Shown here: in pieces, positions 1 through 64,000 of the stretch
Numbering within the stretch: position 1 is the first letter of the stretch
Layout: each line of letters opens with the position of its first letter
Source: a virus
Taxonomy: Duplodnaviria > Heunggongvirae > Uroviricota > Caudoviricetes
IMG/VR virus record: IMGVR_UViG_3300008085_000025
Span: 46,839-110,838 of that record
Reading direction: 5' to 3' (one strand)
DNA: 64,000 nt
Made by a program: the position numbers and the translations under genes
Notes under the pieces: model-generated
Told to the model about the DNA's origin: nothing
Databases searched by the model: none
What the model saw: only the letters and a program-made list of their open reading frames with translations

Positions 1-52
1 TGTTGATTGGACAGAAGCTTGATGATTTCGAAGCGGTGGAGAGAACCTAATC

Positions 53-1669
53 ATGAGTGTAACTTACGACCTAAAAAAGACTGACAGGACGAAATCCGAA
101 ATATCTGTCGATGAAAATACCAGAGTTAGCAACATCGTTGATATTGTGCTGTTTGGTTATAAAGAATTAGAATACGGTCGTGAGTTGAATGAAAACATTC
201 TTCACATTTTAGAAAATTTCGCATGCCCGGAAGACCCCGACAATGTGGGAAACCCCGATGTTTCTAGAGCCAACTACGGGAAATTGGACGGGAGACAGAT
301 TGAAGGGCAGTTTTGGTACAACACTACCCGGTCAGTATTAAATTTTTGGGATGGGACACAATGGGTTCCGCTTTCAAATTTCGGTGAGGACATAGCAGCG
401 AATTGGGGCCAGATATTACACGGTGAGCAGCTTCCTAGACCGCAGTCCGTGTCAGGATACCTTTTTCCTTATGAAGAGTGTAGTTGGATAGTTTCTCCTT
501 TCAATCAGGTAGACACTATGGGGAATATGGTTTGTAGAACTGACGAAGTAGCTACAGTTCAGATGACGTACTTGTACGATGGCGATGTTGTTGATACAAA
601 CGCTATTGCGAACTATTTAATTGTTGGGATTAGAGGAAACAACAACATTGGAACACAATTACCGGTTCCAACACCTTTGCCATCTGTTGGTGTAACTCCT
701 TCTCCGACTCCGACATCAACACCGGGAGCATCTCCGACACCTACACCATCTGTTACACCTTCGCAGTTCTCATTCCCAACACCTACGCCCACTCCGTCGC
801 CTGAGTATTCTCCACTAGGATTAACTTTCAACGTCGCTGAGTTTTTTGGTAGTTGTACTGCGGTCTCCAGTTGTACCGCATCTGACGTAGTATCGTCTTT
901 CAATTACACAGTATCTGGGGGAAGTGGAAACTTTAGTTATCTGTGGGAGTACGTATCTGGATCAACGTTTAGCATTGCTGGTGGAGTAACTTCACCCACA
1001 CCAACTCTGTCTAGATTTGCCGCCGTGTCTTCTTCTGCGTACACTGGTACTGGTAGGTTGACGGTTGTGGATAACATTACAGGTGAGTCTGTAAACAGAA
1101 CCTTTACTTTCAGAACTGTTCATAGTTCTAGTGTGGCCCCATCACCTACGCCGGTGACACCAACGCCGTCGCCCGTACCACCAACTCCATCACCGGTAGC
1201 ACCATCCCCCACACCGCTACCGTCACCGTCACCAATACCGCCATCACCTTCTCCGGTAGCACCGTTGGTAGCAACTGACGAGGGTGGTTGTGATTACAAC
1301 GCGGGTAACACCAGTTTGCTTTGTATTCCGGTAGGAACTGTTGACATTGTCGACGGTGCGTCATATAGCCCGATCATAGCCGTTGGAGTTACAGGGGGTC
1401 AGGGCCCGTATACGTATGAAGTTATTGCGTCTTCGGTGGGTTCAGCTTCTCCGCAGGTGGTGTCGATTACTGCTGATCATACTTCGAATGGTGGCACTTT
1501 ATCGTTCTCCGTTCAAGGAAATGCTGGCGGACCGGATGCTCCGTTGACCGTCACGGTATCTGGAGTGTACACTGTAAGGGTTACTGACGCTCTCGGAAAC
1601 ACTAGCACGGTTAACGTGACTTGTCAGTCTACACACGGCTACTTCTGTAACAATGTGCCGGTTGAGTAA
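53..1669 (+). CDS. Modular structural protein with Pro/Thr/Ser-rich linkers (PTPTPSP repeats) separating Ig-like domains; putative fibre or capsid-decoration protein
   Basis: 538-aa ORF; three PT-rich linker blocks; Hoc/BIG-like segment (FNYTVSGGSG...YLWEY...). Confidence 0.6.
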   Translation: MSVTYDLKKTDRTKSEISVDENTRVSNIVDIVLFGYKELEYGRELNENILHILENFACPEDPDNVGNPDVSRANYGKLDGRQIEGQFWYNTTRSVLNFWDGTQWVPLSNFGEDIAANWGQILHGEQLPRPQSVSGYLFPYEECSWIVSPFNQVDTMGNMVCRTDEVATVQMTYLYDGDVVDTNAIANYLIVGIRGNNNIGTQLPVPTPLPSVGVTPSPTPTSTPGASPTPTPSVTPSQFSFPTPTPTPSPEYSPLGLTFNVAEFFGSCTAVSSCTASDVVSSFNYTVSGGSGNFSYLWEYVSGSTFSIAGGVTSPTPTLSRFAAVSSSAYTGTGRLTVVDNITGESVNRTFTFRTVHSSSVAPSPTPVTPTPSPVPPTPSPVAPSPTPLPSPSPIPPSPSPVAPLVATDEGGCDYNAGNTSLLCIPVGTVDIVDGASYSPIIAVGVTGGQGPYTYEVIASSVGSASPQVVSITADHTSNGGTLSFSVQGNAGGPDAPLTVTVSGVYTVRVTDALGNTSTVNVTCQSTHGYFCNNVPVE

Positions 1670-1674
1670 ACGAT

Positions 1675-2352
1675 ATGGATACTATGGAAATTAAAAATCT
1701 AAAAACATCAAAAACTGAAAAACAGATTCAGGATGAGATTAATGCTGTTAAGGCCAAAAGGAAAACTCAACTATCGCAAACAGATTGGACACAGTTAGAT
1801 GATGTTAACCTACAAAATTCAGAAGAATTTAGGAATTGGAGAAAGGCCCTAAGAGAGTTAAACATTACTTCACTGAAAGATAAATCCTTGCTAGATGATT
1901 TGATTATTAACAAGCCAGTCCCACGAGTTTCAAAAGAAATTCCTACGCAAGAAGATAAAGATATCTCAGTGAAAGAATGTATCGTGGAAGACAGAGTCGA
2001 TGCTGAAAAATGTTTGACAAGTTTGTTGATAGAGGAAAAAAACTCTGAGTTAGTAGAGGCAGATGCTTCTAGTTATCCATTGTTCAGGCTTCTCCAAGAA
2101 GAATTGATCGAACATGATTTAGGACAAACACCACCAAAATTTCTTTCGAGATACATGGGGGCAGTTGGGTTAGACCCACAGGCAACGGAAGATCTTAAAG
2201 AGGTTGAAGAAATTTGCAAAAACTTCTTTGCAACGGTTAATGAGATTTTTTTCACGTTTGAATGTAAGATACGAAGCGTTTATACTATGTCCGAAGAGGA
2301 ATTGGATCAGGAGTTGAATAAACGTGGATATCGATATAGACCTATCAACTAA
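1675..2352 (+). CDS. hypothetical protein
   Basis: 225-aa ORF, coiled-coil-like, tightly spaced after previous gene. Confidence 0.5.
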   Translation: MDTMEIKNLKTSKTEKQIQDEINAVKAKRKTQLSQTDWTQLDDVNLQNSEEFRNWRKALRELNITSLKDKSLLDDLIINKPVPRVSKEIPTQEDKDISVKECIVEDRVDAEKCLTSLLIEEKNSELVEADASSYPLFRLLQEELIEHDLGQTPPKFLSRYMGAVGLDPQATEDLKEVEEICKNFFATVNEIFFTFECKIRSVYTMSEEELDQELNKRGYRYRPIN

Positions 2353-2899
2353 CGTAGATACAAAAAAGCTTTTTCCCAAAGCGATATCTGCTTCATCCAA
2401 CGAAAACGGAGAGCTTGTAAAGCACCTCGTCGGTCACTATTTCCAACACATTCCTGTTGATGAAGAAACCGGACTTTCTGCAATAACTTACAAAAGAGCA
2501 CTAGAGTATGGGTTTTTTAAAATCGACCTACTCCATTTGCGCTTATTGGATAATTTCAAATCAAAAGAACATTTGGAAAGTTATATGTTTCGAGAGCCAG
2601 ATTGGGGTTTGTTACAAAATGAAACTGTCGTGAAACGGCTTTTTCACCTGAGTAAATCGTATGAGCTATTGTGTCGCGTTAAACCTTCGTCTGTTTTGGA
2701 AGTAGCAGACTGTTTGGCGTTGATTCGTCCGGGAAAGGCTTTATTGATAAATAGTTATATCAAAGACAAAAAGGCAATTAGACAAGAGTTGTATAAAAAA
2801 GAAAAACCCAGTGATCTGAGAAAATCTCACGCAATTCCATATGCATATCTGGTAATAGCGCAACTCAATCTAATTGAAGACAACCTATATGAAGCTTAA
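2324..2899 (+). CDS. hypothetical protein
   Basis: 191-aa ORF overlapping neighbours by short ATG-overlaps. Confidence 0.45.
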   Translation: MDIDIDLSTNVDTKKLFPKAISASSNENGELVKHLVGHYFQHIPVDEETGLSAITYKRALEYGFFKIDLLHLRLLDNFKSKEHLESYMFREPDWGLLQNETVVKRLFHLSKSYELLCRVKPSSVLEVADCLALIRPGKALLINSYIKDKKAIRQELYKKEKPSDLRKSHAIPYAYLVIAQLNLIEDNLYEA

Positions 2900-3221
2900 T
2901 AATATCTTCGAAAACCAAATTTCACTATCAAATCGTCAAAAATACATATTGGCGACTATAAAATCGGCAGCTACGCCCCTGTTGGCATACGAGTCAATAG
3001 TGGACAGTGAGCCAGATGTGGTGGCCTCTAAATTGCTTGCTCGGTATGGGTTCATTGAGGTGTCGTCTAAGGAAGGAAAAGCTGTATTAACAACAAAGGG
3101 CGAAGAAGCGGTTGTTGAGTATGGCATAGCAGATGAAACCGGTCAACTTACCGACACTGGGACCGAGTTGGTTAATAACTACGGTAACGGAGAAGAAGAA
3201 TCAGGAGAGATAGTCAGTTAA
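2874..3221 (+). CDS. hypothetical protein
   Basis: 115-aa ORF. Confidence 0.45.
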   Translation: MKTTYMKLNNIFENQISLSNRQKYILATIKSAATPLLAYESIVDSEPDVVASKLLARYGFIEVSSKEGKAVLTTKGEEAVVEYGIADETGQLTDTGTELVNNYGNGEEESGEIVS

Positions 3222-3677
3222 TGTTTTGAAATCTGCTACGGAATCTTGAAAGTTTTCGGTATTTTTATGAATCTTGCGTTTTCTTTTTCTAATTTTCCTA
3301 GGGTTGCTAACATCAAAAAAATACACAGGCCCAATGATTCTGGAAACGTAATCTATTGAGTAGCTTTTTACGATTTTGGACGACTCATGGTCGAACCCCT
3401 CTTTACAAAATTCCACTGAAACCGGGTACTGGTCTCTGTTAGCAGCATACCATTGCCTAGCAATTTCAATTACTCTTTCTTCAGAAACTCCAAGAGGTCC
3501 ACACAAATCCAAGCAAAAAGCAGTGATATGCCTTTTCCCTACATTATCTATGATTGACAAATTTTTCTCATCATTGTATTTTATCAATGTTACGAATTCG
3601 TACCCCTTGTATGATAGGGGGTAGTCTTCTATAACTAAGGGAAATTCTGAATTGCTTTTTAGTCTCTTGATTTCCAT
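3201..3677 (-). CDS. hypothetical protein with basic C-terminus (lone minus-strand gene in a plus block)
   Basis: 158-aa ORF; C-terminal KIRKRKRKIHK. Confidence 0.45.
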   Translation of the reverse strand: MEIKRLKSNSEFPLVIEDYPLSYKGYEFVTLIKYNDEKNLSIIDNVGKRHITAFCLDLCGPLGVSEERVIEIARQWYAANRDQYPVSVEFCKEGFDHESSKIVKSYSIDYVSRIIGPVYFFDVSNPRKIRKRKRKIHKNTENFQDSVADFKTLTDYLS

Positions 3678-3772
3678 GTCTTTAAAAAAAATTATAGTTA
3701 TTGGAATATGATGGTATTTATACAGCGTTCTGGAATACCGAATAAATACAAAAGAATTATTATACAGGGTTA

Positions 3773-4222
3773 ATGATGTTCAAAATTTATCGATATGAAG
3801 ATGATGAAGAGTTAAACAGGGATGATCTGTCAGATTTTGATCTTGAAGAAGACGATGCTCCGGAAGAGGACCAAAGCGAAACAGATTTTCCAGACGATTC
3901 TTCGGACAATTTCTCCGGAGAGAACACCGAAGACGGGGAAGCCGCAGAAAAACAGGAAGATCCAGATTTTGCTGGAACGATAAGAACGGTAGTTGGTGCC
4001 GCTCTCGTATACAAAAGAAAAGCAAAATCCAACACTTTCGAAGAACTTTGGATTTACAATGCAAACAACGATCTTAAAAAGATGACAGAAATTCGGAACA
4101 GTATCCTCGCTGGGACAGACATTGACCCACACACCGAAAGATCAGATGACGGCACACAAACTTGTGACACAACAACAATTGGAAATGTACAATATTTGCA
4201 CATAAAAGGATTACCAAACTAA
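3773..4222 (+). CDS. acidic hypothetical protein
   Basis: 149-aa ORF; N-terminal D/E-rich segment. Confidence 0.5.
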   Translation: MMFKIYRYEDDEELNRDDLSDFDLEEDDAPEEDQSETDFPDDSSDNFSGENTEDGEAAEKQEDPDFAGTIRTVVGAALVYKRKAKSNTFEELWIYNANNDLKKMTEIRNSILAGTDIDPHTERSDDGTQTCDTTTIGNVQYLHIKGLPN

Positions 4223-4650
4223 TGTATGTTGGATATCAATTAACAGACGCCGCTAGAAAAAAGTTAATGGAACTGTTTCCTCCGAAATACTCTAGGGTTT
4301 TCGGACACCATATAACTACTAAATTTGGCACTACCAACAAAGAAGATATTCCGGGATACACGGAGGAAGTAGAAGTGGTGGCATATTCTGACTCTGGAGA
4401 CGGTCTAGAAGCACTAGTGGTTCGTATAAACGGCGATTCCAGAAAAGAAGATGGAACCTTTTTTCATATTACATGGAGCTTGGACCCCGAGAAATACAAA
4501 CCCGTCGACAGTAATAGCGTTGTGTCGAAGAGTCAGAAAAAAATAACACCGGTAAATATCCAAGTGGAGCCAAGGATGTTTCAAGGAAAGACTCCTTTTA
4601 CGGACAAACATGCAAACGAGTCTTTCCTTGATTATCTCAAGAGAATATAA
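4222..4650 (+). CDS. hypothetical protein
   Basis: 142-aa ORF; start overlaps previous stop (TAATG). Confidence 0.5.
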   Translation: MYVGYQLTDAARKKLMELFPPKYSRVFGHHITTKFGTTNKEDIPGYTEEVEVVAYSDSGDGLEALVVRINGDSRKEDGTFFHITWSLDPEKYKPVDSNSVVSKSQKKITPVNIQVEPRMFQGKTPFTDKHANESFLDYLKRI

Positions 4651-4652
4651 TC

Positions 4653-4913
4653 ATGATAAAAGAAGAGAGAAAACAAATGGCAAAAGATTCAGTCGCAATT
4701 TCCCAGTACGAAATATTATTCAAGCATGAGTTTGCAGCATTTGTGGATATGCGAGAGGAATATAAAAAAGCCAAGACAAAAGTTAAAAGGGAGTTACTAG
4801 AAAAAAAGATTGCCAAACAACGCGGAAGAGCCTTGGGTGTGGGTATAAAACTTGCCGAATTGAAAGCATTACAAGAACAGATGAAAGCGAAACAGACGGA
4901 ACTAGAAAAGTGA
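4653..4913 (+). CDS. small coiled-coil protein
   Basis: 86-aa K/E-rich ORF. Confidence 0.4.
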   Translation: MIKEERKQMAKDSVAISQYEILFKHEFAAFVDMREEYKKAKTKVKRELLEKKIAKQRGRALGVGIKLAELKALQEQMKAKQTELEK

Positions 4914-5437
4914 TTGTAACTCTTTCTGGAACTCCGGGGAACGGAAAAAATCAAATCATTTCCGGTCTCAAAGAATACGGTTACAACGTAGTCTCAAAGA
5001 AAGGTGCTGATGGAACCATGCGGGGTCAATTTACGTTGATGAAAAACTACCGTACCCAAATGGAGATGTGTTTAAAATATGAATCTGACGAAGAAATTTG
5101 TATTTTTGAGTCATCTTTTGTCGATATGATAGTTTATACCGCCCTGTGGATAGGAATCTATGACGACAACATGGAAGAACTGAAAAGTATTCGAGAGAAA
5201 TGCATTGATTATCAGAATCAATATGTAGATCTTAATTTTAATCTATATTCGGATACCAGCGATACCACATATTATAATGAAAACTGGAATGCCATAGCAA
5301 ATTTATACTATGGTAAAAAGGTTCAAATTCCTTATTTGCTTAATGGCTATAAGAGTGTAGAATATAATATCAAAGAAATAATTGAGGAAATCGAAGAGCA
5401 TGCATCAAAGCAACAAATATCTGTCGATACACGTTGA
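4910..5437 (+). CDS. P-loop NTPase (possible nucleotide kinase)
   Basis: LSGTPGNGK Walker-A-like motif near N-terminus. Confidence 0.45.
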   Translation: MIVTLSGTPGNGKNQIISGLKEYGYNVVSKKGADGTMRGQFTLMKNYRTQMEMCLKYESDEEICIFESSFVDMIVYTALWIGIYDDNMEELKSIREKCIDYQNQYVDLNFNLYSDTSDTTYYNENWNAIANLYYGKKVQIPYLLNGYKSVEYNIKEIIEEIEEHASKQQISVDTR

Positions 5438-5990
5438 AACTACTGGAATGAATTACGATCTTGAAAAGCTCCCTTGCGAGGGGCATGACATTGTAGTTGT
5501 GTCACTGGCCGTATGTGATTCTAAATTTAAATTACTTGATCGGATGACAGTCCATTTTAAACAGAAAGATTCTGATTATGGACAGCAGTACCATAAGATA
5601 ACACCAGATATTTTGGAAGAGTGTGGCGTGACAGAAGAAGAGGGTCTTGTTGAAGTTTCAAATTTCATTCTGAATCATTTTGACCCAGATGAATATATTG
5701 TTTGTTTGGGGCAAAATGTTCATTCGTTCACCCTCCCATTTTTCAAGCAATTTCTTTACCGGAATGAAGTATATTTTAAGTTTTCGGTTAATTCCATTGA
5801 AGTTTTTTCGCTTACTACCCCAACTATTGGTCCCTACACGATAGAAGAATTAATAGCGGTATTTGGTGATGTGGACGAGTTAAATGTAGAGGACGAAGAA
5901 ACTATTAAATACTTGTCGTTAATGAAGGCAGTCACATTTGTTTCTGTCACAAGGAAAATAAACAAATTATGGAACAGATTGACAGAATAA
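5382..5990 (+). CDS. DnaQ-like DEDD 3'-5' exonuclease-like protein
   Basis: LSIHVETTG...D.IVVVSLAV resembles Exo-I motif (hhD.ETTG); true start probably internal Met. Confidence 0.45.
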   Translation: MRKSKSMHQSNKYLSIHVETTGMNYDLEKLPCEGHDIVVVSLAVCDSKFKLLDRMTVHFKQKDSDYGQQYHKITPDILEECGVTEEEGLVEVSNFILNHFDPDEYIVCLGQNVHSFTLPFFKQFLYRNEVYFKFSVNSIEVFSLTTPTIGPYTIEELIAVFGDVDELNVEDEETIKYLSLMKAVTFVSVTRKINKLWNRLTE

Positions 5991-6229
5991 TTAAGTTCGT
6001 CAAATCTTTATCAGAAAGACAACAACTTTTGTCCAAATCGGTTGGAGGATATGACGCAAGAATAAAGACTCTCGAAAATATAGCTAAAGAAAATCGCAGA
6101 GTTATACAGAACCAAAACAGGGCCATACGAAATCAAGAACGAATCATTCGTCAGCTTACCAACGATTTCAACAATTCTAAAAACGAGATATCGGATTTGA
6201 AGAACACTCTCAAGAGCTTGCGGTCTTGA
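5969..6229 (+). CDS. small coiled-coil protein
   Basis: 86-aa ORF. Confidence 0.4.
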   Translation: MEQIDRIIKFVKSLSERQQLLSKSVGGYDARIKTLENIAKENRRVIQNQNRAIRNQERIIRQLTNDFNNSKNEISDLKNTLKSLRS

Positions 6230-6261
6230 TAAATACCTCTACGTAATTTGAGGTATTTATT

Positions 6262-6675
6262 ATGGCATTAGGCTGGAAACTGATAGGACAATCGGCATTA
6301 AGCTTTTTGAGGGTGGCTTGGCCTATTTTGTTTATCATAGGTGCTACTCTTTTTGTATCAAACCATTTTTATTTTGATCCCAAAATCGATAAGTTAAAAA
6401 CCGAAGTCAAAATGGTCACCGTAGAAAGAGATAATGCTAGAGCGACTATTGAAGAACAAAATAAAGCAATCATAGAACTTTCAAAGATATCCGAAAAAGT
6501 TACCCGAGAAGAGATCGAAGAGTTGAAAGACATGCTCGAAAGAATGTCAGAGGATAACAGGAAAGCCATTGAGTCTATCATAGATGCTGGTGTTCCCGAA
6601 GGTTGCGAAGATTCTAGACAATTTCTCATAGATATGATTAATCAATTACAATGGGAGCAATCTGATGGCAATTAA
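6262..6675 (+). CDS. membrane-anchored coiled-coil protein
   Basis: N-terminal hydrophobic helix then coiled coil. Confidence 0.45.
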   Translation: MALGWKLIGQSALSFLRVAWPILFIIGATLFVSNHFYFDPKIDKLKTEVKMVTVERDNARATIEEQNKAIIELSKISEKVTREEIEELKDMLERMSEDNRKAIESIIDAGVPEGCEDSRQFLIDMINQLQWEQSDGN

Positions 6676-7168
6676 ATTGACAATAATTCTTGTTTTTGTA
6701 ATATCTCTATTAGGATGTAGTATATTAGAGCCCAGAGTAGAATATCGAGATAAACTGGTTCCCGTGTACACAGTCCCAGAGCCACCAAAAATTGAAAGAC
6801 CCGAGTTACCAATTCACGGACCCCGATATGGGAATCTTTTGTTCTTGAGCAACCCAGACAACATTGGACAAATTGCACAAGATTATGCAGTGTCGTTGAG
6901 ATTGGCTTTGAACTATTCTACAGCCCAAGAAGAAATTATTGAAACATATCGAAGATTGTCCCAACAGGATTTCTCCGAAAAACTTTTTCCTATTCGGTCT
7001 ATCGGGAATGTTCAACTATTTTCTGGTGCTATGTCTAATGATTCCAAAGAGGCAGAAGTCATTTATAGTCAAGCCCAGTTTGAAACTTACGCGAGATTCT
7101 CTTTCGAGGATATTGTGGATAAATATGAAGAGAGAAAAAAAGAAATATTAAAAGATGAGACTGAATAA
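6665..7168 (+). CDS. putative lipoprotein
   Basis: Signal peptide with lipobox LLGCS. Confidence 0.5.
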   Translation: MAIKLTIILVFVISLLGCSILEPRVEYRDKLVPVYTVPEPPKIERPELPIHGPRYGNLLFLSNPDNIGQIAQDYAVSLRLALNYSTAQEEIIETYRRLSQQDFSEKLFPIRSIGNVQLFSGAMSNDSKEAEVIYSQAQFETYARFSFEDIVDKYEERKKEILKDETE

Positions 7169-7466
7169 CATTTTTGAGGGTAAAGAAAAAAACGAAATAG
7201 AGTTTAAAGACGAACACCCTGAGAAGAAGTTGCCCGACATAATCTATGCCAAAGTAAAAAGAAAGATTCGTGACGGTGCCAAAGATTATGACACTGAATG
7301 GAAAAACGCCATAGATTTGGTAGATTGGTCGTTAAACGAACTAAATATAAAGAAACCTACTGCAACACAGCCACGCTGGTCACAATACAAGGATTTGATA
7401 AAAAAATCCGTAGAAGAGTTGTCCAGAGCTAGGGGTGAGGATGCGGATTGGACTTTAGGAGTTTAA
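7155..7466 (+). CDS. hypothetical protein
   Basis: 103-aa ORF. Confidence 0.4.
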   Translation: MRLNNIFEGKEKNEIEFKDEHPEKKLPDIIYAKVKRKIRDGAKDYDTEWKNAIDLVDWSLNELNIKKPTATQPRWSQYKDLIKKSVEELSRARGEDADWTLGV

Positions 7467-7472
7467 AGAATT

Positions 7473-8993
7473 ATGGATAAAATTACCGAACAAATGTTGA
7501 GAATGGCGCAGCTTTCCGGGAATCCGGTTGACGCAAAGACGTTGAAACCTGTTGAGAGTGATTCTAATGGATCGGTCGAGCTTACCGAACAGGAATGGAA
7601 AGACATACCCATGAATCAAAAAATTGTCTTAGAAGGAAAAGAACACGTTGTGGCTTTTCAGAACAAATTTGTTCTTAAGCCTGTTACCATTAAGACCGAC
7701 GATAAAGGCAATACAAAAACCAACAAGGTCTCCGATTACGAGAAAGATGGTGGTGATGCTGAGAAGGTCAATAAAAAGATGACCGATAATGACACCGATG
7801 GTGGCACTAAAATGGTCAAGGAAGAACGCAGTGTCGGTCCGGTTAGCGATGAACAGCGTGAAGCCGGTAAAATGGTACACGATCACCTTACACACGGCAA
7901 GAAGAAATACGGCCTAGAAAAAGACATGACTCCCAAAGAAAAAGAAGATGCCGAATACGAAGAGATGATGAAAAAGAAACGCGAAAAGAAAGAGCCTGAC
8001 TCTTTCATCAAATCCAACTCTTTGAAAAATGCTACAATTGGTGAGACATACGAAAACAAACAGGAATTTGATGACAAAGACGCCGACGAATATTATGGTC
8101 TAGATCGCCAACGGGAAGATCGTTTAACGATTCCAAAACAATTGACAAGCTCCATCAATTCTAAAATTAAGGAAATAGCAGCTTCAATCGAGCACTACGA
8201 TGAAAAAGGATACAATGATGGAGACGGTGACAACTCGAACAAGATCAAGGCCATAAATGCCCTAGAGCAGATCAAATCCAACCTCTCTCTAAGAACTGAA
8301 GAAGGAATGAAACAAGCTCAGTTGTTTTTCCTGACTCTAATGAGTCCTATAACTGACTTGTTTCCTGCTGATGTCGTAAACTTCTTGGCTAAGGGTAGTT
8401 TGGAATCTGGTAAAGACAGTAGTACCCTTGATAAGGTTGAACCCTTTTCGACTTCCCTGAAGGAAACTTTTTCTGGTAAAAATTACATGTTTACAAACAA
8501 GAGTCGGTTTGACAAATTTTTTATGCAGGAAGTTTTACCAAGTTCTGGCATTCAGGACGACGTACCAGCTTACAACCAGATGTACATAGATTATGTGGAT
8601 TCTTTAGTTCGAGACGGGCAGCTACCAGCCAACGCTATTGATTGGATTCCACCAGAAATAAAAAAATTTCCTCTTAGAGAGTCTAAGGAACAGCGCAAAA
8701 TGTGGGACATTCTTGAAGAGCGTAAGAAAGCAAAAAAAGACCCATGTTGGAAAGGTTATACTCAACTCGGCACGAAGAAAAAGAATGGTAAAGATGTACC
8801 GAATTGTGTGAAAAACGGGACGAAAGGTGTGGTAGAGACTGTAGATGTTACGGGCTTTAATCCCAAATCACAAGGTGGAACTAGAAAAGAACTTTTGACG
8901 AAGTACACAAAAACCAAAAGTCCCGAAGACGCGGTAAAAGCTAGAAAAGCCGGGGCATCACCGGACGAACTAAAAGCTGCGAAAGACGCATAA
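7473..8993 (+). CDS. Lys/Glu-rich protein with C-terminal CWKGY...VPNCV motif
   Basis: 506-aa ORF followed by a rho-independent terminator. Confidence 0.55.
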   Translation: MDKITEQMLRMAQLSGNPVDAKTLKPVESDSNGSVELTEQEWKDIPMNQKIVLEGKEHVVAFQNKFVLKPVTIKTDDKGNTKTNKVSDYEKDGGDAEKVNKKMTDNDTDGGTKMVKEERSVGPVSDEQREAGKMVHDHLTHGKKKYGLEKDMTPKEKEDAEYEEMMKKKREKKEPDSFIKSNSLKNATIGETYENKQEFDDKDADEYYGLDRQREDRLTIPKQLTSSINSKIKEIAASIEHYDEKGYNDGDGDNSNKIKAINALEQIKSNLSLRTEEGMKQAQLFFLTLMSPITDLFPADVVNFLAKGSLESGKDSSTLDKVEPFSTSLKETFSGKNYMFTNKSRFDKFFMQEVLPSSGIQDDVPAYNQMYIDYVDSLVRDGQLPANAIDWIPPEIKKFPLRESKEQRKMWDILEERKKAKKDPCWKGYTQLGTKKKNGKDVPNCVKNGTKGVVETVDVTGFNPKSQGGTRKELLTKYTKTKSPEDAVKARKAGASPDELKAAKDA

Positions 8994-9011
8994 ACACGTA
9001 AAAACAAAAAA

Positions 9012-9035
9012 GGCTCTTGATAAAAGAGCCTTTTT
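9012..9035 (+). terminator. rho-independent terminator
   Basis: GGCTCTT-gataaa-AGAGCC hairpin followed by TTTTT. Confidence 0.7.
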
Positions 9036-9162
9036 CAATTACAATATTCTGCTTATTTTGAATTTTTTGTCTACTACAATTAAACAGTTTGTTTTAACTA
9101 AAGAAGTTAAATCGGGGTTGACATTAAGAAATTTTCTTGTATTTTTTCAGGTATGGAAAAAT

Positions 9163-9195
9163 TCTTGACATTTTGAGCGCAATATGTTATAAATA
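9163..9195 (+). promoter_or_regulatory. promoter region upstream of natV
   Basis: TTGACA -35 box plus TATAAATA (T4 late-type) at 9188-9195. Confidence 0.5.
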
Positions 9196-9257
9196 GTTTT
9201 GACGGAAGGAGTTTCCGTCTTTGAACCAAAAATTCAACCACATAGGAGTTATGGGTT

Positions 9258-10358
9258 ATGAAACATTACAACTTTACAGTCTTTATTGGCAGATTCCAGC
9301 CGCCCCACAGAGGCCACCTCGAAACAATTCGCAAAGCTTTAGAAATCTCCGATAAGCTTATTCTTATCTTAGGAAGTTCGAACGCTTCGCAAAACATTAA
9401 AAACCCTTTCACGGACGCCCAGAGGGCACATATGATTCTTTCTGCTTTTCCTAACGATGCTGATCGCATCAGCATTCAGCATGTTCAAGACAGGTTTTAT
9501 CAAAACAAATATTGGATTACCGATGTCCAGAAAACCGTGTTCGATGCAATCTCTCGTAGTGGGTGGCATGACAAGCCTTCAGTTGCTTTGATGGGTCATA
9601 AAAAGGATGAAAGCTCGTGGTATCTTGATTCGTTCCCACAGTGGGATTTTATCGAAACCGACTCTATCACGATCAGCGAAGACGATGATGTGATCATGCA
9701 TTCAACAGATATTCGAGAACTTTATTACAAGGGAATGCTTGGGTACATTCGTCACCCACTTGGTTCCGAGACCACATATAAGTTTATGAAGGATTTCATG
9801 ACTACCCCGGAATATGAAAACTTGAAACGGGAATATGAGGACGGTCTGGACTATGAAAGGCTGTTTGCAGCATATCCAGAAAAGTGGGCCGTTAATTTTC
9901 TATGTGCAGATGCGGTTGTGATCCAGTCCGGTCATATTCTGCTTGTCAGACGGGCTGAGAGACCCGGTAAGGGGCTTTGGGCACTTCCGGGTGGCCACGT
10001 AAACTCTACCGAGACAACATTCGACGCGGCGATCAGAGAGCTTAAGGAAGAGACCTCTCTAAAGGTTCCAGAAAAGGTTCTTAGAGGGAGTATGGTCGAT
10101 TCAAAGTTCTTCGATCACCCTGATCGTTCTTTGCGTGGCAGGGTTCATACCAAGCGTGGTAGAACAGTTACAATGGCTTATTGCTTTTCATTGAACGACG
10201 GCCATAAACTGCCCAAGGTCGTTGGGGCCTCTGATGCTAGTGAAGTCAAGGGTGGTGCCGCATGGTGGTTCCCAATTAGTGAATTTAAGGTAATGAGGAA
10301 CCAAATGTTTGAAGACCATTATGACATTGCAAATTATTTCATTGATTCAATGGAGTGA
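9258..10358 (+). CDS. natV: Bifunctional nicotinamide-nucleotide adenylyltransferase / Nudix hydrolase (NatV-like)
   Basis: N-terminal GRFQPPHRGH (HxGH nucleotidyltransferase motif); C-terminal Nudix box GGHVNSTETTFDAAIRELKEETSL. Confidence 0.9.
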   Translation: MKHYNFTVFIGRFQPPHRGHLETIRKALEISDKLILILGSSNASQNIKNPFTDAQRAHMILSAFPNDADRISIQHVQDRFYQNKYWITDVQKTVFDAISRSGWHDKPSVALMGHKKDESSWYLDSFPQWDFIETDSITISEDDDVIMHSTDIRELYYKGMLGYIRHPLGSETTYKFMKDFMTTPEYENLKREYEDGLDYERLFAAYPEKWAVNFLCADAVVIQSGHILLVRRAERPGKGLWALPGGHVNSTETTFDAAIRELKEETSLKVPEKVLRGSMVDSKFFDHPDRSLRGRVHTKRGRTVTMAYCFSLNDGHKLPKVVGASDASEVKGGAAWWFPISEFKVMRNQMFEDHYDIANYFIDSME

Positions 10359-10399
10359 GACCAGTACTAATATAAATCTAAACACGGATAGGTATCTAA

Positions 10400-10407
10400 T
10401 ATAAATA
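10400..10407 (+). promoter_or_regulatory. T4-type late promoter motif TATAAATA upstream of the HNH gene
   Basis: Exact TATAAATA about 28 nt upstream of the ATG. Confidence 0.4.
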
Positions 10408-10434
10408 CCTGATAGAAATGATTAGGTATTTCGC

Positions 10435-11160
10435 ATGAACTATAAAAATGTTTATGATTCAATTATTGATAAAGCTTTAGAAAGAAAACTGGATGTTAAC
10501 ACGTACTATGAAAAACATCATATAATTCCAAAGTGTTTGGGAGGTTTGGATGTAAATGAAAATTTAGTTTATTTAACAGCAAGAGAACACTATATATGTC
10601 ACCGCTTGTTGATAGATATTCATAAAAATAATGTAGAAAATTACACGAAAGTACTTCAAGCATTCATGCCCATGAGAGCTAAAAGTAAATATCATGAAGA
10701 GAGAGTAACCAACAGTAAAATGTATGAAAAGGTAAAAAATATATTATATGGGGATGGGGGATTACTGTTGGGTGAAAACCATCATTGGCATGGTAGAAAA
10801 CATACAAAAGAAACAAAAAAGAAAATGTCTAGGATAGCTATAGCCAAATGTCAAACATCCCATGAACGAAAAAGGTTAAAAACAATGGCCCTTAATAGAA
10901 CACCAGAACATAAGAAAAAAATACGAGATGCCCTCGTTGGAAGAAAAACGACAGAAGAAGCTAGAAAAAAAATGAGTGAATCTCATAAAGGAAAACAAAT
11001 GAACGAAAAAAATGGAAAGTCAAAAAAAGTGATTATAGATGGTAAAGAATATCCATCACTACGAGAAGCATCCAGACAACTCGGTATTAATGTTCACAAA
11101 TTATACTACAGGGTTGCGTTATCTTCATCCAAAAAATTTTCCAATTATTATTGGAAATAA
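10435..11160 (+). CDS. HNH homing endonuclease with NUMOD repeats
   Basis: HHIIPKCLGG...N (HNH); repeated GRKHTKETKKKMS / KGKQMNEKN NUMOD3-like motifs; C-terminal IDGKEYPSLREASRQLGI NUMOD1-like helix. Confidence 0.8.
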   Translation: MNYKNVYDSIIDKALERKLDVNTYYEKHHIIPKCLGGLDVNENLVYLTAREHYICHRLLIDIHKNNVENYTKVLQAFMPMRAKSKYHEERVTNSKMYEKVKNILYGDGGLLLGENHHWHGRKHTKETKKKMSRIAIAKCQTSHERKRLKTMALNRTPEHKKKIRDALVGRKTTEEARKKMSESHKGKQMNEKNGKSKKVIIDGKEYPSLREASRQLGINVHKLYYRVALSSSKKFSNYYWK

Positions 11161-11219
11161 AGATTTTATGATGGGCATAGAATCTTTTGCTTTATAAAAA
11201 CATGATTAAGGAGTTTAAC

Positions 11220-12617
11220 ATGAACAAATTAAGCAACAATCCTATATTGAATTGCGACTCGTACAAGACCAGCCACTTTGGGTTCATGGCACCCGGAACC
11301 ACCCGACAGTATTCTTATATTGAAGCTCGAAAGGGTGGAGAGTATGACACTTCAGTATTCTTCGGTCTTCAACATTTAATCAAAACCTCATTAATGAAGC
11401 CCGTTACGATGGAAATGGTTAATCAGGCCGAAGCCGTTATCACAGCACACGGTCTTCCATTCAACCGGAAAGGTTGGGAATACATAGTCAACGAATGTGA
11501 CGGGTTTTTGCCTTTAAGTATTCGCGCAGTTCCAGAAGGAATGCACGTACCAGAAGGAAATGTGATGGTTGTTGTCGAGAACACCGATGAGAATTGTGCG
11601 TGGGTCACTTCCTATGTGGAAACCTCTTTGCTTCGTGGCGTGTGGTACGGAACTACGGTCGCAACGCGCTCATATCGTTTCCGGGAATTGATTTCCAGTT
11701 ACTTGGAAGAAACTGGTGACCCCGACCTCATCGACTTCAAGTTTGTTGATTTTGGGGCACGTGGGGCATCTTCTAAGCAGTCGAGTGAGATTGCTGGTGC
11801 AGCACACTTGGTCAATTTCATGGCAACTGACAATATTGTTGGGATTCTCGCCTGTATGGAGTACTATAATTCTCCGGTTGTAACAGGGTTTTCAATTCCG
11901 GCGACGGAGCACACGGTTACTATTGCAGAAGGTCCGGGCAACGAGAAGAAGTTTTTTGAGCGCGCCATTGATGTATACGGTGGCGAGGGTAAGATGGTTT
12001 CTGTAGTTAGCGACACTTATTCGTTCGAAAACGCTCTTAATATTTGGGCAGAGCTTCGGGAAAAGATAGAAGAAAAGGGTGGTACTGTGGTGATTCGTCC
12101 AGACAGTGGAAATCCCACAGAAATGGTTATGCTTGCGTTGAACAAGCTTTCCGATTCTTACGGCTACACTATAAATGACAAGGGTTTTAAAGTTTTGAAT
12201 CCAGCGGTCAGAATCATTCAAGGTGATGGTGTGAATCTCTCCGAAGTCGAAAATATTTTGAAGACCATGAAGGTCTCAGGCTTCAGTGCAGATAATATTA
12301 CATTTGGGTGTGGTGGATATTTGCTTCAAGATTTGACGAGAGATACGTTACGTTTTGCTATGAAGGGCTCGTATGTGGAAGTTGATGGAGAAATTCGAGA
12401 AGTATGTAAAACTACTGAGACTGACCCCACTAAGGCTTCTAAGGCGGGTCGGGTTATATTAGTTAAGCGATCCGGTGTCCGACTACCCATCACCATTAGA
12501 GAGGAAGAGAAACTTCCGACAGACATAGAACTACTGGAAGAGGTATTCCTGAATGGAAAATTGGTACGGGATATGACGTTTGAAGAGGTCCGCACCAACG
12601 CCCGAACAAATTGGTAA
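11220..12617 (+). CDS. nadV: Nicotinamide phosphoribosyltransferase (NadV/NAMPT)
   Basis: NCDSYKTSHF signature, full-length about 465 aa; start set at ATG after AAGGAG RBS (ORF track begins at 11187). Confidence 0.9.
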   Translation: MNKLSNNPILNCDSYKTSHFGFMAPGTTRQYSYIEARKGGEYDTSVFFGLQHLIKTSLMKPVTMEMVNQAEAVITAHGLPFNRKGWEYIVNECDGFLPLSIRAVPEGMHVPEGNVMVVVENTDENCAWVTSYVETSLLRGVWYGTTVATRSYRFRELISSYLEETGDPDLIDFKFVDFGARGASSKQSSEIAGAAHLVNFMATDNIVGILACMEYYNSPVVTGFSIPATEHTVTIAEGPGNEKKFFERAIDVYGGEGKMVSVVSDTYSFENALNIWAELREKIEEKGGTVVIRPDSGNPTEMVMLALNKLSDSYGYTINDKGFKVLNPAVRIIQGDGVNLSEVENILKTMKVSGFSADNITFGCGGYLLQDLTRDTLRFAMKGSYVEVDGEIREVCKTTETDPTKASKAGRVILVKRSGVRLPITIREEEKLPTDIELLEEVFLNGKLVRDMTFEEVRTNARTNW

Positions 12618-12623
12618 AAGGAC

Positions 12624-12654
12624 TTGACACAAAATAATTAAGTTGTTATAAATA
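12624..12654 (+). promoter_or_regulatory. Hybrid promoter: TTGACA-N17-TATAAA overlapping late motif TATAAATA
   Basis: Consensus -35, 17-nt spacer, -10 that is simultaneously TATAAATA. Confidence 0.6.
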
Positions 12655-12724
12655 AGAGTGACCGATGCTCAATGGTGAGGTCGGTCACTTTTATACATTC
12701 TTGCTTATAAAAAGGAGAAATATT

Positions 12725-13231
12725 ATGACAAAATTAGCAACCAGACGAAATGAATTGGCAACCAGAAGAAGCGCAATTGATTCGACGTTTCAAGAACTGA
12801 TCAATGGCTTCACAAGAGATTATCCAAATAATCTGAGATTTATCAGTGATTTATGGGACCATCAGCCTTTTTCCGGCCAAAGCTATCCTCCATATAATAT
12901 CGAATATGGTGAAAATACCGGGGATTACAGAATCGAAGTTGCCCTAGCCGGATTCAGTAAGGATGATCTAGAGGTAGAATTCCTTAAAGATCAGAAACTT
13001 ACGATTCGGTCTAAGTTCGGTGAGACCGAGGGTGGGGAAAAAGAGGACGCAGAAGTCACAAAAAACAGATACGTGAAGAGGGGTATTGGAAAGCGGGGCT
13101 TCAAATTGGCGTTCAGCATCCCCCAGTATTCTGTGGTAAAATCGTGTGAAATGCGAGATGGCCTTCTAGTGATTAGTATCAGGCGAGAAATCCCCGAAGA
13201 AGAACGAACGAAATTACTTGACATTAGGTAA
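12725..13231 (+). CDS. Small heat-shock protein (Hsp20/alpha-crystallin, IbpA-like)
   Basis: DYRIEVALAGFSKDDLEVEF...LTIRSKF matches IbpA alpha-crystallin core; start chosen at ATG after AAAGGAGA RBS. Confidence 0.8.
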   Translation: MTKLATRRNELATRRSAIDSTFQELINGFTRDYPNNLRFISDLWDHQPFSGQSYPPYNIEYGENTGDYRIEVALAGFSKDDLEVEFLKDQKLTIRSKFGETEGGEKEDAEVTKNRYVKRGIGKRGFKLAFSIPQYSVVKSCEMRDGLLVISIRREIPEEERTKLLDIR

Positions 13232-13247
13232 TTTCTCGTGTAACTTA

Positions 13248-13277
13248 GAGGGGAGCTATACGGCTCCCCTTTTAATT
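13248..13277 (+). terminator. rho-independent terminator
   Basis: GGGGAGC-tatac-GGCTCCCC hairpin then TTTTAATTT. Confidence 0.65.
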
Positions 13278-13284
13278 TGAGGAA

Positions 13285-13794
13285 TTGGAAATGAAACTGC
13301 GACAAATTTACGAGAACTACAGTGACCAACCGATTTTGTTTATGTTGGTGGGGCTCCCCGCTGCTGGAAAAAGTACATGGATCAAACAAAACACTCCAGA
13401 TGCGGTCATTCTTAGTACTGACAATTATATTGAGGATAAAGCCTCCGAAATGGGTAAGACATATCACGAAATTTTCCAGTCGCAGATAAAGCATGCAAGT
13501 AGAAACTTGAATGTAGAATTGAATAAGGCTATCGAGAGTGGAAAAGATATCGTCTGGGATCAGACCAACGTTGCGCCCACAGGCAGAAAGAAGAAGCTTA
13601 AAGGGATTCCAGATAGATATTATAAAGTGGCGGTGGTTTTTGATGTAGAGGATGCGGAGCTTGAAAGACGCTTGGCAAAAAGAGCAGAGGAAACCGGGAA
13701 GAGCATCCCACCACATGTACTTAGTAGTATGAGGGATAGCTTCATTTATCCGACAAGAGAAGAAGGCTTTGATAAAGTAATAAAAGGAAATTGA
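13285..13794 (+). CDS. P-loop kinase (polynucleotide-kinase / AAA_33-like kinase domain)
   Basis: MLVGLPAAGKSTWIKQ Walker A; layout resembles the T4 Pnk kinase domain (GxxGxGKSTW...D.TN...VL..MR). Confidence 0.6.
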   Translation: MEMKLRQIYENYSDQPILFMLVGLPAAGKSTWIKQNTPDAVILSTDNYIEDKASEMGKTYHEIFQSQIKHASRNLNVELNKAIESGKDIVWDQTNVAPTGRKKKLKGIPDRYYKVAVVFDVEDAELERRLAKRAEETGKSIPPHVLSSMRDSFIYPTREEGFDKVIKGN

Positions 13795-14417
13795 ATATGA
13801 ACACTGAAGCTTTGAACGTTGAACAGTTACCATTGATCCTACAATTGAATGCGGGTGGTGAGCCCGTGGGCTGGATCAACTATGAAAAGTCTGCATACTT
13901 TTACGCTAAGAACAAAGTATTGTGGAGTTTGGGACAGCACGAGGTTACTCTTCGTGGTGGTACTAATGCGGTTACGGGACAGCGTTCCAGACTGGTTATG
14001 GATACTATTGTAGCAGTTGATGCTAAAATGAGTCCTTCTAAGTGGAGATCAGGAACACCACCTTTGACCAACAAGACATTGTTCATTCGTGACCGTAATG
14101 TTTGTGGCTATTGTTCAGAGTTGTTTCCTAGATCGGATTTAACTCGTGACCATGTTGTGCCTAAGTCTCGGGGTGGAGAAGACAGTTGGACCAACTTGGT
14201 TACTGCTTGTAAGAAGTGTAACCATAAGAAAGCCGACAGAACACCCGGAGAAGCAAAAATGCCATTGGTATACGTTCCATATGTGCCAAATTACAACGAG
14301 CATCTTATTCTCCAGAACCGCCGAATCCTAGCGGATCAGATGGAATATTTGATCAAGGGTGTGTCGAAGAATAGTCGTATCCATGAAATGATCGAAAACG
14401 GTTACTTCTTACACTAG
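13791..14417 (+). CDS. HNH endonuclease
   Basis: CGYC...DHVVPKSRGGEDSWTNLVTACKKCNHKK (HNH with zinc-binding Cys pairs). Confidence 0.75.
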   Translation: MNMNTEALNVEQLPLILQLNAGGEPVGWINYEKSAYFYAKNKVLWSLGQHEVTLRGGTNAVTGQRSRLVMDTIVAVDAKMSPSKWRSGTPPLTNKTLFIRDRNVCGYCSELFPRSDLTRDHVVPKSRGGEDSWTNLVTACKKCNHKKADRTPGEAKMPLVYVPYVPNYNEHLILQNRRILADQMEYLIKGVSKNSRIHEMIENGYFLH

Positions 14418-14535
14418 AACTGAGTTTACTGGCTCTCCTACGAACATGGTACCTTCCGTTTGTAGTGATCCAGATGCAAGACCTATGAAACCTCCGAGGC
14501 CGTAGGCGACCGGGATTGATCACCCGGTTTAATTA

Positions 14536-14568
14536 GAAAGCCCCGCAAGGCGGGGCTTTCATTTTTTC
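14536..14568 (+). terminator. rho-independent terminator
   Basis: AAAGCCCCGC-aagg-GCGGGGCTTT hairpin then TTTTTT. Confidence 0.75.
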
Positions 14569-14577
14569 AAAATCAGC

Positions 14578-14585
14578 TATAAATA
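14578..14585 (+). promoter_or_regulatory. T4-type late promoter motif TATAAATA
   Basis: Exact TATAAATA 30 nt upstream of the DUF1508 gene. Confidence 0.45.
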
Positions 14586-14615
14586 CTATTTGTAAACACG
14601 AGGTTTAGTTAGGTT

Positions 14616-14963
14616 ATGTTGAGAAAACCAGAATTTGATATAAGAAGAAGTAAAGATGGTCAAGAATATTTCGTGTTGAAAGCTAGAAACGGGAAAGTGA
14701 TATTGCTCTCGGAATTATACAAATCTACTGCATCTGTTAAAAAAGGAATTGAGTCTGTTAGGTTTAATTCGGATAGAAAGGGAGCATTCGTCAAATTTAG
14801 AGACAAATCCGGAGAATTTCGCTTCACGCTTAGGGCAAAGAACAACAAGGTCATCGGCCAAAGTGAAGGTTACAAAACAAGGTGGGGTAGATTGATTGGA
14901 ATTCTGTCTGTAAAGCTAAACGCACCGTTGGCAACGATAGTAACCGGTTATAAAGAAGATTAA
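14616..14963 (+). CDS. YegP/DUF1508 tandem-domain protein
   Basis: Two repeats of the ...YF.LKA.NGKVI..SE.Y....... module. Confidence 0.7.
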   Translation: MLRKPEFDIRRSKDGQEYFVLKARNGKVILLSELYKSTASVKKGIESVRFNSDRKGAFVKFRDKSGEFRFTLRAKNNKVIGQSEGYKTRWGRLIGILSVKLNAPLATIVTGYKED

Positions 14964-14966
14964 AAA

Positions 14967-14993
14967 GAAAAGCCCCGAAAGGGGCTTTTTCTT
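14967..14993. terminator. bidirectional terminator between convergent genes
   Basis: AAAGCCCC-gaaa-GGGGCTTT flanked by A-run and T-run. Confidence 0.7.
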
Positions 14994-15300
14994 AATCTTT
15001 CGGTGCGTCTTCGTAAAAGAAATAGCTCAGATTCAAGTCTATTCCACCTGCTTGCGTCGCATATCGAATACATGCATCAAGCGTCTCAGTGTCGTTCTCA
15101 GAAGCAATAAGAACTACTTTCTTGGTATTCTTGAGTACCTTTACCAGAACTCGAAGAAAAGCTCTCAGCGGGGCGTTGGGGGCCTCTAGAACAGTTCCAT
15201 AACGATAGTCTTCTGGACTTCTTATGTCGATTACTGCGTGTTTCTTATTCTCTACTAGATTTTCCAAAAAAGAAAAGTCTCTGATTCTATTGTGTTGCAT
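14992..15300 (-). CDS. Rhodanese-like domain protein (possibly catalytically inactive)
   Basis: HAVIDIRSPEDYRYGTVLEAPNAPL matches rhodanese fold motif; no Cys at the expected catalytic loop. Confidence 0.5.
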   Translation of the reverse strand: MQHNRIRDFSFLENLVENKKHAVIDIRSPEDYRYGTVLEAPNAPLRAFLRVLVKVLKNTKKVVLIASENDTETLDACIRYATQAGGIDLNLSYFFYEDAPKD

Positions 15301-15701
15301 AGTAATTCTCCTGTTTGAGTGTGTATTCTAACAGACCGTAGGAATTGTGTCAACTACTATTTACCACCACCAGTCCCAGTAAAGTTGTGCTTTTCTCCCA
15401 TAGTCATCACGCCAACCCGTGATTCTTTTCCAAAGCCACGGAAAAATACCGTAGTAATAAGGCTCTGGGATAGCAGGTTCCCATTTGCCGGTTCCCGGAT
15501 CGTAGCTAAGTGTTTCGTATTCGTTTTTATTCATTTCATCACCTCACGAAGTCATCTTTAAAATTTTAGCAGTATTAGATAAATTGTAAGAACTCATTCT
15601 GTTACCAAATTTATCTACCGGGCGGTTGGGTTTGATTTTTTCTTCTAAATATTTTACCCTACTTTCCGGATTTTGGATTTTTTGCATTAAAAGAGCCTCA
15701 T

Positions 15702-16286
15702 TCATGGTTTGTTTCCTTCTAGGATTTGTCTTTCGGCATTCAAATCTCTATTGGCTGTGGCGTCGTCACTGTAAGAACCCTTGTAACGGGAGCGCAGTTT
15801 GTCAATGTTGTTCTGCCACCCCTCCCCCCAATCTATACCCATTTCGTCAGACCCAATAGCTTTATACCAATCAGAGTCAAAAAATTCTTCTTTAAGATTA
15901 ACCACATCAAACTCTCCGGTATGAATTGCTTTTGCGAAAGCCTCTGATAACTCACCGGCTTCTGTGATCATCCCGATTAGACAGTGTGCTATTCTAGTAT
16001 TAACATCGGGCTTAACTGCATCCTCTCCATATAAGGCGGACCTAGGAGTTGACTCATAATGTTTAAGAGTGTATAGCTCTAACTCCAATTGAACCAACAA
16101 ATTTTTGATGTTTTCTTCTAGTTTTTTAGGGTTGTTGTAAAATGCCAATTTCTTTACACAATCCAGTATTTCCGCACTGATATGATTTAGTGTCAGCGCA
16201 GCTACGAGAAAATCCGCACTGATGTTTAGTTCTTCAATATGTGATTCGGTTATTTTTGCTTGCTCAATGTATTCTTTCCAATCCAT
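15702..16286 (-). CDS. MazG-like nucleotide pyrophosphohydrolase
   Basis: CLIGMITEAGELSEAFAK helix resembles the MazG EExxE/GELAE motif. Confidence 0.6.
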   Translation of the reverse strand: MDWKEYIEQAKITESHIEELNISADFLVAALTLNHISAEILDCVKKLAFYNNPKKLEENIKNLLVQLELELYTLKHYESTPRSALYGEDAVKPDVNTRIAHCLIGMITEAGELSEAFAKAIHTGEFDVVNLKEEFFDSDWYKAIGSDEMGIDWGEGWQNNIDKLRSRYKGSYSDDATANRDLNAERQILEGNKP

Positions 16287-16344
16287 AAATAAATCTCCTT
16301 AGTTGTAGACTAAGGAGACATTATCAAGACTTTGTGACTACTTG

Positions 16345-17082
16345 TCAATCTTCAATGCATTCAATCCAAGCTCTAACAAAATCACTTCGAACTATGTCTT
16401 GTCTCTGGAAGTATATGGTGTCAAAGAAGTTGTTATTAGAAAGAACCTTGTCTAGACGTTCAATACATGATATATCCCTATTGGATTTGAACAAATCAGA
16501 TTGATTGGAGTCGCCGACCAGAATTATTTTACTATTTCTACCAACTCGTGTCATAACAGTATTGACTTCGTGGAAATTGAGGTTTTGGACTTCGTCAACA
16601 ACAATAACAGAGTTGTCCCACGTTTGTCCTCGCAAGAAACTTGTTGGCATGAATTCTACTTTACCACTCTCCTTGAATTTGTCGTATGACGTTGGCATGT
16701 CAAACAAGAACGAGAACAATTCTCTATATGGGGTTTCATATACAGAAATTTTTTCATCTATCGAACCCGGCAAATATCCAACTTCTCTGGTCGGTACAAC
16801 ACTTCTAATTATCTTGACGTGTTCAATAGGTTGGTCCCGGTCCAACAAATCGTTCAATGCTAGATATAACGCCACCAAGCTTTTTCCCGTCCCGGCAGAA
16901 CCGGATGCAAAGATAGAGTTTCCGGAAAAATAAGATTCCATCATCTGTTTTTGTGGTGTTGTTAGGGGTTTAATGGCCTTCAAGTCGTGGAACGAGAGTG
17001 ATTTGCAGTTGTTGTTATATTCTTGGCGAGCTAGGTTGTCGTGTTGAACTACATGTAGGCTCTTTTTCTTAGACTTTTTCAT
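16345..17082 (-). CDS. phoH: PhoH-like ATPase
   Basis: Walker A GSAGTGKS; VVDEVQN Walker B; typical phage PhoH length. Confidence 0.85.
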   Translation of the reverse strand: MKKSKKKSLHVVQHDNLARQEYNNNCKSLSFHDLKAIKPLTTPQKQMMESYFSGNSIFASGSAGTGKSLVALYLALNDLLDRDQPIEHVKIIRSVVPTREVGYLPGSIDEKISVYETPYRELFSFLFDMPTSYDKFKESGKVEFMPTSFLRGQTWDNSVIVVDEVQNLNFHEVNTVMTRVGRNSKIILVGDSNQSDLFKSNRDISCIERLDKVLSNNNFFDTIYFQRQDIVRSDFVRAWIECIED

Positions 17083-17194
17083 CGTTGTGATATCTCCTGA
17101 TGGTATGGGTTAGAGTCAAAAAAAGGATTGAGGATGAATTCCTCGTAGAAAAGTTGAATAAAAGATTTTTCTGCAATTACCATACGGTGGTTTT

Positions 17195-17452
17195 TTGCAT
17201 CGCTATTCGAGAATATTTATACATACCCCGACAGGTATCTTTGGAAACATGAACAAACCCCACGACTATTGCGTTTATGACGGTAAAGAATTTATAATCA
17301 CCGGAAGAGAAGCACGAAATGCTAAAGGCTCTATTATGATTGAACTCAAGCCAAAGATATGCGAAGTGTATAACATTGGGGATGAGTTCAATAGATGGGT
17401 TTCTCCACAAGACACGTACATGATAAGCACACCAAGGGACGAAGAGAACTAA
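17195..17452 (+). CDS. small hypothetical protein
   Basis: 85-aa ORF immediately upstream of frd; start uncertain. Confidence 0.35.
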   Translation: MHRYSRIFIHTPTGIFGNMNKPHDYCVYDGKEFIITGREARNAKGSIMIELKPKICEVYNIGDEFNRWVSPQDTYMISTPRDEEN

Positions 17453-17453
17453 T

Positions 17454-18020
17454 ATGAAACCAAGAATAGCGGCTATAGTAGCCGTAGATGAAGAAAACGG
17501 TATAGGTAAAGATGGAAGAATGGCTTGGCACATCCCAGAAGACTTTAAACACTTTAGAGAATACACAAAGAATTCTTTGTGCATAATGGGCAGTACCACA
17601 TTTAACGATATCTGTTTACATAAAAAAAGCAAGGATGGACCGTTTTTGTCCGGAAGGACTTGCATAGTTTTGACTCGAAGACCCGATGAACTCATAAATA
17701 ATTGCAATTTCACCGGAGTTCACTTCATGTCGGATGGGGTTTTATTAAAAGATATCATACGTCTTACTTCTACTTCTACTTACACCCCACTGCACCAATT
17801 CGACAAAGTTTGTGTTATTGGTGGTAAGAGTGTGTATGATCTTTTCTTCGATATTCTTGACGAGATTGTTGTTACGCGAGTAAAGGGATCATACGATTGT
17901 GATGTTCACATTAACATGACACCATATACAGAAAAGGCTTCTGTTGTAACAGGATGGGGGTTAGATGGCACCCCCCATATGGTGGAATTGTATATTTTAA
18001 ATCGAGATCAGGGAGAATAA
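17454..18020 (+). CDS. frd: Dihydrofolate reductase
   Basis: IAAIVAVDENGIGKDGRMAWHIPEDFKHFREYT matches the DHFR N-terminal signature. Confidence 0.85.
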   Translation: MKPRIAAIVAVDEENGIGKDGRMAWHIPEDFKHFREYTKNSLCIMGSTTFNDICLHKKSKDGPFLSGRTCIVLTRRPDELINNCNFTGVHFMSDGVLLKDIIRLTSTSTYTPLHQFDKVCVIGGKSVYDLFFDILDEIVVTRVKGSYDCDVHINMTPYTEKASVVTGWGLDGTPHMVELYILNRDQGE

Positions 18021-18023
18021 AAT

Positions 18024-18328
18024 TGAAAACTAAAAGCGTTTATAACATCCTAGAGGATTTTGCTAAAAAACTAGGCGACGAAGATTTAACTGTATCGTTT
18101 GCATTATGTAGGGGAGAGTGGTACGTGTCTGTGTCTTGTCACAGCTCGATGTATATGAAGTTTGATCATGATGGAGAACAACGATCAGCTATTATCCATC
18201 ATAGTGAATCAGAAACTAACATAAAAAAGATACTCGGAGAATTGGTTGATAAATACCTCGAACATATGAAAGATACGAGGAAATCAAATGATATTGAGAG
18301 AATTGAAGTATCCGAAGAGACCAGTTAG
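18024..18328 (+). CDS. hypothetical protein (possible TTG start coupled to the frd stop)
   Basis: ORF 17954..18328 overlaps the frd end; GGAGA RBS precedes TTG at 18024. Confidence 0.4.
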
Positions 18329-18825
18329 TTCTGATTCAGAATTAGGTGTATCTGTGGGGAAATACGTAGGGGTAAATTTCACCCCAGAAACCGTTGAACA
18401 AATCAAAAAAATAATCGACGGGGACAAAATACCGAACCCAACAAACCCAGAAGATTTTCATTCTACGATAGCCCATAGTGTAACAGACATTAAAGGTTAT
18501 CAGCCTGATGAAGAACTCGAAGAACCAAAAGAAGCAAAAAATCAAGGGATTTAAAATTTTTAATACGAAAGACGGTGGTCGCTGCTTGGTAGCGGCCCTC
18601 GATTCAGACTACTTGAGAGATAAACACCAGACCACATTAGATCATGGCGCTACTTACGATTTTCCAGAGTACATCCCTCATGTAACTTTGTCCTATAATG
18701 TGGGTGACGACTTGTCCGAAGAAAATCTAGATAAGTTGACGAACAAATATGGCGGAACTGTACTAAAAATTTCGAAAGAATATATGCAAGATCTTGATCC
18801 AAATTGGGTAGAAAAGCGCTCATAA
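18288..18825 (+). CDS. 2H phosphoesterase (LigT/Acb1-like) split by a +1 frame change at an A6 run
   Basis: First H-x-T motif (FHSTIAH) in frame of 18288..18554; second (PHVTLSY) in frame of 18508..18825; deleting one A in GCAAAAAATC (about 18533-18538) gives a continuous protein of about 175 aa. Confidence 0.55.
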
Positions 18826-18881
18826 TCGTTGACTCTAACGTAGATATGTTGTATAATATCGTATCTACTTGAGGGTTAACA

Positions 18882-20762
18882 ATGACTATCGATATCGAGA
18901 AAACGATTCAAGATTTACAAAAATTCGACGAGGCTTACTATAAGGGTTCACCCCTGATCCCCGATGACCAATACGACGCACTTCGTAGGAGAGCCGAGGA
19001 AATTTCTCCAGAACATGAGTATTTCAAAAAAGCCCCCCACGTTAAAGAAACATCGTTGGAGAAAGTACATCTCCCATACTCTATGGGAAGTTTAAATCAG
19101 GTCTATGAGGGTGAAGCGTTAAAGTGGGCTGAAAAGTATGATTGTATTCAAAATGATGTTGTAGTCACAGAAAAGCTCGATGGGGCCAGCATTCTTTTGG
19201 TGTACGAAAGCAACGGGAGGGGCAAGGCCGAACTGTCCAAAGCGTTCACGCGGGGTGATGGTGTTCTGGGCCATGACGTTACTCGTCATATTGTAGCTAT
19301 CGTCGATATTCCCAAAACCGTCGGTTGTGACTATCTGGCGGTTCGGGCGGAAATAATAATGCGCCGTTCGGTATTTGACGCCAAATATAAAAGAAAGTAC
19401 AAGAATCCTAGAAACTTAGTTGCAGGTTTTCTTAATAGAAACGAAACTAATCTGGAAATGGTGCAAGATGTTGATCTTGTCGCCTACGAGATTATCGATG
19501 TTTCCGGAGTTAGTAACGTATTTACGAAAGAAGAAACCGTAAACCATTTGAAGCAGATGGATTTCACTGTGGCTCGTCACGAGAAAATGAAAGGATGTGA
19601 CCTGACCGACGAAAAACTTGCAAACACGTTGGCCGAATTCAAGAGAACCGGCGTGTATGAACTAGACGGAGTAGTGGTAACAGTCAATGACTATTCTAAT
19701 TTCAAGGAAACCTCTGATTCAGATTCATTGAACCCGGAACACTCTGTGAAGTTTAAGGTACAAACACTGTTTGAAGAAGTAGAGGTAAAAGAAGTTATCT
19801 GGAAACTTTCTAAGTCTAACTTTTTTAAACCTAGAATCAAGTTTGAAGAAGTTGAGTTAGACGGGGCCACTATAACCTACGCCACGGGGCACAACGCAAG
19901 ATTTATTCGTGACAATGGGATTGGTAGTGGTGCCAAAATTAAAATCACTCGCGCCGGTAGTGTTATCCCGTATGTGATGGGGGTAACGAGACCCGTTCAC
20001 CCCGACATGCCACCCAAAGGCACGTGGAGTTGGGATGAAAACGGGGTTGAAGCTGTCTCTAAGGAAGAAATCTCTTCCCAGCGTACTTTGATGGAGACCG
20101 TTCACTTTTTTAAGACTCTCGGTGTTGATAACGTACAAGAAACTTCTATTGAAAAATTAATAGAACATCAAGGATGGAGTGAAAAAATCTTCGACGATTT
20201 GGTAGTATCAATTATAGAGTTATGGGATGAAGAGTGGAGACAAGCGTTGGGAGAAAATGGGAAAAAGGCGTTTCTGAGTTTACATACTATTCTCTCTAGT
20301 GTAAAACCTGAAGTGGTAATGGGATCACTCCCTTATTTTGGAAGAGGGTTCGGGGTTCGAAAAGCGAAGAAGGTTTTGGGACAAATGACCCTAGAAGAGT
20401 TCAAAAACGCTACATTCGAAGATATCGAGAAACTAGAAGGGTTTAATTCTACATGTGAAAGCATCTATGATGGATTAAGCCGCTTCAATATATTTTTGGA
20501 TAGAACCAAGGACTACATAACTTTCACAAAAAAGTCGGTGACCGAGCAAAGTATGGGTGGTCAAACTATAGTGATGACAGGATTTAGGGATAACGAATTG
20601 AAAGAAAAAATCGAGGAGCGCGGTGGAAAGGTCACGACTTCTGTTTCTAAGAATACAACTATGGTTCTTACCAAAAGCGTTAAGTCTTCTAGCTCTAAAG
20701 TGAAGAAAGCTAAAGAATTGGGTATTCCTGTGGTCGATGTTGCTGATTTTGATGTTATCTGA
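18882..20762 (+). CDS. ligA: NAD+-dependent DNA ligase (LigA-type)
   Basis: KLDGAS adenylation motif (KxDG), LigA N-terminal Ia-like region, C-terminal BRCT-like GQTIVMTGF... Confidence 0.9.
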   Translation: MTIDIEKTIQDLQKFDEAYYKGSPLIPDDQYDALRRRAEEISPEHEYFKKAPHVKETSLEKVHLPYSMGSLNQVYEGEALKWAEKYDCIQNDVVVTEKLDGASILLVYESNGRGKAELSKAFTRGDGVLGHDVTRHIVAIVDIPKTVGCDYLAVRAEIIMRRSVFDAKYKRKYKNPRNLVAGFLNRNETNLEMVQDVDLVAYEIIDVSGVSNVFTKEETVNHLKQMDFTVARHEKMKGCDLTDEKLANTLAEFKRTGVYELDGVVVTVNDYSNFKETSDSDSLNPEHSVKFKVQTLFEEVEVKEVIWKLSKSNFFKPRIKFEEVELDGATITYATGHNARFIRDNGIGSGAKIKITRAGSVIPYVMGVTRPVHPDMPPKGTWSWDENGVEAVSKEEISSQRTLMETVHFFKTLGVDNVQETSIEKLIEHQGWSEKIFDDLVVSIIELWDEEWRQALGENGKKAFLSLHTILSSVKPEVVMGSLPYFGRGFGVRKAKKVLGQMTLEEFKNATFEDIEKLEGFNSTCESIYDGLSRFNIFLDRTKDYITFTKKSVTEQSMGGQTIVMTGFRDNELKEKIEERGGKVTTSVSKNTTMVLTKSVKSSSSKVKKAKELGIPVVDVADFDVI

Positions 20763-20814
20763 TAGCGCGTGTTCTAAATAGAACAAACGATTCTTTTAAT
20801 AAAGGAAACAATGC

Positions 20815-21519
20815 ATGTCAAATAAAGCAATTGACGAAAGATTCGAGGATGGTTCTTCTTTTAGGATTGATCCACCAAAAATTAAGCATTACGTACAAAG
20901 CTTGCAATTAAATGTTCACCACTTTTATCTGTCTGGAGAGATAGAGGATGATATTAACAAGTATTCAGACCTACTCAATGTGTTAAAAACCGCTAATGAA
21001 GAGGATACTATAGTAATTTACATCAACAGTGAAGGCGGTTCTCTTAGAATGGCAATACAGATTGTGAACTCTATGGTCGCATCTAGAGCCAAAGTGATTA
21101 CTTCTTTAGACGGAGATGCCCATTCTGCAGCGACTTTGATTTTTTTATCTGGGGAAGAGTATATCATCAATCCGAATTGTTCTTTTATGATACACAACTA
21201 TTCTGGCGGTTTTGCAATCGGAAAGGGGCATGAAATTAGAACGAGAGTAGAGCATGTAAACGGCTATGTGGAAAAAATAATGAGAAAGTTTTATGAGAAA
21301 ATTCTTACAGAAGAAGAGATCGACCATGTAGTTGATGGTCGAGATATCTGGATGGATTCCGACCAGCTTATTGCTCGTTTAGAAGCTGGAGAGAAGAATT
21401 CTTTACTTGAGACAGAAGACATTACTCCCAAAACCCCCTTGGATGGTAAATTGGTATCCAGTGGAAGAAAAAAAACTACTAAGAAAAAGACTAAAATAAA
21501 ATTGTCCGAAGATACTTGA
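20815..21519 (+). CDS. ClpP-family (S14) serine peptidase
   Basis: IVIYINSEGGSLRMAIQIVNSM / GDAHSAATLIFLSG (Ser) / MIHNY (His) align with ClpP catalytic blocks. Confidence 0.8.
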   Translation: MSNKAIDERFEDGSSFRIDPPKIKHYVQSLQLNVHHFYLSGEIEDDINKYSDLLNVLKTANEEDTIVIYINSEGGSLRMAIQIVNSMVASRAKVITSLDGDAHSAATLIFLSGEEYIINPNCSFMIHNYSGGFAIGKGHEIRTRVEHVNGYVEKIMRKFYEKILTEEEIDHVVDGRDIWMDSDQLIARLEAGEKNSLLETEDITPKTPLDGKLVSSGRKKTTKKKTKIKLSEDT

Positions 21520-21528
21520 CGGGTTGGA

Positions 21529-21536
21529 TATAAATA
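21529..21536 (+). promoter_or_regulatory. T4-type late promoter motif TATAAATA upstream of ssrA
   Basis: Exact TATAAATA about 10 nt before the tmRNA acceptor piece. Confidence 0.45.
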
Positions 21537-21544
21537 GGTATAAT

Positions 21545-21935
21545 AATAAGCATTCGTTGAGACGAGACTGAAAGCGAACGACACGCGGGTTCGACTCCCG
21601 CCGTCTCCAAAAGCGTCTACAAGTGCCAACAGAGGAAGGATAGGGCATCCTCCCGGCGTAGCAAACAAAAAAGCCTTAGACGAGTTGGGTAATGCGTCAG
21701 AAACCCGGTAAATCCGGGAAATGGTGGACGCTTTTGGAGGGGGCGAAACTGGAAATCGACCGGGCGTTATTAGGAATCGAGGAGAATCGTCAACAAAGAC
21801 GCAAAAATGATAGTAAAATAAATGCAGCAAATGACGCTGACTTCGACAGCAACGCTAACGGCTTCGCCCTAGCAGCTTGATCGAATGCGGGTTAGAGCAA
21901 TATCCGTATAACCAAAGCTCAGAAGGGGACAAGCT
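21545..21935 (+). ncRNA. ssrA: tmRNA (ssrA), apparently circularly permuted two-piece form
   Basis: Upstream T-arm GCGGGTTCGACTCCCGC then an acceptor 3' strand CCGUCUCCA(AAA), where a CCA trinucleotide is present only if the acceptor strand is taken as GCCGUCU/discriminator C or CGCCGUC/U, and is followed by AAA under the CGUCUCC/A reading; about 110-nt intervening segment closed by perfect 11-nt inverted repeat CCAAAAGCGTC/GACGCTTTTGG; then GGGGGCGAAACUGGAAAUCGACCGGG (cf. E. coli GGGGCUGAUUCUGGAUUCGACGGG); tag ORF GCA AAT GAC...GCA GCT TGA = ANDADFDSNANGFALAA; terminator soon after. Confidence 0.65.
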
Positions 21936-21957
21936 AACTTGTCCCCTTCTCTATTTT
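21925..21957 (+). terminator. rho-independent terminator of ssrA
   Basis: GGGGACAAG-ctaa-CTTGTCCCC then TTCTCTATTTT. Confidence 0.75.
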
Positions 21958-22009
21958 AATTGTTGCCAGTAGTATTGCAAATACCGTCTCATATCAATAT
22001 AATGATCAA

Positions 22010-23125
22010 ATGGCCAAGACTCTACGGGAAATAAAACAGCAAATTGCTGAAAGACGAAAAAAGCTTGAAGACGAAAACGTTTTAAGCAATATCTCAATTC
22101 GAGATATTGTTGACGCTGTGGTGTCATATGAAGAAATTGATGTGGTGGGATGGAACAAAGTATACTGCCAAGTATGCGGAGACGGTTCCCGAACACAAGG
22201 ACCTAGAGGGGGTTGGAAATTCGACGGAGAAGACTGCTATTACAATTGTTTCAATTGTGGCATAGGGGGAGCATTTACCCCAGAAAACGACATCTTTATG
22301 TCTAAAAACATGAAGGTTATTTTCGAGGCTTTCGGGATACAAAGTAGAGAATATGGAAAGATTCTTTACAGACTTAGAAATTCAAAAGGTAAACATTTTG
22401 TACCCAAGATAAAGTCTAAAGAGGAACAGAGTCGTGAAAAAGCGTTGCAATCTATGACGCAATCCACCATGGAATTTCCAGATTATCTGGTTCCTTTGGT
22501 CAGCGTCCTCGAAGCCCCAATAGGGAAAAAGTGTACGTCACTGTTAAAGGAAAAAGGTATGTCGCCCGATGATTATCCGTTTTTTGTCAGCAGTGGAAAA
22601 ACCGAATCCAAACATCAACAAGATAAAATAAACGCTAAGATTATGGTCAATCGACTGGTAATTCCCATTTATTATAAAGAAAAACTTTTATTGCTTCAAG
22701 GAAGAGACTTGACAGGAAAAAGTAAACGAAAATATATTAATATCGGAGAGATATCAACAACTTTATATGGATTGGACCGCCTGTCTCCTTCGCACGAACA
22801 AATTTATGTGGTTGAAGGGTTCTTTGACGCGTATCATTTAAATGGTGTTGCAACGATAACAAACAAGCTCCATACCACACAACGTGATGTTCTTAATTCC
22901 ATAGATAAGCCCAAGATAATTGTTCCTGACCGAAATGGGGACAGTAACTCTCTGTTGGAGCATGGGGTGGAGCTAGGCTGGGGCTTTAGCGCACCCAAAG
23001 CCCTTGATAATTGCAAAGATGTAACTGAAGCGATAGTTAAATACGGAAAGCTGTTCACTTGTTATCACATACAAAATTCTAAAAAAATTGGAGACGAGGC
23101 AAAGTTTTTTAAAAATTTTGTTTGA
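22010..23125 (+). CDS. 61: DNA primase (T4 gp61-like; Zn-ribbon plus TOPRIM)
   Basis: CQVCGDGSRT...GWKFDGEDCYYNCFNCG and LVIPIYYKEKLLLLQGRDL and YVVEGFFDAYHL parallel the T4 gp61 blocks. Confidence 0.8.
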   Translation: MAKTLREIKQQIAERRKKLEDENVLSNISIRDIVDAVVSYEEIDVVGWNKVYCQVCGDGSRTQGPRGGWKFDGEDCYYNCFNCGIGGAFTPENDIFMSKNMKVIFEAFGIQSREYGKILYRLRNSKGKHFVPKIKSKEEQSREKALQSMTQSTMEFPDYLVPLVSVLEAPIGKKCTSLLKEKGMSPDDYPFFVSSGKTESKHQQDKINAKIMVNRLVIPIYYKEKLLLLQGRDLTGKSKRKYINIGEISTTLYGLDRLSPSHEQIYVVEGFFDAYHLNGVATITNKLHTTQRDVLNSIDKPKIIVPDRNGDSNSLLEHGVELGWGFSAPKALDNCKDVTEAIVKYGKLFTCYHIQNSKKIGDEAKFFKNFV

Positions 23126-23160
23126 GAATACATAAATATGCTTTAGATGGTTTTTAATTA

Positions 23161-23355
23161 GTGGAGTCCTCATTGAGACAAAAATACCAAAAGACTCTTG
23201 ATGAAATAGGAACTAACGCGAGTATGCGATCCAAAGAGACGGACATTCGTGCTCTCGTCGATCTTGCAGAACAAATGAGACGAGAGGGAAATTACAGCGA
23301 AGCTGCAATGTTGGAAATCATCAAAAAGTTTGATGAAAGAATCGCAAAAGTTTAA
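23161..23355 (+). CDS. small hypothetical protein
   Basis: 64-aa ORF. Confidence 0.3.
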   Translation: MESSLRQKYQKTLDEIGTNASMRSKETDIRALVDLAEQMRREGNYSEAAMLEIIKKFDERIAKV

Positions 23356-23561
23356 TTATCGTCTAACCAGAAAAATACAGACCCTTCGATCTAGAGGGAT
23401 TTCTGACGTTTTCGCCGAATACAGAACAACCGACGACCCCCTTACGTTTTCAAGAAATTACAACATTAGTTTGAATGACGATGGAACTGTATTTGACAAA
23501 GACTCCAAAATGAGGTATGATACCCTTTCAGATTGGATTCAATTTTCCAAAAGGAGTTAAA

Positions 23562-23912
23562 ATGAAACATTTTAAAATAGGTTTTGTTCTTTTCTTTTCT
23601 GTTTTAATGACAGGATGCATTGCCTATACCGATGGTTATTATGGTTCTGGGGTTTACGTTAGGGAAACTGTGACCGTAAGGAACGGTCCCGTATATTACG
23701 AGGTTCGCCATGGACCAGCCCCTCGGTATGTCCCAACGTTGGAAGAAGCAAGAAGTGGTCAATGTCGTCCCGGCTACATGTTGATGAGCCAAAGTGGACT
23801 GTGTGAGCACGAACGTATTTATTATGGAGACGTTTTGTCCCCCAGATTCCGGGACTGTTATAGATATTATGATCCCCGATACGCGGGAAATTACAGGTAC
23901 CGCTGTAGATGA
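23562..23912 (+). CDS. Tyr-rich lipoprotein
   Basis: MKHFKIGFVLFFSVLMTGC lipobox after AAAGGAG RBS; ORF track begins at 23517. Confidence 0.6.
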   Translation: MKHFKIGFVLFFSVLMTGCIAYTDGYYGSGVYVRETVTVRNGPVYYEVRHGPAPRYVPTLEEARSGQCRPGYMLMSQSGLCEHERIYYGDVLSPRFRDCYRYYDPRYAGNYRYRCR

Positions 23913-23915
23913 AAA

Positions 23916-23945
23916 ATGGGGTGGCTGAGGCCACCCTTTCACTTT
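23916..23945 (+). terminator. rho-independent terminator
   Basis: GGGGTGGC-tga-GGCCACCC then T-rich. Confidence 0.6.
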
Positions 23946-24295
23946 TCTTCGATGTTGTTTTGTTTTGGGTTTTTGGCTTCCCCTCTTCCTTTAGGAAGAG
24001 GATTCTTGTTTCATAGTCCACTACATTGTTCTCTACAAGAACTTTAGATTTATGTCGGACTCCACAAGCTATTCCCGTATGCCCTACGGTTCTTTTTCTA
24101 CCACTTTTAAGGTAGATATTTACAATATTATTCAGCACTTGGTTCTCGATACTGAAATATTGTAATCGCATTTAGTGAAAATGTCAAGTGGTGAATGTTT
24201 TTTGCTAAATGTTCTTAGAGTTTGTCCCCTCCCTGAAGGAAGGGGGTCTTCTTTGCTTTCTTGATAAATAACCCATATAAAATAATTCGTTATTC

Positions 24296-25957
24296 ATGGT
24301 ATTAAATTCTTCTTCTTCCAAGGCCATTGATTCTTTTTTAGAATATTTTAGGGAAGCAAAGCCCTACCATACAAAACTTTTAGAAGTTGTAGAAAAATAT
24401 AGCTTCTTCGAGGCTATGGATGCAAATTTCATAGAACGGGTCAATAAACGTGTGGTTATTGTCAACGAGCCACTTTGCAAACAGACGGGTTTTGGCCTAG
24501 ATTACGACGATAATTGTGGTTATGATGCTATTGACTGTTGTGATTTATTCGATTGTAACGGTGGATACGGTGTGGTGTTTGATAACTCAGACCTTGTCGC
24601 TTCTGAATTAATCATCGCCCAAAATGCAAAAGAGGAATGGTTTGAAGTAGAGGGTAACCATACTGATGACACAAGATTTAAAATATTAAGCATCCCTTCA
24701 AACAACGAGGTAGTAGTTTCGGGTGATGCTTCTACCATACTTTCAAACCATGCTATCATGTTGGTAGTCAATATGTTGCCGTTCGAGGTCATTTCTAACG
24801 AAGAAAAATTTTTGATTTTGGAAGGAAACCACGAGAATTTTATTTCAAACAAAAACGAGTTCCAGATAACCGGGACCGAAAGTGACTTCAATGGAAAGTA
24901 CGTAGTTCGATCTGCGGCATATGACGCTGACGCCGACCAAACCACTGTAGAGTTCCACTCATTCAAAAGCGTTTCAACAAATGATTTGCAGGGTATAGAT
25001 ATTTATTTCCGGAACAGCGAGCCCAACACGGGTATTTACGAAATAGAAAGTTCAACATTTGATGGAACTAACACTACTATAACCACCAGAGCGGGCTCAG
25101 AGTTTGATTTTACTGATCTTGCCTTGCCTGAATATCAGAAAGGTTCAATTCAATTCAGGACGGCCTTCAAATATTCAAGAGAAATTGATATCGACTTATC
25201 AGAGGGTTCAGAGTTCCATAATATTTTGTATTCTGAATACATACCACCGGGTGAAACAGATCTAAATAAAACACCTAACCGCACTCGAATTTATGTTGAC
25301 GGTAGTTTCGGTGACATCGTGTTGGATGAATTTGGGGAAGTCATAGAGAGTTTGAGTACCTTCTCGTATGTTTCCGGAGTAGACACTTTAAATATGTACG
25401 GTTATTTTTTCAATGGTGGCTATGACGGAAACCCAGAATGTATTCTTCCGAAGGACACACACGTTTATGCTATGTTAGAGGAAAAATTAGTTATACGGGT
25501 GGATGACAGCTTGTTGTCCAGCCCGAGCCCAACACCGAGCCCAACAGCTTCTGCTGCCTTATCGTGGACCGATACGTCCACGGATTGGTCTCCCGAATTT
25601 GATGGGGCCAATGTAACATCGTTGGGTGGCGGTTGCTGGAGAATCGATGATCCTTTGTTCGGATCGGGTGTTGCCCTAACATACGGTTCAACTTTAACCC
25701 CGGTTCACGGAATAAGGTTTACACTCGCCTACGCTGGACCAATCAATCCGATACAAGTAGATATTACTATTACTACCAACGCAGGTTCAATTACAGATAC
25801 TGTGAATATTCCAAATGATGGCATCCCTGTACTATACGAGCTAGACAATACTTCTGGAGTATTCGACGGGGTTTCCAGCTTGGAACCCGCAACTCTCTTA
25901 GTAGAAGGTGTCGGGGACTCTATAGAGTTGTGTACTATTGAAGTCTTGACAGAATAA
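24296..25957 (+). CDS. Putative structural protein with a Ser/Pro/Thr linker
   Basis: 553-aa ORF; SSPSPTPSPTASAAL linker like the one in ORF 53..1669. Confidence 0.55.
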   Translation: MVLNSSSSKAIDSFLEYFREAKPYHTKLLEVVEKYSFFEAMDANFIERVNKRVVIVNEPLCKQTGFGLDYDDNCGYDAIDCCDLFDCNGGYGVVFDNSDLVASELIIAQNAKEEWFEVEGNHTDDTRFKILSIPSNNEVVVSGDASTILSNHAIMLVVNMLPFEVISNEEKFLILEGNHENFISNKNEFQITGTESDFNGKYVVRSAAYDADADQTTVEFHSFKSVSTNDLQGIDIYFRNSEPNTGIYEIESSTFDGTNTTITTRAGSEFDFTDLALPEYQKGSIQFRTAFKYSREIDIDLSEGSEFHNILYSEYIPPGETDLNKTPNRTRIYVDGSFGDIVLDEFGEVIESLSTFSYVSGVDTLNMYGYFFNGGYDGNPECILPKDTHVYAMLEEKLVIRVDDSLLSSPSPTPSPTASAALSWTDTSTDWSPEFDGANVTSLGGGCWRIDDPLFGSGVALTYGSTLTPVHGIRFTLAYAGPINPIQVDITITTNAGSITDTVNIPNDGIPVLYELDNTSGVFDGVSSLEPATLLVEGVGDSIELCTIEVLTE

Positions 25958-26275
25958 TAAGTGTTTGTGGTCGCGTTGATGTAGTAGGTATGTCATCTGT
26001 ACAGAAAACGTTTCTTAAACTTTTACGATGGTTGGTATATCAACATGAAGTTTAATCATATAAAAAGAGCCTGTAAATTTTTCTGTGTAACCACCCTCTC
26101 AAAGATGACGGGTAATCCGGTCATCGAACTGGATGATAAGTTGATTCAGTGCGGCTTTCCAGTCGCGGATCGGCCACCAACTTCTTGACTTTCTCGTTCT
26201 TCATGATTGCTTCCATTGATGCTCTCCTTATTACCTGAGGATCAATGGGCGTCTACACAAACGAATTTACAATCC

Positions 26276-26283
26276 CTATAAAT
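26276..26283 (+). promoter_or_regulatory. T4-type late promoter motif TATAAATA
   Basis: Exact TATAAATA 27 nt upstream of ORF 26310. Confidence 0.5.
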
Positions 26284-26309
26284 AACGAACAGAGTATACA
26301 GATAATAGT

Positions 26310-28070
26310 ATGAATGCCTACAGAGGAAAAGTTTTAGTAGACACTGAATCCGGAAACTTTCAGTTTCACACGATCAATGGACAACAAATATCTATAGAGC
26401 CAGTAGAGCCTTTGCCCGAATTGGGAAAAACCATTGAAGCTCTCATAATCGACGGAGTGGTTCTGGATTGGCAGTATGATCTAACGGATTTGCCGGATTA
26501 CGAGATCAGGCAAATACACATTGCAGTTGGATTTGGGGTTTCAACTGAAGAAGACAATAATTCTAATGCAGTAGAGGCTGCAACGCGTTGGGCGAAACAA
26601 TTAGAAAATGAAGCCCGCCGTGTGGGGAGGGATCGCTGGGAGGTACATGCGTATCCGGCATCTTACGTGGGCGCGGCCTCAGACTTTTATACCGTTAAGT
26701 GGTCAGACCTAGGCGCTGCCTGCCGTTTGGCCAATCCGGACGCCCCTAGTTTTACACACCTGTGTGCCATTTCACAAACATCGTCCAGCACCGTAGGGGT
26801 GTGTGGTCGAGCAGATTTGGGGGGAACGCTTTCGTGGAGCAAATCTACTTGTGTTGGAGCAAAAAATACGCATTTTCATGAGACCGTGGGTCATTCTATC
26901 ATGGCGGTAGAACATTCCGGCACTGGGAACGGTGGAAACCCATACGGTGAGGGTGATACTATAATGGGAAACGGCGGTGATAGAATATTTGCTGATTTTA
27001 ATACTCCACATTTGTACCATGGGGGTTTGATAGAAGAAAACAACGTAAGATACTTGGTTCCGGGAGAATCAATAGATACTTATTTGGTGCAGGGCTCCGA
27101 CGACCCTCTCAGCTTAAAATTGGGAGAAAACAAGGCGATTTTATGTCATGTGGCCAACACTGGACTCACTCGCCGCTTGATGGTTTCTTTTTTTAATGGA
27201 ACTGTGCGTGTCCATGAGCCCGGACACAGGATGACCACTAATTTTCTACGATCTGGACTTTTACGAACTTTTAGGGCTGCGAATTTGGAGGGAACATTTT
27301 CTGGGGTCAGGGTCAGAGTACTAGAATTGAAAAACGATTGTGCAAGAGTACAAGTGTTCAACCAAACCACGACTGAACCCGAAACCGCAAGAATCCCCGA
27401 AAGGGGGAGACCCGACCCAGCCACTTCTCCGCAAATAGGGGATTGGGCAAGGGGACAGTGGGGGAACAGAAAATGGTCTGTGCAGGGGGTGCATGTCGGA
27501 TTTAATGATAGTGGGAAATTGGTTTTACATTGGTTAACATGGGACAGATACGAAATTGATTCACATGCTTGGTATTGGGCAGTATGCGATATTTCCAACG
27601 ACGGAAGATTAGCCCAAGGTACGTTAATAACGGCTGATAAGTATGGAAGACCGGAAGAAGTGGGAGATATAGAAGTTTTTTGGTATTCTGAAGAACAAGG
27701 AATTGCAAGAGGAACATTCAATCATGGACTGAGATTCGCCATGCCGTTTACTCGTGTGTTTGCTGCTAATCCATCATACATCGCAGGATATTATGGAATA
27801 GGTAATGGCGAGGGTCTAACTATATCGACCGGTTCTAACGGACGCATGTTATGTTATTGGTTAGGACACAACAATAACGACAAATTATGGCACATGCTGC
27901 AAGGAAATGGTGGTGAATTAGACATTTATAAAGTTGAAGGTGGTCAGTTTTCTGTGAAGTCCGATTTTACTGTAGAGAAAATCGGTACTGCGACTGTGTC
28001 AAACAACACGGTAACTTTTAATCTAGACGGAAAGGAACCTGATGAACGTAGTTTACGAAGACTAGCCTAA
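26310..28070 (+). CDS. Large late protein, paralog 1 (conserved FHETVGHS motif)
   Basis: 586 aa; shares with the next ORF the blocks GKTIEAL, DWQYDLT.LP, CGRADL.G, THxHET.GHS, GQWGN..WSVQGVHVGF, W.AVCD, GYYGIGN.EG.TIS, LRRL. Confidence 0.6.
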   Translation: MNAYRGKVLVDTESGNFQFHTINGQQISIEPVEPLPELGKTIEALIIDGVVLDWQYDLTDLPDYEIRQIHIAVGFGVSTEEDNNSNAVEAATRWAKQLENEARRVGRDRWEVHAYPASYVGAASDFYTVKWSDLGAACRLANPDAPSFTHLCAISQTSSSTVGVCGRADLGGTLSWSKSTCVGAKNTHFHETVGHSIMAVEHSGTGNGGNPYGEGDTIMGNGGDRIFADFNTPHLYHGGLIEENNVRYLVPGESIDTYLVQGSDDPLSLKLGENKAILCHVANTGLTRRLMVSFFNGTVRVHEPGHRMTTNFLRSGLLRTFRAANLEGTFSGVRVRVLELKNDCARVQVFNQTTTEPETARIPERGRPDPATSPQIGDWARGQWGNRKWSVQGVHVGFNDSGKLVLHWLTWDRYEIDSHAWYWAVCDISNDGRLAQGTLITADKYGRPEEVGDIEVFWYSEEQGIARGTFNHGLRFAMPFTRVFAANPSYIAGYYGIGNGEGLTISTGSNGRMLCYWLGHNNNDKLWHMLQGNGGELDIYKVEGGQFSVKSDFTVEKIGTATVSNNTVTFNLDGKEPDERSLRRLA

Positions 28071-28143
28071 TTATTTGGTATGAACCATCAAGTGAAAAGA
28101 AAATTAGATACAATTAGAAATTAAATGATAAAAGGAAAGAAAA

Positions 28144-29913
28144 ATGCTAGTATTGCGCGGACATATAACGTTAAACGACCGTCATGTTCCTATCATCATA
28201 ACTGATGAATATCCACTGGGACTAGAACTAACACCACATTCTATGGCCAAAAATCCCCCTATGGGTAAAACGATAGAGGCTCTTTTTTCTGAATCTGCTG
28301 GTCTCTTAAATTTGGAAGATTGGCAATATGATTTGACCGCACTACCAGAGCATGATGTTCGACGAGTCGGACTGACATTTGGGTACGGGGTGTCGCCGGA
28401 AGTTTTTCCAGATCTTGAAAGCGACGATTATGTCAAACGCACTGCAAAAGATATCAAGAATGAATACCTCAGAATAGCTGGGGGTCGAGTGGATATTGAG
28501 GTATATCCGGTAAACTTTCCAACGATTATAACCAGTGATGGCTACTTTGGTGTAGATTGGCCTATGCTTCGGTATATGTCAGATCAGGCGTATCCCAATA
28601 AAAGACTCGGCGACACGCATTACGGGTGTATAACATCTTCCGGTATTTCTAATTCTAGCTTGTGTGGTCGTGCCGATTTAAATGGTCCGAAAAGCTGGTC
28701 TAAGTCGTGGTGTGTGTACAAAAAAAGTACGCATATACACGAAACCCTAGGACATTCCTTATTAGGAGTTAGTCATTCTGGCCAAGGACAACGCGAATAT
28801 GCAGAAAATTCCACGTGGATGGGGCTCGACCGACTACCGGGGGTCGTATATGATTTTAATACCCCACACTTAATCGAAGCCGGGTTGATAGAAGACAACA
28901 ACATCATTGGGCTTGAATCCGGAGAGTCTGTTGAAACGTGGTTGGTCCAAGGTTCCAGAAATCCTTTGTCCTTACGCACCGGCGAGAATAAAGCTGTTAT
29001 GTGCAACACAGGAGACAGCACGAACAAATCAGTATGTGTTAGTTTCTACAATGGAGTTGTTGCCGTCCATGTACCGTGGTTCGAGGGTACCAAGCGGTGG
29101 GTAATTACTAGGCTGTTGCGGTATATTGAAACTGAAACGCAATACGAATTCGATGACATTGTGGTGCGAGTAGAAAAACTTAACAAATATTCCGCAAAAG
29201 TGCGGGTCTTTAATAAAACCAGTACCGCACCCACACCAACGATAACAGAACCTATATGGTGGATTGGGGATTCATCGCCAATAACTAAAAACTTGGCCGG
29301 ACAGTGGGGCAACAAACAATGGTCGGTGCAAGGGGTGCATGTTGGGTTCACCGACGACAATCGCGTGGTTTTGCACTGGCTAACGTGGAAAGATCGGGAG
29401 CATAGCCAACACCAGTGGTTTTGGGCTGTTTGTGATGTAGAAGGGACTGTCGCCAAGGGTACGATTGTTACTGCTAACCCCGAGGGAGAAATATCGGAAT
29501 TGGGGGAAATCATGGTTTATTGGCACAATGACACTACCGGCATAATGCGGGGGGAAATAGAAGGATATGGCCCAATAGCCGTGCCGTTACAGAGAATATC
29601 ACAAGCTTCGGAACATTCAATGAACGGATACTATGGAATTGGTAACAACGAAGGAATGACAATTTCTGTAGACTCAAAAGGCCATGCCATATTGTATTGG
29701 CTTTTGCACGATACCGAAGGAAACAAACTATGGCGGATGTTGTCAGGCCCATTAGATGATTTGAAAATATATTCGGTAGATGGTGGACAGTTTGCTATAA
29801 AATCTGACTTTGAAATAAATTCAATCGGTACCGGCAGCGTTGAAAATGGACAAATTCTCTTTAATATTACCGGTCAACCACCAGATCAAAGAACTTTAAG
29901 ACGTTTGGTTTGA
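28144..29913 (+). CDS. Large late protein, paralog 2
   Basis: 589 aa, collinear diverged paralog of 26310..28070. Confidence 0.6.
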   Translation: MLVLRGHITLNDRHVPIIITDEYPLGLELTPHSMAKNPPMGKTIEALFSESAGLLNLEDWQYDLTALPEHDVRRVGLTFGYGVSPEVFPDLESDDYVKRTAKDIKNEYLRIAGGRVDIEVYPVNFPTIITSDGYFGVDWPMLRYMSDQAYPNKRLGDTHYGCITSSGISNSSLCGRADLNGPKSWSKSWCVYKKSTHIHETLGHSLLGVSHSGQGQREYAENSTWMGLDRLPGVVYDFNTPHLIEAGLIEDNNIIGLESGESVETWLVQGSRNPLSLRTGENKAVMCNTGDSTNKSVCVSFYNGVVAVHVPWFEGTKRWVITRLLRYIETETQYEFDDIVVRVEKLNKYSAKVRVFNKTSTAPTPTITEPIWWIGDSSPITKNLAGQWGNKQWSVQGVHVGFTDDNRVVLHWLTWKDREHSQHQWFWAVCDVEGTVAKGTIVTANPEGEISELGEIMVYWHNDTTGIMRGEIEGYGPIAVPLQRISQASEHSMNGYYGIGNNEGMTISVDSKGHAILYWLLHDTEGNKLWRMLSGPLDDLKIYSVDGGQFAIKSDFEINSIGTGSVENGQILFNITGQPPDQRTLRRLV

Positions 29914-29937
29914 TAAGTTTTTAAACCGTAAAATTTT

Positions 29938-29966
29938 TTGACTTTTTGAATAGTTCCAGTTATAAT
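29938..29966 (+). promoter_or_regulatory. sigma70-type promoter TTGACT-N17-TATAAT
   Basis: Consensus boxes; an in-frame ATG at 29973 lies 7 nt after the -10, so a leaderless start is possible. Confidence 0.55.
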
Positions 29967-30698
29967 ACATCAATGAAATTTTTTAAATCATACGGACCAA
30001 ACCCCGAAGGAAGAGACTTCGTAGTATCCGATCTACACGGATGCTATGAAGATTTCAAAAATCTTCTTTATGACAACAGATTCGATCCTAATGTAGACAG
30101 AGTTTTTTCTGTAGGAGACCTTGTGGACCGTGGACCAGATAGCCTTTCTTGTCTAAAACTGATGGAAGAAGAATGGTTTTTTCCCGTTTTAGGAAATCAC
30201 GAAATAATGTGGCTTGCTGCTCATAAGTATTGGATGGAAGATTACGACCCTGCTACTGATGATGTCGTTCAGTTGAAAACATATTTTCATATTTTTATGC
30301 AAAACGGTGGGTCCATTATTGACAATGGGGGAGCATACCTTAGATTTAAAAAAATAATAGAAAAGCTTCCGTCTATTATTGAGGTAAACCATAAAAATGG
30401 TAAGAAATTTGGGGTGCTACATGCAGAGCTTCCAATCAAATTCACCGATTGGTCGTTATTGTATAAAATGACAGAAGACCAGATGAGCAAAGATTTAGCG
30501 GACAATTTGTATTGGGGCAGAAGCCGTTTTACTTCCAGAAGCTATTTACAAGCCGATCTTAAAAAAATTCTAAATGTTGACCGGATTTACGTCGGACACA
30601 CTATAGTTGAAAAAGTTACCAATATTGGAAACGTTCGTTACATAGACACTGGTAGTTTTTTATCAACCGGTAAAATCACTGTGGAGTTAATGGAATGA
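29946..30698 (+). CDS. Ser/Thr protein phosphatase (calcineurin-like metallophosphoesterase, lambda PPase-like)
   Basis: DLHG, GDLVDRGP and GNHE motifs in canonical order; start may be 29973. Confidence 0.85.
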   Translation: MNSSSYNTSMKFFKSYGPNPEGRDFVVSDLHGCYEDFKNLLYDNRFDPNVDRVFSVGDLVDRGPDSLSCLKLMEEEWFFPVLGNHEIMWLAAHKYWMEDYDPATDDVVQLKTYFHIFMQNGGSIIDNGGAYLRFKKIIEKLPSIIEVNHKNGKKFGVLHAELPIKFTDWSLLYKMTEDQMSKDLADNLYWGRSRFTSRSYLQADLKKILNVDRIYVGHTIVEKVTNIGNVRYIDTGSFLSTGKITVELME

Positions 30699-31126
30699 TG
30701 CAATTTAGGGGAAAATATGATTTTTTAAGTAATTTTTATATGCATCCTATAACATTTCAGGGTGTAACCTATCTTACCTCAGAGCATGCTTACCAAGCTT
30801 TGAAGTTTACTGACCCATCTATTCGGCAAAAGATAATTAATTCAAATACTCCGGGAAAGGCCAAACGCCTATCTCGAAAGTACAGTAAATACGTCCGCCC
30901 GGATTGGATTGACATCAGTCTACAAATAATGTATGATCTTAACAAGATCAAGTTTTCTGATACAGAACTTGCCGAAAGACTGTCACAAATAGACGAGCCA
31001 ATCGTGGAAGGAAACAGTTGGGGAGATACTTTTTGGGGGGTTGATATAGAAAGCGGGAAGGGGGAAAATCATCTTGGTCGAATTTTGGAAAGGATCAAGA
31101 AAGAAAACGAAGTATTTACTGACTAA
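30695..31126 (+). CDS. NADAR / YbiA (DUF1768) domain protein
   Basis: FRGKYDFLSNFY...EHAYQALKF signature. Confidence 0.8.
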   Translation: MMQFRGKYDFLSNFYMHPITFQGVTYLTSEHAYQALKFTDPSIRQKIINSNTPGKAKRLSRKYSKYVRPDWIDISLQIMYDLNKIKFSDTELAERLSQIDEPIVEGNSWGDTFWGVDIESGKGENHLGRILERIKKENEVFTD

Positions 31127-31186
31127 AGGAGAAATACATGTGGGTACTTGATACATCGGGTTTAGGAACTATTATTTTTCCTAGGT

Positions 31187-31585
31187 GTGTTGTTTTTATT
31201 GGGTCTGTGGGTTCGAAGTTCTATTAAAAGAAATATGGCTATCAGTAGTAGAGAAGAAGAGCCGTATGAATTTATATCTGACTGGCGATCTATTAAGAGA
31301 ATTGTAATTTCAGTAGTACTCGTAGTCCTCTGGTTTGTTGTTATGCCGGTTCGTCAAGAATTGAATGATGGGGCCGCAAGGGATTCTATGAAGACCGAGT
31401 TTAATGAAATAACAGAGGAACATCGAGTTCGAATTGAGAATAACTTGACAAGAGAAGCGATAGAGTCTAGACTGAAAGAACTTCGGGAAGAAAACCAGAC
31501 TATTCAAGAACAGGTCGAAAATCAATACGAAGAATTGAAAAAATCTCAAGAAGATGGTACTAACAAAGGAGACGATCAACCATGA
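31187..31585 (+). CDS. membrane protein with coiled-coil tail
   Basis: TM helix ISVVLVVLWFVVMPV then E/Q-rich coiled coil. Confidence 0.45.
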   Translation: MLFLLGLWVRSSIKRNMAISSREEEPYEFISDWRSIKRIVISVVLVVLWFVVMPVRQELNDGAARDSMKTEFNEITEEHRVRIENNLTREAIESRLKELREENQTIQEQVENQYEELKKSQEDGTNKGDDQP

Positions 31586-32465
31586 GAAAACTATTAGTAG
31601 CAGTTGTAATATCCCTTGGAGCTTTACTAATGAGTGGGTGCAGCTACGAGAGAATTCCACCCGCGCATCAGGAAAGATTTTGACAGCACAGGGATATCAG
31701 GATGAAGTTTTGCCACCGGGACGCAAGGCGGTATATATGTTCCAGACACTTGTCCTTTTGGATATGTCTACTCAAACTTTCACCGAAAGTATGACTGTCA
31801 TTTTGTCTGACCGGTTGGAACTGGATTTCGATGTTCGCTTTCGCGCCAGACTGCGCAACGAGCCCCAAATTATAAATGCGATGTTCAATGACATCAAGGT
31901 TGAGCGCGATAATCCATATCTTGGTCTTGACACAGCCTATCGTACCTACGCACAGATGATCGTGCAGAACAAGGCACGTGTGGTTCTTAATCGCTATAGT
32001 TCCGAAGAGGTTTATCAGAATTACGCTCTTATTTCTGATGAACTCGGGGCCGAGATAGGTCCAGCGTTGAGAGGAACACCCCTCTCTTTGGAAAACGTGA
32101 TCATTAATAACATTGCGTTCCCGGATGTCGTGACCCGCGCAATCGAAGTCGCTAAAGAACGGGAGCTTGATATCCAGAGAGAGCGAGCCCAGAACGAAAT
32201 AGACCTTCTTCGTAAAGAAAACGACCGTAGGTTGGCGGAAGCGGAGTATCAGACTCGTATGACTCGTGCAAAGACAATTCGAGATGAGAATCGAACTATT
32301 GCTGAAGGTATAAGCCCCGCCCCACTCGAATTCCGAAGATTGGAAGTTCAGCAAGCGTTTGCGGAACAGGCTGGGTTGGATGGAAATTTCACATTCATGC
32401 CGGTTGAAGCCCTGTATACGCCGGGAGGCAATATGAGAGTATACAATCCCCCACAGTCCCAGTAA
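31583..32465 (+). CDS. SPFH/Band-7 (stomatin/prohibitin-like) lipoprotein, reading frame interrupted near 31670
   Basis: Lipoprotein signal MRKLLVAVVISLGALLMSGC in one frame ends at a TGA after 32 aa; SPFH body continues in another frame (ORF track 31554..32465); one extra T in GATTTTGA would fuse them. Confidence 0.55.
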
Positions 32466-32570
32466 TCGGGTGCGAAAAAAGGTCAATAGTAGCAGACAGC
32501 AACCCAGTGACCTTGAAAGACCCGAAGTGTGAACGCACAGTGAAGCTGTTAGGCTGTCAAACCCGAAATC

Positions 32571-32604
32571 AAAGACCCACAATGGGTCTTTGATTTTTTT
32601 TGTG
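32571..32604 (+). terminator. rho-independent terminator
   Basis: AAAGACCCAC-aa-TGGGTCTTTG then TTTTTTTT. Confidence 0.75.
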
Positions 32605-32658
32605 TATCTGAATATTCTATAAATAGTTCTTGTAATGTCCCAACAAGGAGAATGGGTA

Positions 32659-33117
32659 ATGAGCTTTTTAAAAAATATCCTAGAAGAGAACAGATTCGAA
32701 GAACAATTGTGCAGTTTCCAAGAAGAATATAATAACTTGTTTGAAGAGTTTTGTGCATTGGTATCTGAACATGACATCCAGATTAGTGAAGATGCGGTAG
32801 AAGCTATAAGTGAGGGCATTACAGATTTTGGCCCAAACATGTCAGTGGGAGAAATTTTCGACGAAGCCCAGCGTAGATTTAATACGGCTAAGTGGGCGTT
32901 TGGTTTAACAAATAAACTAAAAAATCCAAGCGACAAAAAGAAACACCGAAGAATAGTTATTACTGCGATGAATCAAATACGAGTGGTGATGAACAAGTTG
33001 ATGATGCAGCTAACTAGAGAAGTGGAAGATGAAGAACCGAGCGATAACAGAGATCCTAACACCATTCAGACTCAACGTAGAATGGAAACTAGACCTCGAT
33101 TAGCAATGGGACAATAA
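32659..33117 (+). CDS. hypothetical protein
   Basis: ORF 32635..33117; start moved to ATG after AAGGAGA RBS. Confidence 0.45.
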   Translation: MSFLKNILEENRFEEQLCSFQEEYNNLFEEFCALVSEHDIQISEDAVEAISEGITDFGPNMSVGEIFDEAQRRFNTAKWAFGLTNKLKNPSDKKKHRRIVITAMNQIRVVMNKLMMQLTREVEDEEPSDNRDPNTIQTQRRMETRPRLAMGQ

Positions 33118-33120
33118 TCT

Positions 33121-33939
33121 TTGAAAATAGGAATAGTTTTGGAAAAGGCCAAATTTTCCAAAGAAAAGGTTATAGCGTATCATGCTACCAGTAAAAAGAA
33201 TCTCCGCTCTATTATCAAAAATGGGTTGATAATGAACTACAGGGGCGGGGGCTTGGGTGATGATGAGATGAACACCGATTTCGGGTTTGGCTATGAGCCA
33301 CACGAGGGGGTGTATTTTACTACCAATTTTGGAAAAGCAAAAAATTTTGCTCGTTGGATAGATAGTAGTGAGCCCGCAATAATAATTGCCGAGGTTCAGC
33401 CGAAATCTTCTTATTTAGACGAAGATGATTTATTTCAGATATTAGATAAAATCGACAGTAAGATTTATGGCGAAGTTTTACATATCCTAGACAAATACAA
33501 CCATGACGACTCTGACGAAATGTTTGAAGAAATTGATCAAATGGTTGAAACAATAACTAAAGAAACCACAAAAACTCTTTCTAAAAACTTGAAAGAGTTT
33601 TATAACTTAAATCCGGTAACGGTTGAAAACATTATCAAACGTTCTACCCTTCACATAAAATCTCTTGCTAGTAAATTGGTTGATGGACGTATTACGGGCA
33701 GTACGGATATAAGAGACGAACAAGACGGTCTCAGAAAGATTTTTAAAAATATAGTCAGGAAATATGTTGGAACAGAAAGTGACAAGATTTCTAAAACTTT
33801 TTCTATTCCATCAAATGTAGGATTCAGGGGTTCTAACAAAATCGTCGGGATAATAGATTTGGCCGGAAAAAAAGCTTGGGGCAAACACATACCGTCCGAC
33901 TTTAGTATGGTTGATGCCCCGGTCGAACTTTTAGATTAA
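33121..33939 (+). CDS. ART-fold protein, H-Y-E class (Tpt1/KptA- or PARP-like NAD+-binding lobe) with about 170-aa C-terminal extension
   Basis: AYHATSKKNLRSIIKNGL ... GVYFTT ... PAIIIAEVQ parallels KptA LYHGTASRFLDEIKKQGL ... YVHLS ... PVILTVKAQ; TTG start. Confidence 0.5.
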   Translation: MKIGIVLEKAKFSKEKVIAYHATSKKNLRSIIKNGLIMNYRGGGLGDDEMNTDFGFGYEPHEGVYFTTNFGKAKNFARWIDSSEPAIIIAEVQPKSSYLDEDDLFQILDKIDSKIYGEVLHILDKYNHDDSDEMFEEIDQMVETITKETTKTLSKNLKEFYNLNPVTVENIIKRSTLHIKSLASKLVDGRITGSTDIRDEQDGLRKIFKNIVRKYVGTESDKISKTFSIPSNVGFRGSNKIVGIIDLAGKKAWGKHIPSDFSMVDAPVELLD

Positions 33940-34520
33940 CGGCCCAAAAAAGATTTTAGTTCTGTAATAGATTGCTGTGCTGTAACGTGAACAATACCTA
34001 TTCCGCCAGCATCTCTCCATGGGCCTATGGAATGCATCCTGTCATCAATTAAAATACTGTTGTTTGTGGCGTAGTTGGCCTTGTCTGAAGATTTCTTTAC
34101 CACTTCCACTCTAATTTGCGGACCAAACACTTTTTTAACCCACTCTTTCTTTTGTTCCGCCCCGTCTTTTGGAGTATACCCGGAAGCGGTCAATATATAA
34201 TAATTTTTAAAGTTTGAATGGACGAATCTCATCAACTCAAAAGCATCATCCATAACGGGCAAATTGAGAAAAAATGGCTTAACTTCTTTATCATATCTAC
34301 TCAAGGTAGACCAAAATTTTTTAGAAGGTGTAGTATCTTTGTCTAAACCCAACATTTCTCTGGCCCCCGCAGAGAAATCGGCCAAAACCCCGTCCATATC
34401 TACTGCTATGGTGTACTTATCAGTAGCGTTTACTGATTCTTGTAAAAATATTTCTTTTAAAATCATTTCAATTTTCCTAAAAGTTGTTCTTTGTTCAGTT
34501 TGAATCCACTGTCCACCCAT
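33936..34520 (-). CDS. HAD-family 5'(3')-deoxyribonucleotidase-like phosphatase
   Basis: AVDMDGVLADF HAD motif I. Confidence 0.7.
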   Translation of the reverse strand: MGGQWIQTEQRTTFRKIEMILKEIFLQESVNATDKYTIAVDMDGVLADFSAGAREMLGLDKDTTPSKKFWSTLSRYDKEVKPFFLNLPVMDDAFELMRFVHSNFKNYYILTASGYTPKDGAEQKKEWVKKVFGPQIRVEVVKKSSDKANYATNNSILIDDRMHSIGPWRDAGGIGIVHVTAQQSITELKSFLGR

Positions 34521-35650
34521 TGTTTTTTGAGTGAATTGATCATTTTACCTAATTCTGGTCCGGGTGTAAAACCCCGTTTCAATAAATCTCCACCAGAAAC
34601 GGGGAATGGTGGAGCATTTTCTGCTGCTTTTGCCGCTGATACAGCAGAACTGTCACCAACTGCCAACCCATATTGACGAACAGTTTCGGGTTTAATTCCA
34701 TTGAAAAAGATTTCATCAAGAAAAGAAACACCTTTTACGTTTTCCCGCGCCACTATGTAGTTTATCAAATTGGCTTCTGGTCTAGACATTTTCATTCTCG
34801 ACACGAAATTCATTGTCTCCGACGGTGTTGCGTCCAACATTGTGGCTATGACCGCCTCTGGGCGAATCTCAGGCAGTTTTGCAGCTTCGGCTCCGTGCCG
34901 TATTGCTGAACTGCTTGTTGGCATAGAAATGGCCCCTAGGACGCCACATTTTTTCATTTCTTTGAATGCTTGTTTCATATTTGGTTGTATTACCATTTTA
35001 CTTAACTCTGACCAAATTCTTTCCGCCGATATTTTACGTAATCCTCCAACATTTCTTGAAATAGATTGTAAAGTTTGTTCGTCTGACGCTCGTCCTTCTT
35101 GTTTGGCCAAGAATCTGAAATAACGAAGAATCCGGAGATAATCTTCTTGAATTCTTTCATCTGGGTCGCCGACAAAGCGGGTTTGCTTGTTCTTCAAGTC
35201 TTCATGGCCACCAAAGTAATCATGAAGTTTTCCGTCCATATCCACCGACATAGCGTTATAGGTCAAATCCCTTCTTCTGGCGTCTTCCTTAAAATCGCGA
35301 GTCCATTCCACTTCAGCATGTCTACCGTCAGTATCTTTGTCAATTCTTAAAGTGGTTATTTCATAAGGTTCATCATTTATAACAAAAGTTAATGTTCCAT
35401 GTTCTGATCCGGTATCAACAACTCTAAGGTTGTTTACACGCCCAATCTTTTCCATCTCTTCCGGGGTAGCGGTTGTTGCTAGGTCGATGTCTTTGGGGGT
35501 TTTTCCGAGTAAAGCATCACGCACAGCACCACCTACGATTCGTATTTCGTATCCATTATTTTTGAATATACGACCTAATTTTTTAACATCCGGGCCGATG
35601 ATGGATGAAAGGTCTGGTTCTTTCGCCTCGAATAGCTTAATTATCTTCAT
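34463..35650 (-). CDS. cca: tRNA nucleotidyltransferase (class II CCA-adding enzyme)
   Basis: IVGGAVRDALLGKTPKDIDL head motif and EDARRRDLTYNAM (cf. E. coli LEDDLKRRDLTINAL). Confidence 0.85.
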   Translation of the reverse strand: MKIIKLFEAKEPDLSSIIGPDVKKLGRIFKNNGYEIRIVGGAVRDALLGKTPKDIDLATTATPEEMEKIGRVNNLRVVDTGSEHGTLTFVINDEPYEITTLRIDKDTDGRHAEVEWTRDFKEDARRRDLTYNAMSVDMDGKLHDYFGGHEDLKNKQTRFVGDPDERIQEDYLRILRYFRFLAKQEGRASDEQTLQSISRNVGGLRKISAERIWSELSKMVIQPNMKQAFKEMKKCGVLGAISMPTSSSAIRHGAEAAKLPEIRPEAVIATMLDATPSETMNFVSRMKMSRPEANLINYIVARENVKGVSFLDEIFFNGIKPETVRQYGLAVGDSSAVSAAKAAENAPPFPVSGGDLLKRGFTPGPELGKMINSLKKQWVDSGFKLNKEQLLGKLK

Positions 35651-35757
35651 TTCAATTTTCCATATTCTCTCTAAATTGTTTATTATTGGTTTCGGGCCAA
35701 TTGCGAATTTTGATATAATTCTATTTATTTCAGTAAATATTAGAAATACAAATATAC

Positions 35758-36603
35758 TTGGTTATGAAAATATTAGATGTATTGAAAGAAGCCCCTATAC
35801 GGGATATCGAACATGTCGGCAATTTCTCCAAAAATTCTTCGTTTCGCCATGAACGAGATAGAAATATTATAACACATCCAGCGTCAATTGAAAACATCAA
35901 GAAAAAATTTGGAAAAACCAAACAAAACATCAACCTCGTGTTTGTCAACACCCCACAGGGTGGCAGAATCACAGAACACGGAAAAGTCGATATAGAGGAA
36001 GTCAGGAAATATCTGGGGGATGAAGTAGCCTCTACTGTCCAAAAGGTCCATGGCTCAAACGACATCACCGTTGTTATGACCAATAACTCGGCAGACCAGA
36101 GATTTAATATGACTCCTTGGATTGTTGCACACAGGATGATGCATGCTTTTGCTAGAAAAGGGGGCGTCGGCTTCCAAAAAGAATACACCAAACCTGCTGA
36201 TGAATTACTACGCTACTTTTCATACATCACAAAGTTGTATGGTGTCATAGACCATGGTGACCGTGATGTTCGATATGAAACAACTTATAATACTGGAAGG
36301 AATTTCCAGTTATTCATGAAGAATTTTTTTCAAGAGGTGGGTACATTTAAGTCGGCCAGAGACAGAAAGATTAGAGACTGGTTCGAAGTTTTCAATGAAT
36401 TAGGTGCTCAATACATGATCACTGGAAACATAAAATTCAAAGAGCTTCCAAGATGTGTAAAATCGGGCCGAAGGAATTATTGCGCTCAAGGAGACGTAGA
36501 ATATAGTGAAGCGGAAGGCGCCTTGGATGCCATTGGGTACTATTACAAATCAGAACTTCAAAAGATGTTAGACAATTACGAGGGTAGTATCTTTATAATG
36601 TGA
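35758..36603 (+). CDS. hypothetical protein
   Basis: 281-aa ORF. Confidence 0.5.
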   Translation: MVMKILDVLKEAPIRDIEHVGNFSKNSSFRHERDRNIITHPASIENIKKKFGKTKQNINLVFVNTPQGGRITEHGKVDIEEVRKYLGDEVASTVQKVHGSNDITVVMTNNSADQRFNMTPWIVAHRMMHAFARKGGVGFQKEYTKPADELLRYFSYITKLYGVIDHGDRDVRYETTYNTGRNFQLFMKNFFQEVGTFKSARDRKIRDWFEVFNELGAQYMITGNIKFKELPRCVKSGRRNYCAQGDVEYSEAEGALDAIGYYYKSELQKMLDNYEGSIFIM

Positions 36604-36831
36604 TCAGTCGTCGTCATTGAGATAATTCTCAATATTTTTTATGATGCTCTCAAGTTCGTATATAAGGTCTTCTTTGGAAGAATCGTTTATAATCTCTTCG
36701 TTTAGAGTTTCAAGATTCTCTATAAGATCGGATATGTTTTTAGCTAAGTCTTCAAGCATTTTTTGCTCCTAATTGATCTTTCTAGTTTATATATCTATCT
36801 GGATAAATAAAAACAGAAATGCTGGAAAACA

Positions 36832-37173
36832 ATGATGTCTTTTTTAAATTTTCTACAAGAGCGTGGACAAGACGATAGCCTTGATTTAATAGAAGAAAGC
36901 GCCGAATACCAAGGTAAAAAGGTAACGCTCAACAAGCCATTTCGAAATGGTGATGGTCCCAAGAAATTTTCGGTCTATGTCAAGAATGATAGGGGCAATG
37001 TTGTTAAAGTAAACTTCGGTGATCCCAACCTTTCTATAAAGAAACACAATCCCGAAAGACGAAAATCGTTTATGGCAAGACACAAGTGTAGTGAAAAAAA
37101 GATAAAACGACACCGGGATATTGGTCCTGTTGGGCATGGAAGACAAAAAACACCCCAGATGATTAAATGTTAG
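36832..37173 (+). CDS. hypothetical basic protein
   Basis: 113-aa ORF. Confidence 0.45.
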   Translation: MMSFLNFLQERGQDDSLDLIEESAEYQGKKVTLNKPFRNGDGPKKFSVYVKNDRGNVVKVNFGDPNLSIKKHNPERRKSFMARHKCSEKKIKRHRDIGPVGHGRQKTPQMIKC

Positions 37174-37259
37174 ACTCTGTTAACATCTTTAGGACAAGAG
37201 GAACATCCTTTTTCGTTACACGGGCAAGCTAAATATAATAAACAAGAAAGTAACTAACA

Positions 37260-37526
37260 ATGGCTACTCACACCTATGATTTTGTTCCCGGAGATACAGC
37301 ATATGCAGTCATTAACAATGATTGTGTGAAAAAGGTATTGGTCCTTCAATATACGTTTGAAACTTATCTAACATCTTCCATCCCCGCTTCTATTGGGGAA
37401 TATGTAGTTAAATACGAAAATGAAGAAAAAACCGATTTTGTGTTACCAGAAAATTTGTTTGCCACTGCTAGTGAAGCGTTGGCTCAAATTGATTTGAATT
37501 TGATGGGAGACTCGTCTCCAGTTTAA
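37260..37526 (+). CDS. hypothetical protein
   Basis: 88-aa ORF with upstream RBS. Confidence 0.4.
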   Translation: MATHTYDFVPGDTAYAVINNDCVKKVLVLQYTFETYLTSSIPASIGEYVVKYENEEKTDFVLPENLFATASEALAQIDLNLMGDSSPV

Positions 37527-37717
37527 CCCAATAAAACTTCTCGGTTGTCTTCCATGACAGGAACTATAATACATTTACTTTTTTGGTCCTCTGTAAGATT
37601 ACTTACAAATACGTCTGCCATGAGTTTAGAAGATTCAACGGTCAGAACTCTGCCGTTTTCTCCGATAACCTTGTAGCGTAAGTCGTTTGTCGAATCAGTT
37701 AGTGTTTTCTTTGTCAT
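37523..37717 (-). CDS. small hypothetical protein
   Basis: 64-aa ORF. Confidence 0.35.
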   Translation of the reverse strand: MTKKTLTDSTNDLRYKVIGENGRVLTVESSKLMADVFVSNLTEDQKSKCIIVPVMEDNREVLLG

Positions 37718-37763
37718 GATAATTTGTATAGCTGTTCTGAATACTATTTATAGAATTCAAATA

Positions 37764-38237
37764 CTAACGAAAAAGCACAGCTTTTTGTGTACCGGGGGAA
37801 ATTTGATAAACACTAATTTCTATGCCCACCGATTCTTCTACTTCTTCCACTACCATAGCTACATCAACCCAATCCAATCCGCCCAGACCGGCTCCAATTT
37901 TCGGCATCTTCAGTTCCATGTCTTCAATTTTAGCCCACTCTGCGGCAGTTGTCAAGGACTTACGTATGGCCCCAAGGTCAGCGTATGGCCCACCAGTGTG
38001 ACCATAAAATTCCTGAGTAAAACAATTTCCAATAACCAGATAATTACTAATGACGACTGGTTGAAAAGTTCCAAGCAAGTGCTTTCCTTTTCCCAACTTG
38101 TAGTATTCTTGAAACACTATAGGCCATTTTGCTCTTATTGCTTTTGCTATCCCAGAATTCATTTTTTGTTGACAGTTGACTCCATGCAATAGAAGTCCAC
38201 TGGTATTTTTCAATAAATCACCTTTAATCAATTTCAT
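37764..38237 (-). CDS. Macrodomain protein (ADP-ribose binding/hydrolase)
   Basis: GDLL...GLLLHGVNCQ..MNSGIAKAI and IGAGLGGLDW match macro-domain motifs. Confidence 0.75.
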   Translation of the reverse strand: MKLIKGDLLKNTSGLLLHGVNCQQKMNSGIAKAIRAKWPIVFQEYYKLGKGKHLLGTFQPVVISNYLVIGNCFTQEFYGHTGGPYADLGAIRKSLTTAAEWAKIEDMELKMPKIGAGLGGLDWVDVAMVVEEVEESVGIEISVYQISPGTQKAVLFR

Positions 38238-38659
38238 TTTCTAAACATGTCCATATTACCGCCGCATTTCCGGGGGATATGCGAATTCCAAGTCATGAAC
38301 AAGCAATTCCCAAAATCCCTCATTTCAACAGAGTAACCAATGATCAAAGTTTCATCAATAACATCCATACAGATGGTTCCTAGAGGTGGAACGGGGTACA
38401 GTACAGTTGGTAGAATGGTGTTTCCGGGAGTTAGATCGGCACAATAGGCGCTGATATATTCAGAGTAATAAAGTTCCCCATTGTACCAAACATCTTCTCC
38501 GACAGTAAATCCGGTTGTATACCATATAATTTCACCGCTGGTGTTGGTAATATTGATTGATACTGCGTGTTGCGAATTCTCCCAATAACCATTTAATTCA
38601 ACTAAATTTTCTGCGGAAGATGCGATTACATTTCCGGCTAAGATAATTTCTTTGATCAT
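38234..38659 (-). CDS. hypothetical protein
   Basis: 141-aa ORF, start overlaps next gene stop. Confidence 0.45.
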   Translation of the reverse strand: MIKEIILAGNVIASSAENLVELNGYWENSQHAVSINITNTSGEIIWYTTGFTVGEDVWYNGELYYSEYISAYCADLTPGNTILPTVLYPVPPLGTICMDVIDETLIIGYSVEMRDFGNCLFMTWNSHIPRKCGGNMDMFRK

Positions 38660-39207
38660 TTTTTGTCCCCAATCTTGTTATAGTATTCGTCGAATTTTTT
38701 TCTGAGAATTATAAATCCGATTGTTACTAGTAACAATACTAGTATTGTTCCCAATGTTATCCATGGAAAGTGTAGAATTGCCCCTATCAAGCCCATCGTT
38801 GATGCCCAAAAAGACATTAACGCAACAAAAGGCATGGGTCTTGGAAAAAAATATCCCGGAGGTAGAACCGGTTCTCTATAATATTCTAACAAATGATCTG
38901 GAACAAAATTTTTCGCAAAGAATTTTCTGATTGTGCTACGGGATCTAGTTAGATAATCCGAGATAAGCTCTATTATATTATCAATTGCGGCCAAAGAAAA
39001 AGATACTATTGCGCCCGAAAAGACTAAGATAATAGGTGTAGTAGGAAAACTTTGCCCTATGGTGGGACCAAACAACCACGGGATAATAGCAAAAATGTGT
39101 ATCATCGGTACCATAAAAAGTTGCATTAGATAATAATCTAAATCTGCTTCTGCTAGTCCAAATTGGGCAGTTAAAAATTTGAAAAATTTCATTCTAAATT
39201 TCCTCAT
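38656..39207 (-). CDS. multi-pass membrane protein
   Basis: Several hydrophobic helices. Confidence 0.5.
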   Translation of the reverse strand: MRKFRMKFFKFLTAQFGLAEADLDYYLMQLFMVPMIHIFAIIPWLFGPTIGQSFPTTPIILVFSGAIVSFSLAAIDNIIELISDYLTRSRSTIRKFFAKNFVPDHLLEYYREPVLPPGYFFPRPMPFVALMSFWASTMGLIGAILHFPWITLGTILVLLLVTIGFIILRKKFDEYYNKIGDKK

Positions 39208-39295
39208 TCTGAGAGAATATGATAGCAGAAACTTCTTGTACTGTCAAATGAAAAACCCCCGCAGGGCGAGGGTTTTATATTTTTAGATGTTTATT

Positions 39296-39463
39296 TCATC
39301 TGCTGTGGAGGTGTTCCACCACCACCCGGTGGTCTAGGTGGGTTTCCCCCTCCTCCGTTGTTGTCATCGTCGTCTCTTTTTCGCCATTTCAAAACAGCCC
39401 AAACTAGAACGGCGAGTCCAGCTAGTATAAGCATCACTTGTACTGTTTGGTCTTCCATTATAA
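39296..39463 (-). CDS. small single-pass membrane peptide (55 aa)
   Basis: MEDQTVQVMLILAGLAVLVWAVLKWRKRDDDD...GGG tail; below the ORF-track cutoff. Confidence 0.3.
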
Positions 39464-39482
39464 ATCTCCTTATTGTGTTGGA

Positions 39483-39773
39483 TTATTGGGAGCGCCCATC
39501 GCCCCCAAGGTATTTAATAAGATCGTCACAGCCACCAATATATTCTATACTACCAGCATTAGTGGTGGTGTGGAAGAATATTTGTGGTACAGTTTTAACG
39601 GTAGCATCAACCCCCAAGCGGTCTACAATTGCTTGAATGTCTTCTTTGGTAGCATCTTGTCCAACGATTCGTTCTTCAACCTCAATTCCATGTCGCTCCA
39701 GAACTTTTTTTGCTTTGACACAGTAGGGGCAAGATGGTTTAGTGTAAATTTCTGCTACAATGTTTTGGTTCAT
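39483..39773 (-). CDS. Glutaredoxin
   Basis: CPYC active site in thioredoxin-fold context. Confidence 0.8.
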   Translation of the reverse strand: MNQNIVAEIYTKPSCPYCVKAKKVLERHGIEVEERIVGQDATKEDIQAIVDRLGVDATVKTVPQIFFHTTTNAGSIEYIGGCDDLIKYLGGDGRSQ

Positions 39774-39822
39774 AGTTTTTCCTCATGTAAGATTTTAATT
39801 ATAAAAGCTTGGGCGTTATGGG

Positions 39823-40101
39823 TCAAGACCCTTCTGGTCTTCCGCCTTTGTCTTTTTTCTTACCTCTGAGTTTTTCTACTTCCGAGCGCTTGAGTATATG
39901 GTCTCTACGACCGGCCTCCGGTTTGTATGACTTCAACTTGCCTTCTCCGACTAGTTGACGGATTCTGGACATTTCCACGCCCAACAGCTTGGCGGCTTGC
40001 GCACTGGTTATAAAACCACCCAATTTACCCGGTGCAGATGCTTTGCGGACCGTTTCTGCTTCATTGGAGTGTATTTCTTCAAATATCTTTTCTAGTTTCA
40101 T
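39823..40101 (-). CDS. HTH DNA-binding protein (MerR/excisionase-like)
   Basis: ITSAQAAKLLGVEMSRIRQLV helix-turn-helix. Confidence 0.5.
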   Translation of the reverse strand: MKLEKIFEEIHSNEAETVRKASAPGKLGGFITSAQAAKLLGVEMSRIRQLVGEGKLKSYKPEAGRRDHILKRSEVEKLRGKKKDKGGRPEGS

Positions 40102-40390
40102 GGTTTTCCCCTTCGAAATTACAAGTATAATTTTCCCATTCGGCTTCAGTAAACCAGATAGTTTCACCAGAGTCTAGGACGATTCGAATGTAAACAGGGC
40201 ATGCTCCGTCTCTCATGATGATAGCAGAGCATTGTTGTGGTTGAATTTTTTTTATGTTATTAGCATCGAAAATGTATGTACGTTCTCTATCGTACAAGTG
40301 TTTACAAGTCCATTGATTATCTAGTATATCATTTGTTGTGGGGGGTGTACACCCGGCCACTAAAAACAGAAGAACAAATAGGAATATTTT
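40079..40390 (-). CDS. putative lipoprotein
   Basis: MKIFLFVLLFLVAGC lipobox. Confidence 0.5.
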   Translation of the reverse strand, partial: KIFLFVLLFLVAGCTPPTTNDILDNQWTCKHLYDRERTYIFDANNIKKIQPQQCSAIIMRDGACPVYIRIVLDSGETIWFTEAEWENYTCNFEGENHETRKDI

Positions 40391-40609
40391 CATGGTTATT
40401 TTTTGAATGCTATTACTATTTATCTTCAACAGCTTTCTTCTCTACGAATTCGTAGCGATTTGACAGGTATTCGTAGATGGCCTCCATTCCTATCTTGAGT
40501 CCCATCTCAAATTCCACTGTGTCTGTAAATTTATCGAGAAGCATTGGATTGGCTTTTTTCTCTTCTGCGATCTTTTCTTTGATACACTCTATTACGACTG
40601 AATCACTCA

Positions 40610-41221
40610 TCAAGCTTTCACCGAATATTTTTCTATTAGAGATATCGCCAATTTGAAACCTTCCTGTCCTTCCTGTGGACTCGTGTAAAAAAGCTCTAAT
40701 ACACCGTCTGAAGTGCTGCTAATTCCGAATATCTTAAATGGTGTCACTCCATTGGAATCTCTGGAATAATCTATAATGATGCCTATGTTTTGGTTTTCTG
40801 ATTCAATCAAAAAACCAATACTTTTTGTGTTTATGTTCTCGGAAACTATTAAACAAAGATTAAGCTTATCCCGATTGTCCATTACTTTTAGAATGTCTAT
40901 AAGCTGGGGGAAATCAAAATCTCCCAGATATAGACTAGATTTAGTTTGGTCATTCCAAGAAAAATATTGAACTAGGGGACCCAGATCAAACGCTTTTTCA
41001 AACGTGCATATATATTTTAGCGGTGGCGTCGTGTCGGTTTTCAAACATTTCAAATGAATTTCCCTCTTGGTAAAAATATCTTCAAGAGAAAGAGTGCGTT
41101 TGTTTCCTTTAACGGTAGAAAATTTCATCCCACCACTTTCACGTTTCATGTTCCTAGACAGGGAAATAATTTCGGAGACGTTGTTTGTTAAAATAATATG
41201 AGAAGTGGGTTTTTTCATCAT
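40610..41221 (-). CDS. hypothetical protein
   Basis: 203-aa ORF. Confidence 0.45.
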   Translation of the reverse strand: MMKKPTSHIILTNNVSEIISLSRNMKRESGGMKFSTVKGNKRTLSLEDIFTKREIHLKCLKTDTTPPLKYICTFEKAFDLGPLVQYFSWNDQTKSSLYLGDFDFPQLIDILKVMDNRDKLNLCLIVSENINTKSIGFLIESENQNIGIIIDYSRDSNGVTPFKIFGISSTSDGVLELFYTSPQEGQEGFKLAISLIEKYSVKA

Positions 41222-41619
41222 ACATCTCCAAAATGGGTTTTAATCAGATCGTCAACTTGTCCATCGTCAAACATTTCTATGATGTTCAACAGAATTGCTC
41301 TTTGAATACTGTCCATTTGGATTTTTTCGTCCACCAATGGTATCAGCTGACGAACAAGAAACTCTTTTTTATGATCTTCGAAAAATCTTCGATTGACTTC
41401 AGCAAGGTCTTCTTTGTTTCGGATACTACCATATTCTACAGTACCTTCCTTATCAGTAACGGCTTTGAACCGATAGGTATTGACATCTATCCATACTTGG
41501 ACATATGTCGATATCGTGTCAGAGTCTATTATCTGCTTAGAGAAGGTTTCTCTAGATAGGGGGTTTATTGAAAACCCAGCATCAATGAAATTTTGTTCTT
41601 CTATGTGTTTTACAAACAT
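41218..41619 (-). CDS. hypothetical protein
   Basis: 133-aa ORF. Confidence 0.45.
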   Translation of the reverse strand: MFVKHIEEQNFIDAGFSINPLSRETFSKQIIDSDTISTYVQVWIDVNTYRFKAVTDKEGTVEYGSIRNKEDLAEVNRRFFEDHKKEFLVRQLIPLVDEKIQMDSIQRAILLNIIEMFDDGQVDDLIKTHFGDV

Positions 41620-42143
41620 ACCTGCTCCTTTGTTATTGTTATTGCTTCTGGTTCTACTCTAATACCTTTAATCATGTCAAAGTAAACGACACCAACACCG
41701 GCTTCCCCAAACATTGTAACCGAATGAAACGCCGATTCACACCAATCCGAACTTCTCCTAGATAGAAAATCATGTAGCCCTTTTACATTAACCACCACGG
41801 TAGATATTCCAGTTTGGATGATACCTCTAGCACAGTCAGAACATGGTGGGTGTGTCGTGAATAGCCAACAGTCTTGAACAGAACTTCTACTCAAATCAAG
41901 AGCATTTCTTTCCGCATGAGCATAATAATGGTATTTCGTGGGGGCATAGTTTCTATTCAAAGAGCCATTCGAATCAGATTCATTGACGCCCATAGGAATT
42001 CCATTGTATCCCCATGAAACGGGTTTACCTTCCGGAGTCACTATCAAGGCCCCCACCTTCGTGGATTGGTCTTTTGACCATCCCGAAATTTCTTCAGCTA
42101 ATTTAAGATGACGGTACAACCATTTGTTGTCTTCTAGGTTCAT
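41610..42143 (-). CDS. cd: dCMP deaminase
   Basis: HAERNAL and PCSDCA zinc-binding motifs. Confidence 0.85.
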   Translation of the reverse strand: MNLEDNKWLYRHLKLAEEISGWSKDQSTKVGALIVTPEGKPVSWGYNGIPMGVNESDSNGSLNRNYAPTKYHYYAHAERNALDLSRSSVQDCWLFTTHPPCSDCARGIIQTGISTVVVNVKGLHDFLSRRSSDWCESAFHSVTMFGEAGVGVVYFDMIKGIRVEPEAITITKEQVCL

Positions 42144-42460
42144 TGTATCTTCCTAAAGAACTCTTGGATATTTTCCATCATGACACGTTTTTCAGATTTT
42201 GTCAATCGATTAGACCAATCCGCCAAGATCTTGTCGCCTTCATAGGAAAATTTTCCTATGAAGTGACCATTTGAACGAACAGAGAATGATTTTTCTTCAG
42301 TATGGAAGGTAAAAGATCTATTTTCTTTGTTGCCATCCACGTAGCTAAACATTATCATTCTTGGGGTTGTATTGACCTGCACCCCCGGTATTGGGTTTCT
42401 GTTGTTGGAACAATGTTGTAAAAAAGACGATATCGGATCGTCAACGTAAAATATATTCAT
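42140..42460 (-). CDS. hypothetical protein
   Basis: 106-aa ORF. Confidence 0.4.
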   Translation of the reverse strand: MNIFYVDDPISSFLQHCSNNRNPIPGVQVNTTPRMIMFSYVDGNKENRSFTFHTEEKSFSVRSNGHFIGKFSYEGDKILADWSNRLTKSEKRVMMENIQEFFRKIQ

Positions 42461-42477
42461 AGTTTGATTCTCTTTCG

Positions 42478-43017
42478 TTATTCTATGTTTATGTCAAACT
42501 CTTCACGAAGTCTCATGAAATGTTTGGCTTGTACAAGTGCGTCGTCTAAGGCGTTGTGATACACGGTTCGTTCCGGTTGATACTTGCACCGTGGGTCATA
42601 GATTCGCCCAATGGTTCTAAAACATCTTTTCTTTCGATAATGAAATAGTGGGATTGTATTATCTTCAGCAAACTGATTGTAAAAGTCTATGATTGCTGCC
42701 AAGTCCAAGTCCAAGTCGTGTGAGAGGATGATGTCGGCCTTGTCGAGTCTCCTAAGCTGTTCTATTGCATAATCTATACTAACGCGTGACTCTTGACTAA
42801 AAACGTCTCTCTTGGCCTCTGAGCTTTGTGTCATCCAGAAATTCAGTGTAGATACACTTAAACGCCTTCCCGCATCAATCTGCGGTTGGAGTTCCGGTAG
42901 TATATACAATTGTTTGGTTATTTCTTCATTGTCAAAAAACACAATACCTATACTGAGGATGCATGTCCTCGCGCTCGTATCTGTTGTTTCTATATCAATC
43001 ATTGCATATGTTGTCAT
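42478..43017 (-). CDS. DEDDh 3'-5' exonuclease (DnaQ-like; DexA/oligoribonuclease-like)
   Basis: AMIDIETTD Exo I motif and YHNALDDA Exo III motif. Confidence 0.75.
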   Translation of the reverse strand: MTTYAMIDIETTDTSARTCILSIGIVFFDNEEITKQLYILPELQPQIDAGRRLSVSTLNFWMTQSSEAKRDVFSQESRVSIDYAIEQLRRLDKADIILSHDLDLDLAAIIDFYNQFAEDNTIPLFHYRKKRCFRTIGRIYDPRCKYQPERTVYHNALDDALVQAKHFMRLREEFDINIE

Positions 43018-43020
43018 TTT

Positions 43021-43428
43021 TTATCCTCTTAGTGATTTTTTCAGTTTTTCTAATACGTCAGGTCTTTCTTCTTCTGAGAAATAAGATTTGTCCTTCTGGA
43101 TTGCATTTTCTATGCTACTAAAGAGACATAAAATTTCCGAAGCTATTTCCATTTCATTCATCGCATAATGACAATTTTTGCTAAAACACTCTTCATTAGA
43201 ATCGAATTCAAATTCGTGTTCTTCCATAAAAAGTCTTCCATGTGTAGAATTGAGAAAACAATACACGCAATCAGAAATAAAATCTACGTCCATTGTAAAT
43301 TTAATATGGACTTTGGTGTAAAGCGATAGACAATCTGTATGAACTGTACAGTTACTAACACCTGAACAAAGTCTTTTTATGTCATCAAAAAAACGATTGT
43401 CGTTATTATGGGGCAGCATGATTACCAA
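43021..43428 (-). CDS. DCL-motif family small protein (member 1)
   Basis: CTVHTDCLSLY. Confidence 0.45.
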   Translation of the reverse strand: MVIMLPHNNDNRFFDDIKRLCSGVSNCTVHTDCLSLYTKVHIKFTMDVDFISDCVYCFLNSTHGRLFMEEHEFEFDSNEECFSKNCHYAMNEMEIASEILCLFSSIENAIQKDKSYFSEEERPDVLEKLKKSLRG

Positions 43429-43946
43429 TATCCTTCAATTTTTTTACCAACCTGAATTATTTGAATAAAAGTTCTTTCAACAAGATCTTGCCATTCTGTC
43501 ACATTGAGATCAGTTTTAGTTTTATGCATAAGCTTGACTGTTATGGAATCTTTTAAGTCTATATTGTCAGTCTCTCGAAACGCGAACAAAAATTCATGGA
43601 AAAGAGGTTTTTTATGTGAGAAATGTGTTGGTGTTATTAATAACACATTAACCCATGTATCCCCGTATTCATCTACATAATCCCCCACACCCAATTCAGT
43701 AATACACAAATCTGACCTTGAAATATTTTTGCAAACCTGTTGTTCCATATTGTTGGAAAAAATAGCATCTAAACAATCAACCACATGCCCGAATTCATAA
43801 AAAATTATAAACCGAATCTGGTCCTTTCCAATAACATTACTTATTCCAACAAACTCGATTTCGTTCCCAAGTTCTTCGTTTTTAGGCTCGTCTCGGGTGC
43901 GAAAATTCATCATAGATTTTATTCTGTTTATAATATTCATTACCAA
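43422..43946 (-). CDS. DCL-motif family small protein (member 2)
   Basis: HVVDCLDAIFS; C-terminal GYW. Confidence 0.45.
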   Translation of the reverse strand: MVMNIINRIKSMMNFRTRDEPKNEELGNEIEFVGISNVIGKDQIRFIIFYEFGHVVDCLDAIFSNNMEQQVCKNISRSDLCITELGVGDYVDEYGDTWVNVLLITPTHFSHKKPLFHEFLFAFRETDNIDLKDSITVKLMHKTKTDLNVTEWQDLVERTFIQIIQVGKKIEGYW

Positions 43947-44410
43947 TAATCCGGGTTGATTTTTTCACACCAATCTAAAACGTTTTCTAAAACACAAATA
44001 TCATGTTCATTCATACGTAATCCTTCAGAAAATTTAAAATCCGTGTTTCTATCCGGATCGTTCACTGTCTGTTGGGCAGTTTCTAGTTCTTGGTCTACCG
44101 TAAAACTCATGTATCCACTAGCCATAGATATTACAAAGTGTATAATGTTTTCATCAATTATTGTTATCCTATAAACGTAATCGGTCGAAATGTCAAGATG
44201 TTCTTCTCTAAGTTGGTACACGGGATTTCTGGTAGACTCAATTAAATAATAGAGTTCATCAAATTTATTAGAAGTTCTAAGACAATCCCAAATGTCTTGG
44301 AATAGTTCGCACAACTCTATATTCAATTTTTTATTTTCTTCTTCTGTCATTTCCAATATTCCGGGAAATCTTTCTTCAATGCCCGTTCTATCACATTTAA
44401 CTCTGACCAA
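43940..44410 (-). CDS. DCL-motif family small protein (member 3)
   Basis: DIWDCLRTS...LIESTRNP; C-terminal DYW. Confidence 0.45.
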   Translation of the reverse strand: MVRVKCDRTGIEERFPGILEMTEEENKKLNIELCELFQDIWDCLRTSNKFDELYYLIESTRNPVYQLREEHLDISTDYVYRITIIDENIIHFVISMASGYMSFTVDQELETAQQTVNDPDRNTDFKFSEGLRMNEHDICVLENVLDWCEKINPDYW

Positions 44411-44832
44411 AAATAGGTAGCCATGGATGACGAAATGACCGGAACAGATGAATAATAGTCACCCGCAGACACGATTACGGCTTCACCTTCAATTGCACCT
44501 TCTTTTAAAACATAATATTGATTTTGGGATTTACGATTGGTTTCCAAATTTTCGTGTTGATGTTTAATTATGATCATATCATCTTCTACAATACTATATT
44601 CACATAATTTTTCTACGTCGTATACCGAGTCGTTGGTTCTTGTTTTAAGTATACGCCCATCAACAACAATCAATTCTCCGAACACACCCCCTAAAATGGT
44701 CCTCGAAAAGTCGCTATATTGATAATATTCAATATGATGAGAAGACAAACAATCCATAATATCTTCAAACCTTGTTAGAAGTTTGTGTGTGTCCATTTCG
44801 TATTGGTGTTCTTTGAATTTATCTTTTTTCAT
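44347..44832 (-). CDS. DCL-motif family small protein (member 4)
   Basis: DIMDCLSSH; C-terminal EYWK. Confidence 0.45.
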   Translation of the reverse strand: MKKDKFKEHQYEMDTHKLLTRFEDIMDCLSSHHIEYYQYSDFSRTILGGVFGELIVVDGRILKTRTNDSVYDVEKLCEYSIVEDDMIIIKHQHENLETNRKSQNQYYVLKEGAIEGEAVIVSAGDYYSSVPVISSSMATYFWSELNVIERALKKDFPEYWK

Positions 44833-45302
44833 AGCAAGTCCTCGTCTCTGAACCTAGACAATTCAGAAAATGATTCTTTGAGAAACTCTAAAAAGTTTTC
44901 AATTTCACCAGCAGAAAATGTTATAATTCTAACACTGTTTTCTTCCTTGGAGGTTGAACCAAAATGTGTTGTCAATATTAAACGGTAAACATCATTCTGG
45001 GCCGAATATCCACAAAAATATTTAAATTTTCGGTCGGTGGTGAGGTACATGATACTCGACTCAATCGAGGCACCGGTAGCCGTCTTGTTAATGTTGTTGT
45101 TGGTTTGATGGTTATATATTTCATCTTCCAGATAAGCTACAAGTTCAAGTTGTTCATCCAAGGCAGAAGGAAGAAGCAGCGTTCCCTTCAATCCTTCTTG
45201 CTGAATAAAAAAACTGTTGCAAGATTTTACCACCGATATCTCACGGCCACCAATTTCTTTTGTGTTGGAAATCATTCCATAAGCTCTTAGTCCCATAACC
45301 AA
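44829..45302 (-). CDS. hypothetical protein
   Basis: 157-aa ORF. Confidence 0.45.
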   Translation of the reverse strand: MVMGLRAYGMISNTKEIGGREISVVKSCNSFFIQQEGLKGTLLLPSALDEQLELVAYLEDEIYNHQTNNNINKTATGASIESSIMYLTTDRKFKYFCGYSAQNDVYRLILTTHFGSTSKEENSVRIITFSAGEIENFLEFLKESFSELSRFRDEDLL

Positions 45303-45326
45303 ATACTCCGTTCGGGACCAGTGATT

Positions 45327-45734
45327 TCATTTTTCATAATCATCATAATCATAGCTCCACAATAAAATTTGTGCCTCTTCGATGCATTTTTGTTCTTCTG
45401 GAGTGACAATACCAGATTTGTCTGATGCTATACGCAACAAGGTATCTATGTGACCTAAAAGTTCAATCAATTCCTTTTCATATGGATCAGCAAATTGTGA
45501 CCTAAAATCCTCTTGTGTAATACTAGGGACGTTATCGTTGAGAATAACTTCCCTCTCCACAACATTACACAGGGCAATCGCATCCGACATCCATCCAACT
45601 ATAATGGCATCTTCACCACACTCTTCTTTTGTTTGAATCACTTCCGGGTCTGCTTCAATGTTCCTTCGAAGTGATCTAATCAGACGAAGAAGATAATCTT
45701 TTCTAACTCCAGAAATATCACGGCTGTTTTTCAT
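45327..45734 (-). CDS. hypothetical acidic protein
   Basis: 135-aa ORF. Confidence 0.45.
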   Translation of the reverse strand: MKNSRDISGVRKDYLLRLIRSLRRNIEADPEVIQTKEECGEDAIIVGWMSDAIALCNVVEREVILNDNVPSITQEDFRSQFADPYEKELIELLGHIDTLLRIASDKSGIVTPEEQKCIEEAQILLWSYDYDDYEK

Positions 45735-46183
45735 CTTTTTGACTCCTTGAGATGTTTTAAAATGCTTTTAGAGTATTCATACATTGTCTTCAACATAATC
45801 CAAAAAATTATATTGAACGCGATCATACACAATGATTCTACGGTCCACCCAGCAGAAAAAAGCCACCAAGAGGTCGATAATACCAGAAAACCGTATGAGA
45901 CTGAACCCCAAAAATCATTAGCCAAATCTGTGTTTATTTCAATAGATGCACCACCATCAAAATTAGCTTTGAAACTGTTATCGTCTAACAATTCCAAATT
46001 ATATTTTGAGATGCTTTTATACATGATCCACAAACCAATAGAACCAAAAACAGAATTGAATAACAAATAAATCGTAGATATTGTTACGATTATATGAATA
46101 AATGTGTTGTCTACCACCATGTATGTTGCCAGTAGCAGAACACATGCCGATATACCCATAATGTGACTCGAAATATTTTTCAT
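45731..46183 (-). CDS. multi-pass membrane protein
   Basis: Four hydrophobic helices. Confidence 0.45.
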   Translation of the reverse strand: MKNISSHIMGISACVLLLATYMVVDNTFIHIIVTISTIYLLFNSVFGSIGLWIMYKSISKYNLELLDDNSFKANFDGGASIEINTDLANDFWGSVSYGFLVLSTSWWLFSAGWTVESLCMIAFNIIFWIMLKTMYEYSKSILKHLKESKR

Positions 46184-46204
46184 AATTTTTCCGTATTTTC
46201 CTTT

Positions 46205-46720
46205 TTACCAATAACCCTTTACGTTATCCCGCAACTCTCTTTGAATATCGTCTAGACAATTTTCCAAATTATCCCCAACACGAGTGATGTATTTTTGTGT
46301 TAATTGTTGTCTCGGTTCTTTGGCGTCCCCGGTCACAACAAATAAACCATTCTCGTCCCACTCAAACTTCCACAGCAGTATCGTGATTCTTGAATTAAGT
46401 ACTGTGTATATTTCTAAAACATTTTTTCCCAAATAAACGTCTGTTTTTATATCTTCCCCACCAACATTTATTTGACTAATCGAATAAGGGTTGCTTTCAA
46501 TTAGAACAGCATACTTCAGGCAATCGTAAATGTCAAGTATTTTCTCTTTTATAACTTCTATTTCTCGGACAATACACAATTTTGTTAAACCATCCGGATT
46601 AACGCTAGGATCGAACAGACGTAAAATTTTATCACACTCGGAGCATTGATAGTACATCCCCCATACCTTTGAAGGTTCAAGAATTTCCCAGTTACAATGG
46701 GTTTCATGTTTCATCACCAA
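46205..46720 (-). CDS. DCL-motif family small protein (member 5)
   Basis: DIYDCLKYAVLIESNPYS (cf. member 3); C-terminal GYW. Confidence 0.45.
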   Translation of the reverse strand: MVMKHETHCNWEILEPSKVWGMYYQCSECDKILRLFDPSVNPDGLTKLCIVREIEVIKEKILDIYDCLKYAVLIESNPYSISQINVGGEDIKTDVYLGKNVLEIYTVLNSRITILLWKFEWDENGLFVVTGDAKEPRQQLTQKYITRVGDNLENCLDDIQRELRDNVKGYW

Positions 46721-46869
46721 TACCCCGGATACCTTTTCTTTAACTCCAATACCAATAAACTCAGTTGATTTTTTATATCATTCAAAAAAACAAATTCTCA
46801 ATTATTTCAGTATTACCATGAATGGCACCATTGGGCCTAATTATAGAAAAAGAAAATGACCCAGTCGTG

Positions 46870-47202
46870 TCATCTAAAATAAATTTGTAAATCCCCCCCT
46901 ATACGCTGACCGCTCAAAGTGTAAGTAAGAGGAGATATAGAATATTTCTCAAAAACAACAACAGAATCGCTTAGCAAAAATGAAAACCTAGTACTACGTA
47001 AAAAGTTCCCGAGACTATCAAACGTCCCGTGACTGTGTACACAATCTATACAATCTTCTAAATCAGAAATAATACGTTCCCGTTCCCGTTCTCGTATACA
47101 GACAACCTGTTCCATCTCTTTCATAAAATTACCAATATCAATCATACTACGAAATACATCTTCACAAAATCTTGTCGGCTCACATAATTCGTCAGTGAAC
47201 AC
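46870..47202 (-). CDS. DCL-motif family small protein (member 6, CIDCV variant)
   Basis: EDCIDCVHSHG. Confidence 0.4.
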   Translation of the reverse strand: MFTDELCEPTRFCEDVFRSMIDIGNFMKEMEQVVCIRERERERIISDLEDCIDCVHSHGTFDSLGNFLRSTRFSFLLSDSVVVFEKYSISPLTYTLSGQRIGGDLQIYFR

Positions 47203-47501
47203 CGATCAACCTTACGCAACATCCCGTCTTCATGTTCCCTACAAATCACACGAAACGTCTTATCAACTTCCGACGCCATATCTTCAAAGTCCATTCGAAG
47301 AATTAACCATTCATCCTTCTCACTGTATTCCATACTTCGTAATGAATGCTGAATACAAAACATACATTCAGTCCCACGCGATATAATAGCATCCAAACAA
47401 TCCATGAAATGATCAAACGAAATCGATATAATAAATGGATTATTCAAATCATCATCCGATGAAGTCCTTCGAATCAATGGAAGTAAAACCTTATTAGTCA
47501 A
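47142..47501 (-). CDS. DCL-motif family small protein (member 7)
   Basis: HFMDCLDAIIS, near-identical motif to member 2. Confidence 0.4.
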   Translation of the reverse strand: MTNKVLLPLIRRTSSDDDLNNPFIISISFDHFMDCLDAIISRGTECMFCIQHSLRSMEYSEKDEWLILRMDFEDMASEVDKTFRVICREHEDGMLRKVDRCSLTNYVSRQDFVKMYFVV

Positions 47502-48540
47502 AAACTAAACTCCTGTTAAGTGAACCTCGTAATATTCAGTTAAGTGAACTATTAACTAAACCGTTAAGTGTCTTTTATACAACACGATACCATTAAGGGC
47601 TAACGCGTGCGTTAGGGGTTTTCCATTTTTTACCACATAATACCACAATATTCCACTTTCTACCACATTTGGTGAACAGCTATTATACTACTTTGTAAAG
47701 TATACTTTACATTCTGCCCGTAGAACATATGAAAATACTTAGAACACAGTATTTCCAGCACTTCTAAGAACACTACATAAACATATGAAAAATAACAACT
47801 TTTTCAATGGTGTAAAGTGATCAATGTTTAAACACTAATTGCATGGACCGAACTCTGCATACATTTCGAAAAATTTTCCAGACCCCTATCTCATGTAAGT
47901 CTTTGATTTTTATGGGAATGTTACATTAGAGTTTCCTAAAGTATTATAATTTTGCCTATAGGCTTAATGATTTTATCAAATGTTATGATCCTTGTCAAGC
48001 ATTTTTTAGCCTTGAAAAGTGGGCTTTGAATGCTGATGAGAATGGTAATACGAATGATTCTCATTCTCATCTGTGTAAATGCGAACGATTCTCATTCACT
48101 TTTGCGAATGGGAATGATTATCAATTGTGTTCTCATGCTACATGAGAATGCGAATGGTTGTCAAGTAGAATCGAGAATCATTCTTATTTCCTTTTTTGGA
48201 TACAGTTTCATACCACTATCATAGCATGAATATTGATGATTTGCAAGGGTTGACAACTATTAAAAAATGTGGTAAATGGGTGAAATAGGATGATACAATT
48301 TTTCTTGACAATGGTGTAGAGTTGTGGTAAATGGGTGAAAGTGTGTCTCATTGTTTTCTTTATAGGGAGAATGTAAAGTATGCTTTACATTTTTGATATG
48401 TCTGTAATACTATTTTCTTGTGGGTGGTGGTTTCGCTCATCGTCTACGGGAAGTTGACATGGTTGAGACCCTGTGATAGTATGGTGGCTCATTCATTCAC
48501 ACAGCGGCTCGAAATTAGTTGAGAAGAACCGAGGATAACA
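47502..48540. repeat. About 1-kb non-coding, repeat-dense control region at the divergent transcription switch
   Basis: GTTAAGTGAAC x3; TACCACA x3; ACATATGAAAA x2; TGCGAA(C/T)G x3; GATTCTCATTC direct x2 plus inverted copy GAGAATCATTC; TTGACA-N17-TAAATGGGTGAAA x2. Confidence 0.7.
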
Positions 48541-48625
48541 GAAATGAAAAATCGTATGGATCGTCACAAGGATAGTATTTTCGAAGTTCGTGATGGAGAG
48601 GGAAACGTGTTGATGAAGCACGACA

Positions 48626-49372
48626 TTGACCTATCTGGTGGTAAGACTTTGGAAATCAGGGATGGCAATGGAGAAATTTTGTTCAGACAACTTTATGGTG
48701 GTAACAATGTTGCCGCTGTTGGGGATAGTTTTGGGGGATATTGATTTTTATGTTATGGTTGGGCGGGTTGAGGAATTGCCTATCGTTAAGGAAGTTTCAG
48801 TAGCGTGGAAAAATTTGTTTAAATATTGTAAGACCCATTCGGTGATTGATGTAAGCGCACCTTTTACTGATAGCACGATTGGGTTATCGGTGATGTTAAA
48901 TCATTTTAGTGCAATTGCATACGAATTCGATCTTCAAAGTAAAAATTCTTCGATGTTTCGATATTTTTTGACTTTTGTTAATGGTGGTGCAATCAGCATT
49001 AACTTGAATTTAGAGTCTGACCCGATAGTAAGACTATTGGCCTCTCATGGTGAGTTGGAGTCGTGTGAGTCATTTCAAGAAATGGCTGGTTCAGTATTGG
49101 ACAATTATCGGTCAAATACTCGACACAAGGAACTTTTTAATAACATCTATCATTCTGACGATTTGTCTGAGTTCCGGCAAAATTTCGAGTCTGCGCTGGG
49201 TGCATTGTTGAATTTTTACAAGCGACGTATGAGTGATGATGTTCTTTCACAATTTGAACAACTTTGGAGTGAAGACTATCAATTGGCGGATTCTGGTCGT
49301 AAGGGTGCTGCGGTTATGCTTATGGAGATTTTTTGGAATGATTTTGAGCGAGGTTGGCCAGACGTTGTTTGA
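48626..49372 (+). CDS. hypothetical protein
   Basis: 248-aa ORF, first substantial rightward gene after the control region. Confidence 0.45.
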   Translation: MTYLVVRLWKSGMAMEKFCSDNFMVVTMLPLLGIVLGDIDFYVMVGRVEELPIVKEVSVAWKNLFKYCKTHSVIDVSAPFTDSTIGLSVMLNHFSAIAYEFDLQSKNSSMFRYFLTFVNGGAISINLNLESDPIVRLLASHGELESCESFQEMAGSVLDNYRSNTRHKELFNNIYHSDDLSEFRQNFESALGALLNFYKRRMSDDVLSQFEQLWSEDYQLADSGRKGAAVMLMEIFWNDFERGWPDVV

Positions 49373-49434
49373 CTTAGATGATCCACTGTGTTATCATGGT
49401 GGATCATTAATCATTCATACATAAGAGAAATTGA

Positions 49435-49743
49435 ATGACTGTTGGAATTTTCGTTATTGTTTATGTTTTGGTCTTGGCAGTTATGGTCTTGATAGGTTCC
49501 ATGTTGGTTGCCGACTTTGATATAGTTCCATTTGCGGTTTGCGTAAGCCCTGTTGCGGCTCTTACTGTTGTCCTTACCACACATTACAGTAATATGGAAG
49601 CTGTTGCAAAATTCTCATGTGACTACACAAACTTACAGGAAGCATTGATTGAAGAATCGAAACGATTCGAAAATCGCCCGAATCGTGTAGAAGAACTTGC
49701 TAACATTCTTAGACACTGGGAAAACATTTGTAAGGCTGTTTGA
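49435..49743 (+). CDS. small membrane protein
   Basis: Two N-terminal hydrophobic helices. Confidence 0.45.
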   Translation: MTVGIFVIVYVLVLAVMVLIGSMLVADFDIVPFAVCVSPVAALTVVLTTHYSNMEAVAKFSCDYTNLQEALIEESKRFENRPNRVEELANILRHWENICKAV

Positions 49744-49812
49744 TATTTGTGGGATTATGAGTAATCATAGTCTTTATTGGAAGCATAATTATTTAACTGA
49801 AGGAGAATAGTA

Positions 49813-50373
49813 ATGGGTCTTGATATGTATTTGGAAGCCCGAAAATATGTAAGTGGTTTAGACCATAATACTGAAGAACACAACGCGCTTTACAGGGCAC
49901 TAGTAGAAAGTGTTCAAGGGCATCTGTGTCATGCGTCTATGCCGTCCGTCAAATCGGTTGAGGTACTATTCAATGTAATGTATTGGCGTAATTCTATTCA
50001 AATCCACAATTGGTTTATTGACAATTGTGCATATGGTACAGATGAATGCCAAGATATCGAGGTAAGTATCGATGATCTTAAAAAGCTTCGAGATTTTTGT
50101 GGTGAGGTGGCGTCGATGTTTCCGGAGGGATACGGGGATGATGAAAAGTATATCCCAGAACTTTCTGAGAATCTGATTAATGCTATTGGGGAAAAGCTTC
50201 CACCTTCAAATGCGTACTTTTTCGGTAGTACTGAATTTGAGCTATGGTACTATCGAACTGTAGTTCGAATGCATGAAGAGTTGAGTAGACTGATCGAGTG
50301 GGATGAGGCAGAAGCCAAAGCTCACGAGAAAGAATATTCCGGGTGGTACTACGTATACCGCGCAAGCTGGTAA
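49813..50373 (+). CDS. hypothetical protein
   Basis: 186-aa ORF with GGAGAA RBS. Confidence 0.45.
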   Translation: MGLDMYLEARKYVSGLDHNTEEHNALYRALVESVQGHLCHASMPSVKSVEVLFNVMYWRNSIQIHNWFIDNCAYGTDECQDIEVSIDDLKKLRDFCGEVASMFPEGYGDDEKYIPELSENLINAIGEKLPPSNAYFFGSTEFELWYYRTVVRMHEELSRLIEWDEAEAKAHEKEYSGWYYVYRASW

Positions 50374-50635
50374 GCGTTGCAATAAACATATGGTCCCCTG
50401 AGATTGTCTCATGGGGGTCTTCACTCAAGGAGAAACACAATGGTTGAGAAAACAACCGAAATAGATGAAGATGAAGTTAGAGCGATTCGGTCTCAGGTCC
50501 TGTTAGAGGCTTCTGAATTCTTTCGTCCTTCAGAAGATATTGTAGCTCGAATTCTGGAAGAGTTCGCAGACAGGGCTTCTCGTTGCCTTGACATTGTCCC
50601 GAACGACTGATACAATTTCAACAAAGGAGAAATGT

Positions 50636-51283
50636 ATGCCAAATCATGTAACCAACCGTCTGATCATCCGTGGAAGTGATCAAGAGGTTCTTAAAACCAT
50701 GGCTGATATCATGGAAGACGAAGGGCGAGAAACCAGTCTATTCCATTATCTTATTCCATGCCCCGATGATCTTATGATACAGCGGGTATGGTATGGAGAT
50801 CCGGACAAGCAAAAAGTTCAAGAAGAACGCGAACTTGCAAATATTGAGAAACATGGTTATCCTACGTGGTATGAATTTAATTGTTCCCGGTGGGGTACCA
50901 AGTGGGATGCTTACAGTGTGGGAGAAGTGACTCTTTCTGATGGTGAATTGATTCTTAGCTTTGACACAGCTTGGTCTGCACCCATTCCGATTTTTGAAAA
51001 ACTCCACGAGATGGGTTTTGAAGTAGAAGCAGTCTGGTTTGAGGAAGGTATTCAATCTTGGGGTTTTTATGATAATGGTGAATGTGAAGAAGGTTCACCG
51101 GATGATTTTGATCTTTACGATGAATTGGGTCCAATCAAGTTTTATGAGGGTATTATTCCGGCCAAAATCTTCGACGCTTTTCCCTATTTGAATGAATATA
51201 TTCAGGAATGCCAAGCTGATTGGGAAGATGAACAACACGAGAGTGAACAAGATGACGATGCATCCGCCCCTAAGATTCACTAG
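50636..51283 (+). CDS. hypothetical protein with acidic C-terminus
   Basis: ORF 50588..51283; start moved to ATG after AAAGGAGAAAT RBS. Confidence 0.5.
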   Translation: MPNHVTNRLIIRGSDQEVLKTMADIMEDEGRETSLFHYLIPCPDDLMIQRVWYGDPDKQKVQEERELANIEKHGYPTWYEFNCSRWGTKWDAYSVGEVTLSDGELILSFDTAWSAPIPIFEKLHEMGFEVEAVWFEEGIQSWGFYDNGECEEGSPDDFDLYDELGPIKFYEGIIPAKIFDAFPYLNEYIQECQADWEDEQHESEQDDDASAPKIH

Positions 51284-51560
51284 AATTATCTGGGTTGAAG
51301 GATCGAGGGGTGAGCGGTATGGCATCGAGTTCTTCGCGTTCGTTGACTCGGGTGATTGGGCTTTGTTCAATCTGCTGGCCTCAGAGTTCTTTCGTCAGCG
51401 TGTTAGGGTAAACCGTGGGGAGAAGCCTTTTCTTCCCTACGGTTCTAGGGCGCAGAGAATTCTGGACATGCACAACGATGCGGTTCGACGACACAGGGAC
51501 CGGAAGCGTTTGACAAAAACACATTGTCTATGGTATGATTCTAATTTAAAGGAGAATTGA
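51253..51560 (+). CDS. hypothetical basic protein
   Basis: ORF 51192..51560, start probably at internal ATG. Confidence 0.4.
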
Positions 51561-51561
51561 T

Positions 51562-52083
51562 ATGCCATGTGATGCAAGTTATATGGACCCCATTGAAGCT
51601 GAGGAAAACAGTAAAGAGGTTGCTACTCTGATCAAGTATGTGGTCGATACCAAAGAGTTAGAAGGATGGTATGATCCTGTAAAGATTTCTAAGTACACTG
51701 CTGTTGCTGATAAACAGTACGGTGAGACGGAACTCCTCGACGAGATGACGGCATTCTTGTGTTCATTGTGCAATCACATGAATGAATCCATGAAGGATCG
51801 GGTCATTTACAATGGTCGAAATCCTGTAGCTCGCAGACTAGCGAACTGGTGGGACAAGCATCAGGACGCGGATAACATTCGTGGATTGGAAACAGAAGAA
51901 ACCGAGGACATGAAGCTTTTGTCCAAGTACATTGATATGAGCGAGAACAGGCCCCGGATCATTTATCAATTCCTTTCTGAATTCCTTCAGGTTATGGACG
52001 AAGAAGACCATTCTATGTCCTACCTTGAAGGGATGGAGAGGGTGATGGATATTTGTATGAATGAGGAGAGCAAGCGACAGTAG
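51562..52083 (+). CDS. hypothetical protein
   Basis: 173-aa ORF with AAAGGAGAAT RBS. Confidence 0.5.
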   Translation: MPCDASYMDPIEAEENSKEVATLIKYVVDTKELEGWYDPVKISKYTAVADKQYGETELLDEMTAFLCSLCNHMNESMKDRVIYNGRNPVARRLANWWDKHQDADNIRGLETEETEDMKLLSKYIDMSENRPRIIYQFLSEFLQVMDEEDHSMSYLEGMERVMDICMNEESKRQ

Positions 52084-52218
52084 TTTGGTAAAACTTTTGG
52101 GGTGTGTTCTTACAATAGCCCCCTTTTTTCTCCCATTTAACACACTCACCCTCTCTTGTCAAGAGGTGGTTCGTCTTTGACCATCCTGCATTTTGTTTGA
52201 ATTAGTTTTACATTCTGC

Positions 52219-52247
52219 TTGACATGCGGGTGTTTCTGCGCTAACAT
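52219..52247 (+). promoter_or_regulatory. sigma70-type early promoter TTGACA-N17-TAACAT (rIIA)
   Basis: Consensus -35, 17-nt spacer. Confidence 0.55.
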
Positions 52248-52286
52248 GTCTCTTGTCAAATCACTCACACACAGGAGAATACATAC

Positions 52287-54587
52287 ATGAAATTGAATGT
52301 CGCCGGTTCGAAGGCTACTGGCTCTGCTGTTGCGGGATCGCAGCAATTTTCGATGGCAATGAATGCCAAGGCTTTTCATACTCTTTCGTCTACCCTCTAT
52401 AAGGACAAGTTTGGGGCTATTATTCGTGAAATTTGCTCCAATGCTTACGATGCTCATTTGATGGTCGGTACGCCTGAGCGTCCTTTCGTACTTACTTTTC
52501 CCGACCGTATTGATTCTGAATTGGTCATCCGTGATTTTGGCCCCGGTATTTCTCCCGACGACATTAGCGGCGTGTACTGCCGGTTCTTTGAATCGACCAA
52601 GGATCAAGACAATAACACCGTGGGGGCTTTTGGGTTGGGTTCTAAGACCCCGTTTGCGTATACTGATACCTTCGCCGTCACTTCGATCCACAAGGGCGTG
52701 AAGCGCATCTACACTGCCTTCAAGGATGAAGGGATGCCGAATCTCAAGTTGATGGCCGAAATGGAAACGGACGAGGAATCAGGTCTGGAAGTTTCCATCC
52801 CGGTTCAGGGCAAGGATATCAGCTCTTTCCACAATGCTGTCATTCGTGAACTGCGGTTTTTCCCAGTGAAGCCTGTATCGAATAGGCAATGGGATTGGGC
52901 TGATTGGGAAGTCGCGATGGATTTTGGTTCTGTCCAGTTTTTCAAGAGTCAGAATGCTGTCATGCGGGGCTTTTTTGTTCAGATCGGTCCGGTCGGATAT
53001 CGCATCGACAAAGGCATGATTACTGAATACGCTCAGAACAAGGGTATTTCCTTGTCTCCAATGACTAAGCATTTGTTAGAAATGTCTGTTGAACAAAGGT
53101 ACTACCACCCCGAGCGCCATAGCGCCATGTTGGACATGCCGATTGGCACAGTTGAAGTTCAGCCTAGCCGTGAAGGTTTGCACTATACTGACGAAACCTG
53201 TCAGAACATTCTTGATGCTATTGGCTCTGCCGAACAGAAGGTTGCCGATGAAATGGTTCAGCGTCTAGATAGTGCTTATGCTACGGGGTGTAAGACTTTC
53301 TTTGATACTGTAAATCAAATGCCACAGTTTTTGCGTGGGACGTTGACTAATATTACTGATTTTAAAAAGAACTACGAGCCGTTCTTCGTTGACCCGAGTG
53401 GTAATTTGAAGGTTGTGTGGGATACCAATATTGTTTCCTCTTGTACCCTTGGCAAGATTGATTTCGGCGACGAACGGGGCAGTGTTGTTAGAACTCCGCT
53501 GGTTTGGTCCGAGTACGACTATAAGAATAACAAGACTGTCAGATATGGAGGCATTGAATTGTTTAGGGCAGATCGGGTTTATATCAAGGATGAGGCGTTT
53601 GCATACAAGTCTCGTATGCATAATCATGATAATGATTCTCTCGTGTTGTACTTCATTGAACCGGCTGACGGACAATCTGTTGATGATCTGGTAGCATATT
53701 TTGAAAAGTTTTTCGAGGTTGTGCGGGTTAGCAGTTTGGACAAAAACGTTTCTCGTTCCAGAACCAGCATTACAGGTGGTAAGGTTCGTGCGTGGTTTGA
53801 TTTGGGAAAGTGGTTGGACACCAATTACGTTTCTCAATTTAGCCACAAACGTTCTTTGTATGCTCACAATGTCCAGTCGGTATTCGATGCGAATCTGAAT
53901 GACATTACTGAACCTACTGTAGTGCTTCGTACTCATAACAATTCATTAGTATATGATTGCGATGATGTCTATAACAAACTTTCCCTTGCCGCTATGCTTG
54001 GGGATGCTGGCTATAAGATCATTGCGATCCCGAAAAGTGTGAAATACGATAACGAAAACCTGTGTGAAATTGAGGAATTGACCGACGATCATCACCGGAT
54101 TCTGCGTGACCGGCTGACAGAAATTCAGGGCGCGCAAGCCTTGAATGTTTGTATCGACTTCGTTTGTTCATTCAACGCATCGGTTCGAAGTATGGTAGAT
54201 CGAAAGTGGTTGAAAGGCACGGTCGAGGATTACGGGTTTGATGATGAAGCGTTCCGTAAAGCTCAGGACTCATTACCGATGATGAATCCTATGCGGAGAC
54301 ATGGGGATTTGGAAATTGTCGAGGCTATTGTTGGTTCAGCTACAAAATACCAGAACATGGACGAACTCTTCGAAGTCGCGAATAAGATGACTGGAATTGA
54401 TTATGTTCCTTCCAAAATGTTGGAAAAAATCGAAAATGAAGTTTCGTTGCAGACTATTATGATGGAATATTTTAATAGAAACAACTACATTGTCGAGGCA
54501 ATTTTCATCAGCAAGGGTTATCCGATGGTAGATGAGACTTTTTCTATTGATTTCAAACCTAAAATTCTGGAATTGGTAGAAAAGTAA
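52287..54587 (+). CDS. rIIA: rIIA protein (GHKL ATPase-fold N-terminus)
   Basis: KAFHTLSSTLYKDKFGAIIREICSNAYDAH, RDFGPGIS and GAFGLGSKTPF track T4 rIIA [38 protein letters not shown] and GGFGLGSKSPF. Confidence 0.9.
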   Translation: MKLNVAGSKATGSAVAGSQQFSMAMNAKAFHTLSSTLYKDKFGAIIREICSNAYDAHLMVGTPERPFVLTFPDRIDSELVIRDFGPGISPDDISGVYCRFFESTKDQDNNTVGAFGLGSKTPFAYTDTFAVTSIHKGVKRIYTAFKDEGMPNLKLMAEMETDEESGLEVSIPVQGKDISSFHNAVIRELRFFPVKPVSNRQWDWADWEVAMDFGSVQFFKSQNAVMRGFFVQIGPVGYRIDKGMITEYAQNKGISLSPMTKHLLEMSVEQRYYHPERHSAMLDMPIGTVEVQPSREGLHYTDETCQNILDAIGSAEQKVADEMVQRLDSAYATGCKTFFDTVNQMPQFLRGTLTNITDFKKNYEPFFVDPSGNLKVVWDTNIVSSCTLGKIDFGDERGSVVRTPLVWSEYDYKNNKTVRYGGIELFRADRVYIKDEAFAYKSRMHNHDNDSLVLYFIEPADGQSVDDLVAYFEKFFEVVRVSSLDKNVSRSRTSITGGKVRAWFDLGKWLDTNYVSQFSHKRSLYAHNVQSVFDANLNDITEPTVVLRTHNNSLVYDCDDVYNKLSLAAMLGDAGYKIIAIPKSVKYDNENLCEIEELTDDHHRILRDRLTEIQGAQALNVCIDFVCSFNASVRSMVDRKWLKGTVEDYGFDDEAFRKAQDSLPMMNPMRRHGDLEIVEAIVGSATKYQNMDELFEVANKMTGIDYVPSKMLEKIENEVSLQTIMMEYFNRNNYIVEAIFISKGYPMVDETFSIDFKPKILELVEK

Positions 54588-54608
54588 GATGAAAAGTGGT
54601 GAAGGGGC

Positions 54609-54637
54609 TTGACCAAGTCCCTGATACCTGATAGAAT
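54609..54637 (+). promoter_or_regulatory. sigma70-type promoter TTGACC-N17-TAGAAT (rIIB)
   Basis: Boxes with 17-nt spacer in the rIIA-rIIB gap. Confidence 0.5.
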
Positions 54638-54668
54638 GTAATTTCCACAACTACATAGGAGAAGTGAA

Positions 54669-55769
54669 ATGAGTGGTATCAACTTTATCAAGACCGGACA
54701 GAACCTTACCGTGTTTATCGACGGTCGTCCGATCACGTTTCCGCTGACAGACCATCGTATTGAGGATGTTCTTGAAGCGATCCGCAATGATGATGAACAG
54801 GCTATCCGGCAACTGATCAACTTCAAGCAGACTGTAGCGAATGTCTCGGAAGGTCGCATCAAATTTGATCCGATGACTCGGACCCTGACTTTCAAGGGTG
54901 AGCCGCTGCATAATGCGATCATTGATCGTTTGTGTGCGTTGTTCGAAGAACGTCTGCCAATCAAGAACCTTCTTCGATTCCTTGACAATTTGATGGAAAA
55001 CCCGGACTATCGTGCGGTGAATGAATTGTATCGCTTCATCGAAGCGTGTGATCTTCCCATCACCCCCGATGGTCATTTCCTCGCTTACAAGATCGTTCGT
55101 CAAGACTATATGGACATTTACAGTGGTCAGTTCGACAACCACGTGGGTCAGATTCCGACCATGGACCGCAACAGGGTCAATCCTGATTCTAATCAGACTT
55201 GTTCTTCTGGTTTGCACGTTTGTTCTAAGAGGTATCTCCCGCAATATGGTGGATTCTTCGGTAAAAGTTCCGATACCAGAATCATGGTTGCTAAGGTTCA
55301 TCCTCGTGACGTGGTTGCGGTTCCGATGGATTACAATAACGCCAAAATGCGTGTTTGCCGCTATGAGGTCGTGGATGAAATTCCTTACGATGAAGTAATG
55401 ACCGATCTTCGGATGTCTGGCTACGTCATCGACAGTTACGGCGCACTTGATGAAGATTTTGAGGATGGGTGTGATGATGACTCCGTAGATGATTCATTCG
55501 AAGAATTCGAAGAAGATTGGAGCGGCATTGGGGAAGAAACCGGGGAAGAAGCTGAGGAAGAAGCTGAGGACGTTATTGTCACTAGTAATACCCCAAGTCG
55601 CCCCGCAGTCACCGGGAAGCTGACGAAGCATCAGGTTCGCGATATTGACCGTCTGCTGCTCGATGGTGAAATGTCTATCGCTTCCATCGGTCGTCTCTAC
55701 AACGTCAACGAATCGACCATTCGCAAGATTCGCGATGGTTTGATCTGGACCCACGTTACTGGACGATAA
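54669..55769 (+). CDS. rIIB: rIIB protein
   Basis: CSSGLHVCSKRYLPQYGG...VAKVHPRDVVAVPMDYNNAKMRVCRYEVVDE matches the T4 rIIB C-terminal core. Confidence 0.9.
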   Translation: MSGINFIKTGQNLTVFIDGRPITFPLTDHRIEDVLEAIRNDDEQAIRQLINFKQTVANVSEGRIKFDPMTRTLTFKGEPLHNAIIDRLCALFEERLPIKNLLRFLDNLMENPDYRAVNELYRFIEACDLPITPDGHFLAYKIVRQDYMDIYSGQFDNHVGQIPTMDRNRVNPDSNQTCSSGLHVCSKRYLPQYGGFFGKSSDTRIMVAKVHPRDVVAVPMDYNNAKMRVCRYEVVDEIPYDEVMTDLRMSGYVIDSYGALDEDFEDGCDDDSVDDSFEEFEEDWSGIGEETGEEAEEEAEDVIVTSNTPSRPAVTGKLTKHQVRDIDRLLLDGEMSIASIGRLYNVNESTIRKIRDGLIWTHVTGR

Positions 55770-55797
55770 GTTCCTGTGTGTCGTGAGACAGAGATTT

Positions 55798-55821
55798 GGG
55801 CGGGTCATCCCGCCCTTTTTC
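55798..55821 (+). terminator. rho-independent terminator after rIIB
   Basis: GGGCGGG-tcat-CCCGCCC then TTTTT. Confidence 0.8.
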
Positions 55822-55823
55822 TC

Positions 55824-55852
55824 TTGACATGACGGCAAAAAGTGTATACTAT
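55824..55852 (+). promoter_or_regulatory. sigma70-type early promoter TTGACA-N17-TACTAT
   Basis: Immediately follows the terminator. Confidence 0.55.
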
Positions 55853-55870
55853 ACTAATATGAACCAAGGA

Positions 55871-56041
55871 AAGGAAAATCATGAAGCTTGAACAACGTCT
55901 CGCTTCCCTCACCCGTCAATTGGCAAATGCCCGTAGGGACGGTGACGAAGAAGCAATCGAAGCTCTGGAAGATCAAATCGATCAGATTGAGCTTGAGATG
56001 GAAGAACAATTTGAATCCAGACACGATACTAATTGGGACTG
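55871..56041 (+). CDS. small acidic coiled-coil protein (56 aa)
   Basis: AAAGGAAAATC RBS plus ATG; below the ORF-track cutoff. Confidence 0.3.
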
Positions 56042-56232
56042 AAACTTAGTGTGACCGCTCTAATTTTTTGAGTATAATAAATAGGTGCTTACACACTAAA
56101 GGAAGTCACATGAAAGCTATGATTCAATCTGTAACAGACAATTGGGTACCAGGATTGTTCTTATTGCTTATGCTAGGTAGTCTCTGGGCGATAGGTCGTT
56201 TATACTTCACCCTATAAATAAAAATGTTATAC

Positions 56233-56317
56233 GCCGAGGTCGCATAGTCTGGTCGATTGCACTGGCTTTGTAACCCAGTATTCCACACCGTAGGTTCAAA
56301 TCCTACCCTCGGCACCA
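56233..56317 (+). tRNA. tRNA, anticodon probably UGU (Thr), atypical 11-nt unpaired variable region
   Basis: Acceptor GCCGAGG/CCTCGGC, T-arm GTAGG-TTCAAAT-CCTAC, A-CCA encoded; anticodon arm CTGGC-TTTGTAA-CCCAG has one C-C mismatch; 85 nt. Confidence 0.55.
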
Positions 56318-56324
56318 AAACAAT

Positions 56325-56398
56325 GCCTCGTTAGTTCAATGGAAGAACCACGCTCTTACACAGCGATGACGGCAGTTCGATTCTGTCACGAGGTACCA
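56325..56398 (+). tRNA. tRNA-Val (UAC), tentative
   Basis: Acceptor GCCTCGT/ACGAGGT (G1-U72), D-arm GTTC/GAAC, anticodon loop CTTACAC, T-arm GGCAG-TTCGATT-CTGTC, ACCA encoded; 74 nt. Confidence 0.6.
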
Positions 56399-56415
56399 AA
56401 TTTTCTAACATGGGG

Positions 56416-56444
56416 GTTGACAAGACCCTTTCCATAGGATAGAA
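56416..56444 (+). promoter_or_regulatory. sigma70-type early promoter TTGACA-N17-TAGAAT
   Basis: Consensus boxes just after the tRNA pair. Confidence 0.6.
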
Positions 56445-56583
56445 TACTCACATGAAAGCAATCATTCAAGTAGATGGTCTTACAAAATTTGGCATGTTCA
56501 TTCGACTAACCAAAAACGGCGCAAATTATGTTTTTTTTGTTGAATTCTGCTACGGAATTCCCTAGTGCGAAGGAAGCACGAGA

Positions 56584-57237
56584 ATGGATTTCGGGAAATA
56601 TTCCCGATCCAGAAAGATTCAAAGTTCTGACAGGAAAAATCTGGATGCGTTGCGTGAAAAATTTCAAAAGTATTTGGACGAAGGGATGCCCGGTAACGTG
56701 GTTGCTCTGGTGGATCGCAAGCACAACGTCATGTTTGACCCTGACGTACATACCACCAAAGATGTTTTGGATTGGTTGTGGTGGTGTAAGAAAAAAGACA
56801 ACGATGCGGCAGTAACACAAAAGGTTTATAATTCGTGGCCAAATGCCAAGTACAATTTACCTTCTACGGTCTTTAACGACTTTGTGTCGTATTATGACCA
56901 CATGAATCAACAAAAAACATACGGGATGGAAATTCGTGTAAGAAAGAATACCAGTTTTGAAGAATTCGAAAAATCGTTGAATATGCTTCTCGACAACTAC
57001 GAACTTACCCACAAGGTTGGGTGTAAAAATCGTAAAGGTGTTGGGATCACATTGTATACGAACGACGGATTTGCTTCCGGAGTGAATTACCTGATCATGC
57101 TGGATCGTGATAAAGACGAGTGGATGCTAGGTAAACTAAGTTACAGTTCTATGTCTCAGGACTGTCCTCCGACTTCACTAAAAGATTGTTTCGAAAAAAT
57201 TATCAACCGAGGTTATACGTATGATCCAGAATGGTGA
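56584..57237 (+). CDS. hypothetical protein
   Basis: 217-aa ORF. Confidence 0.45.
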   Translation: MDFGKYSRSRKIQSSDRKNLDALREKFQKYLDEGMPGNVVALVDRKHNVMFDPDVHTTKDVLDWLWWCKKKDNDAAVTQKVYNSWPNAKYNLPSTVFNDFVSYYDHMNQQKTYGMEIRVRKNTSFEEFEKSLNMLLDNYELTHKVGCKNRKGVGITLYTNDGFASGVNYLIMLDRDKDEWMLGKLSYSSMSQDCPPTSLKDCFEKIINRGYTYDPEW

Positions 57238-57715
57238 CAAAGCAAGACTTCTAGATGATTACACTAGAATGCAGAAAAAACATCTTACCAATGCTCTATT
57301 CGAGATTTCAGTTCAAGGTCGAAAGGAAACCCATTGGTGTTGGTATTTTTTTCCTAACATTCCCGGATTGGGGAGCAGTGAAAGGGCGAAGCACTACGCT
57401 ATCGATCTGGACACCTACATGTTGTTCCTACAGAACCAGAATTTTCGGCGGAACATCTTCACGATGATCAAGGCGGTGGACACTGCGTATCGCACCAGCG
57501 TTCATATGGACCTTGAGTACATCTTCGGGGACAATCCTGTGGATGTTCTTAAGTGGAGGTCCTGTCTGACACTGACACGGTTGGCGTATATGAACATCGA
57601 TCATTTGCATGATGATTGGACACATATCAGTACCATTATCAAGTACTCGCGGGATGTGTATGGCTTCTGTGAGAAAACTATAGAGGAATATCGACCGAAA
57701 GATGCAGTGGATTGA
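57221..57715 (+). CDS. hypothetical protein
   Basis: 164-aa ORF. Confidence 0.45.
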   Translation: MIQNGDKARLLDDYTRMQKKHLTNALFEISVQGRKETHWCWYFFPNIPGLGSSERAKHYAIDLDTYMLFLQNQNFRRNIFTMIKAVDTAYRTSVHMDLEYIFGDNPVDVLKWRSCLTLTRLAYMNIDHLHDDWTHISTIIKYSRDVYGFCEKTIEEYRPKDAVD

Positions 57716-58277
57716 CCAACTCAAGTTTGTACAAAGCGTGAATCAATCCCATCCGCAGAAAAAAACAAAGTTTCCACGAGAGATAGACTGGCAGGAAGAC
57801 ATCTTTACTAGGTTTCATGACTCCTTCTACAAGAGGGAGTATGAGATCAATCAAGCTGAAGCCTCTAAGCTTGTTCGCTCTATCTCTCAAAAGTGTGGGG
57901 TTAGAGTCGAACAGTTATACCCAGAAGCACGGTCTGCCATGAGTTATTCTTGGGGAAAGACGTTGGGACCCAGACATGGATTGATCTGGGTGGAACATAA
58001 CATGATGTATCCGTCATACGTCTTCCACGAGTTGGCTCATGTCGTGGTAGAATGTTTTATTGACTATGACCTAAAGGGCAAGAGTAAGATTCGAGAAGAG
58101 GGACACGGCATTTTGTTCGCTTCTACAGTATACAACTGGCTGTCAGAATACTATGCAGATGATGAAGCTGCACTATCCAGTCTCGATTATTGGTTCAAGC
58201 CCCCCAGAATTCACATGATTACAGAAGAAAATTTCCAACAATTCCAACGACTATTCAAAAACCGTTCACTTCTATAA
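57702..58277 (+). CDS. Putative zinc metallopeptidase (HExxH)
   Basis: YVFHELAHVVVE contains a canonical HExxH embedded in a hydrophobic helix. Confidence 0.5.
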   Translation: MQWIDQLKFVQSVNQSHPQKKTKFPREIDWQEDIFTRFHDSFYKREYEINQAEASKLVRSISQKCGVRVEQLYPEARSAMSYSWGKTLGPRHGLIWVEHNMMYPSYVFHELAHVVVECFIDYDLKGKSKIREEGHGILFASTVYNWLSEYYADDEAALSSLDYWFKPPRIHMITEENFQQFQRLFKNRSLL

Positions 58278-58278
58278 T

Positions 58279-58307
58279 TTGACATATCGATTTTTTCATG
58301 GTAGTAT
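58279..58307 (+). promoter_or_regulatory. sigma70-type early promoter TTGACA-N17-TAGTAT
   Basis: Consensus boxes. Confidence 0.55.
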
Positions 58308-58338
58308 GCTCTTATAGAATTCACTCACAGGAACTAAA

Positions 58339-58581
58339 ATGGAAAACAGCAGCGTGTCCTACACTTTGACCTCAATCCTCATCACTGTATTCATGTTGCC
58401 GGTGGATATTGTTATTGCTATCTTTGGTGATGACCCGGATACTTTTCGGTTCTACATTGGAATTCTTTTCGTCTTTGCATACTGCGTTCTCATTGGCATT
58501 TTGGGCACCATCGCGGTAGTTTTTGTCATTCTTTCGGGGTTTCACATGCTGGGAATGATCTTGTTCGAGTGGTTCCCGTGA
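58339..58581 (+). CDS. small membrane protein
   Basis: Two hydrophobic helices. Confidence 0.4.
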   Translation: MENSSVSYTLTSILITVFMLPVDIVIAIFGDDPDTFRFYIGILFVFAYCVLIGILGTIAVVFVILSGFHMLGMILFEWFP

Positions 58582-59213
58582 TGAGAATGTTGGGAGAAAT
58601 CCCAGAACGGGTCAATGTGGCGGTTTCTGGTGGGGTAGATTCTATGGTCCTTCTTGACTTTTTAATCAACGGTCGTAGGAAGATCAATGTGTTGCACTAT
58701 CATCATGGGACGGAACACGCCGACGACGCTTTTTCTTTCGTCAAAAATGTTTCTGAATCCTTGGGCGTGGGGTTTATTTCTGATGAACTTCGTGATCCCG
58801 TTCCCGAAAAGAGGTCCAAAGAAGATTTCTGGCGTGAACGTCGATATTCATTTTTCGACAGGGCAGAAAAACACGGATATCCGGAACCTATTTTACTGGC
58901 GCATCATCTTGATGATGTTTTAGAAACTTGGCTGTTTTCCAGTTTTCACGGAACACCTAAGATCGTTCCGTACATGCGGGGAAATTGTTTTCGGCCTATG
59001 TTGATGGCTAAGAAAGAAGAAATTTTGGAATGGGCAGAGCGTAATTCTGTTCCTTATATCAATGATCCTTCAAACGAGAATACTGGATTCATGCGAAACA
59101 AGATTCGTCATGAGCTTGTCCCCAAGGTTCTCGAAGTCAATCCGGGAATTCATAAAGTTCTTGCAAAGAAGGTACAAGAGCAGTATAATTCACTGATACA
59201 GTTAAGTGGTTGA
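58569..59213 (+). CDS. tilS: PP-loop ATP pyrophosphatase, TilS-like (tRNA(Ile)-lysidine synthetase catalytic domain)
   Basis: VAVSGGVDSMVLLDFL (SGGxDS PP-loop) and HHLDDVLETWLF (cf. TilS HHLDDQAETFL); short single-domain form. Confidence 0.65.
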   Translation: MVPVMRMLGEIPERVNVAVSGGVDSMVLLDFLINGRRKINVLHYHHGTEHADDAFSFVKNVSESLGVGFISDELRDPVPEKRSKEDFWRERRYSFFDRAEKHGYPEPILLAHHLDDVLETWLFSSFHGTPKIVPYMRGNCFRPMLMAKKEEILEWAERNSVPYINDPSNENTGFMRNKIRHELVPKVLEVNPGIHKVLAKKVQEQYNSLIQLSG

Positions 59214-59272
59214 CAAGAATATAAAAGCGTGACACAATCAACCATACGATTAAACTAACAGGAGAACACACA

Positions 59273-59683
59273 ATGAACATTTCAAAGAACAGCCAAGTTT
59301 ATTCTTTTTTGCATCGGTATGGGGAGTTCTGGGAACCGGCCAACCCGTACTATATCAACAATCTTTGCCAACTATGGACTCGCCTAGCCATATTAACCTT
59401 CTGTCTAATTGCATTTGGGACATTGGCGGGAATGTTCGTCCTAGGAACAATTCAGTTGGTGGTGGTTTTATTTGGTGGCCCGTTTATTTTCTTTACGTTC
59501 GCTCTTTGGGCGTTAATTGTCTGGATAATTATTACAACAATGGCGGCATGTGTGGGGTTTGCGTACAGTATCCAACTTTGGGAAAAATCTACTAATTCGG
59601 AACCGGGAATCATCCGGGAAACTATTAGTGGTTGGAAGAATAAGTATTGTCCAACTGTAAATTGGGTTGATAGAAACAATTAA
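59273..59683 (+). CDS. membrane protein
   Basis: Three hydrophobic helices. Confidence 0.45.
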   Translation: MNISKNSQVYSFLHRYGEFWEPANPYYINNLCQLWTRLAILTFCLIAFGTLAGMFVLGTIQLVVVLFGGPFIFFTFALWALIVWIIITTMAACVGFAYSIQLWEKSTNSEPGIIRETISGWKNKYCPTVNWVDRNN

Positions 59684-59725
59684 AACGATTACTACTTTGT
59701 TCTTTGATGGAAGAACGTTAAGTAG

Positions 59726-59754
59726 TTGACAGGTTTTGATCTTGGTGGTAGTAT
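59726..59754 (+). promoter_or_regulatory. sigma70-type promoter TTGACA-N17-TAGTAT driving tRNA-Arg
   Basis: -10 ends 10 nt before the tRNA 5' end. Confidence 0.6.
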
Positions 59755-59764
59755 AAAAATAATA

Positions 59765-59840
59765 GCCCTTTTGGTGTAACTGGATAGCACAAGGGATTTC
59801 TACTCCCTTAGTATGGGTTCGAGTCCTGTAGAGGGTGCCA
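59765..59840 (+). tRNA. tRNA-Arg (UCU)
   Basis: Acceptor GCCCTTT/AGAGGGT, D-arm GTGT/GCAC, anticodon arm AGGGA-TTTCTAC-TCCCT, T-arm ATGGG-TTCGAGT-CCTGT, discriminator G, CCA encoded; 76 nt. Confidence 0.8.
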
Positions 59841-59897
59841 TTATTACAAACTCTCGACTAACATATAAATAAAAAGTATGTTAGTCGAGAGGGCTTC

Positions 59898-60533
59898 ATG
59901 AAGAAATTTATCGCACTTGAAAAGAGTACTAGGGTTTGGGAGGATAAACATTTGGGGTACATGGTGGTGTATGCTCCCTATCACCCGATGTCGAACAAAT
60001 CTGGAAAATTATATTATCACCGCTATGTTGTTGCAGAAAGCCTTCAAAGAAATCTACTACCAACAGAGGTAGTTCATCACAAAGACGGAAATAGGAAAAA
60101 TAACAGCCTCAATAATTTAGAAATAACAGATATTTCGGTGCATGCTAGAGGGCATATAGAAGAACGTGGCGTTACACTAAACGGATATGAACTTATGTCT
60201 GATAATGAAAAGCACTCAGTGTGTCAGATGTGTGGGAATAAATTTAAAAGAAATTCCAGAAAAAGAAAAAAATATTGTAGTAAAAGATGTGCCGCAGAAT
60301 CCTCAAGGAAAATAAGTATAAAGCCTGAAGTTTTGAAAGAACTTATTTGGTTGACATCCACCTCAAATCTTGCTAGTATTATGGGTATATCAGATTCAGC
60401 CATAGGTAAATATTGTAAAAAACACGGAATCATTAAACCTCCGGTTGGCTATTGGGCAAAGAACAAAGAATTGTCTCAAGATGAATCTGGAAGATTAAAA
60501 CTTTTACTAAGTCAAATTCAAGGAACAATGTAA
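59898..60533 (+). CDS. HNH homing endonuclease
   Basis: VVHHKDGNRKNNSLNNLEI HNH core; next to a tRNA gene. Confidence 0.75.
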   Translation: MKKFIALEKSTRVWEDKHLGYMVVYAPYHPMSNKSGKLYYHRYVVAESLQRNLLPTEVVHHKDGNRKNNSLNNLEITDISVHARGHIEERGVTLNGYELMSDNEKHSVCQMCGNKFKRNSRKRKKYCSKRCAAESSRKISIKPEVLKELIWLTSTSNLASIMGISDSAIGKYCKKHGIIKPPVGYWAKNKELSQDESGRLKLLLSQIQGTM

Positions 60534-60979
60534 TGTTTAATTTAAGCATCATCGACCAAATGAGAGATATCGTCCGGGAGATGGATGACATTTCTAATTT
60601 AGGATTGGATCTCGCAACATGGTTGCCAGAAAGTATCTATTCGCGTAGGGCTTTTGGTGATTGTGGTTGCTCTGATAAGGTTTTTCGTGATACCGCAGAC
60701 CTTCTAACGTCTGCTGTCAAACTGATTTCAGCCATTCACTATCAGCCAACTCTTTCCGATCTGGAACATTACAAGGGGACTGGTGAGGTTCCGGAACAGT
60801 TAAAAGTTCTTGATGTGGATAACTACAAGTGGGAATGGCATAATTCACACAGTCAATTCTTTACTCAGGATTCTATTATTCATGAGGATTACAAGCCCGA
60901 ATGGGACCATTTAGCCGAATCGTATCGAGAACTTTTCGCTCTCAAGATTAAACAGCTTGAAAGTCTGGAAAATTCCTGA
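60533..60979 (+). CDS. hypothetical protein
   Basis: 148-aa ORF. Confidence 0.4.
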   Translation: MFNLSIIDQMRDIVREMDDISNLGLDLATWLPESIYSRRAFGDCGCSDKVFRDTADLLTSAVKLISAIHYQPTLSDLEHYKGTGEVPEQLKVLDVDNYKWEWHNSHSQFFTQDSIIHEDYKPEWDHLAESYRELFALKIKQLESLENS

Positions 60980-61054
60980 TATACTGTAATCTCAAACCAA
61001 ACAGGAGTAATAAAAAATGAGCACAGGTTCTGTAGTATTTCTTCTTTATATATT

Positions 61055-61459
61055 TTGACGATGGTAGATAATTTTCGTTCTGTCGCAACGGGCGTGATTG
61101 CTGTGTCTGGGTTTTCGTTGCTTTCGTTGTTGCTTTTTAGTCTTATCTTTAGTGATCTTAAGGGCCGTACTTTCATGAAAACTTTGTGGGAAAAGGGTGC
61201 TCTGATCATTCTTTCATTTTTCTTGATTGGTGGCCTTATGGTAAAAACATTCGTACCAGACCGCGAAGGTGTCGTTATTATTGTTGCTGGTGCGCTTGGT
61301 TATGAAGGTGCGCTCAACATGGTTAACAGCGAACATGTACAGTCTGTTGGTAGCAAGAGTTTCGAACTATTGGAATCATGGTTGAATCAACAGATTGAAG
61401 AAATCAACACTGAGAAGGATGAACCCGAAATTAAAGGAGAAAACAATGGGAACCCCTAG
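61055..61459 (+). CDS. membrane protein
   Basis: Hydrophobic helices. Confidence 0.4.
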   Translation: MTMVDNFRSVATGVIAVSGFSLLSLLLFSLIFSDLKGRTFMKTLWEKGALIILSFFLIGGLMVKTFVPDREGVVIIVAGALGYEGALNMVNSEHVQSVGSKSFELLESWLNQQIEEINTEKDEPEIKGENNGNP

Positions 61460-61850
61460 TGTAATTCATTTCAAAGAACGTAGTGAATACCAAGTGCGCC
61501 ATATTGCCAGTGTCTATCAGCAGTATGATGGTTACCCCGATAGTGTGGGTGTGACTTTGGCAGAGTTTTTGTCTGGTATCAAAATCATCCATGGTATTGG
61601 TTCAGATGCTCGCCTCGGAACCCATGCGAACGGACCGGGCTGCTTGGTTGCCCAGTTCATCGCCCAGAATAAGGATCGTGTCGGAGGTTTGTATATGACT
61701 GACGAGGGCGACTCACAAGATTATGACTATACTGTATATTTTCGGGAACCAGACAATGCTCTCGTTGTGAAAGTCGAGGAAATCACTTGCAACAAGTGGA
61801 GTGGAACTCTTGCAGAATTTGTCGAATTCTGCAAGTCTGGGGATGATTGA
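61446..61850 (+). CDS. hypothetical protein
   Basis: ORF 61395..61850; start moved to ATG after AAAGGAGAAAAC RBS. Confidence 0.45.
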   Translation: MGTPSVIHFKERSEYQVRHIASVYQQYDGYPDSVGVTLAEFLSGIKIIHGIGSDARLGTHANGPGCLVAQFIAQNKDRVGGLYMTDEGDSQDYDYTVYFREPDNALVVKVEEITCNKWSGTLAEFVEFCKSGDD

Positions 61851-61884
61851 GCTTTGAAGATTTTCAACTTAAAGGAGAAAAACA

Positions 61885-62292
61885 ATGGCATACTGGCAAG
61901 GTACGGGTCGTAGTAATGTGTTCAAAGTCAAAGACCTAGATAAGTTTTTTGAAGATATGGGTTCTCTTGACATTGAATTGCATGTTGTTGACGAGGAAAC
62001 TAACGAAGTCAAGATTTTTTCTTCAGGAGACGGGAACTTTCCTGCCAATTACTTCGACGATGACTTGGGTGATTATGTAGATGTAGATATTCAAGATATT
62101 ATTCAGAAGCACTTGACAGATGACTCTTGCTGTGTGTTGATAGAGGTAGGTAATGAAAATTTTCGTTATCTTACTGGTTGGTCTTGCGCAATTACCAGTA
62201 AACAAATGGAGTTTATCAACCTAGATCAAATTTATCAGGTTGCGGCTAAGATGGCAGGTGGTTCACTTAAAGTGGGTCTAGCAGCGTATTAA
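61885..62292 (+). CDS. hypothetical acidic protein
   Basis: 135-aa ORF with AAAGGAGAAAAAC RBS. Confidence 0.45.
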   Translation: MAYWQGTGRSNVFKVKDLDKFFEDMGSLDIELHVVDEETNEVKIFSSGDGNFPANYFDDDLGDYVDVDIQDIIQKHLTDDSCCVLIEVGNENFRYLTGWSCAITSKQMEFINLDQIYQVAAKMAGGSLKVGLAAY

Positions 62293-62310
62293 TTGCTGAG
62301 TGATTCCTTC

Positions 62311-62338
62311 TTGACAAGGGTAATAAATAGGGTATAAT
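62311..62338 (+). promoter_or_regulatory. sigma70-type promoter TTGACA-N16-TATAAT
   Basis: Consensus boxes upstream of tRNA(CAU). Confidence 0.55.
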
Positions 62339-62458
62339 GATCTCATGTTGATGGTCTAAAGTAACATTGTCTCAAAGTCAAGACCGGCATACGGAAGAGT
62401 GTATGTTTTACTTTGAGAATAATTCAAAAACAGGATTTGGGGTGGGTGGATAAGATTT

Positions 62459-62535
62459 GGGACCGTAGCTCAATCGGTTAGAGCGTCCGACTCATAATCG
62501 GCAGGTTGGAGGTTCGAGTCCTCCCGGTCCCACCA
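62459..62535 (+). tRNA. tRNA with CAU anticodon (Met elongator-like or Ile2/lysidine)
   Basis: GGGACCG/CGGTCCC acceptor, GCTC-AATCGGTTA-GAGC D-arm, CTCATAA anticodon loop, GGAGG-TTCGAGT-CCTCC T-arm, ACCA; close to E. coli tRNA-Met(elong). Confidence 0.8.
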
Positions 62536-62546
62536 TTTCAAATACA

Positions 62547-62729
62547 TTGGAGAAGATTATGAAAATGTGTGTGACGACAGTAGATGAAATACTCAAGGAG
62601 TGGGGTATTTCAGAAGACAATATGAATTTTGACGATATTCATAACGCAATGATCGAAGCATTCAACAAAGGCGCAATTATTGCTTCAATGGATTCAGTCG
62701 TATTGCATGAAGCATTTGTTAACACATAG
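62547..62729 (+). CDS. small hypothetical protein
   Basis: 60-aa ORF with GGAGAAG RBS. Confidence 0.3.
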   Translation: MEKIMKMCVTTVDEILKEWGISEDNMNFDDIHNAMIEAFNKGAIIASMDSVVLHEAFVNT

Positions 62730-62816
62730 TAAAATTTTACCCCGCGTCACTATGCCCGTATTAGCCCACGGTCCGTAATGATCCACCGCAAGTGGTTGGA
62801 AATAGGGTAGAAGGAC

Positions 62817-62846
62817 TTGACGAACCTTCCGGGGTTAATGTATAAT
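62817..62846 (+). promoter_or_regulatory. sigma70-type promoter TTGACG-N18-TATAAT
   Basis: Near-consensus boxes. Confidence 0.45.
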
Positions 62847-62877
62847 TAGTATCAGGTAATGCGAAAGGAACAGACAC

Positions 62878-63177
62878 ATGGGCATACAAAATGAATCGGA
62901 CGGGTATGTCAACATTGAAGTTGAACTTGAGGACAAAGACGTTCTGACGCTGGCGAAAGAAGCAGACAGAAGGGGAATGACTTTAAATTCATTGATTTCC
63001 GAGATTTTGTTTAATGCTGCTCTCAAGGATACAATGGCTCAATATAACTCTGTTCTGAAAAACGTAAAACAAATTTTGTCAGAACAATCATACTCTGATC
63101 AGGAAAAAATTTCTTTGATTGGTGATATGATTGATAAGGAGAAGCCTTTTTTCGAGAATAATGAGGAACAAATATGA
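62878..63177 (+). CDS. hypothetical protein
   Basis: 99-aa ORF. Confidence 0.4.
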   Translation: MGIQNESDGYVNIEVELEDKDVLTLAKEADRRGMTLNSLISEILFNAALKDTMAQYNSVLKNVKQILSEQSYSDQEKISLIGDMIDKEKPFFENNEEQI

Positions 63178-63873
63178 ACAACGTGACATTCAAGAATACC
63201 CGTGAGATTACCAACAAATGGCCCGGAATGATTGTTCAGGGTGACAACGTTACTGAAGAACAGGCTGCGGAAATCCTTCTGCGTACCGATTCCAATCTTC
63301 CTAACTTTCGATGGAGTTGTAACGATCAAGAGTTTTCGGAACAAGTTCAGAGTCTGTTCCCCCCTTGTAAAAGAAAGTGATGATGGCATTTCATGGATCG
63401 AAGCATCCGAGAAGAATCGAGAAACCTACAAGGTTCTCGACCTCTACTATCTGACAAATGAACGTATCATGAGTTGTTGGATAGGCGGTCCGAATGGTTG
63501 GTGTGATTGGGATGGTACAATTGGTTGTAACAACAAGAACATCGGAAAATGGCCTGATGTAGAAGCTGTTGCCGCCGAGTGGGGACTGATCGCTGAAGCT
63601 TTTCCTTTCCTAAATCTCCGTTGCCAACTGTTTGACGGGGAGACCTGCGAAGAAGACGCCAAGCCGATCCTGTTGTTCACTGTAGCTAATGGTAGGGTAG
63701 TTGTTGAAGATTCGGTCAAACCTATTGGATCGTTTGTCGAATCTGACTTTCGCGGGTTCTTCTTTAAAGGAGCCGAACGGGGCATTACCATTCCAGAACT
63801 GAAGAAGAAAATCAAAATGGTTTATCAAGAAAACAAAGAAGACCCCTTCCTTCAGGGAGGGGACAAATTCTAA
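63174..63873 (+). CDS. hypothetical protein, reading frame changes at a C6 run (63359-63364)
   Basis: ORF 63174..63380 and ORF 63232..63873 overlap in different frames; removing one C from TTCCCCCCTTG fuses them into about 230 aa; no in-frame start codon exists for the downstream part. Confidence 0.45.
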
Positions 63874-64000
63874 AAATTTCACCACTTGGCATAAACACTA
63901 GATAGTGGTACAATATAAAATATTCAGTATCGAGAACCAAGTGCTGAATAATATTGTAAAAAAACATCTGCCTTAAAAGTGGTAGAAAAAAGAACCGTGG

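Follow-up and report, generated by a model that had tools for sequence, protein, structure and literature searches.

The locus described here raises a simple question: does a phage gene whose two halves lie in different reading frames, meeting at a run of six A's, still code for a working enzyme, and if it does not, what has happened to it? The window, by which we mean the whole stretch of 64,000 nucleotides of viral DNA that was analysed, comes from a large myovirus without a close cultured relative. Megablast found nothing similar to positions 17,400–19,400 among 50,697 phage records. The features of the locus are the following:

18,277–18,280, + strand: Shine-Dalgarno-like GAGG, read from the sequence, 7 nt 5' of the acb1 start codon
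18,288–18,554, + strand: ORF1, the N-terminal part of acb1, 88 aa, contains FHSTIAH
18,459–18,467, + strand: first catalytic HxT (H58-S59-T60), frame 0, aligned to HTT of the Acb1 of Erwinia phage FBB1
18,508–18,825, + strand: ORF2 as found mechanically, 105 aa, +1 frame, contains PHVTLSY
18,536–18,541, + strand: A6 homopolymer, the frameshift site, which holds the extra nucleotide; one-base gap in the relatives
18,541–18,825, + strand: C-terminal part of acb1, Ile85 to Ser178 plus stop, +1 frame, inside ORF2
18,679–18,687, + strand: second catalytic HxT (H131-V132-T133), +1 frame, aligned to HIT of FBB1 Acb1
18,790–18,816, + strand: C-terminal segment DLDPNWVEK, residues 168–176, aligned to the end of FBB1 Acb1 (putative lid region)

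The original prediction placed the two HxT motifs in different frames, FHSTIAH in frame 0 and PHVTLSY in the +1 frame, with an A6 run inside a 47-nt overlap. Translation of the ORFs agrees with both points: the overlap is found at 18,508–18,554 and the A6 run lies in the segment GCAAAAAATC, which begins at 18,534. The codon of H58 is at 18,459–18,461 and that of the histidine in PHVTLSY at 18,679–18,681. No uninterrupted ORF contains both motifs. ORF1 has 84 authentic codons (Met1–Lys84), followed after the +1 frameshift at A6 by four codons out of frame (NQGI) and by a TAA stop at 18,552–18,554. When one A is removed the reading becomes continuous, as had been predicted. The sizes need a small correction: the protein has 178 aa rather than about 175, and H58 and H131 are 73 positions apart rather than about 74. 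We will call this translation the repaired protein. The GAGG in front of the gene is similar to the GAGG/GGAG sites found ahead of the neighbouring genes, which are at 6–9 nt. Taken separately, both ORFs already have an Acb1 Pfam match on record, a weak precomputed one in the case of ORF1.

Acb1 is a phage anti-CBASS 2H phosphodiesterase, which hydrolyses the second messengers of CBASS through an HxT/HxT site (PMC9117128). Its catalytic tetrad consists of H44, T46, H113 and T115, and the single mutant H44A is listed there as lacking catalytic activity (Hobbs et al. 2022, PMC9117128). A C-terminal lid formed by residues 145–152 closes over the ligand (PMC9117128). The repaired protein matches the Pfam family of Acb1 (PF23474) with E 2.2e-33 and 115.5 bits, the cut-off being 27. 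The match covers model positions 2–143/144 in one stretch which goes straight across the junction, so that the pair of ORFs is not a product of chance. Further matches are found with PHROG 755 (E 8e-39) and, by phmmer, with the structure of FBB1 Acb1 (PDB 7T26, E 1.5e-20, residues 24–176). In an alignment of 16 sequences H58, T60, H131, V132 and T133 are invariant; here they are encoded in two frames. An AlphaFold2 model of the repaired protein, built on the same alignment, has pLDDT 82.8 and pTM 0.76 and predicts a compact 2H phosphoesterase fold. A Foldseek comparison of this model with the PDB has 7T27 and 7T26 as best matches (E 1e-13, TM-score normalised to the target 0.83–0.87), followed by other viral cyclic-nucleotide phosphodiesterases and then by plant CPDase and E. 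coli LigT with E about 1e-4.

The original prediction called this gene a LigT/Acb1-like 2H phosphoesterase and proposed that the translation with one nucleotide deleted be compared with both families. The comparison gives a strong match with Acb1 and a far weaker one with LigT, and only the Acb1 part of the name can be kept. LigT / 2'-5' RNA ligase (PF13563) was rejected as a family: its score of 24.0 bits is below the cut-off of 27 and is limited to residues 79–150, besides the weak Foldseek value. Judged by sequence and by the predicted fold, this is a 2H phosphoesterase gene of the Acb1 subfamily and not of LigT proper. Enzymes of the LigT type (PF13563; E. coli LigT, PDB 5LDI) share with it the fold of the superfamily and the duplicated HxT/S, but the family is different. 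The 'RNA ligase' labels found in phage records are an inherited annotation; the best protein matches among phage records are less than 40% identical.

With the known Acb1 proteins (phage T4 gp57B; FBB1, 7T26/7T27) the repaired protein shares the full-length Pfam coverage, the tetrad and the predicted 2H fold. Its C-terminal segment DLDPNWVEK is aligned with the end of FBB1 Acb1, where the phmmer alignment reaches chain residue 143/144, and may correspond to the lid; residues 174–178 are modelled with pLDDT below 50. The numbering of the chain appears to be shifted by 8 residues from that of the paper, as deduced from H36 of the chain, which is H44 in the paper. As in T4, the gene sits in a large myovirus with rIIA and rIIB, both of which are encoded in the window. 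The differences are also clear. The gene is broken by a +1 frameshift after codon 84, and the protein is only about 30–41% identical to the characterised or T4-type members. It has an N-terminal extension of about 20 aa, specific to its clade and modelled with low confidence, as well as about 9 inserted residues (DLSEENLDK). Its surroundings are DHFR, orf101, acb1 and NAD ligase, in place of the 57A-57B context of the T4 type.

Relatives with an intact gene do exist. A homology search among about 5.8 billion clustered proteins gave five intact homologues of 178–179 aa, with 64–72% identity and 100% coverage. All five homologues, with identities of at least 64%, are encoded in a single frame as a single chain. 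The start of ORF1 and its N-terminal 20 aa are kept in the intact relatives (P0001–P0005). Contigs were fetched for three of the five, and the DNA alignment covers these three. They are syntenic with the window: PhoH on the opposite strand, DHFR, a 101-aa ORF, acb1, the NAD-dependent ligase and ClpP. The exceptions are found in the third gene of this series, which has 92 aa in one contig (L013) and is missing from the P0005 group, in which DHFR and acb1 are separated by a block of opposite-strand genes. The genes next to acb1 have the same lengths in the window and in the relatives.

The 101-aa ORF (18,023–18,328, + strand) has no family match and overlaps the start of acb1 by 41 nt. The same overlap is found in L010 and L011; in L013 and L014 the ORF has 92 aa and the overlap is 20 nt. 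The overlap codes for the N-terminal extension of about 20 aa in this clade of Acb1, for which the model has pLDDT below 50.

In the three syntenic relatives acb1 is intact, with 178–179 aa and one nucleotide fewer at the A-run. They read GC-TCGCAT, GC-AACTAT and GC-ATCTAT where the window has GCAAAAAATC, and none of the three has a homopolymer. Frame 0 of the window (...EEPKEA) follows the relatives up to the conserved Ala83, and the +1 frame (IKGFKIF...) follows them from the conserved Ile85 onwards. The extra base is confined to the four A's at 18,537–18,540, because the single one-base gap falls between the conserved codons GCA (Ala83) and ATC (Ile85). From this alignment the break is read as a +1 insertion in the A-run, with an ancestral state of one codon between GCA and ATC. 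In this lineage the codon was presumably AAA (Lys), which would have given a run of five A's that later gained one more.

The rest of the gene has been very well preserved. The repaired protein keeps the 17 invariant columns of the family alignment without exception. Its identity to the three relatives is 72, 72 and 64%, and the neighbouring genes have similar values: 76, 72 and 72% for the ligase, 71, 70 and 60% for DHFR, 76, 69 and 69% for ClpP. In both halves of the gene pN is 0.17–0.24 and pS 0.75–0.95, equal to the values between intact relatives; with such pS values synonymous sites are saturated, so that dN/dS is unusable and the comparisons of pN alone can be used. The values indicate that nearly all the divergence has accumulated under purifying selection, with no decay after the frameshift. 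With no other damage in the gene, we take the lesion to be recent. The intactness of the gene apart from the frameshift fits either a recent lesion or a gene still in use, since continued function also predicts it. A fresh pseudogene was one of three options in the original prediction, together with a homopolymer error and slippage. It is the one which agrees with all the observations: the protein has lost none of the family-invariant residues and has not diverged in excess.

The same allele is found well beyond the window. Eight loci (L001–L005, L015–L017) in seven named assemblies have exactly the sequence of the window, A6 included, with 100% identity over up to 10.3 kb. The assemblies are ERZ17986945 and ERZ22298166 from ENA and 3300008003, 3300008086, 3300007988, 3300025139 and 3300025158 from JGI. 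All of them come from a single near-clonal population (0 differences); the base call is thereby confirmed, but they do not count as independent evolutionary observations. The populations of the relatives are equally clonal (99.97–100%), and there is no signal of a sweep. As all copies of the window lineage are 100% identical, the lineage contains no internal diversity by which selection on the two halves could be gauged. A search by tblastn within the window found no second intact copy of acb1. With a +1 frameshift followed by a stop, and the same allele in all public assemblies found, we consider this locus as acb1 by descent and not demonstrably a producer of Acb1, the enzyme which would cleave 3'3'-cGAMP, cA3 and related signals and so protect the phage from CBASS.

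We think that the locus is most probably a genuine and recent loss-of-function frameshift of acb1, fixed in the population. The lesion would be an insertion which changed A5 into A6 in the acb1 gene of this phage lineage, a classic result of replication slippage. Translation from the conserved start would give 84 correct codons, change frame inside the central beta-hairpin and stop four codons later. In the AlphaFold2 model the junction (K84|I85) falls within a confidently modelled strand element, residues 76–92, and not at a domain boundary. The product would be a protein of 88 aa with the first HxT alone. The enzyme should then be off, because the frame that is read lacks the second HxT and the putative C-terminal lid. 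The lesion would have become fixed in the near-clonal phage population that was sampled; in principle a –1 slip within this tract could restore the frame. Phage T4 has frameshift hot spots of this kind in the A-runs of rII and lysozyme, which are associated with the slippage model of Streisinger. The likeness is a +1 change in 5–6 A's in a large myovirus, reversible in principle. It is an analogy for the origin of the lesion only.

The loss might even be advantageous, although this is speculative and based on analogy: it could be a way past guard systems of the Panoptes kind, which respond to the depletion of cyclic nucleotides by Acb1. In Panoptes of types I and II decoy cyclic nucleotides hold an effector silent, and the system fires once they are depleted by phage Acb1 or Acb2 (PMC12657230, PMC13577387). 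The T4-like phage Bas43 has a natural nonsense mutation in acb1 and escapes Panoptes; laboratory escapers of Bas35 have single-nucleotide mutations in the same gene (PMC12657230, PMC13577387). Our case is similar to these null alleles: a single-nucleotide lesion in a well preserved acb1 whose close relatives are intact. It differs from the nonsense mutation of Bas43 in being a homopolymer frameshift and in belonging to an uncultured environmental phage, and any connection with Panoptes would be by analogy. If our reading is right, an environmental case is added to the few documented natural acb1-null phages, with the null allele fixed across many metagenome assemblies. It is consistent with the published idea that broad degraders of cyclic nucleotides are a liability where hosts have decoy or guard systems. 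As to annotation, the ORFs of 88 and 105 aa (or 79 aa) should be joined into one entry, marked as a frameshifted acb1, rather than kept as two hypothetical proteins. No new mechanism would be opened unless recoding or phase switching is demonstrated.

Recoding has a small chance of being the correct explanation. The A6 allele would then still yield full-length Acb1, at a deliberately low dose, either by a +1 ribosomal shift on A-AAA-AAU, with tRNA-Lys pairing again from AAA to AAA, or by an RNA polymerase which drops one A. Full length can be reached from A6 by a +1 shift, by a –2 shift or from a transcript with one A less; a productive –1 shift on A-AAA-AAT was rejected, as that frame stops after about 19 codons. 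The idea has some merit. The Lys codon in the P site can pair perfectly again after the +1 shift, the gene has no secondary damage, and low levels of Acb1 already give phenotypes (PMC12657230). Other features of the site argue against it. The A tract is absent in the three relatives whose DNA was examined and so is not conserved as a site of recoding. AAT, the codon in the A site, is a frequent one (27 per 1000), and intact long ORFs of the window contain the in-frame pair AAA-AAT five times. Just upstream of A6 there is no Shine-Dalgarno-like element. The RNA fold downstream is not significant (z –1.03): 25 of the 200 shuffled sequences fold as well. No Rfam family matches the region.

Genes rescued from two frames are known in several systems: prfB, the capsid and tail genes of Listeria phage PSA, dnaX, IS elements and the poly-A rescue of endosymbionts. 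The known +1 sites, as in prfB and phage PSA, use a stop or a rare codon in the A site. Efficient transcriptional slippage in bacteria requires runs of about nine or more A or T, so that six A's are short, although a low background of slippage or leaky rescue may occur. Our locus shares with programmed +1 and slippage systems two overlapping frames which meet at an A-run of slippery appearance. It differs from them in the length of the run, only 6 nt, in the unconserved site, in an A-site codon which is neither a stop nor rare, and in the lack of a stimulatory Shine-Dalgarno sequence or RNA structure; neither a conserved slippery motif nor a stimulatory element was found at A6. Programmed frameshifting is thus unsupported. 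The slippage option of the original prediction has no supporting feature either, given the unconserved tract, the common AAT codon and the weak fold.

We give still less credit to the possibility that A6 is a leaky or reversible switch of an anti-defence gene, which would let through a trickle of Acb1 or exist as an ON/OFF polymorphism. If this were true, A6 would serve the phage as a contingency locus of counter-defence, operating through rare +1 shifts or slippage, or through reversion from A6 to A5 in a subpopulation. Such a switch would steer the phage between CBASS, which demands Acb1, and guards of the Panoptes type, which punish it.

A split enzyme is very unlikely. In this case ORF1 and ORF2 would be translated separately and would assemble without a covalent link into an active, pseudo-symmetric 2H fold. 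Internal duplication is a property of this fold, and each fragment has one HxT motif. An in-frame ATG at 18,508 makes a separate C-terminal fragment conceivable; gene callers also choose a TTG at 18,586, preceded by GGTGG, which gives 79 aa. Nevertheless the cut falls inside the predicted strand element already mentioned and not between domains, and the TTG start would delete two further strands. The ATG arises incidentally from conserved GAT-G(A/G)A codons, which the intact relatives have too, and its ribosome-binding site is poor (AAAGG, with a spacer of 11 nt). As we have seen, the five close homologues are all single-chain proteins, and we know of no precedent for a 2H enzyme made of two chains.

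The least probable alternative is an artefact of sequencing or assembly, with A5 in the true genome and an intact gene: homopolymers are the classic place for indel miscalls, but this option of the original prediction is effectively excluded, because the identical A6 recurs in many more contigs besides the seven named assemblies of ENA and JGI, with its products also in Logan and hence from different assemblers, and no A5 allele is recorded. The exact 88-aa protein of ORF1 occurs in 90 blocks of the collections and the exact 105-aa protein of ORF2 in 28, from JGI, ENA and Logan. The C-terminus ...KNQGI of ORF1 occurs solely in the frameshifted allele. Among about 15 billion proteins there are zero exact matches for the repaired protein of 178 aa (A5) and for the 179-aa protein which A8 (+2) would give. 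Some contigs with the allele exceed 200 kb, and the longest span 152–257 kb. In the same window 37 other homopolymers of at least 6 bases lie harmlessly inside 19.6 kb of uninterrupted long ORFs, and the equal lengths of the neighbouring genes in the relatives also speak against an artefact.

The allele question (A5, A6 or A7) was settled by exact protein look-up instead of a scan of flanking DNA. The flank pattern CCAAAAGAAGC N{3,9} TCAAGGGATTTAAAA gave 0 matches in the viral and metagenome contig collections, although it does match the window and L001–L005; these collections evidently do not hold the source contigs. Scans of whole DNA collections and the homology search missed the contigs of the window and its ORF fragments, which the exact look-ups did find. 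Zero matches in the DNA scans do not mean absence for this reason. A scan of overlapping open frames with homopolymers for other frameshifted genes gave 89 pairs, which were mostly taken as ordinary overlaps of a compact genome.

Several other features of the region may be mentioned. A sigma-70-like site (TTGACT-17-TATAAT, 11/12 positions) is found at 18,829–18,857 on the + strand, 4 nt after the acb1 stop and upstream of the ligase gene. Another one (TTGACG-17-TATAAT, 11/12 consensus positions) is at 21,516–21,544, ahead of a tmRNA; taken together, promoter-like sites are no more numerous in the region than expected from shuffled sequence. The tmRNA is permuted, in two pieces, at 21,552–21,880 on the + strand, just downstream of ClpP (20,815–21,519). 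It matches Rfam RF04321 with 60.9 bits, the gathering score being 47; ARAGORN places it at 21,519–21,971 with the tag peptide AANDADFDSNANGFALAA. The pairing of ClpP and tmRNA is kept in two relatives, L006 (9,258–9,516, 86.6 bits) and L010 (9,256–9,567, 96.6 bits). A phage with a tagging RNA and a subunit of the protease that degrades tagged proteins may merit a separate look.

The window also has a pair of NAD salvage genes on the + strand: a fusion of an NMNAT-like cytidylyltransferase with Nudix (9,258–10,358) and NAMPT (11,187–12,617). The pair resembles the NAD-reconstitution counter-defence of phages, and this phage may keep one counter-defence while its acb1 is broken. The PhoH gene has 245 aa in the window (16,345–17,082, – strand) and 592 aa in L010 (3,016–4,794, – strand), where it has matches to Hom_end and LAGLIDADG; from these matches the enlargement looks like an intein or the insertion of a homing endonuclease. 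An HNH endonuclease ORF of 206 aa (13,797–14,417, + strand), kept in L010 and L013, is flanked by an AAA_33 kinase-like gene and by a DUF1508 gene. Four tRNA genes are found, Thr-TGT, Val-TAC, Arg-TCT and Met-CAT, with positions listed as 56,233–56,398, 59,765–59,840 and 62,459–62,535 on the + strand; a tRNA nucleotidyltransferase (CCA-adding enzyme) is encoded at 34,463–35,650 on the – strand.

Follow-up and report, generated by a model that had tools for sequence, protein, structure and literature searches.

The two-piece tmRNA of betaproteobacteria (Rfam RF01850; general model RF04321) is the closest described counterpart of the RNA analyzed here, with the two-piece tmRNA of Caulobacter as functional reference. 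Phage-encoded tmRNAs have been reported from Methylophilales phage Melnitz and pelagimyophages (PMC9004378), from huge phages (PMC7162821) and from phage G (PMC12484599); they have been proposed to serve in ribosome rescue or in selective tagging during infection. No mention of a protease neighbor of the tmRNA was found in the phage-tmRNA literature on Melnitz, the pelagimyophages, the huge phages and phage G. Bacterial ssrA genes are linked to smpB and are not known to be linked to clpP, and the C-terminal LAA of the ssrA tag is recognized by ClpX. A gate-less or ADEP-opened ClpP barrel degrades unfolded or nascent polypeptides without an ATPase. The best family match of the phage protease studied here is phrog_1827, an early-region 'ATP-dependent protease' family comprising XacN1 ORF177, Xoo-sp13 gp177, T5-like gp030 and the ClpP of ICP1.

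A sequence-only reading of the window, i.e. the whole 64-kb stretch of DNA that was analyzed, had described a ClpP-family gene immediately followed by a tmRNA gene. Both genes are real; they were identified far beyond chance by ARAGORN, RF04321 and Pfam, and 32 nt separate the stop codon of the ClpP-like gene from the tmRNA. The locus contains the following features.

18829 to 18857, plus strand: sigma-70-like promoter (TTGACT-17-TATAAT, 11/12) upstream of the ligase-ClpP unit
18882 to 20762, plus strand: NAD-dependent DNA ligase, the conserved upstream neighbor of the ClpP-like gene (Pfam DNA_ligase_aden/OB/BRCT; phrog_3869, 1e-134)
20815 to 21519, plus strand: ClpP-like S14 serine protease of 234 amino acids (Pfam PF00574 CLP_protease, phrog_1827, AF2, Foldseek)
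21516 to 21544, plus strand: sigma-70-like promoter (TTGACG-17-TATAAT, 11/12) directly 5′ of the tmRNA, overlapping the stop codon of the ClpP-like gene
21529 to 21536, plus strand: TATAAATA, a T4-late-type promoter motif inside the spacer of the tmRNA promoter
21552 to 21609, plus strand: acceptor piece of the tmRNA with the 3′ strand of helix 2, T-arm, acceptor 3′ strand and discriminator (RF04321, pairing)
21585 to 21601, plus strand: T-arm of the tmRNA, GCGGG/TTCGACT/CCCGC
21602 to 21608, plus strand: acceptor 3′ strand of the tmRNA, CGUCUCC, with the discriminator A at 21609
21610 to 21738, plus strand: intervening segment, probably removed from the permuted precursor by processing (Rfam alignment insert, minimum-free-energy fold)
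21739 to 21915, plus strand: coding piece of the tmRNA with the D-loop analogue, helix 2, resume region, tag frame and 3′ structure
21739 to 21745, plus strand: 5′ acceptor strand of the tmRNA, GGGGGCG
21824 to 21880, plus strand: tag frame GCA GCA AAU GAC ... CUA GCA GCU UGA, encoding AANDADFDSNANGFALAA and a stop (ARAGORN)
21921 to 21957, plus strand: intrinsic terminator (13-bp stem, 7 GC pairs, T-run)
22010 to 23125, plus strand: DNA primase (phrog_47, 5e-29) with its own promoter TTGCAA-17-TATAAT at 21975 to 22003
34463 to 35650, minus strand: tRNA nucleotidyltransferase, the CCA-adding enzyme (phrog_2244, 6e-65; Pfam PolyA_pol, 1e-33, and PolyA_pol_RNAbd)

ARAGORN called a permuted tmRNA at 21519-21971 (+), and the encoded tag, AANDADFDSNANGFALAA followed by a stop, bore out the claimed ALAA end. 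The Rfam model RF04321 (tmRNA_permuted) matched 21552-21880 over its full length (model positions 1-213) with 60.9 bits (gathering threshold 47; E 2.4e-9), and the RNA as a whole spans 21552 to about 21915. In permuted order, the acceptor piece (21552-21609) lies upstream of the coding piece starting at 21739. This circularly permuted, two-piece type had gone unremarked in the earlier reading. All seven pairs of the acceptor stem GGGGGCG/CGUCUCC are formed (7/7), including G3·U70. The tag frame of 18 codons has an Ala codon for resumption and, ahead of its stop codon, the hydrophobic-Ala-Ala ending (ALAA). None of 100 shuffled sequences folded as well as the tmRNA (z = -4.68), and its sequence was identical across three independent assemblies. 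With 33.3 bits it stayed below the gathering threshold of RF01850 (beta_tmRNA; 84 bits), and its covariance-model score, the lowest of the family, marks it as the most divergent member. At the DNA level, positions 20000-23000 showed no similarity to cultured phages, and the tmRNA gave T-arm fragments only.

The 3′ CCA of the window tmRNA is not encoded, the discriminator A being followed by AAAG, although CCA is present in all four tRNA genes of the window and in nearly all tmRNAs of relatives (ACCA). It must therefore be added post-transcriptionally, and the phage CCA-adding enzyme is a candidate for completing the acceptor piece. In the predicted fold of the precursor, the ends of the 129-nt intervening segment lengthen the acceptor stem to a long helix.

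Comparison with related phages revealed a structurally conserved RNA. Of 31 unique phage tmRNAs, 28 have complete acceptor pairing (7/7), 27 of them distinct in sequence, with L004/L005 and L015/L016 representing one pair entered twice. All 28 share G1-C72, G2-C71 and G3·U70 without variation, and positions 4-7 display compensatory changes. Together with the CCA encoded in relatives, these changes point to selection for a chargeable RNA. The tags all begin with A(N/S)(D/E) and mostly finish with (L/I/Q)AA, and relatives from both groups of loci (groups 1 and 2 below) passed the RF01850 threshold with 87-148 bits. Used by itself, ARAGORN failed to detect the tmRNAs of L007-L009 and L011-L016; these were found via Rfam models and a purpose-built nhmmer profile. 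Many phage permuted tmRNAs escape ARAGORN yet are caught by covariance models. An integration-site remnant (attP fragment of ssrA) was ruled out because the RNA is complete, has a conserved structure with compensatory changes and occurs in lytic-type jumbo genomes. Judged by the tRNA-like domain, G3·U70, the ALAA tag frame, promoter and terminator, and covariation, the RNA is a complete two-piece tmRNA of betaproteobacterial type.

The promoter architecture ahead of the tmRNA is the same in the relatives L007 and L133. Twelve copies of TATAAATA are present in the window versus 4.27 expected (0/100 shuffles). Nearly all of them are located just 5′ of co-oriented genes, tRNA-Thr among them, and most group-1 tmRNAs are preceded by (T)ATAAATA(G). 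No terminator lies between the ClpP-like gene and the tmRNA in the window. The terminator at 21921-21957 is the sole strong one from the ligase promoter to the primase gene, so that transcripts of the tmRNA and those reading through from ligase and ClpP should stop there alike. Transcription of the tmRNA would start at its sigma-70-like promoter with the T4-late-type motif and would be supplemented by read-through from the ligase-ClpP unit. The ligase-ClpP synteny is common to XacN1, Xoo-sp13 and RAS14, and elsewhere primase is the universal downstream neighbor of the ClpP-like gene.

The assignment of the upstream gene to the S14 peptidases with conserved Ser, His and Asp residues stood up to alignment: S104, H127 and D177 are invariant among 32 homologs, and GKG 136-138 is likewise invariant. 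Pfam CLP_protease (PF00574) matched with 7e-21 and 75.3 bits (cut-off 20.2). The best PHROG was the non-structural phrog_1827 (4e-54 over residues 25-196), whose closest member, from XacN1, is 44% identical. A disordered N-terminus (residues 1-33) is followed by a ClpP-fold core (34-201), modeled by AF2 as a monomer with pLDDT > 90, and a Lys-rich C-terminal tail (217-234). Foldseek comparison of the model with solved ClpPs yielded TM scores of 0.70-0.78 and an rmsd of ~2.2 Å over ~160 residues. The top NCBIfam match, NF045542 ('head maturation protease, ClpP-related'), reached 82.6 bits and thus remained below its cut-off of 120. Several PHROG head-maturation families matched at 1e-27 or weaker, and one small ORF of the window gave a weak Phage_scaffold match (6e-5). 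Head genes were not found in the 64-kb window. XacN1, the nearest relative in culture, possesses a separate Peptidase_S77 (T4 gp21-type) beside Portal_T4, ~89 kb from its ClpP. No IMG/VR contig was shared by the pair and an S77 gene in a pattern search that reaches close relatives of the XacN1 protein only.

Homologs of the protease unaccompanied by a phage tmRNA exist in T5-like phages, ICP1, the autographivirus CRP-143 and betaproteobacterial chromosomes. Those of T5-like phages and the autographivirus sit amid early or metabolic genes. A prophage origin of the bacterial homologs was rejected because housekeeping genes flank them. The ClpP-like protein of the window was present in 84 index blocks, the phage being abundant, and an identical protein was encoded on other contigs, the longest of 256,834 bp. 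The protease, encoded in an early ligase-ClpP-primase block, is a non-structural, non-canonical ClpP-fold enzyme, catalytically intact as judged by its triad, and would be expressed with the replication genes.

The sequence-only reading had regarded this enzyme as a protease matching the tagging RNA and had proposed to test its assembly with host ClpX; our results do not support such a partnership. The cut-offs of the curated ClpP models were missed (TIGR00493: 40 vs 308.6 bits; NF001368: 54.8 vs 249). The N-terminal axial gate and helix A were not alignable, since hhalign paired only phage residues 36-142 with residues 28-136 of E. coli ClpP. The E. coli sequence used for this comparison, presumably correct, aligned as expected. 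Residues 1-33 of the phage protein were modeled with pLDDT 46-62 and without secondary structure (AF2). A divergent gate element may exist at the N-terminus, for which 35 residues provide enough length. The IGF/L-loop pocket of E. coli ClpP, which we take to consist of L48, F49, Y60, Y62, F82, I90, M92, F112 and L114, is altered at about half of its positions. In the window protease F82 is replaced by A89, I90 by S97, M92 by D99 and L114 by N119; across the family the replacements are A/S, S/C, D/E and N, respectively, and 29 of 32 aligned sequences carry an acidic D/E at the position of M92. L54, V56, V67, Y69 and I117 are kept or conservative. The classical ClpX interface is probably not used by this ClpP-fold family. 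Because gate and docking pocket are not conserved, the protease would act alone or with another partner and not as a drop-in partner of host ClpX. SmpB, ClpX, ClpA and ClpS were not found within the 64-kb window, and tblastn with an E. coli SmpB query 100% identical to database copies detected no SmpB in XacN1-like isolates. Of the phage-owned module for trans-translation and degradation that had been suggested, tmRNA and protease are thus real, while these further components were not found in the window.

Loci for the linkage test were retrieved through ClpP similarity alone. A co-oriented permuted tmRNA was located at most 700 bp from the ClpP-like gene in 26 of 44 in-group clusters versus 0 of 45 out-group clusters; the remaining 18 in-group clusters contained no tmRNA within 2.5 kb. 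Among further metagenome loci, a tmRNA was found beside the ClpP-like gene in 15 of 25. The pair appeared in two contexts, either as Acb1/DHFR/ligase-tmRNA-ClpP-primase or as tmRNA-ClpP within tRNA arrays, and the order was swapped to ClpP-tmRNA in the subclade of the window only. A terminator parts tmRNA from ClpP in 8 of 11 'upstream' loci of group 1, and none lies between them in group 2. XacN1 carries both genes ~49 kb apart. Sampling of phage permuted tmRNAs via the RNA revealed a ClpP-like neighbor for 1 of 27 fully flanked tmRNAs. The tmRNA-ClpP link is clade-specific, not general, and is carried by a clade of jumbo phages that are uncultivated, related to XacN1 and Rak2, and probably hosted by Betaproteobacteria. 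Adjacency in relatives, which the earlier reading had proposed to check, is hence kept in a large clade and neither in XacN1 nor around most phage permuted tmRNAs.

Distances between ClpP-like proteins correlate with those between the tmRNAs (Mantel r = 0.65, 0/5000 permutations), also within group 1 alone (r = 0.46, 1/5000 permutations). Because the two genes co-diverge, repeated independent capture of a tmRNA beside ClpP is disfavored in this comparison among phage sequences. The adjacency of ClpP and primase is more conserved than that of tmRNA and ClpP, so that conserved order alone could be explained by plain modular inheritance.

We consider the identities of tmRNA and ClpP-like gene and their co-inheritance as nearly certain. 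The explanation that we prefer, with a probability of about 0.45, is an old co-inherited pair of a complete two-piece tmRNA and a non-canonical protease that possibly share a pathway. The tmRNA precursor would be cut into two pieces, receive its CCA from a phage or host CCA-adding enzyme and be charged by host AlaRS. Together with host SmpB, the tmRNA would then, during infection, free ribosomes that have stalled on broken mRNAs, leaving peptides tagged with ...ALAA. Functional coupling of tmRNA and protease is plausible. We tentatively propose, at slightly less than even odds, that the protease acts in the tmRNA pathway by clearing tagged or unfolded translation products and recycling amino acids. 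By analogy, its disordered and non-conserved N-terminus could make the protease behave like a gate-less or ADEP-opened ClpP. The conserved pair hints that these phages run a protein quality-control branch of their own inside the host cell.

A serious alternative, somewhat less probable, is that the two genes are neighbors by descent only, their adjacency being a gene order inherited within a clade. The tmRNA would then, like the phage tRNAs, serve translation by rescuing ribosomes, and the protease would have an unrelated early role, e.g. in degrading host proteins as the phage takes over or in turning over replication proteins within the ligase-ClpP-primase block. This would be consistent with the ClpP-primase adjacency, which is universal in group 1 including XacN1 and has no obvious functional link, and with XacN1, where the pair is split and both genes are kept. 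The ClpP-like neighbor of about one in 27 other phage permuted tmRNAs, the family members without phage tmRNA, the terminators in most group-1 loci and the non-conserved ClpX-docking features fit as well. Jumbo-phage ClpP has also been interpreted as a host-directed peptidase (Iyer et al. 2021, PMC7824862). Against descent alone, the pair outlasts at least two rearrangements altering all else nearby, namely the order swap in the subclade and the exchange of tRNA-array and replication-block contexts. In addition, the two genes are always co-oriented and co-diverge, and the window tmRNA keeps with ClpP and not with the tRNAs 35-41 kb off.

An unlikely variant is a self-contained viral trans-translation system, in which the tmRNA tags stalled peptides and the gate-less protease destroys them without an AAA+ unfoldase. 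Here the conserved Lys-rich tail may tether the protease to the ribosome or the tmRNA, and the system would provide anti-defense and amino-acid recycling. Stalling would result, for example, from mRNAs cleaved after host shut-off or by abortive-infection RNases.

It is quite improbable that the tmRNA is directed against the host as a decoy competing for SmpB, AlaRS or ribosomes, or that the window copy is even decaying. The absence of an encoded CCA next to CCA-bearing tRNAs and the lowest covariance-model score of the family would agree with such a role, and a tag-less phage tmRNA (DS6A) has been reported to inhibit host tmRNA (PMC11915505). In contrast to a decoy, the window tmRNA exhibits an intact tag frame with a canonical degron, a perfect acceptor stem with G3·U70 and a strong fold, and its sequence does not differ between three assemblies of this abundant phage. 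Moreover, the phage encodes a CCA-adding enzyme, and the tmRNAs of relatives have an encoded CCA and compensatory changes. A prohead (capsid-maturation) protease that coincidentally adjoins the tmRNA, the other option of the sequence-only reading, was rejected as highly improbable despite the head-maturation and scaffold matches, on account of the missed NF045542 cut-off, the non-structural best PHROG, the absence of head genes from the window, the placement in all group-1 relatives, where ligase and primase flank the gene, the separate Peptidase_S77 of XacN1, and homologs amid early, metabolic or, in bacteria, housekeeping genes.

With the betaproteobacterial two-piece tmRNA, the window tmRNA shares the permuted order, the T-arm, the 7-bp acceptor stem with G3·U70, the resume GCA after UAAAU and a tag running from AND... 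to ...LAA, and most relatives pass RF01850. The window copy differs in that it is borne by a lytic jumbo phage, scores 33 bits, has a 129-nt intervening segment and an 18-codon tag and lacks an encoded CCA. Other phage tmRNAs, including those of actinobacteriophages, are likewise virus-borne ssrA RNAs, often two-piece in aquatic phages; in contrast to them, the window tmRNA forms a conserved pair together with a ClpP-like gene. As in the bacterial ssrA-ClpXP system, the tag ends in LAA, and in the window a ClpP-fold Ser-His-Asp peptidase adjoins the tagging RNA. Unlike bacterial ClpP, this peptidase has no recognizable axial gate or helix A and a half-changed IGF pocket, and neither ClpX nor SmpB was found in the window. 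The XacN1 member of phrog_1827 shares the ligase-ClpP-primase order with the window, whereas cultured members of this family have no adjacent tmRNA. As XacN1, cultured on Xanthomonas citri, has both genes, its tmRNA being so far unannotated and present in both copies of the terminal repeat, genetic experiments are possible. The conserved, co-diverging pair provides a testable hypothesis for both genes, namely that the virus runs ribosome rescue and couples it to proteolysis. Phage tmRNAs and ClpP-like genes of phages were each known before; new is their adjacency, conserved across dozens of related phages.

Both parts of what the sequence-only reading had described, a ClpP-family gene followed by a phage tmRNA with an ALAA tag, are real, and their adjacency was confirmed. 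The protease ORF matches Pfam CLP_protease (7e-21). ARAGORN detected a single tmRNA in the window (21519-21971, + strand), flagged as permuted and carrying the tag AANDADFDSNANGFALAA*, and the Rfam permuted-tmRNA model RF04321 (gathering score 47) matched 21552-21880 end to end with 60.9 bits. Sequence reading assigned the tmRNA parts as follows.

20815-21519, + strand: ClpP-like protease ORF (234 aa), upstream of the tmRNA
21585-21601, + strand: tmRNA T-arm GCGGG/TTCGACT/CCCGC
21602-21608, + strand: 3' acceptor strand CGUCUCC
21609, + strand: discriminator A
between 21609 and 21739, + strand: intervening segment of 129 nt
21739-21745, + strand: 5' acceptor strand GGGGGCG
21824-21880, + strand: tag frame

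The acceptor stem is paired at 7/7 positions and includes G3·U70, the alanine identity element. Folding of the 416-nt tmRNA region gave -138.6 kcal/mol versus -112.3 ± 5.6 for shuffled sequences (z = -4.68), and the tmRNA sequence was the same in three independent assemblies. The two-piece type and the absence of an encoded CCA (A followed by AAAG, 21602-21612) had been overlooked in the sequence-only reading. CCA is encoded by 4/4 tRNAs of the window (56233-56317, 56325-56398, 59765-59840 and 62459-62535), and the phage codes for a class II tRNA nucleotidyltransferase, the CCA-adding enzyme (34463-35650, - strand). Nearly all related phage tmRNAs encode ACCA; the window copy is one of a few among 31 that do not encode CCA. 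The acceptor is fully paired (7/7) in 28 of the 31 unique phage tmRNAs, with G1-C72, G2-C71 and G3·U70 invariant and compensatory changes at positions 4-7 in many of them. Tags begin with A(N/S)(D/E) and mostly end in LAA, in a few cases in IAA, QAA or LVA. A 62-aa 'protein' in metagenome annotations (21692-21880; 10878-11066 in the locus L017) is a spurious call of the tag frame extended upstream.

Related loci were collected through ClpP similarity alone, from identical or near-identical proteins, IMG/VR (searched with two sub-alignments), JGI metagenomes and GTDB genomes. Their tmRNAs were sought by Rfam, ARAGORN and nhmmer profiles built from phage tmRNAs. A neighbour-joining tree contained 89 ClpP clusters (95% identity), 44 of them in-group (at least 34.6% identity to the window protein) and 45 more distant. 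Within 700 bp of the ClpP-like gene, a co-oriented permuted tmRNA was present in 26/44 in-group clusters and in none of the 45 distant ones. Metagenome loci added further cases (15/25), and none of 43 bacterial-genome loci had a tmRNA near the ClpP-like gene.

The pair occurs in two contexts. Group 1 comprises jumbo contigs, the longest of 379 kb, arranged as (DHFR/Acb1/ligase)-tmRNA-ClpP-primase; the swapped order ligase-ClpP-tmRNA-primase is restricted to the subclade of the window, which includes L007, L009, L020 and the metagenome loci L129-L134. In group 2 (L035, L039, L047 and L049-L052, at about 2000-3000 in each locus), tmRNA-ClpP lies inside a tRNA array of 10-13 tRNAs per 5.5 kb, and ligase and primase are not nearby. 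As the two architectures differ, the ClpP-like gene is the sole constant neighbour of the tmRNA. Group 2 tags are short and of bacterial length (ANDTQFALAA, ANDQVYALAA and ANESVYALAA), and a ClpP-like gene in a tRNA array also occurs in two further loci (L104, L106), where no tmRNA accompanies it. Pairwise ClpP and tmRNA distances were correlated (Mantel r = 0.65, 0/5000 permutations), also within group 1 alone (r = 0.46, 1/5000), and nearest neighbours by ClpP and by tmRNA were often the same. These correlated distances indicate that the pair was co-inherited rather than captured repeatedly. Mobile elements appear to invade the conserved block: an opposite-strand DUF723 endonuclease-like gene interrupts the ligase gene of L011 (1740-4496), and the PhoH gene of L009 (221-2230) has a LAGLIDADG domain that may be an intein.

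Adjacency, present in 26/44 in-group clusters, does not hold in XacN1. This phage has an unannotated permuted tmRNA of beta-type (RF04321 123 bits, RF01850 108 bits, tag ANANTFDYALAA), located in a terminal repeat rich in tRNAs; the ClpP gene of XacN1 is about 49 kb away. A GOLLD RNA (RF02032, 227 bits) adjoins the tmRNA; these features lie at 1702-2122 and 3071-3484 of L199, the XacN1 region (AP018399.1 about 37201-37621 and 38570-38983). XacN1 infects a Xanthomonas. In gammaproteobacteria, the tmRNA is normally one-piece. Sampling of viral contigs through the RNA itself, by the T-arm/acceptor pattern, yielded 61 permuted tmRNAs, and an in-family ClpP-like neighbour was found for 1 of the 27 flanked by 1.2 kb or more on each side. 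Given this and the separation in XacN1, the pairing is a clade trait, not a general property of phage tmRNAs.

The following transcription signals were found around the pair.

18829-18857: promoter-like site similar to that of the tmRNA, 5' of the ligase gene
21516-21544, + strand: promoter-like TTGACG-17-TATAAT (11/12), directly 5' of the tmRNA
21529-21536: TATAAATA, within the spacer of the tmRNA promoter-like site
21921-21950: strong terminator with a 13-bp hairpin, just 3' of the tmRNA
21975-22003: weaker promoter-like site, 5' of the primase gene

Since this terminator is the sole strong one in 18400-23400, a ligase-ClpP transcript should run into the tmRNA. A terminator-like hairpin separates tmRNA and ClpP in 8/11 group 1 'upstream' loci and in none of group 2. 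The TATAAATA motif, which matches the T4 late-promoter consensus, occurs 12 times in the window (3715, 9188, 10400, 12647, 14578, 17214, 21529, 26277, 32618, 37745, 56213 and 59864) versus 4.27 expected (0/100 shuffles). The copies almost always precede, by 15-70 nt, a gene for a protein or an RNA in the same orientation, among these a tRNA-Thr/Val pair. Given this placement, the motif probably marks a promoter class of the phage itself. XacN1 encodes a late sigma factor, and (T)ATAAATA(G) was found again 5' of most related tmRNAs.

The catalytic residues S104, H127 and D177 and a GKG motif (136-138) are invariant in an alignment of 32 family members. In the AF2 model (pLDDT 82.5), the confident core 34-201 resembles solved ClpPs including the handle helix (TM 0.70-0.78, rmsd about 2.2 Å), and residues 1-33 are predicted to be disordered. 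Curated ClpP cut-offs were missed (TIGR00493, 40 bits versus 308.6; NF001368, 54.8 versus 249). The profile alignment was restricted to phage residues 36-142 and E. coli ClpP residues 28-136; therefore, axial loop and helix A have no recognisable counterpart. By these sequence features the protease is a non-canonical ClpP. Among the E. coli residues that form the pocket for the ClpX IGF loops, L48, F49, Y62 and F112 are retained or conservatively replaced in the phage family. Four non-conservative changes (F82 to A/S, I90 to S/C/T, M92 to D/E and L114 to N) do not support classical docking of host ClpX. Nearly all phage members of the family end in an acidic linker and a Lys-rich tail (KKxxKKK; residues 217-234 in the window protein, columns about 280-312 of alignment A1), for which nucleic-acid or ribosome binding is one possibility.

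A role as prohead protease was rejected on family score, context and the separate S77 protease of XacN1. The best NCBIfam match is a ClpP-related head-maturation model, under its cut-off (82.6 versus 120); the best PHROG match is the non-structural phrog_1827 (4e-54), with head-protease families at 1e-27. No head gene was seen in the 64-kb window, an early and metabolic region coding for rIIA/rIIB, DHFR, Acb1, ligase, primase, NAMPT, NMNAT/Nudix, HSP20, PhoH, MazG, 5'-nucleotidase, the CCA-adding enzyme and tRNAs. The order ligase-ClpP-primase is common to the window and its closest cultured relatives XacN1 (44% protease identity), Xoo-sp13 and RAS14/CM1. In XacN1, a Peptidase_S77 of the T4 gp21 type (71.5 bits) adjoins a T4-type portal about 89 kb from ClpP. 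Early or metabolic genes likewise surround the homologs of a T5-like phage and an autographivirus. The Acb1 (anti-CBASS) homolog of the window is split into two overlapping ORFs (18288-18554 and 18508-18825; 88 and 105 aa) in 3/3 independent assemblies, and is one ORF of 154-180 aa in the relatives L007, L009 and L012; possible explanations of the split are a frameshift, pseudogene formation and programmed frameshifting. An NMNAT/Nudix fusion, NAMPT and a NADAR-domain gene (9258-10358, 11187-12617 and 30695-31126) were also found, together with a Macro-domain match among the small ORFs. NAD-salvage and ADP-ribose gene sets of this kind have been described as a phage answer to defence by NAD depletion.

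Both groups include tmRNAs above the threshold of RF01850, the betaproteobacterial two-piece model, which is also the best fit for the window tmRNA among the models compared, yet with 33 bits only; L015, another related locus, fits the alphaproteobacterial model better. Chromosomal homologs of the protease, 33-47% identical and sharing its triad and GKG motif, come almost exclusively from Betaproteobacteria, among them Chitinibacter, Vogesella, Pseudogulbenkiania, Rhodocyclus, Propionivibrio and Accumulibacter (L154-L196, e.g. L160 2105-3049 and L172 2405-3121). A prophage origin was rejected for them, as they are flanked by housekeeping genes; they are an uncharacterised stand-alone ClpP paralog. 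The tmRNA and protease matches together point to Betaproteobacteria as likely hosts or gene donors of these phages. SmpB, ClpX, ClpA and ClpS were not found in the 64-kb window, nor was SmpB matched in XacN1-like isolates; SmpB, AlaRS, EF-Tu and RNase P for the tmRNA must therefore be supplied by the host, a need that follows from established tmRNA biology.

A functional link between tmRNA and protease is plausible but unproven, with simple inheritance of the gene order (synteny) as a serious alternative. In the proposed model, the pair would couple ribosome rescue to disposal of its products, probably without classical ClpX docking. Phage tmRNAs, including two-piece forms, are known from Melnitz (PMC9004378), huge phages (PMC7162821) and phage G (PMC12484599), as are ClpP-like genes of jumbo phages (PMC7824862, PMC6102473). 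The XacN1 paper mentions neither element, and no paper connecting phage tmRNAs with ClpP-like genes was found in the literature searched. Set against these known systems, the conserved, co-diverging pairing and the non-canonical character of the protease both appear to be undescribed.

Follow-up and report, generated by a model that had tools for sequence, protein, structure and literature searches.

The window, by which we mean the whole 64,000-nt stretch of DNA analysed here, contains a real, circularly permuted two-piece tmRNA gene of a large (jumbo-type) phage. It is quite probable that this gene is functional, that it is of a betaproteobacterial-like two-piece type with the processing and rescue role deduced below, and that its spacer carries a structured RNA module. 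Phage two-piece tmRNAs are already documented, with 53 unique examples among 18,146 phage genomes (PMC9004378). Hence our core finding adds a member to a known kind, and with it one further clade, made up of jumbo-type phages.

ARAGORN in permuted mode calls a permuted tmRNA (tmRNA*) at 21519-21971 with the tag AANDADFDSNANGFALAA. The Rfam covariance model RF04321 (tmRNA_permuted) matches the window with 60.9 bits (E=2.4e-9), above its gathering score of 47 bits, and its full length (1-213) is covered. Both results bear out the permuted layout proposed in an earlier sequence-only reading of this DNA, which had named ARAGORN and Rfam models as checks, and all the elements listed there are found in their places. 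The Rfam check was not uniform: among the models of the clan RF01850 fits best, but its 33.3 bits stay below the gathering score of 84 bits. Nevertheless, the window can be aligned to RF01850 over the full length, promoter and terminator included.

Along the gene, the T-arm and the acceptor 3' strand come first, followed by the spacer, the acceptor 5' strand (21739-21745), the D-analog, the tag frame and the terminator (Table 1). This gene order suggests that two RNAs would be made from one precursor.

Table 1. Features of the permuted tmRNA gene and its surroundings (positions in the window).
Feature	Position	Strand	Basis or remark
ClpP-family serine protease gene, directly 5' of the tmRNA gene	20815..21519	+	Ser-His-Asp triad conserved
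Sigma-70-type promoter, TTGACG-17 nt-TATAAT	21516..21544	+	11/12 consensus matches
Acceptor piece (P2 strand, T-arm, acceptor 3' strand, discriminator A21609)	21552..21609	+	CM alignment, cofolding
P2 strand of acceptor piece	21552-21584	+	CM alignment, cofolding
T-arm, GCGGG/UUCGACU/CCCGC	21585-21601	+	sequence, CM alignment, cofolding
Acceptor 3' strand CGUCUCC, then discriminator A21609	21602-21608	+	sequence
Intervening segment (P1, type-A core, leader UGGA)	21610..21738	+	folding, comparison with relatives, covariation
Type-A hairpin P3, GG-AAGGAU / AGGGC loop / AUCCUCC	21634..21653	+	covariation: helix 4 and helix 5, two pairs changed on both sides in each
Type-A hairpin HB, GACG / AGUUGGGUAAUG / CGUC	21679..21698	+	covariation: helix 3, both-side changes in 2/3 pairs
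Optional hairpin inserted in the element, CCCGG-UAAAU-CCGGG	21704..21718	+	comparison; only in window, L001 and L069
Coding-piece start: acceptor 5' strand GGGGGCG and D-analog AAACUGGAAAUCGAC	21739..21760	+	sequence, CM, cofolding
P2 strands of coding piece	21761-21789	+	CM alignments, cofolding
tmRNA PK1-region hairpin, CGUC-AACAAA-GACG	21788-21801	+	CM alignments, cofolding
Tag frame, resume codon GCA to stop TGA, AANDADFDSNANGFALAA*	21824..21880	+	ARAGORN
3' H-type pseudoknot, S1 GGUUA/UAACC, S2 GAGC/GCUC	21890..21920	+	read from alignment with relatives
Intrinsic terminator, 13-bp stem then U-tract	21921..21957 (stem 21921-21950)	+	terminator prediction, inverted-repeat search
Class II nucleotidyltransferase, best match CCA-adding enzyme	34463..35650	-	PolyA_pol (117 bits), PolyA_pol_RNAbd, tRNA_NucTran2_2

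The acceptor stem GGGGGCG/CGUCUCC is a perfect 7-bp helix with G3:U70 and discriminator A73 (G1-C72, G2-C71, G3.U70, G4-C69, G5.U68, C6-G67 and G7-C66). The earlier reading had drawn a G-G mismatch in this helix and doubted the position of the G-U pair. Because the CGUCUCC/A reading of the 3' end pairs all seven positions, the mismatch disappears and the G.U pair falls exactly at 3:70. Of the two 3' ends that had been considered this is the one that stands. The other, in which CUCCA would supply an encoded CCA terminus, is ruled out, as the stem would shrink to 4 bp. The helix thus resolves into a canonical alanine-identity stem.

Comparison and folding agree with this pairing. Positions 5-6 of the acceptor stem covary with 67-68 in relatives, and when both pieces are cofolded without constraints the T-arm forms, as do the acceptor stem between the two molecules and P2 (CG/CG, AGCG/CGUU, CUGA/UUAG and CGA/UCG). 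Sequence, covariation and cofolding together show that a 58-nt acceptor piece and a coding piece of ~220 nt pair via the acceptor stem and P2, which gives a predicted alanine-accepting tRNA-like domain.

The coding piece opens with the acceptor 5' strand and the D-analog, which read GGGGGCGAAACTGGAAATCGAC from 21739. G1 is nucleotide 21739, a predicted RNase P site. The order of D-analog and then tag frame is as first described. Together, the P2 strands and the PK1-region hairpin of this piece span 21761..21803. That hairpin, highly conserved and upstream of the resume codon, is assigned to the tmRNA PK1 region as its one recognised stem; the region's identity is 79-91% to relatives with a type-A spacer (see below) and 65% to L065. 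The 18-aa tag begins at a resume codon for alanine, and its hydrophobic end is ...LAA.

Downstream of the tag, the sequence-only reading had seen a terminator close to the stop and no further pseudoknots. The terminator is there, but a small H-type pseudoknot does lie 3' of the tag: GGUUA (21890-94) pairs with UAACC (21909-13) and GAGC (21895-98) with GCUC (21917-20). In 15 relatives its second stem covaries, with versions such as UUAAGC/GCUUAA, UGGAC/GUCCA, UAGAGU/ACUCUA and CCAU/AUGG, and the pseudoknot corresponds to the 3' hairpin of RF01850. At the other end of the gene, the -35 hexamer and the ClpP-like stop codon overlap, and transcription is predicted to start at ~21551-21552. The promoter block aligns with the promoter columns of RF01850 and is conserved in two relatives (L063 and L065).

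Since several relatives at the same locus pass RF01850, we call the lineage beta-like. Six relatives (L002 and L070-L074) score 96-117 bits with this model. The closest sub-type would hence be betaproteobacterial rather than alphaproteobacterial or cyanobacterial; of the alpha/cyanobacterial layout suggested earlier the permuted order stands and the sub-type does not. The betaproteobacterial two-piece lineage was reportedly described by Sharkady and Williams in 2004. The form represented by RF01850 shares its gene order and general layout with the window gene: promoter-proximal P2 strand, T-arm, acceptor 3' strand, hairpin spacer, acceptor 5' strand, D-analog, P2 and PK1-region hairpin, and then a tag of the AND...ALAA type, a single small 3' pseudoknot whose loop resembles CCUUG.UACC, and a terminator. 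In contrast to that form, the window gene is phage-borne, does not encode CCA and has an 18-aa tag, and its spacer measures 129 nt compared to ~29 nt in the model.

The gene lies between the ClpP-like protease gene and a primase gene. All ten close relatives that we found via primase homologues (L063, L065 and L067-L074) have a permuted tmRNA in the same ClpP-primase gap, and L001 likewise has one immediately 5' of its primase gene. In this clade, a beta-type two-piece tmRNA is therefore a stable, syntenic member of the replication/early-gene module. The window also holds genes for rIIA/rIIB, PhoH, DHFR and an NAD-dependent ligase, and an identical primase occurs on contigs of up to 257 kb. 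The clade is related to Xanthomonas phage XacN1 through the ligase-ClpP-primase block. Among 50,697 GenBank phage records, neither blastn with the gene nor megablast with 24 kb found any DNA similarity. The exact T-arm/acceptor pattern occurs at 46 loci in IMG/VR, mostly one-piece ssrA and none of them permuted. For SmpB, tblastn, a search of low sensitivity here, gave no match in the window.

Permuted ssrA genes behind an early-type promoter are also found in other large lytic phages, namely OM43 phage Melnitz, pelagimyophages and cyanophages (PMC9004378). Melnitz also fuses a structured RNA, a glnA-type glutamine riboswitch, to its ssrA (PMC9004378). However, the Melnitz gene belongs to the alphaproteobacterial type, and the description places its riboswitch in the 3' domain and not in the spacer, whereas our gene is beta-like and carries in its spacer a module that belongs to no known class. 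Phages of the mycobacteriophage Bxz1 group, Bacillus phage G and, with a TLD-only RNA, DS6A encode ssrA RNAs too, presumed to support or manipulate ribosome rescue; the genes of the Bxz1 group and phage G have the standard, non-permuted order and the DS6A RNA has no tag (PMC4131195).

Spacers of two-piece tmRNAs have hitherto been treated as discarded sequence. Here the spacer has a complex fold, which is met beside phage tRNA genes too. The segment between the two pieces measures 129 nt (21610-21738), compared to the ~110 nt first estimated. The perfect 11-nt inverted repeat reported before is present, CCAAAAGCGTC (21607-21617) and GACGCTTTTGG (21728-21738), and is part of a longer, imperfect inverted repeat of 38 nt. 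In the fold, a closing stem P1 (21610-21620 with 21724-21734) carries a structured type-A core (21621-21723), and the leader UGGA (21735-21738) follows. The core contains two hairpins, P3 and HB, and two pseudoknot-like pairings. In the first (module PK1), GGGC in the P3 loop (21643-46) pairs with GCCU (21673-76), and every cell of this pairing in the alignment is paired (100%). In the second (module PK2), UUG in the HB loop (21685-87) pairs with CAG (21630-32). The sequence GGUAAUGCGUCAG is invariant in 8/8 copies of the module.

The alignment behind this fold comprises eight copies, some closely related, and is partly hand-curated (the optional hairpin was removed and P1 trimmed). Across these copies 14 pairs are changed on both sides, a number that none of 500 shuffles reached. 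The paired cells amount to 97.1%, compared to 82.8% in shuffles and 31-48% in slid controls, and z-scores for fold stability are -4.8 and -5.9. Compared with the module-bearing relatives, identity is 75-81% in the ~100-nt core and, at a similar level, 72-84% in the T-arm; tag, 3' pseudoknot and terminator show only 33-49% identity to the more distant module-bearing relatives. The spacer is thus not filler. As the covariation reveals, its hairpin bears at the tip a conserved RNA module of ~100 nt with two pseudoknots, and by these identities selection on the module equals in strength that on the tRNA-like domain.

The module matches no Rfam family. All 4227 models of Rfam 15 at E<=10, HDV-family models among them, gave no same-strand match on the window spacer (21610-21738) or on a free-standing copy (L055, 785-905). 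Pattern scans returned only the contig of L001 in IMG/VR and three true matches in metagenomes, the rest being chance (L057, L059 and L076-L081). When the window and 614 kb of loci were searched with the module covariance model R1, no further copy came up, and a near-match at 62855 is attributed to chance. A literature search on sequence words of the module and on structured tmRNA spacers yielded nothing relevant. By-eye comparison with the TPP riboswitch, twister, pistol, hatchet, glnA RNA and the 16S 530 loop gave only short shared words without model support, so that all of these were rejected.

Two known arrangements resemble ours in part. In some permuted tmRNA genes the intervening sequence harbours a tRNA-Ala gene or a repetitive element as cargo, which shows that insertions are tolerated there, among them structured RNAs handled by tRNA enzymes (PMC11915505). 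The cargo in the window differs in being neither tRNA nor repeat; it is a pseudoknotted fold common to several phage lineages. Theta ribozymes, minimal HDV-like RNAs that adjoin phage tRNA genes, are likewise small structured RNAs beside tRNA-like 3' ends, with a plausible role in end maturation (PMC10879173). In an HDV-like fold two pseudoknots are nested: P1 begins at the cleavage site and has an internal partner, while P2 closes the fold. The topology of the module excludes it: the closing stem joins both ends, no P1 runs from the first nucleotide to an internal partner, and the two hairpins make loop-linker pairings.

Our best guess is that the module acts in cis on the way the flanking tRNA-like ends mature, whether it guides the cleavage, gates it or carries it out itself. 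A more far-reaching proposal, which we hold only tentatively and regard as doubtful in its full form, is that the module (21610-21734) may be a new class of structured RNA, self-cleaving, ligand-gated or nuclease-recruiting, that would release or time the aminoacylatable 3' end of the tmRNA and, where free-standing, those of neighbouring tRNAs. With the loss of CCA and a phage CCA-adding enzyme it might form a maturation switch through which the phage controls ribosome rescue. If the module does control or perform processing, it would be a new RNA class and would open a way to study the regulation of ribosome rescue by phages in the course of infection.

Alternatively, the module could be a selfish or neutral insertion without a role in the tmRNA, in effect a small mobile element, RNA or DNA, which settles in tolerant hairpin tips. 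In favour of this, the distribution of the module among close relatives is patchy: other spacers hold unrelated inserts (L003, L070, L071 and L074) or just a hairpin of 30-39 nt (L002, L005, L067 and L073). The module is also present outside tmRNA genes, standing free beside phage tRNA genes (L055 and L058). However, its covariation is at the RNA level, with G.U pairs that fit only the transcribed strand, and many of its unpaired bases are invariant. It is conserved to the level of the T-arm although the phage primases are only ~57% identical, and it lacks any coding capacity and shows neither repeats nor target duplications. We therefore consider a selfish or neutral insertion unlikely.

The window gene lacks an encoded CCA: it reads CTCCA/AAAG, with AAA directly after A21609, compared to CTCCACCA/AAAG in the relatives, 15/15 of which encode CCA. 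The four tRNA genes of this phage do encode CCA. Among accepted tmRNAs the CCA position is not always CCA-encoding (PMC11915505, Fig. 1 legend). The 3' end must therefore acquire its CCA after processing. A candidate supplier is the product of the nucleotidyltransferase gene inside the window, 13 kb from the tmRNA gene. This protein matches the NCBIfam equivalog NF009814 over the full length with 222.8 bits, below the curated cut-off of 290, and the matches do not separate a CCA-adding from a poly(A) type. A gene without CCA together with a phage enzyme of the CCA-adding type makes a directly testable maturation pathway.

We propose the following course of expression. A single early transcript would run from ~21552 to the terminator near 21957. 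RNase P would cut 5' of G21739 and so produce the coding piece, while the 129-nt intervening segment would be taken off the 3' side of A21609. CCA would then be added, plausibly by the phage enzyme or by that of the host. By homology, the RNA would rescue stalled ribosomes with host SmpB, EF-Tu and AlaRS and append AANDADFDSNANGFALAA, whose ALAA end would act as a ClpXP-type degron.

The same CCA loss, limited as it is to this lineage, is also what one expects of a decaying or repurposed tmRNA that can no longer be charged and that, if active at all, would be a decoy that binds SmpB or the ribosome and damps host trans-translation, like the TLD-only RNA of DS6A. Such an inhibitory phage RNA has a precedent (PMC4131195, PMC11915505). 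The window copy also has the lowest covariance scores of its family (60.9 bits compared to 83-117 for RF04321), and its P2 is weaker than in relatives, with five non-canonical pairs in the CM alignment; P2a has an A.C pair adjoining the tRNA-like domain and an AA/GG internal loop. Furthermore, the acceptor 3' strand can enter competing helices: folding predicts a 17-bp helix that could hide it within the precursor, and in cofolding the acceptor piece by itself can also form a GAGACG/CGUCUC stem. Against decay, the tag frame is intact and differs from that of L063 by four synonymous changes and an in-frame indel only. G3:U70 and A73, T-arm, D-analog, promoter and terminator are intact as well, accepted tmRNA genes without encoded CCA exist (PMC11915505), a gene for a CCA-adding-type enzyme is nearby, and the sequence is fixed across independent samples. 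Decay is thus improbable in our judgement, and a tmRNA that receives its CCA after processing remains the preferred reading.

A host origin of the gene, as an ssrA fragment in a prophage attachment site or through chimeric assembly, is barely credible: viral collections do hold many one-piece ssrA matches at contig ends or by integrases, and most of the 46 pattern matches are one-piece genes, but this gene sits amid phage replication genes with synteny kept in more than ten divergent phages, has its own promoter and terminator, shares the window with rIIA/rIIB and other phage hallmark genes, and its sequence is the same in three independent assemblies.

We give just as little credit to the idea that the region encodes a 62-aa protein. 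The open reading frame at 21692-21880 exists, and public gene callers list it as a protein. As the earlier reading had recognised, it is the tag frame read upstream. It has no Pfam match, there is no protein-level conservation of its upstream part (from the same ATG, L001 reads another frame that stops before the tag), and RNA structure accounts for the DNA throughout. Small ORFs in the spacer, this one and ANKKA* in L001, were dropped since they are not conserved. In practice, gene callers will annotate a spurious 62-aa protein at such a tmRNA. A T4-late-like motif, TATAAATA, lies within the spacer.

The sequence-only reading had placed a circularly permuted, two-piece tmRNA at 21545-21957. 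All features it listed are found within 21500-21970, and the observation is confirmed. ARAGORN, which it had named as a check, calls in its dedicated permuted mode one tmRNA* at 21519-21971 (+) with the tag AANDADFDSNANGFALAA*. In Rfam 15, RF04321 (tmRNA_permuted) matches 21552-21880 with the full model aligned (60.9 bits, E=2.4e-9, gathering score 47), and together with the ARAGORN call this upholds the permuted reading. RF01850 (betaproteobacterial two-piece tmRNA), the only other meaningful match when the region was scanned permissively, aligns over its whole length, promoter hexamers and terminator included, but stays below its threshold (33.3 bits versus 84).

An alphaproteobacterial or cyanobacterial layout had been proposed first, and the relatives bear on this (L numbers denote fetched contigs or loci used for comparison). 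They score 83-117 bits with RF04321. Six of them (L002 and L070-L074) pass RF01850 with 96-117 bits, and two reach the alpha model, L005 at full length and L069 partially and marginally. Judged by these model scores, the best label for the lineage is therefore beta-like, neither alpha nor cyanobacterial. With this correction of the sub-type, and with the ambiguities at the acceptor and CCA resolved, the two-piece interpretation is supported.

Two-piece tmRNAs of phages are already documented, and therefore the headline claim is correct but not new in kind. Buchholz et al. report ssrA in 402 of 18,146 phage genomes, in 133 unique forms; 53 of these are permuted according to ARAGORN, 50 of them from marine or aquatic phages (PMC9004378). 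In phage Melnitz, a glutamine riboswitch is fused to a two-piece ssrA of the alpha type (PMC9004378), and the 2025 tmRNA database holds 79 unique phage sequences (PMC11915505). The chief distinctive feature here is a conserved pseudoknotted module in the spacer (the segment between acceptor and coding piece, 21610-21738), which also accompanies phage tRNA genes. The CCA-less end alongside a phage CCA-adding-type enzyme is a second distinctive feature, and both merit a bench test.

The acceptor helix had been drawn with a G-G mismatch, and the place of its G.U pair had been in doubt. Both problems disappear in the alternative CGUCUCC/A register, which had been offered as a second reading and is the correct one: all seven pairs form (G1-C72, G2-C71, G3.U70, G4-C69, G5.U68, C6-G67, G7-C66; discriminator A21609), and a G.U pair lies exactly at 3:70. 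CCA is not encoded in this register because AAAG comes after A21609. Taking the CCA within CUCCA as the 3' end was rejected, as the stem would shrink to 4 bp. In the relatives the acceptor strands covary (for example CUACUCC/GGGGUAG, CAGCUCC/GGGGCUG, CUUCUCC/GGGGAAG and CAUCUCC/GGGGAUG), and U70 is retained in all of these examples. The two pieces also pair when the coding piece is cofolded without constraints with the predicted acceptor piece (21552-21609, CCA appended); this recovers the T-arm and the intermolecular acceptor stem and gives a segmented helix P2 (CG/CG, AGCG/CGUU, CUGA/UUAG, CGA/UCG). Within the acceptor piece alone, GAGACG (21559-21564) is perfectly complementary to CGUCUC (21602-21607), so that a mini-helix can form in competition with the two-piece acceptor stem. 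L001, the only relative compared on this point, does not show it.

Downstream of the tag, where no pseudoknot block had been expected, there is one small H-type pseudoknot. In 15 relatives its second stem shows covariation, and it is the counterpart of the 3' hairpin of RF01850. The ORF entry was read correctly as the tag frame taken for a protein. Upstream, a motif ATAAATAG(G)TAT at 21527-21544 resembles the T4 late promoter TATAAATA. It is kept ahead of the tmRNA in the window, L001, L068 and L069, even without a TTGACA-type -35 hexamer, and hints at dual or late expression.

Features of the tmRNA locus, related genes and spacer elements (window positions unless a locus is named)
Feature	Position	Strand	Remark
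ClpP-family protease	20815-21519	+	Ser-His-Asp triad intact; same position in L060-L075
Sigma-70-type promoter	21516-21544	+	TTGACG-17-TATAAT; brackets gene upstream
T-arm	21585-21601	+	GCGGG/UUCGACU/CCCGC
Acceptor 3' strand	21602-21608	+	CGUCUCC; pairs perfectly with GGGGGCG
Acceptor 5' strand	21739-21745	+	GGGGGCG
62-aa "protein" of public gene calls	21692-21880; L060 2683-2871		tag frame extended upstream through spacer
Tag frame	GCA at 21824 to TGA at 21878-21880	+	
3' H-type pseudoknot	21890-21920	+	GGUUA/UAACC and GAGC/GCUC
Terminator	21921-21950	+	13-bp; brackets gene downstream
Class II nucleotidyltransferase	34463-35650	-	best match CCA-adding enzyme NF009814
Type-A copies in tmRNA spacers	21610-21734; L001 3395-3515; L056 1925-2023; L063 2038-2136; L068 2451-2552; L069 2628-2745		
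Type-A free-standing copy	L055 804-903	-	behind TATAAT-like hexamer, 22 nt upstream of tRNA-Asp
Type-A free-standing copy	L058 1674-1771	-	after tRNA array, before small signal-peptide-like ORF
Non-type-A spacer inserts	L065 2697-2760; L072 about 2740-2800; L003 2577-2722; spacers of L070, L071, L074		

The tmRNA is a conserved phage gene. In all ten relatives retrieved through primase homologues (46-77% identity), the gap between ClpP and primase likewise holds a permuted tmRNA, and five further permuted tmRNAs occur in L001, L002, L003, L005 and L056. The ligase-ClpP-(tmRNA)-primase block, of which the ClpP-family gene is a part, is conserved. Xanthomonas jumbo phage XacN1 has the same ligase-Clp-primase block, but merely a 186-nt gap at the position of the tmRNA gene. 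At the DNA level, none of 50,697 GenBank phage records matches the window. Its exact primase lies on public contigs of up to 256,834 bp, and the contigs of the relatives span 242-350 kb.

Whether the window's copy functions can be argued both ways. Against function, no other member of the family scores lower, and the P2a helix contains an AA/GG loop as well as an A.C pair beside the tRNA-like domain. The CCA is deleted compared to 15 of 15 relatives (CTCCA before AAAG here, CTCCACCA before AAAG there), although the phage's own four tRNA genes have it, and in the precursor the acceptor 3' strand can be tied up in an alternative 17-bp helix. For function, identity elements, promoter and terminator are all intact. 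The tmRNA sequence is fixed across samples: three independent assemblies are identical base for base in this region, missing CCA included. The tag frame is under selection. Compared to L063, the nearest relative that is not identical in sequence, it differs by GAC>GAT, TTC>TTT, GCA>GCC, TGA>TAA and an in-frame indel, a pattern that reads as the signature of a translated frame.

Also in favour of function, genes without an encoded CCA are explicitly allowed by the tmRNA database (PMC11915505), and the window has a CCA-adding-type enzyme. Such an enzyme matters here since the CCA is missing from the tmRNA gene, while all four phage tRNA genes encode it. The nucleotidyltransferase matches NF009814 over its full length (222.8 bits, cut-off 290) and has Pfam PolyA_pol, RNA-binding and tRNA_NucTran2_2 domains.

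From tmRNA biology, we would expect the host RNA polymerase to transcribe the gene early and RNase P to cut at G21739. The spacer would be cut away by an endonuclease after A21609, with CCA addition and alanylation to follow; an RNase Z-type route would fit such a CCA-less precursor. The tmRNA would then enter stalled ribosomes in an SmpB-dependent manner. SmpB was not found in the window (a weak test), hence the host's SmpB is presumably used. The tag, ending in ALAA, would send truncated proteins to ClpXP-type proteolysis. A plausible gain for the phage is added ribosome-rescue capacity when infection yields truncated mRNAs. A functional tie to the upstream ClpP-family gene is speculative. 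Its product may degrade tagged proteins or act in head maturation, an ambiguity that arises because, in the NCBIfam ranking, ClpP-related prohead proteases come closer to it.

The spacer stem of every relative begins directly after the CCA and stops about 4 nt before G1 (usually UGAU). The spacer is a bare hairpin of 30-39 nt in L002, L005, L067 and L073. In others (L003, L065/L072, L070, L071, L074) the hairpin tip carries 65-146 nt extra, of several unrelated kinds. The tip is an insertion hotspot, with at least five unrelated inserts besides type A, the structured core common to the spacers of the window, L001, L056, L063, L068 and L069. Type B (L065/L072), possibly a reduced type A, has the words CCAG(C/U)GU..AAUAUGG in common with it. 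Known spacer cargo is a tRNA-Ala gene or a repeat element (PMC11915505), in contrast to the conserved pseudoknotted module here.

Type A is an RNA module of about 100 nt, conserved and double-pseudoknotted, that is absent from Rfam. Between the window and phages with primases of only about 57% identity, its core retains 75-79% identity. This is on par with the T-arm (72-84%) and the PK1 region, the hairpin ahead of the tag (79-82%). Far less conserved are the P2 strands (55-67%), tag (33-58%), 3' pseudoknot (42-48%), terminator (41-49%) and promoter (about 40%).

The spacer fold is conserved as well. We aligned eight copies, with an optional hairpin removed from three and the closing stem P1 trimmed to 8 bp. 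Both sides change in 8 of 8 P1 pairs. The alignment also supports hairpin P3, hairpin HB (GACG/CGUC, invariant loop GGUAAUG) and two pseudoknots: the P3 loop RGGY with a downstream RCCY (PK1 of the element), and three bases 5' of P3 with three HB-loop bases (PK2). Overall, 97.1% of cells are paired, versus 82.8% in shuffles and 31-48% in slid controls, and 14 pairs change on both sides; none of 500 shuffles matched the observed values. RNAalifold independently gives P1, P3 and HB, and draws the element's own short, tentative P2 differently. The G.U pairs suit the tmRNA strand only, and the precursor segment is much more stable than shuffles (z -4.8 in the window, -5.9 in L001).

A 121-nt query found no Rfam 15 family on the strand of the element, even at E<=10, and a literature search on its sequence words or on structured tmRNA spacers returned nothing relevant. 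Scanning metagenomes with a 20-base pattern from the core yielded the two free-standing copies; the same pattern has no true copy in 185,579 bacterial and archaeal species (one genome each). Searching the window and 614 kb of fetched loci with a covariance model of the eight copies brought no additional one to light. Theta ribozymes also adjoin phage tRNAs (PMC10879173), but the topology of type A is not HDV-like. Type A could act in cis on maturation, by cleaving itself, by guiding a nuclease or under the control of a ligand; it could also be a small passenger RNA freed by tRNA-processing enzymes, or a selfish insert.

Besides the ligase, ClpP-family protease and primase, the window encodes further functions typical of phages or accessory to them: PhoH, DHFR, NAMPT, a NadM-Nudix enzyme and homing-endonuclease-like genes; the ligase is NAD-dependent. 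In the NAD salvage pair (9258-12617), a homing-endonuclease-like ORF with NUMOD3 motif (10435-11160) separates NadM-Nudix (9258-10358) from NAMPT (11187-12617). The rIIA (354 bits) and rIIB (238 bits) homologues at 52287-55769 lie directly upstream of a tRNA-Thr/tRNA-Val pair. ARAGORN finds the four tRNA genes at 56233-62535. One, called "Met" (CAT, 62459-62535), could be tRNA-Ile2 rather than tRNA-Met, because a protein with a TilS N-terminal domain (lysidine synthetase, 123 bits) is encoded nearby at 58569-59213 (+). A weak match to the PARP catalytic domain (33121-33939 (+), 22.8 bits, below threshold) makes this product a possible ADP-ribosyltransferase. In L063, an alternative-oxidase gene (PF01786, PTOX-like; 2379-2966) lies between tmRNA and primase. 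Just upstream of the ligase/ClpP block, relatives carry genes of the Acb1 family (anti-CBASS phosphodiesterase; L067 1455-1985, L071 1-21).
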